From: Klebsormidium nitens
Lineage: Eukaryota > Plantae > Klebsormidiophyceae
Length of the DNA stretch: 45,150 nucleotides
Direction of reading: 5' to 3'
Assembly (NCBI GenBank): GCA_000708835.1
Contig: DF237632.1
Coordinates: 1-45,150 of the forward strand
Position numbers and translations under genes: made by a program
Shown here: piece by piece, positions 1-45,150 of the stretch
How positions within the stretch are numbered: position 1 is the first letter of the stretch
How the letters are laid out: every line of letters begins with the position of its first letter
The notes under the pieces: model-generated
The model's input: the letters and a program-made list of their open reading frames with translations, nothing else
What the model was told of the DNA's origin: nothing
Databases searched by the model: none

Positions 1-468
1 TACTCACCAGAAACAGGGATACGACTTATTCCGAATCTGACCGTTCCAAAACCAGGACGGATGTTGGAGTGCAAACTGTTAGACCTTCTGATTTACACGG
101 AAAGGGATGGCAAAACACACACAACTCTGTATGATAAGAGATCAGATTTCAACTACTTTGTAAATCGATTCCCTGACATTGATTCCAACGTGTCGAGGGC
201 ACAATCGATTTCAACTTTTTACGGAGAACTCGTCCGGCTTTTCCGGACCAATTCACATTTGGAAGGTTTCCTTTCCAACGTCTCAGAAGTTGCATCTTAT
301 CTTGTGGTCCATAAAAGGTACCCACTGGAGGAACTTCGACGTGCCTTCTTTCGTTTCAAAGAAACCCAAAAAGGAAACCCTCGGCTTCTCGGAATGAAAG
401 AAGATTTTGAAACCATTTTTACATTCAAACTGCTTGAATGGATCAAAGCTAGAACAAATGATGTTTAG
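1..468 (+). CDS. C-terminal part (motif E/thumb region) of a Penelope-like element reverse transcriptase, Naiad/Chlamys type; 5' truncated by the window edge
   Basis: Frame 1 is open from base 1 (YSPETGIRL...LLDLLI...TTLYDKRSDFNYFVNRFPDIDSNV...FYGELVRLFR...RYPLEELRRAF). This matches the PLE RT C-terminal pattern FLDL.I...LYDKR.DF.F....FP...SN......Y..QL.R as I recall it. No GIY-YIG domain follows the thumb before TAG at 466-468. Confidence 0.85.
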   Translation, partial: YSPETGIRLIPNLTVPKPGRMLECKLLDLLIYTERDGKTHTTLYDKRSDFNYFVNRFPDIDSNVSRAQSISTFYGELVRLFRTNSHLEGFLSNVSEVASYLVVHKRYPLEELRRAFFRFKETQKGNPRLLGMKEDFETIFTFKLLEWIKARTNDV

Positions 469-2371
469 CTACTCAGCCACTCCTCTTCGCTCTTCCAATT
501 CCAGGATGTTTCCCTATCCCTACGCTTTTAGTGGGGTGCCTCCGCCGTTTGTGGCTCCAGCTCACCAGCAAACCGCACTGGCACCACAGCCGGTTGTTTA
601 CAACATGCTGCCTCCTGTGATGCCACCAACTCCACCCGTGGCACCCCCACCAGTTCAGACTGGTCATCAGGGAGCCTATAATCAGCCGAACTTTCCTGGC
701 CCGCTCCCCGGGCGCTGGGGTCCTGACGTTGACCAACAAAGGGGACCCCCAGGCCCCCCAAACCAGTACTACCAGACCCCAGCCCCCATGGACTTCCGCG
801 AACAGCAACCTTACCCCGAATGGGGAAGGTATGAGACGCATATGGAAGCCCCACAGCGCCAGTATCCTCCGCGACAGTTTGGAGACCACCCCACCAGTGG
901 ACGCGGTGGCCCAAACCGCGGTTTACGCCCTAACCAGCCCGGTTACCGCCCCCCTAACCGAAAACCGTACGACCATCCCGGCCAACCAGCATCACGCAGC
1001 GAACGAAGGCCGCCTGGTCCGGCAACAGTCCTGCGGCAAATCACCATGCCATTCTTCCACAACGCTGACGGCTTGGCGGTGCAACTTTGCGTCAGCACCG
1101 CCAAGGGCCAGCAGTGCCACACCCCATCGTGCGCCCATTCGCACGAGCCAAAGGAGCGCCGCCCCTGTATGCTGTTTCACAGCAAAACCGGAAAGTGCAC
1201 GGACGGGGACCGGTGCCTGCTAGGGCACCGAGAGGCGAAGGACACGTGGCTCGTGTCCAAGGCCGTCAAGCGGACCCGCGCCATCAACACCGAATATGCG
1301 CCGGCCACTGGAGGCGCAGCCGCGACACAGCTCCACGTGGCTCCTACACCACCCGCACCTGTACACGTGGCACCCGCAGCCGCGGTCGCGGCCGCGGGCG
1401 CGGCCGCGCCACCAGCCACTGTACCCGCAGTCGTTCCGCAGCACCCAGGCGAGGCGGCCGCGGCGGCAGTCCCGGCCGTCGATTTCCAAGAGCTAGCCCG
1501 TCGGAACGAGCTGACTGGGGCTAAGGATGAGGTCGCTCGCCTCACGCAGATCACCGAAGAACTCAAGAACGAGTTCAAGACCCAAAGTGCGCAGCTTCTC
1601 ACGCTGCAAGGTCACTTGGGCACGATGGAAGCTGAGAACAAAACCCTCCGAGAGGAGAATGAACGTAAGCGACTCGAAATCGTTGAATACGACTCTTTAC
1701 TTGGTACTTTCACCAGGGATTGCTTCGGGCTCACTAATCTGCTCGATTTGAACGCTACCCCTCCTTCTGAAAGTGCTTTGAAAGGGGCTCTCACCATTCT
1801 GACGGCAATGTTTGCTCGCCCGGTGGAATTCCACGACCAGACGACATCATTGAATCTACTTGAAAATAGACCAGTAACAAGCTTCTCGAATGACGTACAG
1901 ACTTTACAAGCGTTGGGACTGAACCCCGCGATTCTAGAGCATGCCTTCTTCCTTCGTTGTTCCATGACTTACAACGTAGACAAGGACTTTTGCAAAGATG
2001 GCGCTTTTTCTCACTTCTCCGGCACAGTAAGCATTGGACCTGGTGGATCTCAAACCCCCAGATATTCCGTGCTTCAAAAGATGCCAAGGAAGTTTCGTAA
2101 GATCTTCCTCTCACAGAAGAAATCATCGGCCTGCTCAAGTGTAGCTAACTCGTCCTTGAGACAACAGGCTGGTGGCGGATTATGTCAAAGTGGCAGATTG
2201 CCAAAGGAACTGCACGCAGTGCTTGCAACATTTCTATACGGGAATGCATACAAAAACCCAGGCGTACCATTGATATCGCAGTTTGTCACTTTCCTTCAGG
2301 CCGAGCTGAAAGATTTGGACACTATTCTGTTGACTCTTACGTCTCTCCAATCTATAAGGCGTGCCCATTAA
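458..2371 (+). CDS. Intronless 638-aa ORF: Pro/Gln-rich N-terminus, two CCCH zinc fingers, Ala/Pro linker, coiled coil and an unknown C-terminal domain; probable accessory (gag-like) ORF of the retroelement
   Basis: ATG ATG at 458-463 overlaps the end of the RT ORF. C-x8-C-x4-C-x3-H and C-x9-C-x5-C-x3-H lie at 1088-1228. A heptad-rich stretch ELARRNEL...ENERKRLE lies at about 1484-1690. The ORF is uninterrupted, unlike the intron-rich host genes in this window. Confidence 0.75.
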   Translation: MMFSYSATPLRSSNSRMFPYPYAFSGVPPPFVAPAHQQTALAPQPVVYNMLPPVMPPTPPVAPPPVQTGHQGAYNQPNFPGPLPGRWGPDVDQQRGPPGPPNQYYQTPAPMDFREQQPYPEWGRYETHMEAPQRQYPPRQFGDHPTSGRGGPNRGLRPNQPGYRPPNRKPYDHPGQPASRSERRPPGPATVLRQITMPFFHNADGLAVQLCVSTAKGQQCHTPSCAHSHEPKERRPCMLFHSKTGKCTDGDRCLLGHREAKDTWLVSKAVKRTRAINTEYAPATGGAAATQLHVAPTPPAPVHVAPAAAVAAAGAAAPPATVPAVVPQHPGEAAAAAVPAVDFQELARRNELTGAKDEVARLTQITEELKNEFKTQSAQLLTLQGHLGTMEAENKTLREENERKRLEIVEYDSLLGTFTRDCFGLTNLLDLNATPPSESALKGALTILTAMFARPVEFHDQTTSLNLLENRPVTSFSNDVQTLQALGLNPAILEHAFFLRCSMTYNVDKDFCKDGAFSHFSGTVSIGPGGSQTPRYSVLQKMPRKFRKIFLSQKKSSACSSVANSSLRQQAGGGLCQSGRLPKELHAVLATFLYGNAYKNPGVPLISQFVTFLQAELKDLDTILLTLTSLQSIRRAH

Positions 2372-2400
2372 GATTGAAGACCTACAAGAACGGCAAGTCC

Positions 2401-2819
2401 GAAGTTCTGAAAAACACAGAACACCCACTTTTCACAAAGTGGGATTCCCTTACTAATGAAGCGCGTTCACTTCGACGCAGCTTATTCGACCACCAGACTC
2501 ACCTTTCCCTGGAAAGGGTTCTATATGCCAAAAGGCAAGATTTCCAGCAAGGGACACAAGGGACAAATACGCTTTCTTCGCTTTTGTGTATGCGGCTGAT
2601 CTTTTCCTAGGACCTCTTCCTCTTTGGCCAATGGAAACGTCCTTTACTTTTCAGCTGGACAGAAAAGACCCAATGAGGCACTACACCGTGGATAACACAC
2701 GGTGGCTCTCAAAGTCTGATAACATGGCCAGCAAACCTTCAACAGGTGGCAAGCCCTCTAGCGACTTTACAAAGAAGAAAGATGTCATTCGGCTCTTGCA
2801 CAGTTGTGAGCGCTCATAG
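2401..2819 (+). pseudogene. Phage/homing-type HNH endonuclease split across two reading frames
   Basis: Frame 1 gives HPLFTKWDSL (2422). Frame 3 (open 2460-2819) gives FPGKGSIC...FFAFVYAADLFLGPLP...FQLDRKDPMRHYTVDNTRWLSKSDN. The motif order matches H.LY..W...GGRGI.VC...F..F...MG..P...LDRID...Y...N.RW.....N of phage HNH nucleases. Confidence 0.65.
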
Positions 2820-3495
2820 CTTGTGTTCACCGAGATGCTAGGAGTCCTTACAAAAGGTTACGGCTCATCGAACCCTGAGGCGCCTTAACAGTCTGGTCCA
2901 TAAAACGCAAGACATTCTGTATAGATAAGGCGGGTGGAGGAGGGATTTCAGGTTCGACACACGGTTATCAGTATATTTGCACATGCGCAGGCGTCCGGTC
3001 TACCACACCGGAATCTTCCGCGCTCACTCCGTCTGGACGTCCGAGCCGGAACAAAGACGGGAACACATGTGTCCGGACCGACTGACGGTACTGATTGATC
3101 AAAGTTCATCGGACGGCCACGAACTGTTCAATTCAACTCCGAGCTTAGGGTCCAAAAACGTCTGGCTAATTGCACTCAGTTCTGATCGGATTGCATCTGG
3201 ATAAAATTCGTCCAATGGAATCGCTTCCGTCTGCAATATTGTAACGGTGAAGACGTTTAGAATCACTTCGAAGCTTCTTCCTACTCTGTTGGTGACCTTA
3301 AAATCACCTACAAGGAATCGTAGTAGGAAAAAGCGTTACCCCAAGTCCAGATTTACTAGCACTTGGTAAACATCTTGATAGTAGACAGCTATATTATGCC
3401 ATAGAAAGAGAACAACTTCTTTCTCTTTCTCAAGCTGTTTGACAGCAGCCAACGTCTCTGTTTATGGCGCTCAGCACCAAGTGGAGCACACTACA

Positions 3496-3817
3496 ACGGA
3501 CCGAGAGCTGGCTGCACCTACATCGCGTAAATCAAGTTCGAGTCTGTGGAAGTTCTGCATCATCGAACACTGCGGGTACTAACCGTTTCTGACTACATCT
3601 TCGTCACTTTCCTTTCAGGTATAATCCTCATCAACGCAAAGGCTGTCAGAGAACACCAAAGGCTTGCTTGATATAGTGGCTGCTTAGATCAGAATGTAAT
3701 GATGGATTCCTTTGTTTGTTGCATCTAGCTTTGATGGTATACATGTATGCCTCTAGCTGTTTTGTTTTGCTTGCTGTTTGAAATTCGTCAAACAGGTCGC
3801 AGCCAGCTCTCGACCGT
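3496..3817. repeat. Imperfect 24-bp inverted repeat pair, possibly a MITE remnant
   Basis: 3496-3519 ACGGACCGAGAGCTGGCTGCACCT is a near reverse complement of 3794-3817 AGGTCGCAGCCAGCTCTCGACCGT. Confidence 0.4.
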
Positions 3818-5124
3818 TATCACTAGAAGTACTCAGCAGCCCTATTTCAGCTGTAGTAATTAGGAACACGTTTCCATTATGATTAGAAAAAGGGACACCT
3901 CTAGTCGATTGAACACAGAGAGATTTAGCCTCCTATTTGACAGTTCTAGAACCAAAGTAGCCATTGCGAGCTCAACTTTTGGAGCTTTGTTTGCTTTTCA
4001 ACTCACTCATGCACTGAAGGTTATGAGCAAAGATATCTGAGAATGATATTCATGAGCCATACTCGATCTCAATGATAGTGCAATTCGGAATTCGAATCTC
4101 ATGTCACATGCCCAAAAAAGCAGATGCTTAAGAGGTATGGCAGGTTATCTCGACCTTGTCATTCGGGATGAGGTGCTTCAAGCATGATTTGGTCTTGACA
4201 TGCTTGACGTTCCTCAGGCTCTGCCAATCGCAGTGAGACAAGCCGACCGGTTCAAGTCTCCAGCCGAGGGGCCGGGGAACAGTCGGCCTGGGAGCCGACG
4301 AAATCAAAACTCCGTGTCGAACGCTGGACTCACGTAGGCTTTCGTCGAACAATCGTGATTCGTGCAACACAGAAGTAAGTACAGACCGAGTCGCGGAAGT
4401 CGGCGCTCCGGCGCTCCGGCACCCCGCTGCTCCGGCGCGCGCTCCGAGGGTTCCGGTGCGCTCGGCCCGACGGAATGAGTTGGGGCCTGCTGACGTCAGT
4501 GGTCGCCTAGGAAGCTTCACGCGTGTACAAGATCGCATGGCCGGCCAGCTCGGAAAGAAAGCGATCAAGCGCAGCTAGGTACCTAGCACTGGCTAGAACT
4601 TAGTTCAGGGCGGAAAAGCTTCTGCAGGAGCTGTCAGTCTGAAAGAGGACTGCAATGGTGGGCGTCTGTGAGCTACAGATACACCATACGCATTCAACAC
4701 AGCGGAGAGAAGACTCTCCCCGGCAGCTCGCAGCTGAGAGATTGTGCAATGCAATGCAATGTGGCAATCCTGGCAATCTTTGCAATTATCAGCTTGCAGT
4801 TTATGACCTTGATCTGCGCCCCTTGAAATCCAGGGATTTGGTATGGAGTTGGAGTGAAGATTGCTGCTCTATGCAGACAGACGAAAGTTTCATGTACGTT
4901 GGCCATCGGAAGATCTCTGCCTCCGAATGAGAAAGTGGTCTTTCAGCAAGTAGTCGGAAGGAAGCGGGAGCCAAGCGAGAGTCTGGAGCAGAAAGGTGCC
5001 AAGTGCACACAAGAGAAGGAGACACAAGAGGATAAGTATAGACTTCAACTAGAAGCTGCCAAGTACATACAGGAAAAGTGTCACCAAGAGAGTAAAGGAC
5101 GTTGTTGTAGAGAGTGTGGAGAGA

Positions 5125-8100
5125 ATGGGTGTCAAGCTGCACGTGCGCGTGGAGGAGGCACGCAACCTGGCAGCAAAAGATTCAAATGGTCTTAGCGACC
5201 CGTACGTGCGACTGCAGCTCGGGGCGTCTAAGGCAAAGTCCAAGATCATCTACAAGAACCTGAATCCCGTCTGGAACGAGGTAAGAAGCGCAGCGCTGAC
5301 TTTTTTGGTAGACGCACTCCAAGATTTTGGAAAAGTAATGCTTTCTTCTGGGTTCGTTTGTGGATGCGGTTGACCCTCACGACATGTCCTTAAAACCTTC
5401 ATTGAGTACTTCCATCTGGAGGCTGGAATTGAGGACAACTGATGCACTAGCTTCGGTTGATTGATATTTGGGTTAGCTTTTGATGGATACGTTCCTTGGT
5501 ATGATTGTGGCTTGCTGGGCTTGAATCAGCTGATATTGCATTATCTTTCATTCATAGACTTCAAGCACTCATTAATCAGTCAAGCGAAAAGTGGGTGACT
5601 ACCGTAGTTTAACATGAATCCAAGAGTATGAGTTGCGCCCGTATCCAGGGCCGGACACAAGGATTGACATTTTTGGATGTGGGGGCGGTCAGGCATGGCA
5701 TCTCCCCTGCTTCGTCAATCGTCAATCGTTCTCATGCGCACAGAGCTCTTTCTTCGCATGGTTTGGCGGACTTTGTGGATGCGTTTACATCTGAAATTCC
5801 TTTCATCTCATCGTCGATTGCAGAGCAACCTTTCTCGCATTGTCTTCTAGAGGATCTTTCCACCCCGAAATCCTACATCCAACATAGCTGATGCTTCTGT
5901 TGGCAACCTCTTCTCACCAGGAATATTTCTTCAACGTCGAGGACCCCTTGTCGGAGCAGCTACACATAACGGTCTGGGACAGCGACTTTGGACTATCGGA
6001 CGACTTTCTGGGCCAGTTGACACTGCCCCTGTCAGACGTACATGAGGCAGAGAACAGGTCGATCGACACCTGGCATACTCTCGAGCACCGGAAGGCAAAG
6101 GAAGTAGTGTCAGGTGAGGGGGGGCACATGCTGATGTCACAATATTCTTGTGATTTGGAAATGGATTGTTGTGGATACGCCAGAAGTATTGAAGTTGAGA
6201 TTCAAAGCCAGGATGAAGCAAGGCCTTGCGAATGCAGACTCTCACTCAGGACAGAAGATGGATGATGTTGCAGACTTGAAATCCAATGATTTTAAATTTA
6301 GCACGATTGTTAGCGTGATCAGTTAGAAACGGCCTTTCATGTGAATACATTAGGCCAAGCTCAAAGGCAGTCTTGCCACAAACAACCAAAATTATGTAGC
6401 GCGGACTGTCCAAAGAACCAGCATGAGGATGAACAGGGATGTCTCTTCTTGTCGCATGCAAAGACTACTCTTAGCGAACTTTCAAAAGCTTTACTCCTGC
6501 TCTTCATACGTTCTTCAGGGCTTCCTAAGGCTCCAGGTGATCAGGCTCCCTAGAAGAACGACTCTGGCCACCTCCCTTGACCACTACACTCCCTAACTAT
6601 TCGGCCTGACGGCATTATTCTGTGACACAATTACTAGCTTATGCGCGTGTGCATCCGGAATTGCAGGCGAGATCCGGCTGACCCTCTCCCTGATCGGCAA
6701 GTTCGAACGTTCCACCAGCGATTCCAGCGCAAAGGGAGGCTCCTCTTCTTTCTCTCGCCGGCCCTCCATCTCCCCCTCCTCCAACCAAATGTCCCACTCC
6801 CAAACCTTTTCGGGGGCTACCGACCATGCCACGCCCCTGCTGAGCCCCACCCCCCCAAAACGGGGCCTCTTTTCGCGGCGCTTCTCGAGGGCGGAAAGCA
6901 GCAGGAGCGGCCATCTGAATCGGACAGAATCCACGAGTTCGACGGGAAGCTCGGTGCTAGAGTTCGACGGGGAGTTGGCGCCTGAGTCGTTCTGGGAGGA
7001 CGACGGGAAGGCGTTCGAGACGCCTGTGGAGATGCCCCCGCCTCTGGCGGGGGGGGTGGTAGCGGACCGGGTCTATAAGGTGAGAAATGCAACCGTTCTT
7101 TCTGGTCTCATTAACGATCTAGATGCTCAATTCGAGCATTTTATGCCTGAGGCGGTTTGGACCGTAGACAGCTTAAGCGGCAGAATGTCCCTTTCTCGTT
7201 GACGGACTGTAAATAAGCTATTGAAAGGACCCTAAGGTAGCCAAGCGTGGCAGCTCAACGCCAAACACCCTGTGTGACTCAGCGCACGGTTGCGTCCCTT
7301 CAAAGCAAACCGCTTTTATCTTCCATTGCCTCCTGACGCCCCTTATTGGCTGAGGGATTAACGTTCAGAAATCAGGATGTCAGGTGTATGTCAGCGCCAG
7401 TTAGCGCTTTGTCTTTAGCTCAATTTGTTATAGCAAAGGACTTGGAATCGTTGTTTTAGGGCAAAGGTCGTCATGTCGGTGTTGTGTCGGTTACAGAAGT
7501 CCACTCTTGACCACCCATGGGGTCCCTCAGAAGCTCTCCCCTCGTCGCTCCATGGGAAGCATGCTGCAGCACGTGAACTGCTATCAAAGTTTTCTTGACA
7601 CCTTTGGGGCAGAGCTCTAGAGTCCATTCAACCACCCGGCCGTGTGACGACCGGAAAACCGCACCACCCAATATAGAAGAGCTGTCCGCCAAGCCAGCAC
7701 TTGAGGCCACTTTACTGTGGCAAACCCCTGACCAATGTAGGCTTGCGTGCATACTAAGAGTAAGTAGCATTACGGCACATGACTTCGATCCCTTTGGTCT
7801 TACAGACAGTTTTACCCAAATATCTCAGCACTTTTGTGGTTCGAATGATCTTCTTTTCACGAATCTAAGTTGATCAATGATTGCAGGTTAGTTGCAAGGA
7901 CATGCACGGCATCCTCTTCGCAAACGGGTCTGAGTTTCAGACGAAGCTGTTTCGCGCGTGCAATTGGACCCGGGGCAGCACCGAGCCGTGGCATGAAGGC
8001 GAAGGGGGATACACCCGGCGCGTAACTTACCTCACCGCGCCCAGCAGCCTTATCAAGGGTGTCAAGGCCACTGAGATACAGGTGAGGTGCTGGAGATTTG

Positions 8101-11100
8101 ACACTGGTTCGGAGCGAAGATTGGGATTGCCGCTTTGGTTGATCAGCTCGAAGTGTCAAAGCAGGGATAGAGTCAAAGATGATTTGATTCGAACAGGCTC
8201 GTCGAGTTGGAGATTTTATCGGCTGAATTGCGAAGTGGGCGCTTGGGAGACCCTGGTTGCGAGGAGTCTGTTCTGGGCAAGTTGAGAAGATTGAGCAAAT
8301 GAGTTGCGCGTTGCGCGTGCACCTTTGGAAAAAAAGGTGATCCAACGTATCACGAAGAAGTCCTGTGTCAAAGGCACAATGCCCTTGCGCAGCTTGGAAA
8401 AGTCTTCACTTAAGAAGTTGAGCCTCTGCTTCTTTGGTATCCTTTGCAAACTGAGAAACGTTTGCTGTTTCTTCTAAAAGTGGGCAGAGGGAGGCAAAGA
8501 ATGAGCAAACCTGGTAACTTCAAAGCTCTGAGATTATACCTTTTCCCGTCAATTCTTATCAAGCTCAAGATGATTCATTCTTGCAGGAGTATTCCAACTC
8601 TGGGCATGGCGGGTACGTCGTCGACATTACGAAGTCGACTCCGGACGCTCCGTACGGCGGCACGTTCCGGACACGTGTCCAGGTGTGCGTGTTTCCCGGG
8701 CTGGAGGACCCTCACCAGACAGCATGTGTTCGCATCTCGTACGAGCCGGAATTTCTGCAGACGACGTCGCTGCGGGGCGTCATCGAGAAGGGCATGGCGC
8801 AGGGCATGAAGGAGACGTATCAGCTGTTCTTAGATGTAAGTCCTTTAAATGCGCTTGAGCGTTCTGAAACGGCTTCTCGTGTCCTGTCTTATCAGACTGT
8901 GTTTGCGACTTCATCGTTCGCTTTGCAAGGCGTGCAATTCGGCCGTTATTGCTAGTTGGGTTGCGCCGTTTCTAGAAGGTGTTTGATTGAGAAGGCATGT
9001 CGGATAGGGTGTTCCTACACTCGGTTTCAAAGTAATGTCAAAAAGCACTTTGTCTACGACGTAGTGCGTTCATCTCCGCATGTTTTTTGAGTTACCTTGT
9101 GCTGTTGTCAAGCCCATCTCGTATCTTCACTTTAACCCCAACCCAAACCCCTCCCCCCCCCCCCCCCACCAACAGACCCTGGACTTCTTCGCCCCTCCGG
9201 TCACCCCGCCCAACGCGCTCCAAAAGGCGGTCCACTCCAGTCGCTTCCAGCAATTCCAGGAGCGCTTCTACGTCTTTGCCGCCGCCGCTTCGGGCTTTTT
9301 CCTGTTCCTTTTCTGCATCCATATCGCTCTAGTGGGCCGGAACCGCACGCCACGCGGGTTAGAGCCTTACCTGCTCGGGTTAGATCTACCCGACTCGGTT
9401 AGGGAGCTGGTGCTGACGTGGCTCGTGGTGGCGCTCGCGCACATCGTGCTGGTCAAGGTGGAGGTCCAGGCGCGCGCGCGCCTCCTCAAATGTGAGCGTC
9501 TCAAGCAAGCTCTTGACCTTCTGATTTGCGTTCATTTCTGCAGATTATTAGGTACTGAAGGTACGAGTAATTGGCTCATGGGTGCGCAATTGGCTGAAAG
9601 TTTACAAGCGAAAACCTTGCCGCCCGCCCGATGTGAATCAACGGAATTTATTAGTGTAACGGATGAGCGGGAAGAAGACTGGGTGGAATGCCGTGCCTGT
9701 TGACGAGTTCGCTCCTGAACTTCCAAGAAGGCAAAACCGATAAGAAACGCTGGCGGGCAATCGCCATTGTTCCTTCAGTTTCGGTTCCACCTCTGACCCT
9801 GTGAGACCCGCTTTTACCGCTCACCTTTCCCCGGAGACTCGGAGCTTTCAGATACCATCAACTGCAGCCCACCTCTAAGACGGATCAATAACACGAATTT
9901 CGAAGTCAACAAATGCACGCTTGAAAGGGCCTTTCTTACGTGCGTCTCTATTCCTGCCCGCAGTCGGCGACCACGGGATCCGCGCGCAAGGGGAGGGCTG
10001 GCTGCTCACGGTCGCCCTCATCGAGGGCGTCAACCTGCCCAAGGCTGACGTCACGGGCTTCAGCGATCCGTACGTGGTGTTCACGTGCAACGGCATGAGC
10101 CGGACCAGCTCGGTTAAGCTGCAGACGCTTAACCCGGAATGGAACGGTGGGTTACACTTTCTTCTCTGCATTCTCACTGATCTTTCAAGTCACATTCCTC
10201 GGTTGTCTGAATCGCTTAGTCACGCCCAGTTCTTGGTGATACGTTGGAAGGCGCCGATTATACGTATCAAAGGTCGTCAAGCATGCAGACACCCCAATGA
10301 GGGTGGCGATGGGATTTTTGGTTTCCTAGTAGCTATATGGGCACGTGGTTTTGCAGAACTCGTGGCTGCAACGAGACTCGCTGACAGGAATGGGGTGCCA
10401 TACATCCAATGGGGACTTAAGGTCAGAACTTAGTAATCAGTCTAGCATTAGGTCAGCGCAGCATCAGGCCTATGGAATGGCCCTTGAAACGGTGAAGTCA
10501 GAACCGCAGCAATGTGGCAGATGTGACAGCGCCAACAGTGAGCGGCCGCAAGGCAGCATGGCGTGAACTGACGTGGGCTTGCTGACGTCACAGACATCCT
10601 GGAGTTCGACGCCACAGAGGACCCCCCGACGCTGATGACCCTGGAGGTGTTCGACTACGACGGGCCGTTCTCGGAGGCGGAGCTGCTGGGCCGGGCAGAG
10701 GTAAGGGAACGGAACGGAACGGAACGACCGGAACGAACGGAACGAAGAATGGAGTTGACACATAGACCCAAGAGATGATGTAACGGAGTCTGCAAGAGAA
10801 AAAGAGCGAGAAGTTGACCCAAAGAACAAATAACGCTTGCACTTTTCCAGGCCAAGCTTCGGAGACTGTGCGCTCGACATCCCTGCTCCGTTCCCATACC
10901 CCTTCCCCTCAACATCCAAATCAACGAACCCGACTCAGTTTGCGCATCCTATTGTAACGTTAGCTTACCATTATCTTTCTTGTGATCGATCTGAATTTGC
11001 ACAAATACCTCGGTCTTCTAGGTTAACTTCCTCAAGCGCAGCGGCGGCGAGCTGGCAGACCTGTGGCCCTTTTTCGTCGACAAAGCCAAATACTTCGACA

Positions 11101-14100
11101 AAGATCGATCCGCCCCCCTGAAATCCCCAAAACGCCTTTTAATTTGAAGTAACCATATCTGGCATCATTACGTCTTCCAGGTCAACTTCCTGAAGCGCAG
11201 CGGTGGTGAGCTGGCAGACCTGTGGACCTCTTTTGTCGACAAAGCCAAATACTTCGACAATAGCCGGTTCCTCCCCTCCTGAATCCTTTTGAAACCCCTT
11301 CTACTTTGAAGTAAGCCTGTCTAGCATCACACGTCTTTCAGGTCAACTTCTTGAAGCGCAGCGGGGGTGAGCTGGCGAACCTCTTTTGTCGACAAAGCCG
11401 AATACTTCGACAAAAGCCGATTTCCCCCCTCCCGAAATTTCTAAAACCTCTTACTCTAAGTAACCATGTCTGGCATCATTTTGTCTTCCAGGTCAACTTT
11501 TTGAAGCGCAGCGGCGGTGAGCTGGCAGACCTGTGGATCGACCTGGAGGGGCGGCGCGCCAAGGCGGCGAACAGCCGGCTGCACATGCGGGTCGTGCTCA
11601 CCAACACGGTCAACGACTCCGGGGACTCCGAGTCTTACGTTAGCTCCAAGCTGCTTGAGAAAGTCAAGTCGGAGACGGGACGCGCGGTAAGTCTTCCGCT
11701 GCAATTTGAAATTCTGCACTTTAGCATTTGTCGGTCTTTGGTTTTCCCTGAGATTTGGCTTTGTATCTGGAGTGCCGATATGTCGGGCTTTTTAGATAGA
11801 ACGTTGTATAGATGTCGAAGGTTTGGGGCTGGGTTACTATGGTCGAGTTGCTGCTTTGGGCACTTAACGACGTGGAAACAAGGGTTCGGAGGGGTTCAGG
11901 TCCTTCCCATACCTGACCCTCCAAGTCGGGCTTTCAAGCTGGGGCGAACTGCTCTGTCAAAAGCCCTTTCACGGCTTTCAAAACAGTACTTGACCACGAT
12001 CACCTGCTTTAAGGAGACCAGATTGCACACCCATGGTTCCCTGTTGCTGAAACATTCTTCTATGTTGTGCAGCTGACGCACAGCGACAGTAAGCGAAACG
12101 AGGCCTTCCAGCGGCTCTTCCATCTGCCCGAGCACGAGACGCTGATCAACGACTACGTATGCGCCGTCAAGAAGAAATTCAATCTGCAGGTGTGTGGTCT
12201 GATCAGAATCTGTCGCTTCATAAGCTTTGAATACGGCTCGTAGTTTATATTGCACCCAAACCAGGGTAAACGTACCCGGTTTCGAAGCGTGGGAAAGCTT
12301 TGAAACGTGCGGACAGGACTGACAGAAAGTTGATGTGGATAGTTGGGACGGTCCGAAAGAGACAAAGTCAGTCCAGCAATGTGAGAGGGAAGCAACCTCA
12401 AATTACAGTGCATTGCACGGAGTGTCAGGCTGTGCAAGGAAGTGACGTCGTTGCAAAGGCTGTCCTCAGAAAAAAGTTTCATGCATTCCTAATTTGTTTC
12501 TGCACAGGCAAGGTGCAATGACCAAGCCCTCCGCTGTTCTCTGTGTTCCCTTCCCCCATACGGCCACATGATTTTATCCCTCCGTTGTTGACTCACTTGT
12601 CTCTTTTTCCTCTCCTCCCCCCCCCAGGGCCGCGTGTTTCTGTCCCCCCGCCAGCTCGCCTTCTACAGCAACATCTTCGGCCACAAGACGCAGTTCAGCA
12701 TCGCGTGGGAGGACATCGACGAGATCCGCGAGAACAGCACCTCGGTTAGCAAGTTCACCCGGCTGCTTAACCCGTACGTAACCCTGTACGCGCGCAAGGG
12801 GCGCGCCCTGGACGCAAAAGCGGGGTCGTACGGCGTCGACAACAAGGGGCGGCTCAAGTTCCGCTTCCAGTCGTTCGTCAAGCCGGGGCCGGCCCTGCGG
12901 TGAGAGAGGAAGTTAGGTTCGTGTTTGTGGTGTTTGTTCGTGATTCGTTTTTACAAGTTAGTAGCGTCAGCACTAGAACTCGGGAAACGTAAGTAAGGGA
13001 ATTGAAGGGGTCCACAGCCCTCTTTTTGGCGATAATGGGTGCGTCCAGTTCCGCTTCCAATTCTTCGTCAAGCCGGGGCCGCCCCTGAGGTGAGGGGTGT
13101 GGCATTCTTGGGTCAGGGATGCGAGATACACGGGGGGAAATGTGTTGACTTTTTTTTGAGCAATGGGCTATGCAACTCCGGCACCAGTCCGTTGTCACGG
13201 CGGGGTCAGTCATGAGCTTTAGGTATGACTTTTAGGGCATGCTGTCCACATTTTCGGAAATCTTTGCGACAGGGCCTTCGGGTGTCAGGTGCTCCCCACT
13301 TTCGGCATCGTCTGCTCTCGTCGTTTCCGAGTGGATACCTCGTGGAATTTGCACATCTTACCCCCAATACAGGAATTGATCCGGCGCGAATTCTGCAACA
13401 ACCCGGAATGCTGAAGACCTCCGAAACAAGTTCCTTTGCTTGTTTCCCAAACTGTCTTTTCTTTCCTTTCCAGGACGATCCAGGTGTTGTGGAAGAACCG
13501 CGCGTGCTCGCCCGAGCAGTGCGCGGCGAAAGTCGCGGAGGCGACCAAGCACCTGACGACCAGCTCGGACGACACCGTCTCGACGGACGGGTCCGAAGAC
13601 GGGCCGTTCCTGGCGCTCGAAGAGCCCGAGATGACGGTGAGCTGACGTACCCTCAATTCGTATACGTTCTACAATCCTTGAAAACGTGAATACCTACCCC
13701 TCTTTTGGAAGCTTCGTGCCGTCTGGGGTCGCGAATACGGGAACATCTTGGCTGGCACTTCCGCTTGCAATCCGCCGTGAGCTGGGCAGAGAGTTTGGCG
13801 GTTGTCTGGCCGGCCCTTCGGCTTGGAGAACGGAGCTGCGAGTATGGCGACTTTTTGGCCGGCGCTTGTGCTTGAGTTTTGCCGGAAATGCGGACAGGGC
13901 GACTCTTTGACTGGTGCCATCTGCTGAAAGTTCGCCGCAATCCGCAGTTGCTGGGCAGTCGGTGGCACTGGAATGCGGACAGTGGGAACTGTGGTGTGTT
14001 GTTCGGGAGCCGCATACCGAAGGTTTAAGGGAAGAAAGTCCGGTCTGACAATCGACCCCATCGCTGCTGCGCGCAGCGGGGTGCCCAAGAGTGACGTTTC

Positions 14101-16020
14101 GATTGGGAAGGCCGCACTCAAGGAAGCATTCTTTAGATTTGCCGTGCTCAAACTGAGTACGTTTCGCAGACAAGTATGAACAAGCAGAGTCTCCCTTTTC
14201 TGCCGTCCGCAGCTGGCGTCCGAAATTGACGTGCCAATCCGAAGTGTCGCGCTGCGCCGCATGTTAAGGAAGACAAGTGTGGAAACTGGGAAGCCGCACA
14301 CAAAAGCCATGAGAGCAGCTAAACCTTAGCGGAAGTTGACTCGGACGGTCTGACAATATTTCTTTCGTCCGCAGCTGGCGTCCGAGATCGACGTGCCGAT
14401 TGGGAAGGCCGCGCTGTGCCGCATGTTCGAAGAGGACCAGCTGGACGAGCGCGTCGCGACCGCGCGCGGCCTCGTCTACTACGAACACACGCCCTGGGAG
14501 CAGCTGGACGACCGCACGCCGCCCACGTTCCGGCGAGAGGTGGGCGCATTTACAATGTATTTTCTAGTTCGCATCCATACCGTATCGTGTAAAGCTGACA
14601 GATTTCAGTTCTCGAAAGTCAAAAGTTAGAGACTTTGGCTGGTCATTTATGACTATACACCCCTGAAAAATGAATTTGAGGAGCGAACGCCGACGTTCCG
14701 GCACACTTACACCGTACTCTTTCAAACATACTTTGATTCCTCGGAACAGAGTAGGTAACTGAGGTTTTCGCTCGTCAACTGCGAACACTGGCCATGGGAT
14801 GGCATTGAAGACCTTGAAGGCTCACCGTCCGACTTCCGATGTTCGCTACTTTTATCCTTGCGCAAACTCTGCTAGGTACGTTCGTCCTCCTCTCCTTCTC
14901 CCCGTCGCTTTCGCGCTTTACCTTCACGTCTCCTTTTCTGAAACTTACTCGCTCGAGATACGCCGTGCGTTTGCGTTCTTTGATCGCCGAGTCCGCGAGT
15001 TTGTCAAGCGACTGGCAAGCGGGAGAAGTCGCTTCTCTACAATAGCAACAAAATCAGTACGTCTTTTGCCACATTAGATCACCAGTTATGTGAAAGCAGA
15101 CCAGGTTAGGCTAGCGGTGACGCGTCAATGTCGCGATCTGGTTTATGACATACGGAAACATTTCCAAGAACGTAGGAGTCTAAATGTACGAGTCTCTGAT
15201 CTGTTACGGCTCTCCGCTTCTGCCAGGTGTCGTACTCGTACCCTCGCCGAGTGTGCCCGTTCGGCAGCCGCGTGACGTCACTGTGCCAGCTCACCAAAGT
15301 GAGCGACGAGCACACGATCATCGAGGAGATCTCGACGCTGCACGACGTGCCGTTCGGGAACCTGTTCCAGGTGCAGACGAAGAGAGTCGTGACAGGCATT
15401 GGGCCCAGCAAGACGCACATTCAGGCGCTCGTGGGTAAGGCGCCGCTCCTAGTTGCACGTCTGCCGGTGCCCTGACGTTTGTGGTTGACGACTTGCGTCA
15501 CTTGACCTTTTCCAATTCCTTTACGCCTTGTGGGTTTCGGGTCTGCTGAAATTCTCAAAAGACGACTTCAGATTCGGGGAAACGGCATTGGAAAGGACAG
15601 TTGGAAGCGTCGCACTCTGATATCAGCCAAAGCGAGCATCCTATGCGCTTTCTTCGCCTTTCGATTTGCCGTCGGTTCTGTTGCTCCCCGCGTTCGAAAC
15701 GTTGCTGGTGACACGTCGGAGCGAAACTACATCTCTGCGCAACCAGCAGCGAACGTGTATGTACGTACTTTTGGTCTGCTCTTAAACATTGATATGCTTT
15801 TCTCGTTTTTTCTGTGGTCCTGAACCCTGTATGAATCAGGCGACTCGTCATTTCTGCAGGCGTGAGCTTCCACCGCAAGACCCGCTTCCAGAGCCGTATC
15901 CGCTCTAGCGTGCTGCAGCACAACGTGCGGGACCTCACCGAGACCGCCAATATTATCGTCACCGAAGTCATTAAGTCGGTGCAGTGCGGCGAGGGCCCGA
16001 TTGTCACTGGGCGAAAATAA
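5125..16020 (+). CDS. C2 and GRAM domain-containing protein (C2-VASt-TM-C2-GRAM-VASt; At1g03370-like lipid transfer/membrane contact protein), 15 exons
   Basis: GT-AG exons with compatible phases where checked: 5125-5280, 5921-6113, 6667-7079, 7887-8081, 8587-8835, 9176-9491, 9964-10146, 10594-10700, 11492-11686, 12073-12189, 12628-12899, 13474-13636, 14375-14539, 15227-15434, 15860-16020 (TAA). Motifs: EARNLAAKDSNGLSDPYV and NLNPVWNE (C2); DAPYGGTF (VASt); GLDLPDS near the TM segment; GDHGIRAQGEGWLLTVALIEG (second C2); GRVFLSPRQLAFYSNIFGHKT (GRAM); LHDVPFGNLFQV (VASt). Confidence 0.93.
10706..10745 (+). repeat. (GGAAC)n microsatellite immediately after the exon 8 donor
   Basis: GGAAC GGAAC GGAAC GGAAC GACC GGAAC GAAC GGAAC GA. 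Confidence 0.85.
11010..11540 (+). repeat. Tandem repeat of the exon 9 acceptor plus exon start: three intronic copies and the real junction
   Basis: The motif TCTTYYAG|GTYAACTTYYTSAAGCGCAGCGG.GG.GAGCTGGC begins (exon side) at 11022, 11181, 11342 and 11492. Unit lengths are 159, 161 and 150 bp. Confidence 0.92.
12846..13095 (+). repeat. Intronic duplicate of the exon 11 3' end plus donor site
   Basis: AGTTCCGCTTCCAGTCGTTCGTCAAGCCGGGGCCGGCCCTGCG|GTGAG is repeated 180 bp downstream as AGTTCCGCTTCCAATTCTTCGTCAAGCCGGGGCCGCCCCTGAG|GTGAG. Confidence 0.88.
14041..14430 (+). repeat. Two degenerate intronic copies of the exon 13 acceptor plus exon start
   Basis: GTCCGCAG|CTGGCGTCCGA..T.GACGTGCC at 14213 versus the real junction at 14375. 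CGGTCTGACAAT...GCGCAG|...GATTGGGAAGGCCGC appears at 14041-14115. Confidence 0.75.
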
Positions 16021-19000
16021 GCTCCCGCAAGAGTGCTTATTCTTCTGCATTCAGCGGAAAATGTTCCTGTAGATAAATACCTCGGTTTGACACAGCGGCG
16101 GCTGTGTACGGTCAGCCTGTCGGTTGTTAGTAGGAGATTCTCTGGGGGTGTAAATCTTTGCGTTATTGTATACTCTCTGGAACCGAAGGTCTTTTGGGGC
16201 TGGCAGCTTGCCAGAGCCAAGAGGCGCGGCAAGGGATGAGACTAATTCAATCATTAGGTCCAAAGTGCGTCCGCATGTTTCGACACGAAAATCGGATGGA
16301 CCCTCATTGTTGTTGGCCGCTAATATGGCCCATGCCCTAGAAAGAAAGGGATTTTGCGACCGGACCATTTTACTCAATTGCTACCGTTTTCGAGGTCGCG
16401 GCGAGGTCGTGATGTTAGGTCCGACCTTCTACAGAGTTGACGCTGCATGAGCAGTGTGCATGAAATGAATCAGTAAGAGACCAAAGATTGGATTATTACA
16501 ATACTCAGGATCATGCGCATTTCTTGTCCTGCCTGGTCGTGACGTCGACTGCATGCCAGGAACTCCCGCGAGCCCGTGCATGAGTTAAGACCGTCTACCC
16601 ACGCAACTGGCACTGGCACACATACAATCAGCCGGCGCCATGGCTTGCCTTGCACGTGCCATGTCACACCCGGACCGCGGCCCGCTGTCAATTCGTGTGG
16701 CAGCGTTATATAAGCCAATCCATGCATGTGATCTAAATGCGGTCGGAGTGCATCGTGACAAGCGCTATACCGACATCAGTGTGCAGGTCGTGTCAAACTT
16801 TAATATAGCACGTACACTCGATGTCAGAGTCTAAGTTGCAGTGCATGGACCATGCCTATTAAATGGACCATGCCAATTAATGCTGAATTAGAATCCGAAA
16901 AGAGGTCTATACTCACGGCCGCCCAGGAGCGGATTGACAGTATACGTCTGGCCACAAGCTGCAGTTGATATTAACGAGAGTGCATGTGATATGTCTTGCA
17001 TGATCTTGGCACAAGCTGGATCATACGGCTGCAGGCTGGAACATTGGCATGCTAAGTTCGATCAGTCTTGGCAGTCCGGCCCGCAAGCGCAATCATCCCC
17101 GGGAGAATAAAACGCGTAATGGTGCATTCTTGTCAAGCTGTCCGTACAATCACATTCGTTACGATGAGGCTTGGGCAAGCCTTCGGAATTGTCGGACCAG
17201 TCCCTGACGTACAAATCATTTAAACCGCCTCCAGGTGTTACTCAAATGAAGGAGCGTCTAATCATGTTCTCGGTAGTATTTACCCATATGCTAGCTGCAG
17301 TGAGCAGGGGATGCACACTGCGTAATCAGCTGCATGAAGCATTCGACTACCAAGACGGTCGAGAGGAAAGATCACGCTATTACATTCCAAACTTTGCCAA
17401 GCCTGATCTGATCGTACCAAGTACTGCTCTAGTGCGGGCCTTTTAGAACCTTCAGTAGTGCCCATGTTTGGAGCAGTCTTCCTTCCATTACGAGTTGATT
17501 GCGGGCTGTCTGAGAGCGTCACGTGTACCAACATAGCCCCCTCAAGCTGTCAAGCCAAGAGTATGCTGCAAGGAATCCTTGAATCTGTGAAACACCTGTT
17601 GTACGATATGCAAATTGCGATTCAGGGAAGCGAGGGGGACAGGGATCTGGGGAGAGGGGACGTAGCGAACCCGGGAATTGAAGGACTTGCTTGGACACAT
17701 GCATACAAAGACTCCCGATCGCTTTGATCGCTTAATCGAAACGTATCATGCAATGATGAACAGCATACCATCAGCGATCACATCCCGATCACAATGCTGA
17801 TGAACATACAACGAAGTTCAACAAGGACACGAGGTTCGAAACCGTCCCCTTTCTACGCTGACGGCTCTTTGATACAATGGTTCCCGATTTCGGTTTCCGC
17901 TAGCGCGCTTGAAGGCCCCATGCCCGGCCCCGCATGCCCGTGCCACTGAAGCCAATATAGTTATTCGATCGTTACCAGCTACTTATATGCGGAAGAAGGT
18001 TACTCGACTAGGGTTAAATTAGGATTTGCATCTAATCTGATCTGTAGTCCTAGGCCGGTTGCCTGATTGCTGGCGACAAGAAAAAGCCTGGCCATGGAAT
18101 GCAAATGGAAGTACACTAAGGAGCGGATTCAGCCAGTTCCGCCGCCCGACCCCCTTCCGTTCCCGGATATTGCGGGATGTCGGCGTACGGTAGAAAGTCA
18201 CGACGCACACCTTCATGCAATTCAAATAGATGTAAGATACCTACGTCGCGTTTGACTTTAAGACGTCAAAGGCTGGTCACACAGTACACTATGAATTGGA
18301 TGAACCGGAAAATGAAGAACACATATACAAGCCAAGCTACATGCTCTCTCATTTCCACTCGTAATTACGGGACGAGTAAAACCGTTCTGCATCCATGCCC
18401 TCTTGGCAACATGCTTCAATGAAACGACGAGCTGAAGATAATGATGGAAAGAATCTTCAGTTATGCATGTGCTTTGCAGGTGTCCCTATGATAAACCCAT
18501 ATTGTAACAAGTATGGTATTTGTTCAAAGCTAATGCTAGAAGACTAGGAGGCTATGCTAAATGAAGCAGGTTATGTTCAACTACTGGCCTGGTCCGTTAT
18601 CATTTGACGCTCAGTCTTTTGGGCTGTGTCCCGTGACTGCTGCCGATGGAGCCTGTTCCTATAAGCTATGGGACCGGGTCTGGGGGTTTTGAGCATAGAG
18701 ATGCAACCAATATTGGATACAGAAGAAGAAAGGGCAGTCTCCTCTGAGCATGCAACTACGGAATCAAAGATCATTGATGAGGGTTTAAGCAGCAACGTTG
18801 ACGTCAGATTGTCCCTGCTGCTTTCATCGCTTCATAGTTAATCCAAATCACTGTCCGGGAGTCGTGCATACCTGTGAAGCAGAGAGGAATCTTGGTCAGG
18901 AGATGTTGTCAGAGAAGGGGTCTTCTGAAGATGCCAAACGAAGTTAGTTCAAGCACTTGCAGTGGTGGATCCTGTTGCAATCTCCCCAGACCCGGTTCCT

Positions 19001-20386
19001 TGAGCTAATTGGTGTCGGTAGCGAAAGCTGAGAATAGCCGAAAGCTAGAGCGGGTGAAGTTTGGTGAGGCAGCGTTTCTCTACTCTACTGTCATTTGCAT
19101 GTGTCACTTTTACGAGCGCAGCGAACCGACCGTACCTGATCCGACTGGATTCCCGGCCCGGACTCGGAAGTTATGTAGCTGCCGCAACTTTCGAAGGGGA
19201 TCCCTGGGGGATCATCCGATACGGACTTCTCAGGTTTGGCCATCCCAGGACATAGTGCAACAAGAACGGGACAAGAACACTGTCAAAGACGGTAAACTCT
19301 GCACGACAAATGCATCTCATTGCAGTATCATCGTCCCTAGCACGGTAAGTAACCACGTAGAGTTAGCCCGAGTTAGCACGAGTTAGCACTACTGCTCTAC
19401 TGAGCTACCTCGCGGAGCTGCTTTTTGCCGAGGCCATGTGAGTCGACGTGGTGGATCTGTGAATCTATAACCCTCAGGCTGCTGTAAAGTCTCTATTTGA
19501 AAGCAATCCGCGGCCCGGCCAGACTTGCGCTAGAGGCCATCTTTTGGAGGGCTTTTGGAAAAACCAGGGTAGGTACAGCTGAGCAGCGGAACAAGCTTGC
19601 AATCGTTATATATCCAAGCTGCGAGGAGTTATGGATTAAAATCCGGCTTCTCTGCGAAGCTATTTTTCTAAGAACACGTCGAAATCCAGATGCGGGCGCC
19701 GACTCGGACGTTCTACTGTGACGGGGCGCCGGCGCCTACGCGGTACTGGGTATCAAAGCCGGCACAACGAAGGGCAATCAGACGTATGTATGTACGCAAT
19801 GCGCTGCATGTGCATATGCTAGCGCTATCATGAAGGGAGCCACGCCCTTCGGCATACATCCACGAACCGCTTCTGACATTTACTCGTCGGAACGTTAGGA
19901 GCTGCCATGTGTCTCTTTGTCAAAGTCGTACTTGAACGCACAATCCCCGACTCCGAGGTCCGTACACGAAACCGGCGCATGCCAGCTGACTCGGGCTGTG
20001 AATCGTGATCGGATGATCGCCGCGCCGCTGATCAGCGCCCCTGACGTTGACAGCGCACTGCTGACTGGCTGACTACGTCTGAAGTACAGCAGAACTCATA
20101 ATACCCATCAATCTTATCAATCATATTGGGGACGGAGATGACTGGATGTCGATGGGCAAATCCAGATCGCAAGCAGCAAACGCCCCGTTGAACGTCGTTT
20201 GATAGAAAGCTTTGAGTCAGCTGAAAAGAAGCGGCCTTGAGGCCACAGGTTGCAGGACGTACGTCTTGGCTCGTGCAAAGATCGAAGACGAGAGGTATCA
20301 CTCGGTCTCACACCTTGCGCACAGCTTGCAGGCGCCAACCTCCGTCGCTGTTCCTGTTGAAAGGCTGGCTTGGACACTGATTGGAT

Positions 20387-23300
20387 ATGGCGTCTGGCAG
20401 AGGCATCAGGGATTGGCTCCCTCTGATTCGTCGCCGATCAAGAAGTGCCCTCCAGAAGCGCAAAAGGGGCAGCTCTGATGCGCCAGTACACACGTCGGCG
20501 TTGGCGCTCGCACTTCTGCTCCTTATGTCGGGCATCCAATCGCCTCAAGTGGTCCTTGGCCAGACGTGTGGCGTCTTCTCGTGCAGCGGTCCAGGACTGA
20601 CCTGCTGCGAGGGGGTCTTCTGCTTCAATTCTGCAAACGGTGGCTTCTGCTGCGGCAGAACTGCCTGCGTTTCCGGAAGTATATGCTGTAGCGATCCAGC
20701 CACCGGTGACCATCATTGCTGCCGGGGGGATTACCAGTGCTGTGCGGGGGGCTGCTGCACCAATTACGAGACGACCGGTGACGTCTGTCACGTGGATGCC
20801 AATGGTTTCGGTACATGCCGAACCGTCTGCTCCACATTCCCTGTGGTCACAACCTTCTGCAGCCTGGGGCCTGAATCCAACCCCGCGCAAAACTGCTGCG
20901 GTCCCCACCAAAAGTGCTGCAAGGGGTCGGGCCACTGCTGCGACTCCGATTGCGCTGGTGAGAATAATGTGTTTGCAGTTTTCAAATCCTGTTACAAGAC
21001 CTTCTCCACCACTGGTGAACCTCGGATTTGCTAGTGCAGCCTGAAATGCTTGCCACCCTGGCAAGGGCTTTGAAGCACGATTCGTTCGTTTGTGGGCGGC
21101 TGCTATTGAGCACTCCCTGTGAAATTCAGATGTTGAACGGACCAGTAGGTATGGTTGTGTTTCATATTTACTACATGTTGAGCAGAAAAGAAACTGAATT
21201 AGGTGCTGCCTTGACAATTGCCCCTTCAGATGAATGTCCTTTCAGGCTTGTACGTTCATTTTATGGACTCGCGCTCCCCTTCCTTTGCTTGCAGATAGGA
21301 ATGGCATCTTAATCTGTCCTGGTGAGCATACTAGCTCAAAGTGATGCAATGTGCAGCTGCAATTTGTTCAGGCATCTGATCTGCAACTTGAACGAGGTTT
21401 GAGCTCCTCATATTGCTCCTCTGGACTTGATTTCTTACTAAGACAAGCCAGTAACGTCAGCCTTATCTGAGCGTTGTGACTCAATTCTGCTCGACATGTT
21501 TCTTGATCATTCTGGTCCTTCCTTGATCATTTGACGATCTCCGATTCAAGCTTTTGCAGACAGTGTCTACGGAGATCCTCACATCTCGCTGTCTAGCTTG
21601 ATTGACCTTGAGAAGCATCCCGACGTTGAGGACTTCTCTTTTGACTTCCATGGTGAAGCCAACAAGACTTACTGCATGATATCCGACCATCTTTTTGCTG
21701 TAAGACTGCCTTCTCTGTAGGACTCCTACGTCAAAAGGGGTGTTTACTGTTTTGAATAGGCTTCGAAACCATGAAACTTAGGTTCTGTAGAAGAAGACAA
21801 GGACAGAACTAAGGCAGGTCCACTTTGCAATGCTGTTGATGGAATGGGCGATGTACGCGAGGATTGACTTGCTCCATGGCCCACTTCAATATCCAAACTT
21901 GGCTGGTCGTTGGCTGGTCAACAGGAAAAAGCTGATCCACTTGGCCTATCAACAGCTCAGCTTTGAGTTGAAGGAGTTGCAATAAGCTCACCCTGTCTCA
22001 CTGAGGGCTGCCACTACTACAGCTGGACACGTGATCTGAAATTAGCTTATTCTGACGTGTCAGTGCAGGGACGTACATGGAATTGCTGCCCTCTCAGTGT
22101 GTCCAACTATAATCTTGCTGAGAGAACCTCTTGATCTAGCTGAGCTCCTTTCGTCTTACTTTCCAGGTTACCGTTCGCATGTTTGGCCTCTCAGCGGACG
22201 TTGAGATACTTGAGCGTCCAGTAGAGGACCCCACAAGGTTCTTTGAGGGCACCTGGATTGACGGAATTGGGTTCATGTACATCAACTGGAGTGGAGAAGA
22301 AAGGAGGGTCGAAGTCCTCCTGAACCACGATTCGGACAGCTTTGGAGACGCCGAGCCTTTCTCTGCCAGTCTGGATGGCTTCCGCATCCCCATCAGTATC
22401 GTAAGTTGCTGATAGTGGTAGTATCCCCAAGCAAGTGGCAGACTGACGTCAGCTCGTGCACTTTTGGTTTAATGCCTACGAGCTTTGAGGAGATTGATTA
22501 GTACGAAAGGCTGGTGCCCAGTTCAATTTGCTCAGTCGATCTGCCACGTGGTCCTTTCAAGGAAGTTCCTGTCAGACCTTCCAGCGGCTAGGAGGACAAG
22601 CGAGTATCAGACAGTTGTGAAGCCCGGTGTTTAAAGTGCTCCCCTGAGGACATAATCCTTCCACTGAAAGACACATCTTTCTTCTCCTCAAAAAGTGCAC
22701 ACTTCTGTGGACTTTTGTGTGGCATTCAAGTCTCGTTCGTGTCTTTGCAGCATGACGGACCTGAGTTTCTTTGGACCAGCCCCGACGGCATGGTCAAGAT
22801 CAGCCCCCATTGTACTCGAGGAAGTGCTCTTTCAATCTCTGTCGGCGAATCACTGGACATGGATATCTTCCGGGAGTTTGAAGACGAGATCATCACTGAG
22901 CCACCCGTGCAGTTCCTGAACTTCGAGATCCGTCATGCTGCAACCACTGATTTTGTGCACGGGGTAAGCACGCTGTTAGGGGATAACTACTTTTTTGACT
23001 CCTCGCAAACAGGTCATGTGGAAGCTTCGGAACGAATGCGTCAGAGCGAATAGTAGGGCAGAACGCCAAGGCAGGTTGAGGAAGGCATCATGGAACACTT
23101 CAGTTATTGGTCTCTTTGAGGTTTGTACCTGTCTACAACTTGCTCGTGGCAACCTCGGAGTACTGTGATTAGCCAATGATGGGGCCCTTTCCGGGCTCTA
23201 AAAGACGGCTTTCTACGTTTGTTTCCGATCCACAAAGAATCCTGGTAAAGGACAAAGTAGAGGCCGTGCTCGAACGTGTCTTGCCATTTAGCAACCCGCA

Positions 23301-24621
23301 CTACGCCAAGGTGTCACGTTTCGAAGTCTCACAGAATCAGAAAGGCGGCTTACAACCAGACTTGGGCCGCTCGAGGTTCATAAATCCTGGAAGCGCCTGC
23401 TTTTAGCTGTCTTTGCCGCGGGCATCTAATAAGGTTTTTGCTGAGTCTACTCGGCTCAAGTAGGTTTCAATGGTAAAATAGTTTTTTCTGTGCGACTCAG
23501 CTCAAGCAGGACGGGTGGGGCCGGGTTGAAATGGGATGGTGAGCAAACGAAGAGTTGCGAGTAAACTCGTAAGTTCAGTTGACATCATGCGGATCAATCG
23601 GGAACTTTTCTTTAGGTTTATCCAGTTCGTTTGGCCCTCCGGTATCATTGCATTGAGAAGGTATTTTGCTGCGCAGTTTTTGGGTCAGATGTACGCTCCT
23701 GGAGCGGTTGAGGAGCGGCTGGCTATGGGCACCCTCGAGGGGTTTCTCCACCGCGAGTACGTCGAAGGTGCGGACGAAGACTACGAGACGTCCAGCCTCA
23801 CCTCGTCGGACTGCGCCTTCGACCGCTTTGGAAAGGTAATATTCCCGTCTCCTCCCAGTCGCCTTAGACTCACAAAATCTAAGTATGCTTCTCTCATTCT
23901 CGAGCTGCTTCGATGGACCTCACTATATCTGTAGCCAATGATGTTTGACCACAGGGGTTCCCTACTGGCAGGCCGACTGATGGAATGCAGATTGCATAGG
24001 GCGAGCGATGTCAAACGTCAGCTTAAGTACTGTTTCGATAGAAGGGGCGCCTGTAAGCAGAGACTTTTAGCGGCCCGCGTGTAACTGGCAGGCTGCTCTA
24101 ATCTGTCCCGGGTCTTGCGCGCTCAGCACGAACCAATCACCTTCGACGTCTTTTCGCATTACATTTAACGTGCACGAAGGAGAATGGCACGATCAACTTC
24201 AATCTTTATGTTCCCACAACTTGTTAGCCAGTGCCCCGCCAGGTAAATCCAGATTTGCATAGGCGCAAGCCGAGCATAAAAACAGGGGGACTGCTCCAGA
24301 GCGCCCCCGACTTCTATTTTTTTTTAGGGCCTCATGATCCGTGTCTTCATGTGTCCCAAAACGTAAGATTTCTGCGGCTGATTCGCGACCAATGCTGTAT
24401 ATTTCGAGAATTTGGAGATACGCACCGCTAGCGGCCCTGGCTACGTCCGGTAATTGAAGCACCAAAGTCAATTGATCGACGTTCACCTGCAGGACCTGTC
24501 AAAAGCTTCCGGCTTCTCCGCCGTCAACTTCGGAAGGCGTCTCCTGACGCCATCTGTCTCGGACCGTTTGCCAGTGAACTGCAAGGTCCTGGACAAAGGG
24601 CGGAAATTCACGTGCGCCTGA
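20387..24621 (+). CDS. Secreted Cys-rich protein with a GDPH-containing root-cap (vWD-like) domain, paralog 1, 7 exons
   Basis: Exons 20387-20957, 21295-21321, 21560-21699, 22167-22400, 22751-22963, 23677-23835, 24493-24621 (TGA). Hydrophobic signal ALALALLLLMSG; many CC doublets; YGDPH...FDFHG....YCMISD; FLGQMY...DYETSSLTSSDCAFDRF; terminal C..LDKG..F.C. Confidence 0.85.
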
Positions 24622-25355
24622 GTCACTCAGTCCCGATACTCAGTGCACAGGGCTTCAGGCACCAGATCCGCCACGGCCCATCTGTTTGACGCAATTGGCC
24701 GTTCTGTCCATACTGTTATCATATCTGTACCTGTGGGCACCACTGTGACAGCAAGATATCTTCTATTGGTGGTAGTAAGGTTGAACGGAAACCACTAAGG
24801 ATAAATGACTATTTTATATAGTCGGCTTGCTTATACGTAAGTTGTGAGATCTCTCTGTCACTTGTACAATATGGGGTGGACAGTCCCCGGACAGTCGCAG
24901 TGGGACCGTCGAACACTCCGCTCAACGTCCTTTAAGGACCTGGTTTAAAGATTCCGTGAGAGTTCTACCCAGTGAAGTTGAACGAGAACTTACTGATCGA
25001 TATCAAATCTACAGCCGCTAAAAGCATACTCGTCGGACACCGCTCGTTTGTATTGACTGGCTTGACCGCTTACTGACCCATAATTATACGGACAGCTGAG
25101 ACGAAGAACACGCAGGAAGGTTTTGCTTTGATCCGAGTCACTAGGAAATATTGTACCTGGTTGTGGTCCAATCGAGCGCCTTCAAAACTGGGCCATGATT
25201 TCAAAATCATTGGTCAGTAGTAGTGATGGCTTTCGAGGCCGCGAGAAAGCGTGACTTTGACATGACTCCGAATCGCTTGAACCATGTTCAGCCTCCAAAA
25301 CGGTCTGCGACTCCCTCTCACACCCTCGGACTCAATCATCTCGTATAGAAGTGAG

Positions 25356-25396
25356 GTCGACCGTCGACCGTCGACCGTGTAATGTAATGTAATGTA
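25356..25396 (+). repeat. Compound short tandem repeat, (GTCGACC)3 followed by (TGTAA)3
   Basis: Directly visible in the sequence. Confidence 0.8.
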
Positions 25397-25605
25397 CTCC
25401 GCTGCTGCGCGGCCAAGACACGAAGCGGGTCTACATATATTGCATACTATGCCGGCGACTAGTCAGGGACGTACGAGAAGTTATTCTATAGCAATACGAC
25501 TCGAAGCGTCGCGCACGTCGAATCTTGCTGAGATCCTGAGCACAGCCATGAACGCCAGATTGAATATTCACCTGCCGATCACGTACCACAGGGAGGATTG
25601 GTCAG

Positions 25606-25664
25606 CAACCTAGGTCCCGTAACCTAGGCACCCAGGTTATGCCTAGGTTACGGGACCCAGGTTG
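25606..25664. repeat. 25-bp stem hairpin in the left subterminal repeat
   Basis: CAACCTAGGTCCCGTAACCTAGGCA / 9-nt loop / TGCCTAGGTTACGGGACCCAGGTTG, with one mismatch. Confidence 0.85.
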
Positions 25665-25877
25665 TTGACAACCTCGGTATCACCTAGGTTGTTGTCCAAC
25701 AATTTGACTTGCGTGTAGGTTGTGAGTAACCGAGGTCCCTAGGTTGTGAACAACCCTGTGCAACGCCCAGGTTACAAAGATCCGGACCTAGGTTACGCCA
25801 CAACCTGGGTAGTTTATTCTCAATCTGGGCATCATACAGTATATACACTTTGTTTGAAGAGCTTTTTCAGATCAGAA

Positions 25878-25971
25878 GGAGCAATAGCATAGTGGTAAGA
25901 CGCTTGATTCTGGTAGACACCCAGCAGAACGTGGGTTCGAACCCGAGAGCCAACAGGAGTGCTCTCTTTTT
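25878..25971 (+). ncRNA. tRNA-derived Pol III-like unit (SINE head or tRNA relic), not a canonical tRNA
   Basis: A box TAGCATAGTGG (25885-25895), B box GGTTCGAACCC (25934-25944) and T5 terminator (25967-25971). The acceptor and T stems are imperfect. Confidence 0.45.
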
Positions 25972-26073
25972 ACCCCTCGAAAACGCCTTTGAAAATAACC
26001 AAAATAGACACATTCCCAATCAGTTTTCTCCGTTTCTTTTTCGACTTTGACTTTTTTGCGACTTGGGCGTCAC

Positions 26074-26775
26074 NNNNNNNNNNNNNNNNNNNNNNNNNNN
26101 NNNNNNNNNNNNNNNNNNNNNNNNNNNNNNNNNNNNNNNNNNNNNNNNNNNNNNNNNNNNNNNNNNNNNNNNNNNNNNNNNNNNNNNNNNNNNNNNNNNN
26201 NNNNNNNNNNNNNNNNNNNNNNNNNNNNNNNNNNNNNNNNNNNNNNNNNNNNNNNNNNNNNNNNNNNNNNNNNNNNNNNNNNNNNNNNNNNNNNNNNNNN
26301 NNNNNNNNNNNNNNNNNNNNNNNNNNNNNNNNNNNNNNNNNNNNNNNNNNNNNNNNNNNNNNNNNNNNNNNNNNNNNNNNNNNNNNNNNNNNNNNNNNNN
26401 NNNNNNNNNNNNNNNNNNNNNNNNNNNNNNNNNNNNNNNNNNNNNNNNNNNNNNNNNNNNNNNNNNNNNNNNNNNNNNNNNNNNNNNNNNNNNNNNNNNN
26501 NNNNNNNNNNNNNNNNNNNNNNNNNNNNNNNNNNNNNNNNNNNNNNNNNNNNNNNNNNNNNNNNNNNNNNNNNNNNNNNNNNNNNNNNNNNNNNNNNNNN
26601 NNNNNNNNNNNNNNNNNNNNNNNNNNNNNNNNNNNNNNNNNNNNNNNNNNNNNNNNNNNNNNNNNNNNNNNNNNNNNNNNNNNNNNNNNNNNNNNNNNNN
26701 NNNNNNNNNNNNNNNNNNNNNNNNNNNNNNNNNNNNNNNNNNNNNNNNNNNNNNNNNNNNNNNNNNNNNNNNNNN
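26074..26775. other. Assembly gap (N run)
   Basis: Run of N. Confidence 1.
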
Positions 26776-28249
26776 GAATGTAGTGCGTGCTTTGGAACGT
26801 CCTTGGCTACAAGATGGTGTCATTCCCTAGAAAATCTCATGTTTCATGACGGCCTAAAAGCGTCACAAAGTCTCAATTCTCTTTCTTTGCGCATTTGAGT
26901 TCTCAACAAACTTGGTCGAAGTTCTTCGCAACCCGGGTCTGCATGGGTTGTGTACAACCTACCCGGGTTAAGAGTGCCACTCATCCCAGGTCCAAGATTA
27001 CCTAGGTTACTACCTATGTTACGCGACAACCTATGCAATAACCTTGGCACAACCTACCAAGGTTACTGACCAATGATCCCCCCTGTGTACGGTTTGATGA
27101 TTGGGCCCGCCGGCCTGCCGCGGCGCTCTCTCACAGGGCTGAGGCGGACCGGCGCGGCCGCTCGCACTGGCGCCACTAGTAGCATGCGCATCCAAGTGAC
27201 CTGCCTGACGGGCCGGCAAGGAGCGGGCCCGCATTCGCTGCGTCCACTTTGCACACGCGTGCAAGCGGCCTGAGCTTGCGCCCGGCTGACCTGGTCCGCT
27301 CAGGGCCGACTTCTCCGGTTGTGTCAGCATGGTAGGGCTAAGAGTAACTCAGCGACCGTACGGAACATGTACGGCGGAGCATCCGAGTACGGTCCAACGG
27401 TCAACCGTTATTTTACTGTACCGTACTTACTAGTGCGTAGTACGTACTACGGTACCTAGCTCTTTAAAACGATTCCACAGATACGGTACTTAACCAGAAT
27501 AAGTACTCTAGTTACAGTATTAAACAGCTCAGGTTATCGTGAGAACGAAGCGAACACTGAAAACCTAACGAAACCATCACCCGCTCCGCAGCCGCTCCGC
27601 AGCCGTATCCACCCTAACCCCCATGCTCACCCCACCCGTCCCAGCACAGGTGACAGTCCCCAAACTGAGCTACCTATTCTGTAGTATGTACTTGTTCTAG
27701 AGAACGATACATTACGCCACAGTCCGACCTACGGAATCGTACGGAGGCAGACCGGCAAGCACGGCGTACTTTCACTCCGTAATCATTGGACACTGCCGAA
27801 ACTTCCGGTTGATGATCATCGGACTACCGTACAAGTCACATGTCGACAGACCGATAAGATAAGTTGCGGCCGAGAGGATGAAAAGCTGCCATGTGTCCCA
27901 TTCCTAGTGGCCGGCCCTGCCGTGAGCTGATTCTGACCGTCCGCTCCGGACTCTACCCAGTTTACAGCGCAAAGCAGTTGATGGGACAGCAACATCCAAT
28001 CACAGCACCTCGCAATGACACCGATCGAAGGAAAACGGATGACGACATCAGGTGCCGACAGAACAGCGTCACAGCAGGGCTGATCAGCAGGAGCCCGGAC
28101 TTCCCCGGCCTGTGCCATACTCAAAAGCGTGTCGAAAGAAGCGGCCCTAGCAGGGGAGCCGTCGTAGTTGGTCAAAGGCAGATGCGGGCGGTGAACATTA
28201 AGAGAGTCCTGGGCGTCTTGCGCATACAGCTCAGCGCCTTTGATGGGCC

Positions 28250-31200
28250 ATGGCGTCTCGCGGAGGCATCACGGATTGGCTTTCCCTGAGTCAGCGATTG
28301 AGAAGCACCCTTCAGAAGCTCAAAAACAACAGCTCTGATGCGCCACACATGTCAGCATTGGCCATCGCACTTCTGCTCCTTGTTTTGGGCTTTCATTCAC
28401 CTCACGCGGTCCTCGGCCAATGTGGCATCTTCGGCGCTTGCAACGGGACCGGACAGCTTTGCTGCGGGGGTGCCTCGTGCACCTTCACTCCTGCAAATGG
28501 CAGCGCTAGCTTTTGTTGCGGCAAAACTACTTGCAATCCTAGCCAGAACTGCTGCACAGGGTCTGGCCACTGCTGCGACTCCTCATGTGTTGGTGAGACA
28601 TCCTATTACCACTGGTCAAGTCCTCCAATTCCTCCTTTTTGCCACCTTGAGTTTGCTGGTGCATTCAGATGCAGCTTGGCATGATTCCTCCAGCTTAAGA
28701 TTAGATGCTCGCTGAAAGGGTGGGGCGGCTGCCGTAGAGCCCTTACCTGTCTGACAGATCGTAATGGACCGATAAACATGTTTGCCGCTTAACCGCTATC
28801 TTCTGCAATGCAATAATAGATCCTAGTGGCTGCCAGCTAGAGGGCTAGGTTTCAAAGCCAATGTTCACTGAAGCTCGCTCCCCCTCCTTTGCCTGCAGAC
28901 CGGAAAGGAGCATCAATTTGTCCTGGTGAGTCTTGCCAACCAAGTAAGCAAAGGCAGAATGCAGCACTCTGTTTGGGCAGATTCTGAGCAATGTGCTTGG
29001 ATCCATGTTGTCTCTTCTCCAATGTGCAAGTTGATCCCACCTTGAAGACTGACAGGGTGCATGTTCAATCTTTTGCAGACAGTATTTATGGAGATCCTCA
29101 CATCTCGCTATCTAGCTTGATTGACCCTACGAAGCACCCCAATGTCGAAGATTTTTCCTTTGACTTCCATGGAGAAGCCAATAGGACCTACTGCATGATT
29201 TCTGACCTCCTGTTTGCGGTAAGACTGCCTTCTGTGTAGAGCTCTGATGTCTGGACGGATTGCTTATTGTACTGCAAATGCATCATAAGCTTTCACATGT
29301 CCCAGTTTCTGACAGGTGTAGACATGAACAGGATTTATGCAGATCCTCTTTGCAGAGATGTTGCAAGCATGAAAGATCTATGTAAGGACTCGATCTTTGG
29401 CCCCACTGCAATTCGCAACTTGGCTGGTTGGATGGGGTGAAAAGAAAAAAGCTGCTTCATTCAACTTGTCGACAGCCCACGTACTGCAAGTATCATTTAT
29501 TGTGATTACTGCATCAAGTCAGACATCTTGGACCTTTTAACATCAACTCCCTTCCGCCTTGCTTGACAGGTTACCGTTCGTATGTTCGGCCTCTCAGCTG
29601 ACGCCAACATCCTTGCGCGTCCCTTAGAGGACCCAACAAAGTTCTTTGAAGGCACCTGGATCGACGGCATTGGATTCATGTATATCAACTGGAGTGGAGA
29701 AGAGAGGAGGGTTGAGGTCCTCCTGAACCATGATGCCGACAGTTTTGGAGACGCTGAGCCTTTCTCGGCCACTTTTGGTGATGGCACCCGCGTTCCCCTC
29801 AATCACGTGAGTTGCAAACATCAGCAAAGTCTCAGCTGAGAAAAGCGCTAGCATTGACAAATGACTAGCTTGAGTGGACAACAGAACTCCAGCTATTTTT
29901 GGGATAGCTCCTATCTGGTCGGTAGAAACATATGACCGGATTCCTACCCCTGAAGTTGCCATGGTCTTCTGGAAGAATCCCAGTCACGATCTCTAGTGAC
30001 AGAAAAGCACCGGTGGTCGATTGTGACGCCCAGTATTCATATCGCATTTCTGAGGATGTCAGCAACTAGGAATCCGAGGGGAACAGATTTCCTGGAATTT
30101 GCTCGCCTCTATGGAGCAATTTCTGACATTCAGATCCTGTTCGCGCCTTGCAGCATGAGCTCGATACCCTTTGGACCAGCCCCGACGGCATGGTCAAGAT
30201 CAGCCCCCATCCCACACGAGAGAGTGCGCTTTCAATCTCCGTTGGCGAATCATTGGACATGGATATCTTCCGGGAGTTTGAAGACGAGATCATCACTGAG
30301 CCACCCGTGCAGTTCCTGAACTTCGAGATCCGTCATGCTGCAACCTCGGCCAACGTTCACGGGGTAAGCGCGCTTTCAGTACCCAATCGTCTCTCTTGTC
30401 TATGTCTCCTCGGAAACAGGTTCTGTGGAGGATTCAAAACAGAAGCGTCAGAGAAAAGCGAGGATAAGAAGGCCAGCTTGAAGCAGGTTTCAAGGAGCAC
30501 TTTGGGACTCGGGAGGTCCTTTTGAAGCCCGTACTTGTACTGTAAGCTCGTTGTAAGTCAAAGCGATCCTGGTTCGGCAGTGGCTCTTACATTCTTGAAA
30601 GCTTCGAAACGTTTTGTCTGCATCGGCGGTTCTCAGCCAGCGGGAATCCTGGTGTTTGGACGATTGAAATCTGCAGATTTCAAGGGAGTGGGTAGAATTT
30701 CATTTCTTGAGGAGACCTCTGGCTGTTCAGCAAGTGGTGTGATGCTTGGAACCACGTTTGAGTTCTCACCGCATGAAAAAGCAGCTTTTAAAACCTGGTC
30801 TGGAGTGTTGAACATTAATATTAAGCACATGTTTTCCGGCGATTCGAGATCAAGGAACGAACGGAAAGGCCGGCCGCTTTAACAACGCTGGATTAGAGTA
30901 TGTTGGGTTGCGAAGCTTCGAAGCTCTTCTTCTCTGCTTTCATCAAGTGATGTCGCTTCTAAAGTCAGGGTCAATTCGTCGAATCATAACGTCATTTTGC
31001 TGCGCAGTTCTTGGGTCAGATGTACGCTCCTGGAGCAGTAGAGGAGCGGCTGGCAATGGGCACCCTGGAGGGGTTTCTCCACCGCGAGTACGTAGAAGGC
31101 GCGGACGAGGACTACGAGACGTCCAGCCTCACCTCATCGGACTGCGCCTTCGACCGCTTCGGCAAGGTAACGTCCCACATCTCGCCCAGTAGCTTCAGCC

Positions 31201-31998
31201 GAGCTTTACGGGACTGTTTCGGTGTCTTCTCAACATTCAACACAAACGATTAATTAATTAATCGAGCGGAAAGAGTTTGTATTGGCAGGCCAAGTGGTCA
31301 AATGAAAGTTGCCTAAAGGGGACTCATAATGGAACGTCCGCTTCGTGCTCCAGTAGAACGGGCGCCTAGTGAACAGAAAACTTTGAGGGGTGCACACGAC
31401 CGGCAGGCGGCCACCTTTGCGCGCCTTGCCGCTGTCAACGAGAGCCCACCTTCGGGATCTCTTTCAATCAAGTACTGAGGAGAGAACAGAGTCTGGCACA
31501 TCGTTTTCCGTTAACGTTGTGTACGGGATACACAGCTTGTCGACTGCTCTGTAGAGAACCCATGTCTGCATGGCAAGCCAAGCTTGATTGTCATGGAGCG
31601 ACTGATAAAGCGCGGCCTCCTGCTTTTCTGTCGCCGGAACGAGTGTCTTGCTGACGTCTTTCTTAGCCGGACTTGCTGCTTAAAAGAAAACGCTGCACGC
31701 TTCGACCTCCCTGTTGAGACGCCGTCTTTAAGCGGATCAAATGCTCAATCAACCGGACGCTAATTGAAAATGCTCCCAAGTACAGTAAGACAATGGAACC
31801 GGACGAAATCAGAGGCACAACTGGCTGGTTTTAGAACGCACGGAGCAATCTGGCGTACCTTCCCTCCAGGTCCCGCCGACAGCTTCCGACTTCTCCGCCG
31901 TCAATCTCGGAAGGCGTCTCCTGATGCCAGCTGTTTCGGACCGTGTGCCAGTGAGCTGCAGGGTCTTGGACAAGGGGAAAACATTCGTGTGCGCTTGA
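28250..31998 (+). CDS. Secreted Cys-rich GDPH/root-cap-domain protein, paralog 2, 7 exons
   Basis: Exons 28250-28592, 28899-28925, 29079-29218, 29570-29806, 30154-30363, 31008-31166, 31870-31998 (TGA). Intron positions match paralog 1, and the peptides are near-identical in places (FFEGTWIDGIGFMYINWSGEERRVEVLLNHD; GQMYAPGAVEERLAMGTLEGFLHREYVEG). Confidence 0.85.
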
Positions 31999-34662
31999 GC
32001 CATTCAGCCCCGCAGCGACACCGACGCTTCAGACTTCCACATCCGTCACGGCCAGTCTCATTGACACAGCGGTCTGTCGGTACTGTCAAATACAGGGATA
32101 TGTACGGGTAGCTATGATCATGGCAAAGTTGATCTTGGTGTTAATACAGCGGAAGTACATGATAGTTTCATAGTCGTTCGTAGCCAGGTTGCTTGTATAG
32201 TCAGATTATACGACTTATCATTTATATATAACAGTGAAGTCACAAGCTCCGCTCAGTATGCATCGCATGGGCGACCTAGCTAGACGATTCCTATCAGGGC
32301 GCGACTGCATCAGATTTGAACATCAGGAAGCTACTGCAATGGATTCTAGCAGCTTATGGATCTGACTTTCTACAATCGATAGAAGCATATACTGCTTGGA
32401 CACAGCTCGTTTGTACTCAAGGACTTGCTCGTTTCCCAAACGAGAATCTGGCATGATACGGATTTGCGTCAAGAAGGGAAGGGTTTGCTTTGTTTCATCA
32501 GAAACATGTAAGCGGTTACGTTCAAAGACATAAGCCTGCAGGATGTGATGGCTGTCCAGCTCCTCACTTGAAAAGTTTTTCGCACGTACAATCTAGTTTC
32601 AGGCTATTCTAAGAGAATCAAAAGAAACGCAAGCTGCCAGCCGTCCCCCAAGATCGATCATTCATCTGGGCATATAAACAAGACTAAGATCGATATAATC
32701 GATGATTTGGATATGGATGATTATAAGCAGGATCGATCCTTCTAGAATGTGCCAGACATATTGTACGGTTTTACGACAGTGCTCGCATACGAGGTTGTTT
32801 CGTGATCTTGAATTGAGCAGCATCAGCGATCGGAGGGCCCTTCAAAAGGTTGCAAGGGGCCGGTATATGACGACCGTCAAATAGGCAACGTATTTAAAAT
32901 CAACTTCGGCACAAAAGGGGGAAGGCATTCTGAGCGCCTAAGTGGCGCTAAGTTAGTCGATCTGCTCATTCGGTGCGAATCATCGCCAAACAGCCGCCGA
33001 CTGAAAGGCTACTGCGGTGCGCGTCAAGCTTTTGTCTCAAGAACGTAGTTCAAGCTTTGGTCCTGACGTCTCGATTCTTCCAGACAACTTTTCGGGGCCA
33101 TCAAAATGCTGACGTTTACATTCGCTGCAATGTGAACGAATGTGCCTTCCGTAGCTGTGCTGGCCGATGTGACTGATGACACTGTTTTCTTAACTGCCTC
33201 GCTCCACTTGGAATACTCATGCCCAAAGTCGAAGGCCCCCACAGTTTCCGAGCTTGATTACGAACAAGGTTTCTCGTTTCGACGAAACATATTCCAAAAG
33301 GCCCAAGAGCAATCGGACCGAAGAAGGTGAGAAGAGCGATAAGATACAACCCCTATCACGGCTGCTCAAGTCTTGGCTTTAGTTACAACCATTTCGCGCA
33401 GGAAGCGCAAGAAAGTTTTGTTCCCGAGAACAGATTGGCAGCTTCTTGGAGACCCGCACTGGCATCGCGGTCTGCTCTCAGGCTGTTGTGGCGGTGGTTC
33501 TCCTCCAGTCAGCAATTGTTTCGCACCGATCATGAAATTAGAACTGCACAAAAACGGTGCATGCTTGCAGTCAGTGGCGGCTTGACGAAAACGCGCGCGG
33601 CCGCCCGCCAAGCGTCACGGGTTTTGAGCCTGACGAACCCGCACAGCGCGCGCGCGGCCGCGCGCGCCACCAGCTGGCTCGCGTAGGGGGAAACAGTACA
33701 TACTGCTTTCAGATTCTTTCCCTTCCTTTTCAGCCGCCTTCAATAGGCTCTATGGTCTGGCCATAGTGGAACAGTTCTAGGGTGTGGTACAGCGAAAGCA
33801 GGTCGACCTGCCGTCTTCAAAGGCGTCCTTGTTATCGAGAGAAGCGTCCTTGATGAACTTCATGTGGTCAGAGCCGTCTTCAATCCCTCATCGGATCTGC
33901 CCTTGTGGGCATTATTGATTATCATTAAAAACTTCGAAAAAGACAATACCCTCGGAGTTGCCGGCATTCGTGAAGAGTATGATTGCTTCTGTCATCGCGC
34001 TTTCGTGACGGTCTGGTGGAAGCGAAGTGACAATCCTGCAACGAGATACTGTAGCAAGGTGCAGTCAACCAGCTATCTGAGCGCCTCGGGTGTTTTCACA
34101 TCATCCGAGGGGCATAAGGCTGACGAGAATGAGACCTATTTTCGGAGGCTTCTCAGCACTTTTCATCGAGAAATTGCAGACTGTCGAAAACGCTTGTGGG
34201 CTGTCGAACGTTCGATACTGCGAGTCATTCCATCTAAAAACGACAAAAGGAGCGCCCCTCTTGCTGCCTATCAAGAAACAACCTATTTTCACGTCCCTCC
34301 TGTCCTCGGAAACGGGAAACTGTCTAAGCACCACGGTTTTGTGAAGAGGTAGCTTTTGCGCGTCTGCTCAGAACGTGGGCCGTGTGACCCGTTCGATCTT
34401 CACAAGCAAGTCAAACAGTCAACATGCTGCTCTGACAACTCTGCCAGGCGCTATCAATGAGATGGTCACCCGGCATCCGTCTTCAAGTAACTTGATTGTT
34501 GCTAGAGCGGCTCGGCCAGAGCTACAAAGGAACTTCTCACTGCAGAATTTGTTATACGTAAACAACGGCAGCGCGGTTGATGACTCCTATTCGCAAGCTT
34601 CTACAGTGTTGCAAATCATAATCCGCTCAAACTTGCAAGCGCACCCAACTCAATATCCTAAC

Positions 34663-36481
34663 ATGGCTCTCTCCGTCATGCGCGTTCTCCAAGCTGTTCT
34701 CTTCCTGGTGCTTGGCAGGTTCCTCTGCGCGCGCAGATCCTGATAGTTCCCTTGCCGACTTCACCCCTTCCAACCTGACGAGCTTCGTCTTCCGGGGACT
34801 GGGGAAGAATGGCGTCGTGTCCGTCGCTCCCGGGGGAAGGAGAGCGGCCCTTAGCGTGGAAGTGTTCCCGGCACTCAAGTAAGACCTCCGTGCACTACCC
34901 CCATTTTATGTATTTCTTATCGATCTTTACCTCCTTTATGCTTATATTGGTAAGCGCAGACAGGCCCTTTTTTGATTCGCAAAGAGAGAAAGCTCAAAGA
35001 AGGGCTATATAAAATAGCAGATTGTTGAAAGGCAAGGGTCGCACGGAAAGGCCATGAACCGGAAAGGTCTGAATCAATCTCACTATATGCTCGCTTAATC
35101 ATCTGCTGCAAATATTGCCCCTGCGCTAACCTCAAAAAGCTAACCAGCTAACTAGAACTCGCTCGTGTTGCTGGCGAATGAGCCAAGTTCAAACAAATCG
35201 TTGAGAACAGCTCAGTTCGATGCTCCTTTGATGTAACCTGCTCGTCTAGAGGAGGCCTGATCTCCTGCAAGAGCGCTTTGTTCTTCGCAGTCTGGGCCTA
35301 GACCGATCCAAAATCGATCAGGGGCTCAACTGCAAAGCAGTAATACAAGAGGGCAGGGGTATACGTGGCAACCATTAAATTTTCAAGCTTCTGAAAGGTC
35401 GTTCTGTGTTTTCAGGTCCCTTGGCATCACCTATGTTCGCTTCGAGATGGAGCCCTGCGGTGTGAACGAGCCCCACACCCACCCCCGCGCGACGGAGATC
35501 CTGACCCTCGTTTCGGGGGGTCCCCTCCAAGTCGGCTTCGTAGACACCAAGAGCACCCCCCACATCGACATACTCTACCCCGGGGACGTGACCATTTTCC
35601 CCCGGGGTTTGCTGCACTTCGAGGTCAACGTGGGAAAAAAGACGGCGCTCTTCTTCTCGGCCCTGAACTCTGAGAACCCGGGGACTCTGGTGAGCAGGCA
35701 CCTTTTCAAAAGTCGATCAGCAGTCGTTAGTGCTTTCCAAATCATATTTTTTAAAAATACGAGAAGTGCACGAGTGTGCTGAAACATTTGGCGTTTGTAC
35801 TGTTGGCTGCAACATTAATCTGATCTCTCTTTCCTTGTAGCAAAACTCGCCCTTCGACCTTTCAATCGCATCCCATTTTTTGGCTTTTTGGGATTTTAGG
35901 GTTCTGGGCAGGAAGTGGATGAACCCACTGCATTCGCAAAACCGAGCAAATTAGGGCCTTGTGCGGCTTTATTTTGCCGGCCCCGTCTTTGGACCATCGC
36001 CATTTGACTTTGATTGGGTGTCAGCGCCCCGTTTGCTGCTTGGAATGGTCCGTCACTTGAACGCAGGTATGACTGAAGAATCGAAGCTAAGGTCCCTTCT
36101 TGCCGCTATCGAAAGTCAGTGCAGCCCCGGATTTTCGATTCCAATACAAACGTTAGAGACATTCTTAAAAGGAAATCGAGACGAACGTCATAAAATAAAA
36201 TTTCAATCTATCAAACGCGGTTGTATTCCGCTTAAAACGTTCTCGAGAAAAGAAAGCATCCGCTAACCCCGCCTTTCCGTTCTTCGTTGCTCGTCTATCA
36301 GCCTGCAAGCAACGCCCTCGCTCAGATCCCCAAGCGTGCGCTCATCGCCGCTCTCAAGACTGGCGCCAAGGAAGCCGACGAGCTGAAAGCAGCTAACCCG
36401 TCTGACGCCGGCGTGACCAAACTTTACAAGCTGGATGCGGAGTTCTGTAGTCCCGGCAAGGACATCACAGCAGAGTTCTGA
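34663..36481 (+). pseudogene. Germin-like (cupin) protein gene, 3 exons, with a 1-nt frameshift in the signal peptide (pseudogene or assembly error)
   Basis: Exons 34663-34878, 35416-35689, 36302-36481. Motifs ADPDSSLADF, GVNEPHTHPRATE (germin box 1) and FPRGLLHF (box 2). The ATG frame (MALSVMRVLQAVLFLVLG) stops at 34741-34743, while ADPD lies in the +1 frame with no upstream ATG. Confidence 0.8.
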
Positions 36482-37308
36482 AATAGATGGAGTACGACTC
36501 TCTCCGTATGGGGAGCTTAATTGAGATGTTTCTGAACAGTTTTCCATTTCTTTCAGCATAGTAAATGCCCTCAGGCTCTGAGCTTCGGAATTATCGACCG
36601 GCCACATCCGGAACTTTTCGTCTTTAAGCGTGCGTTCCATCGGCCTCGCCGCACCAGTAATCACCGAGAGATATAAGTCTTGAAGGTTGACGCATTAGCA
36701 GCTTGCAAACCCGGTTTCGATGAAACAGTAAGAGAGGCGCCCTGACAATTTTCAACAACTGCCAGGTTCGCAGAATAAGAAGCATCACTTAGTCATCCAT
36801 AGCTGATGTCGAGGCCGGTTGTTCCAATCATTGACAGCATCTTTGCATGCATGTTTGAGACGACTCCTGGAAAGAAGTCGACTTGTATAGCGCCACCATC
36901 GTACTGCATTTAAAATCTGGATTCCTGATTACGTTGATTCTCGTGGCCGCATATTTATTAGCACAATACTGTGGGAAGCTTTTTGTGCAGCCTTCTACGC
37001 AACTGAAGCAATGTCTTGATCATGCAGCTGCTAGGGTGCTACTTTTCAGGTCAAATATCAATTGCTGGCATATGAAGCACTCTGCATGCATCTGTAACAA
37101 AACTCTCAATGATGAGTCAATGATCCCAGTGTCACCATCATGTCGCAGCGCAACTAGCATGTCGAAGACTTTACGCCCGGAATCACAGATCGAAGCACAG
37201 GCTGCACTGCACCTTGCCGCCCAGCATGAGGATCCCGTGCACTGCATGAGCTAGCTTCGACACTTCATTAATGGTGGCCGCCCGATCAGAGTACCTGGTA
37301 TTTGAAAC

Positions 37309-37919
37309 NNNNNNNNNNNNNNNNNNNNNNNNNNNNNNNNNNNNNNNNNNNNNNNNNNNNNNNNNNNNNNNNNNNNNNNNNNNNNNNNNNNNNNNNNNNN
37401 NNNNNNNNNNNNNNNNNNNNNNNNNNNNNNNNNNNNNNNNNNNNNNNNNNNNNNNNNNNNNNNNNNNNNNNNNNNNNNNNNNNNNNNNNNNNNNNNNNNN
37501 NNNNNNNNNNNNNNNNNNNNNNNNNNNNNNNNNNNNNNNNNNNNNNNNNNNNNNNNNNNNNNNNNNNNNNNNNNNNNNNNNNNNNNNNNNNNNNNNNNNN
37601 NNNNNNNNNNNNNNNNNNNNNNNNNNNNNNNNNNNNNNNNNNNNNNNNNNNNNNNNNNNNNNNNNNNNNNNNNNNNNNNNNNNNNNNNNNNNNNNNNNNN
37701 NNNNNNNNNNNNNNNNNNNNNNNNNNNNNNNNNNNNNNNNNNNNNNNNNNNNNNNNNNNNNNNNNNNNNNNNNNNNNNNNNNNNNNNNNNNNNNNNNNNN
37801 NNNNNNNNNNNNNNNNNNNNNNNNNNNNNNNNNNNNNNNNNNNNNNNNNNNNNNNNNNNNNNNNNNNNNNNNNNNNNNNNNNNNNNNNNNNNNNNNNNNN
37901 NNNNNNNNNNNNNNNNNNN
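37309..37919. other. Assembly gap (N run)
   Basis: Run of N flanked by an identical 21-mer. Confidence 1.
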
Positions 37920-38653
37920 AGAGTACCTGGTATTTGAAACATGGCGGCGGCGCTTACATGCCATGCTGCGCTTCTGATCACATATATGTTTTTGCCATGA
38001 GAATGTGCACGAGTAACCAGTCACCCTTCTTGTCAAAACCAGTAAAGTATGTGCAGAGCAACTTAGCTTATCATCGACAACTGGTTCGATTCCTGAGCTA
38101 ATGCAAATCATGATGCACCAGGCACCGCAATATGTGGCCCTCCATGTTGGAGCCGCAGATCCGTCTGGATTGCGCAAGACTCGCGCCAGACGTCTTCCAC
38201 GATTCCCGTCGATGCCAGCACTTTGGACGGCTCCAATGTCCGCCCTTGGCCCCCAAAGAAGTACTGGCCCGAAACAGTCTGCAAGATTGTGTTCCGAGCT
38301 CAGTCATTGATCGGAGGCCGCAGTGGCAGTGAATCATATTCTGTACATAGTTGGAAAATTTTGTATGTACGGTACATCGACGCATCAGTCCGTCGTGGGA
38401 CAATGCTGGAAGGATGTAGCAATGACACCATGTGAGTATAAGACCAGCCTTGCTTCGACGGAGGCGAAGTAACTCGCTCAGCAAACCTCCAATGCGGACA
38501 AACAGCGTAGTCGGCTACACGGAGCCGAGAAAAGCAATCCTAGGAGCAGCCGGCTTTCGCCTTTCTGCGTAAGTGAAAGCACGGTCCAGCGAGAGTTAGC
38601 TGCCTACTCGACCCCCAGGTCTCAAGAGGCCTCGGACACCTTCTCTGAGATTG

Positions 38654-41600
38654 TTAGAACGAGCCAGAACTGAGAAAAAACTTGGAATTGGAAAGCGCCA
38701 TTGGTTGTCGGCTGCTAGCGTAGGCAGTCCAATCTTGCCGAGCCAAACTCGGAAGCGCTGTAGACCTTGATAGTGCAGACCCCTCAAAGCTAGGCGCACA
38801 TCCGGCGAATAGACGGCTGCCTACTGTCCGTCGTTTAGAATGCAATTTATACATTCCTGATTCACTCTATGCGAAGTCATACGGCCTGAGAACTCACCGG
38901 GTCAGCAAGAGCTGCGTCCAAAACGGTTTGCGCCCCAACCCGGGCCGGATGCATAAGCCGCAGGATAGCGTATATCCAGACGGCGGGCACGTGCAGCCAC
39001 CCAGGCACCTCTCGGAGCAAAGCGGAGTAGATGAACCCGGGGTCGGCGACGCTGCAGGACGGACCGGAAATCATGTCTTTGGACATGGTACTTCGATAGG
39101 GGATTCGAAAGCATGGAGATGTTGAGCTCGTAAGCCAACCCTATAGCCTAACCCTCAGAGGGACCTGCTCCGCACCATTACCCACCCTAAACCCCGTAGC
39201 TCAACTGCACCCTTCTCAAGCTGACTAGCTTCGTGTATTGACAATTACTGTTCCTGAAATGATGTTTTCATTTCAAGATTCCTAGAGAGAGCGCACACGG
39301 ACGCATCTGCAGGAATGACCGGGCGACTGCACAGTGTGGCCCTCTGCTCACACGTCGCTAGAAAACGGGTTTCTTCCCAAGCCATGAAACGCTGCCTAAA
39401 GGCGAACGGTGCCGAGATTACGACCGCCCAGGCGACGCGTTTTCTGTGAACAGCGCCGTATTGGACAGATCAACCGGATTCCAACGAAAAGATGGTATTT
39501 TGTGTTGTCCGCTGGTCAACTTACTTGACACTAACTCTTCGGCTCTCCTTAGCCTCCTGGTAGCACCGCTTGTGGAGTGCCAAGGCGTGGGCTATTATAC
39601 ATACTGCAGAGGAAGAGCAAACGAGAACGCTGAACAACTGTATGCTTAAAGAGGTCGTCCGCAGACATAGCGACCGGTGAGCATGGATTACACTGTTCCC
39701 GTCGTCGCGACATGTGTTTGACAAAGGTGCCTTTTCAGGTGTCAAGGACGCCGCACAGCCACGTGGGTACATTAAAATTCAAAGCCCACTTCAGACCGAA
39801 CGGCTGGTCTTTGACTGATTTTGACAAAGCATGAACCAGTCAAATCGCTCCCACCGCCTGAGCTGCCAGGCCACCCGCCGTATTCGATCTTGGAAGTGTC
39901 TGCAGGCGGACTGGAGTCCCCCGCACTGACGGAGCGGTTTTGGACCAAGTACCGGCGAGTATCTCCTTAAACGAAGAAACGAGTTTCAGGGGCGATTGCC
40001 CTTGTTGAAGGAAAAGGCAATGCCGTTGTTGAAGGGAAAGGTCCGACAAGCGAAGCATACTCGGAAGTGTGTCGGCGCTGCCTCCGGACCGGCAGCACGG
40101 ACGCGAAATCAGACGCAACAAGCGGGGCAAATAAAAGGGGACCTTCTTTGAGCACTCCGGGACCGAACAGCCTAGTAAGTTTTAGGTGGAATCTTCGTCA
40201 TCACAATCTCAACGCACAGCAATCCAGCAATCAACGGCGCTCAAGACAAGCTCGGCCAAAACCAGATCGAGCGCAATCTTGTTGGCGAGCCTCACGTTTG
40301 GAAGCTTGGTAGCTGTAGGCCGGCGTGTAGAACTGCGGGCCGCCCAGGCGGAACGCGCCGTCAAATCCGGAGGCGAGGAGCTGCCGCCTCACCGGTACGA
40401 AGTTGGCTGCAGAAGACGAGGTCTAATTCAGCGTACAACCCTTCATTCCCCGTGATCGATTCGATTTGATAGAAGGTGCTGAGGTGACAACAGAGGCTTC
40501 ATTGATAAGGCTCTTCGTAGGTCGAGCGATGTTGAGCGCCTGGTCTTCCAATCAATCACATCGGGTTTGGCGATTGACGTTCGGAACAAAGGAGCCTTGA
40601 AAACCGGTCTTGTATCACGAGCTGTCGAAAATGCTCTGAAAGTGAGGATGTGGAATCTACCCAACCTGCCAACAGAGGGGCTACTTCTGTCAAAAAAGAT
40701 ACTGGCCGCTATATTGGCAAAGGCGACACGGTATTAACCCAAGGGCGCGTTCGACATTCTGAAAGTTCTGCTGTTGTCAACCTATCACAAGGTGACCTGC
40801 ACTCTGCATTCACCGCCCGCTGAAAGGACCCTTTAAAATAGTCAGTGATTCACCTGATATCCAAATGCAAATCCTAGGAACGTCACCGACCTTCTTCGTC
40901 AAGTGCGTGACACCACTCCGCACTACCACCGTTCACCACGGTGGCGGTTTCGAGGGTATTAACAGCAAAAAAAGGGAGGCTTCCAAAGTCCCGTGTCTCA
41001 ATCCTCTCAATCCTCGAGGACGGATCTAGATCAGAACAAAGAGGAGACGTCATGGATAAGGACGATATGGACATTCTCATAGAGACGATGAAAGGCAACA
41101 AATGTAACTTACCTGCTCTGTGAGTCCAGGAGCCAACATTGACGACCCGGGCATTTGGCGCTGCTTTTTGGAGCAGCGGCAGCAACCGGTTGGTCAGGAT
41201 GAAATGGCCCAGGTAGTTGGACGCTATCATCCTGCACTGAAGATGAAATTCCGCGGTTTGCCATTCAACCAGTTTGGTTTTCGAGACCAGAGGGACAAAG
41301 AGTTTTTGACATTGCGGCATGCCTTCGAGACTCGTGGCTATCCTGAGTCGGAACGAAAGGTTGCGGAATATGGTCTGAACACAGAACACGGGAACTTTGC
41401 GAGTGCGGGAAGGCGTCGAGTCTAAATAACACAGACTCGTTCACTTTGCTTAAACTCGTCTACTAAAGTGTCGACGGCTGCGGTTTCGAATGACCGTCAC
41501 GGAATCAACGTTCACCGATCTGGAGGGGTGCAAACTTGGTTTTTTCAGTGGTAAGATCTGGGCAAGATCTTCTCCAGGATACAAGGTGCTACGAGTTGCG

Positions 41601-43299
41601 CTCTCGACACTCTCAGGGTTGTCGTACTTTGCACAGACAGATCAATCATTTCGAGGGGCGCAGCTTTGACCTGCATCGTTTTTGAAAATCCATAGCCAAA
41701 GAAGAACACAATCGTCTGAACGGAACCCTCACCTGTCTATCCGGTCATCTGTCCACCGCTGAGTCAGCGTGAAGACCCCAGCATTGTTCACCAGCAGGCG
41801 CAACGGACCGTGCTCTGTTCCATTTCCCACCAGGGCCTCGACAGAATCCGCAAATGCTAGTATGGACTTGTACAAGCACAGATCAAGTACAGAAACCTGG
41901 AGGGAAGCTTTGGGGAAAGACGCCCTGATCGACGCAGCAGCCTGGAAGTAGGAACAGGAGATGATGAGGATTCTGACAAATAGCAATGACGATCTGAGAG
42001 GCAATCGGTCAGTTGCACTGTATGGAAGAAGCTGCGCTACTGGCGGTAGGTCGATGATGGGAAAGCCTCTCGGTTTCAAACTCGGATGTAGGAACGAACA
42101 GGATACAATTGCCTTTTACCATCGCCAGATTGCGGAAGCAATCTTTCTCATGTCATCTACTGCCTACAGCTCTTGCCGGATTAAGAAATAGCCCTGCGGG
42201 GCTTACCTTTTCCCCACTCCCCACTGATCGACAAGCTGCACAAGAGCAAATTTGAGTTCCCTCAGTTCTGTCCTGTCTGCATGGTCTGAACTCGTGATAG
42301 CTGTGAAGCGATGCTGGGACGCCATAACGGTAGCCAGAGCTGTGCCACAACAACCACTTACCCCAACCTTGCTAGGGTGTCCAAGTACTTTCCTACGCTT
42401 TCAAAGTAGGTGCTTCCATTTGCAGATGTCTTCAAAGGGGGAACTGGGGCACTGGGCCCGCTCACAGAGTGCCTTCTTTCCTGCCACAAAAGAAAAAGCT
42501 CTGCCTGCCAGCGCTCCTCAAGGGGTCTGCTGTGCACAGAGACTGAGTTCTAAGGGAAGGGCGTCCAGCTCCCACGGACATGAACCTTTTTTCCAGTGAG
42601 GAAGCTTTCACGTACGTGAGCGCCTGCCTATTGGGGAAACTTTCAACTGAAGCTGAAACAGTACAAGGGACCTGGGGGTGGGGAACAGTACATGACCGTG
42701 ACTCACCAAGGACAACATGAAACCCTTCTTTTGCAAGCTCCCTGGTAGTTGCAAGTCCTAGCCCTGAAGATGCCTGCAATGAAGAAGCATGAAGCAGGTT
42801 TCATCGACTTGCACGTGCGAATGAGGGGTGGTGCAAAAGCTGCCGCCAAAAGAAGCCCAGAAAGAAGCCAGGATCAAGCAACACGAGCTTGGAACTTTTG
42901 TTGATTCGAGGGTAGCATCATTTACTTTACCGAGTTGTCGAGCTGGTGACAGAATTGCCTCTAAACACCATCAAGCCCTTCCATAGAATGTTTATTCTCA
43001 GCAACGAATTATTCATCACAGTACCTTACACCATGGGTCGCTGAGACACAGCAATACGGACAATCGAAGGACACCTCAACGATGCCTCTTACCCCTGTGA
43101 CGATGGCAACACCCTGCTTTACATCTCCCTTTCCGACACGCCAGGTTCCGGAGCGGGGGCATCTTTTTGCAGCTTTACTCCCTCTGTGCCTCCACCAGAC
43201 CAGCAGCTTGTCCTTGACAAGGAGGTACACCCAGGTGATCAGCATGAGCCATGCATTGGTGGGCTGCAAGAGATTGCTGATGCTGCTCGAAGGCGCCAT
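38654..43299 (-). CDS. Short-chain dehydrogenase/reductase (retinol dehydrogenase/At5g04070-like) with an N-terminal hydrophobic anchor; last exon boundary uncertain
   Basis: Minus-strand exons 43299-43093, 42773-42707, 42235-42207, 41941-41733, 41231-41113, 40406-40296, 39603-39525, 39051-38898, plus a probable terminal exon near 38830-38654. Motifs VTGASSGLG, LLVNNAG, MIASNYLGHF, VVNVGS, YQASK (YxxxK) and VADPG. Splice phases are consistent through the eighth exon. Confidence 0.87.
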
Positions 43300-43414
43300 A
43301 TTATTATTTGGCACAACTCCTCGAACAACTTACAAGTGCCCTGCTGCTATTATTACTCATGGAACATCATACACTGATACAGGGGGAGGCCAAACATTCG
43401 TTGAAGTTTGAACC

Positions 43415-43803
43415 CTTATCGCCCGTCCGGATTTTTCGCTCAGCCTTTGGGTCGGGACACATATCTCGTATTTGCCCCGGTCGGAGGCAGCCAGGGCAAT
43501 ATTTGCGTATTGCCCCCGTTTGCACGTGTAAGAGAGGGCGATACGCAGCAGAGCCAATCAGGAGTGAGAATTTTCTTCCTGCGGACAATACGGAGGCCCA
43601 CGTGATCCAATATTGCCCCGCAACTTAATTTGCCCGGTGAAAGTTCAAGATTTGAATCTGGTCCGTGCGATCGACCTTCGCGAAAAATCGGACGGGCGAT
43701 AAGTAGGTTATTGTCCTCGGGGTCGGGAATACGGGTGACATTCCCCTCGGGCTCCGCCCTCGGGGAATATCACCCGTATTCCCTCCCCCTCGTACAATAA
43801 CCT
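43415..43803. mobile_element. Non-autonomous hairpin-type element: 24-bp inverted repeat pair plus an adjacent ~100-bp palindrome (Crypton- or Helentron-like, unresolved)
   Basis: CTTATCGCCCGTCCGGATTTTTCGC (43415-43439) versus GCGAAAAATCGGACGGGCGATAAG (43680-43703). Hairpin 43705-43803: AGGTTATTGT...GGGAATACGGGTGACATTCCCC / GGGGAATATCACCCGTATTCCC...ACAATAACCT. Confidence 0.55.
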
Positions 43804-45150
43804 TAACTAATTGCCCCAACCCGGAAATTGGTGGATTCAAACCTCCGAAGGGTCTTGTTTGTTAACCCTTGAGTTTTGGGTTGGGGCAAGAAGGGGTTTA
43901 GGAGCTATACTGTGCTGATTCAGGAGGGTTAACCAGGCAAGATTGCTCTAACTACTTGGTAATCAGCCAGAAAACCCAATCTACAGGCCAAACGGGGTCA
44001 ACACAGCGCCTGGGACACCCCCTAAAGCAATCGGAACCGTTCGATGGAAGAGAAGTTTCATCTGACGGCGCGAAACATGGTTCCGGCCCTTTGAGTGAGG
44101 TTTGAACTTTGGTCAGGCCCCCTGGGCCCCGTATATCAAACCTTATACCTACACGATAACCAGGTGGGTAGCCGAATCTGCATTTGCCCGAGAGATCAGC
44201 GAAAGTCATAGCGGAGCCGTCCGATGAAAATCTCTATTATATCTACCGCTCGATCGGGTTGGCAATGTCGGAGAAGAAGGGGCCTAATGAAAGTAAACAA
44301 ACCGTGGACAAAGCAGGAGGTAGCGGGGAGGTAGCGACTTCGAGCTGCTTGCATGGCTGCGGAAGCCATGGCACCCGAGGCTGTGGCACTACAATGCAGC
44401 TCACAGCTATCTTCTCTTGCAACATTCATGCTTCTGCTTTACATTTGAGCTCATGTAAGATGATTGACATCATTTTTGAGTCCTTACAAGCCCGCAGCGA
44501 GCTTTCTGTAAGGGCAGAAGAAAGTGCTTTTCGCTCCACAAAAACAATACGATACGCTTCGCAGCCTTGGCACAAGGGGCAAATGAGCATCTCTGGAGCT
44601 GGAAAAAGTTTCCAAAGCTTGCAAATCAAATACACTACGGATTGTAAAGCTTCATCTATGTGTATCCTGAGTATTTTGAAAAGCGTCGTTGCTGACAGCA
44701 CTCTAAGTCAAATGAGGAAGCTCGTCGAGCTTGGCAGCCATTTTTGCCATTACGTCAGCATGACATTGCTATTTTAAATTTAAAATGTTCTGCACCGTCC
44801 GATGACCGTACCGCGACTTCGGAGACTAAAAAAATACCGGAGCCAATGCGCTATCAGAACGGTCAAAATCCAGATGAGTCGGCTACCCGCCTGAACTGGT
44901 AAGACGGTATTCGACAGTGGGAGCACATTCAAAAATTCACATCTTGATGTAGACATCATGGATTCACAATCCGTCTTTTCGAGGTCACGGTTGGGGGCAT
45001 TGAGAGATTGAGGCCCTGAGGGGACTGAGGGGCATGCCCGGGGCATGTTGGAAGGCCCCTCGAGCTGTGGAAGAGCATGCCAAAGCAAAACTGAAGCGGC
45101 GCTGAACAGAATCAACTCGGGGTGAGAGAGATACGGGCTGGAGAGACGAT

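Follow-up and report, generated by a model that had tools for sequence, protein, structure and literature searches.

A probable remnant of a two-ORF retrotransposon lies at the start of the 45,150-bp Klebsormidium nitens scaffold analyzed here (the window, which is the entire scaffold and the contig of KFL_006830010). Its layout combines a Penelope-like reverse transcriptase (RT) with a second ORF bearing CCCH zinc fingers and a C-terminal HNH-like domain. We consider it likely that positions 1 to ~2960 of the forward strand represent a dead copy of such an element, cut at its 5' end by the scaffold edge. Among retroelements, the Penelope-like elements (PLEs) are those most closely related to telomerase, and current thinking divides them into those with a GIY-YIG nuclease and those confined to chromosome ends. 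An HNH-like domain that is conserved, under strong constraint and located on a second protein is a candidate insertion factor that can be tested at the bench.

The coding sequence of one retroelement occupies positions 1-2888 of the forward strand as two co-oriented, intron-free coding units, the RT gene being cut short because the scaffold starts within the element. The original prediction had described three packed, co-oriented, intronless units in 1-2820; the shared orientation and the lack of introns held, and extend to 2888, whereas the number of units is two. The supposed third unit, a separate HNH ORF at 2586-2819, was dropped, as the same residues form the C-terminus of ORF2 in a single frame in three related loci (L008, L001 and L007; L and P numbers denote loci and proteins throughout). 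The scaffold itself is of draft quality and contains two N gaps. The features identified, all on the forward strand, were:

1-468, forward strand: C-terminal 155 codons of ORF1 (RT) in frame 1, with no start codon and a TAG stop at 466-468 (translation)
458-2371, forward strand: portion of ORF2 open in frame 2, from the Pro-rich N-terminus through the CCCH and coiled-coil-like parts to the conserved middle domain
1088-1228, forward strand: two CCCH zinc fingers (1088-1144 and 1166-1228)
1481-1690, forward strand: coiled-coil-like, heptad-rich stretch (composition)
2334-2888, forward strand: broken C-terminal HNH-like domain of ORF2 (three frameshifting insertions relative to L008; PHROG HNH matches)
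2893-2965, forward strand: 3' untranslated tail with a conserved stem and a G-rich motif (comparison of five copies)

The tail at 2893-2965 probably marks where the element ends on its 3' side, as similarity to the other copies stops there; nothing past 2900 of the window matches other loci. The copies seem to finish in (CA)n, (C)n or (CT)n. Comparison of five copies revealed a G-rich motif (GGCGGGTGGAGGAGGG, 2929-2944 in the window) enclosed by a conserved stem and followed by ...GACACAC. Fourteen pairs were predicted for the stem, six of them with compensatory changes, in an alignment of five sequences only. The exact G-rich pattern occurs once each in the window, L001, L003 and L009, and a version with one mismatch was seen by eye in L002. 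Target-site duplications, pseudo-LTRs and exact termini could not be defined for the window copy, which is cut by the scaffold end.

ORF2 opens with an ATG at 458 that overlaps the stop of ORF1, and the Met kept in relatives (MFPYPYAF) lies at 506. A Pro-rich region comes first, followed by the pair of CCCH fingers, the coiled-coil-like stretch, a middle domain that is conserved and, at the C-terminus, the HNH-like domain. A word search with the whole of ORF2 returned 2 matches, being swamped by the Pro-rich region; relatives were instead found with the C-terminal part of P0002, giving 22 proteins among which the middle domain is conserved. Finger 1 (1088-1144) reads C-x8-C-x4-C-x3-H and finger 2 (1166-1228) C-x9-C-x5-C-x3-H, a spacing that fits C-x7-9-C-x4-5-C-x3-H. 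The fingers match Pfam zf-CCCH_9 in the window (E 4e-5) and zf-CCCH_12/9 in the ORF2 of L007, under the gathering score in both cases; they are kept in L002, L003, L007 and L009 and take a variant form in L010 and L011. The heptad-rich stretch gave weak matches alone, to the coiled-coil families ADIP and YabA (E 0.06-0.4), and the coiled-coil-like assignment of 1481-1690 comes from composition. In the NCBI annotation, part of ORF2 is treated as the cellular gene KFL_006830010, whose product (P0001) is 99% identical to the window ORF2.

The C-terminal domain carries the core motif QLDRxDxxRHYTxDNxRWxxxxDNxAxKP at 2649-2738. PHROG HNH families matched 21 of the 22 relatives with a best E of 4e-10 (E 1e-3 for the window fragment alone), and phrog_8790, labelled 'restriction endonuclease', matched at E 6e-6. 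The D-R, H-Y, N-x-R-W and N-x-x-N positions are kept across all three lineages. An Arg (LDR) stands at the position of the general-base His in every member, including L010 and L011, and the domain may therefore not cut DNA. Synonymous sites were saturated, so pN/pS was used in place of dN/dS; values were 0.09-0.23 in the HNH-like domain compared to 0.25-0.41 in the middle domain, and constraint within ORF2 is strongest on the HNH-like domain. The original prediction had also called this domain a second nuclease, a description that no longer fits, as the intact ORF1s of relatives carry no GIY-YIG and the HNH-like domain is therefore the sole nuclease-like module.

For this domain, no HNH match was obtained in Pfam or NCBIfam, and PDB sequence and profile searches with the C-terminal domain and its core gave no match, PacI included. 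Matches to PorK and a discoidin structure in the PDB were set aside as chance. A tblastn search against phage genomes returned nothing better than E 0.1, and an ESM Atlas feature search pointed to homing-endonuclease-like clusters at 0.77-0.83, below evidence level. Two AlphaFold2 models, of the HNH-like domain (181 aa) and of its 71-aa core, drew on 20-22 close sequences and had pLDDT values of 51 and 55; the core scored below 50, too low to support assignment of a beta-beta-alpha-metal fold.

We propose that a single bicistronic RNA would give rise to both the RT and the ORF2 protein (ORF2p). The CCCH fingers of ORF2p may bind the element RNA and the coiled coil may multimerize the protein, and the HNH-like domain would engage chromosomal DNA and probably nick it, providing the 3'-OH for target-primed reverse transcription and taking the place of the missing GIY-YIG. 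The stem and G-rich motif 3' of the ORF2 stop would be a candidate recognition site for the RT. Taken alone, nicking by the HNH-like domain falls just short of an even chance in our estimation. The fuller reading is more tentative, i.e., that the C-terminus is an active His-less, Tyr-dependent nickase of the PacI style which took over from GIY-YIG in an ancient clade of PLEs of the CxC type. It is possible, to the same tentative degree, that this nickase clade would span Klebsormidium-type algae plus two metagenomic lineages. In PacI, an HNH site without the His still cuts, by means of a loop Tyr together with Asp and Asn (PMC5714182, PMC4081073). The HNH-like domain has an invariant H-Y, D and N, which may correspond to the loop Tyr and the metal ligands of the PacI-like group 20 of His-less His-Me fingers.

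The same residues can be read in another way. The HNH-like domain may be a catalytically dead module for DNA binding or targeting, with integration proceeding through existing breaks, replication intermediates or a host nuclease. Such routes have been proposed for other endonuclease-less retroelements. The replacement of the HNH His by Arg in every member of all three lineages speaks for a dead module, as do the absence of a Pfam HNH match and the low AlphaFold2 confidence; additionally, His-Me fingers are known that lost catalysis yet kept DNA binding (PMC5714182). However, the Asp, the Asn and the invariant loop His-Tyr are kept, as expected at a PacI-type site, the strongest constraint falls on this very domain, and the loci seen are interstitial, without telomeric repeats. 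We thus regard a dead module as a real possibility, if on the doubtful side.

Whichever role the HNH-like domain plays in its relatives, judged by comparison with them it is destroyed in the window copy, by three frameshifts plus a stop. Relative to L008 (79% nucleotide identity), the window carries insertions of 2 nt (~2334), 4 nt (~2448) and 7 nt (~2548), the last being a tandem duplication of CAAGGGA. These shift the reading of ORF2 through frames 2, 1, 2 and 3, so that pieces of the HNH-like domain lie at 2344-2451 (frame 1), 2459-2548 (frame 2) and 2559-2885 (frame 3). A premature TAG stands at 2817-2819 where L001 has Gln, and the ancestral ORF2 stop is the TAA at 2886-2888. L008, L001 and L007 read ORF2 and its HNH-like part in one frame. 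The draft state of the scaffold, with its two N gaps, might suggest that these lesions are assembly errors and that the window ORF2 is really intact. We consider this very unlikely, since multi-base insertions, one of them a clear tandem duplication, are atypical of sequencing errors and a separate nonsense codon is present besides them.

The ORF1 fragment in the window corresponds to the C-terminus of an RT, taking in the part of the palm that follows motif C, plus the thumb. At E<=1e-3 the 155-aa fragment matches 740 relatives, the long ones of which carry RVT_1, and it shares 51-64% amino acid identity with the RT ends of L003, L005, L007 and L009. Intact ORF1s in relatives measure 688-703 aa. 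That of L007 (P0031, 688 aa) aligns over residues 22-667 with residues 360-983 of P0149 (~645 aa, E 8e-37), an alignment that takes in CxC, GPxF and DK. P0149 and P0193, aligned proteins of the Naiad/Chlamys type, have an N-terminal GIY-YIG, and the CHCQ of L007, L009 and P0174-P0177 aligns with their CCC/CTC, i.e., the CxC motif. Alignments of relatives also showed motifs A and B ~95 aa apart, as with an IFD-like insert, and DKS/DKC. The CxC region is missing from the window copy, the N-terminal RT part of which is not in the scaffold; the upstream sequence that the original prediction suggested retrieving lies beyond the scaffold edge.

Pfam searches found no GIY-YIG in the intact ORF1s P0031, P0174 and P0176, and none was present among the genes called upstream in L009; NCBIfam likewise gave no GIY-YIG match. 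ORF1 begins ~20 aa ahead of the point that matches residue 360 of P0149. These alignments identify ORF1 as a Penelope-like RT that is of the Naiad/Chlamys type but has no GIY-YIG, and the earlier assignment to PLEs stands on the ~645-aa match of the relatives' full ORF1 to proteins that bear GIY-YIG. In an unrooted RT tree built without named references (Chlamys, Naiad, PLE-X, Athena, Coprina or TERT), L010, L011 and the Klebsormidium-type lineages grouped in a single clade (100/100 support), separate from the rows that bear GIY-YIG. An RT of another class, e.g., LINE-like or group II-like, might be suspected from the weak Pfam RVT_1 matches to the ORF1s, the lack of any match in a PDB sequence search with ORF1 and the hammerhead ribozyme not being found. 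Such a class is highly improbable given the end-to-end alignment with proteins bearing N-terminal GIY-YIG, CxC and RT, an arrangement defined for Naiad/Chlamys PLEs alone.

That the Penelope-like RT, ORF2 and the HNH-like domain belong to one predicted element is supported by their recurrence. The family census covers 11 loci, retrieved through exact protein look-up. An RT immediately precedes ORF2 in six loci (the window, L003, L005, L007, L008 and L009), with a gap of 8-64 nt in relatives and an overlap in the window. The same layout appears in the distant metagenomic L010 (ORF2 against P0005, E 6e-19) and L011. The co-occurrence anticipated by the original prediction was borne out, the parts being linked at six independent loci and across three deep lineages. 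L002, with no RT within 4.7 kb upstream of its ORF2, is the exception among loci with enough upstream sequence. L005, and possibly L002, are 5'-truncated. The ends of L011 overlap by 136 bp, consistent with a tandem or circular assembly; its reading as two tandem RT ORFs was rejected, since tblastn showed the first 'gene' to be ORF2. A pattern search of metagenome contigs gave 87 matches, none of which was confirmed.

That ORF2 with its HNH-like domain is a host gene, or another mobile element, adjoining a truncated PLE finds some backing in the NCBI cellular gene call and in the RT-less L002, yet it is hardly credible, since six loci and three deep lineages repeat the RT-then-ORF2 order, with 8-64 nt between the two or an overlap, the KFL_006830010 model stitches together out-of-frame pieces, and L002 is equally explained by 5' truncation, as also seen in L005. 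KFL_006830010 would be better annotated as a transposon remnant than as a cellular C3H1 zinc-finger gene.

For CxC-type PLEs without GIY-YIG, the mode of insertion, genome-wide or in rDNA, has been stated to be unknown, and the same authors state this for PLE-X-type endonuclease (EN)-less elements (PMC8557442). If the nickase reading is true, the family would represent an endonuclease swap within the PLE class and would give a concrete explanation for insertion within chromosomes by EN-less CxC PLEs, perhaps with those of the PLE-X type in Chara and Selaginella among them. An active domain would also mean that retroelement classes can exchange a DNA-cutting module, and would put a phage-type His-Me finger to a use new for eukaryotes.

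Amongst known systems, the closest is the Naiad/Chlamys group (Craig et al. 2021, PMC8557442). Shared with it are an RT homologous from end to end, CxC, a GPxF/Y-like motif and DK, together with a long IFD-like insertion that separates motif A from motif B, a C-terminal thumb and a green-lineage algal host. Most Naiad/Chlamys elements lack the canonical hammerhead ribozyme (PMC8557442); our Rfam search likewise found no hammerhead, either at the gathering score or with cut-offs of E<=1-5, and this fits Naiad/Chlamys and not EN-less PLE-X. In contrast to Naiad/Chlamys, the Klebsormidium family has no N-terminal GIY-YIG and has a second ORF with CCCH, coiled-coil-like and HNH-like parts. The terms HNH, CCCH, ORF2 and Klebsormidium have 0 occurrences in that paper. 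The earlier suggestion of an undescribed architecture agrees with this, as we found no paper, Craig et al. 2021 or otherwise in the literature searched, that describes the layout of RT plus a CCCH/HNH-like ORF2.

PLE-X of Chara braunii and Selaginella resembles the family in having CxC, in lacking GIY-YIG and in its streptophyte host. Unlike it, PLE-X has a canonical hammerhead and a CxCX1-8C N-terminal extension behind an intron, with no ORF2 reported; no such extension was seen in the ORF1s of L007 and L009, and the two are set apart, by description, by the hammerhead and by ORF2. The EN-less Athena and Coprina PLEs and the Terminons likewise have an RT ORF without an endonuclease, and Athena and Terminons carry accessory coiled-coil ORFs. 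They differ in being telomeric, with reverse-complement telomeric repeats and hammerheads and without CxC, whereas the present loci are interstitial and no telomeric repeats were found in the window or at any locus.

Outside the PLEs, the phage HNH-like PHROGs 2081, 3377, 374 and 8790 match by profile to E 4e-10 and share with the family the core D-(R)-x-D ... Y ... N-x-R-W ... N; in the family, as in PacI, the general-base His is missing and a loop Tyr is present. The domain described here differs from these in being eukaryotic and fused to a retroelement ORF2, and sequence searches matched it neither to PacI nor to any solved structure. Finally, two-ORF LINEs, which pair an RNA-binding ORF1p with an ORF2p that has endonuclease and RT, resemble the family in the proposed division of functions between a putative RNA-binding, coiled-coil protein and an RT made from a bicistronic RNA, and in frequent 5' truncation. 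In the Klebsormidium family the ORF order is reversed, the nuclease-like domain sits on the putative RNA-binding protein and not on the RT, and the RT is of another class.

The window represents the entire Klebsormidium nitens scaffold, and the element is cut off by the scaffold start; because the scaffold begins inside the element, no upstream sequence exists to retrieve. Two N gaps were present in the window, and host genes with introns were found farther along. The features of the element copy are as follows:

1-468, + strand: 3' part of ORF1 (reverse transcriptase, RT), 155 codons without a start, stop TAG 466-468 (frame 1 translation)
407-2371, + strand: open frame of ORF2 (frame 2 translation)
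1088-1144 and 1166-1228, + strand: two CCCH fingers in ORF2 (Pfam E 4e-5, below the gathering score)
1481-1690, + strand: heptad-rich stretch in ORF2 (weak coiled-coil matches)
2586-2819, + strand: third ORF of the original prediction, with motif QLDRKDPMRHYTVDNTRWLSKSDNMASKP (on its own only a PHROG HNH match at E 1e-3)
2893-2965: 3' stem and G-rich motif, from a five-copy comparison with other loci carrying relatives (L001:2320-2375, L002:7450-7515, L003:10020-10095 and L009:12745-12830)

ORF2 has an ATG at 458, overlapping the stop of ORF1 (ATGATGTTTAG). The Met shared with relatives (MFPYPYAF) lies at window 506, and the N-terminal third of ORF2 is Pro-rich. The original prediction, a Penelope-like element (PLE) with three coding units, described a real element and real coding sequence but misread the details, as there are only two ORFs and the HNH part is the C-terminus of ORF2. 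This was revealed by L008, a Logan contig with 79% nucleotide identity to window 130-2777, in which ORF2 and the HNH-like part form a single frame of 789 codons running to the contig end, and likewise by L001 (70% identity) and L007. Relative to L008, the window has gained 2 nt near 2334, 4 nt near 2448, and 7 nt near 2548, where CAAGGGA is duplicated in tandem; these insertions take the reading through frames 2, 1, 2 and 3, matching the three-frame translation. In addition, the window has TAG at 2817-2819 where L001 has a Gln codon; the ancestral ORF2 stop is TAA 2886-2888. The top protein match for ORF2, K. nitens KFL_006830010 (NCBI; 410 aa; 506-2819; deposited as 'C3H1-type domain-containing protein'), splices the intact N-terminal part of ORF2 to the last 23 residues of the HNH-like tail across a junction spanning the frameshift lesions; it seems to be an artefact of annotating the remnant of a transposon. 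Altogether, the window locus is a decayed copy, truncated and broken, and what makes it noteworthy is the family it belongs to.

The RT is Penelope-like. Searched exhaustively with HMMER, the 155-aa fragment matched 740 proteins at E<=1e-3, the long members of which contain RVT_1. Its closest full-length relative, P0031 (688 aa, 53% identity), is encoded on L007 and aligned end to end (residues 22-667 to residues 360-983, E 8e-37) with P0149, a 999-aa protein having an N-terminal GIY-YIG followed by an RT; P0193 also has an N-terminal GIY-YIG. The alignment takes in the CxC motif ahead of the RT (CHCQ vs CCCE), H-x-x-TG-x, GPxF and DK, a long insert between motifs A and B, and a thumb at the extreme C-terminus. 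CxC, GPxF, DK and the A-B insert, amongst others, together with GIY-YIG, are diagnostic for the Naiad/Chlamys clade (Craig et al. 2021, PMC8557442). ORF1 of the two-ORF family starts about 20 residues ahead of the region alignable to P0149, and no GIY-YIG was found in the family ORF1s. A maximum-likelihood tree built from 15 RTs is unrooted and has no named references, so it informs about grouping only, not placement among published clades; in it, the lineages without GIY-YIG endonuclease (EN-less) formed one clade (100/100) apart from rows including the GIY-YIG-bearing proteins.

The co-occurrence of RT, ORF2 and the HNH-like domain held in the window, L003, L005, L007-L009 and the distant L010 and L011. 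In the window, L003/L004, L005/L006 (L005 being 5'-truncated inside the RT), L007, L008 and L009, ORF2 follows directly after the RT, at a distance of 8-64 nt or with overlap; the RT of L009 is P0176 (703 aa). Upstream of L009's PLE copy, at about 2 kb, is a Harbinger-type DDE_Tnp_4 transposase gene (4623-5843, minus strand). The same layout accompanies two far more distant RTs (about 32-38% thumb identity). L010, a contig of a marine metagenome associated with the foraminifer Globobulimina (PJEL010019420.1 611-4918), encodes a 694-aa RT and, 12 nt further on, an ORF2 of 736 aa. This ORF2 (E 6e-19 against P0005) contains Cys/His fingers, a heptad stretch and the middle domain (the conserved region ahead of the HNH-like C-terminus), and its C-terminal part reads ...CIDRID..MHY..GNCRWLS..NNAAN. 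L011 (1-5507; JGI metagenome) encodes RT P0101 and an ORF2 ending ...VDRYNNCLHYTIDNVRW...N..NK; its contig ends share a 136-bp overlap, compatible with a 5.37-kb unit assembled in tandem or as a circle. L002:4699-7443 holds an intact 914-aa ORF2 with the HNH-like domain and no RT within 4.7 kb upstream; 5' truncation of a copy close to the ORF2 start could explain this, as could a solo ORF2 that is kept independently. These observations establish a two-ORF, GIY-YIG-less, CxC-type PLE family whose ORF2 combines CCCH fingers, a coiled-coil-like stretch and an HNH-like domain.

Matches to PHROG families annotated as HNH endonuclease (phrog_2081, 3377, 374) or restriction endonuclease (phrog_8790) were obtained in 21/22 ORF2 relatives, with best E-values of 4e-10, 3e-8 and 6e-6. 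The HNH-like domain had no matches in Pfam, NCBIfam or PDB sequences, and its two AlphaFold2 models were of low confidence (pLDDT 51 and 55). D-R, H-Y, N-x-R-W and N-x-x-N are kept in each of the three lineages. No other part of ORF2 is as strongly constrained as this domain, with pN/pS of 0.09-0.23 vs 0.25-0.41 for the middle domain at saturated synonymous sites (pS 0.78-0.87); the family has depended on it.

RT and the ORF2 protein would be produced from one bicistronic transcript, and the latter would bind RNA, multimerise and act as a partner to the RT. We tentatively favor that the HNH-like domain nicks the target DNA for target-primed reverse transcription. By our own reading of the motif, Arg holds the place of the canonical general-base His, and the main rival, a somewhat less probable one, is a non-catalytic, DNA-targeting role, as other His-Me fingers lacking this His are inactive DNA binders (PMC5714182). 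Loss of the His is, however, not necessarily loss of activity, since PacI cuts without it, relying on a Tyr in a loop while Asp and Asn bind the metal (PMC5714182; PMC4081073). The analyses did not confirm a specific tie between the HNH-like domain and PacI.

Directly after the ORF2 stop, the window, L001, L002, L003 and L009 share a stem around a G-rich motif that hardly varies (GGCGGGTGGWGGNGGG; 2929-2944 in the window), although the coding DNA of these copies is only 65-70% identical. RNAalifold gave 14 pairs, 6 of them compensatory, from only five sequences, and Rfam gave no match. The stem may be a recognition element for the element's 3' end, or a G-quadruplex. Similarity among copies stops about 10-20 nt past the motif, and the 3' end probably lies near 2955-2965. 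No similarity to other loci past window 2900 and no second element copy in the window were found; hammerhead ribozymes were absent from the window and the five loci searched, and telomeric repeats from the window and loci.

Elsewhere in the window, 2965-5100 lacks long ORFs and similarity to other loci, and a host gene with a C2 domain (…DPYVRLQLG…NLNPVWNE…) has exons at 5116-6265, starting ~2 kb past the element. A spliced gene contains short direct repeats spaced 150-190 bp apart (11013-11571, 12844-13094, 14197-14427). Blocks 20430-24635 and 28290-32012, about 7.4-7.9 kb apart and 78-90% identical in several segments, each contain a Cys-rich coding segment and look like a diverged tandem gene duplication.

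A literature search for PLEs combined with HNH found nothing relevant, and Craig et al. 2021 (PMC8557442) do not mention HNH, CCCH, ORF2 or Klebsormidium. According to the same authors, how PLE-X inserts without an identified endonuclease remains to be seen (PMC8557442). The closest described elements are the Naiad/Chlamys PLEs, above all these EN-less, CxC-bearing PLE-X elements of Chara and Selaginella.
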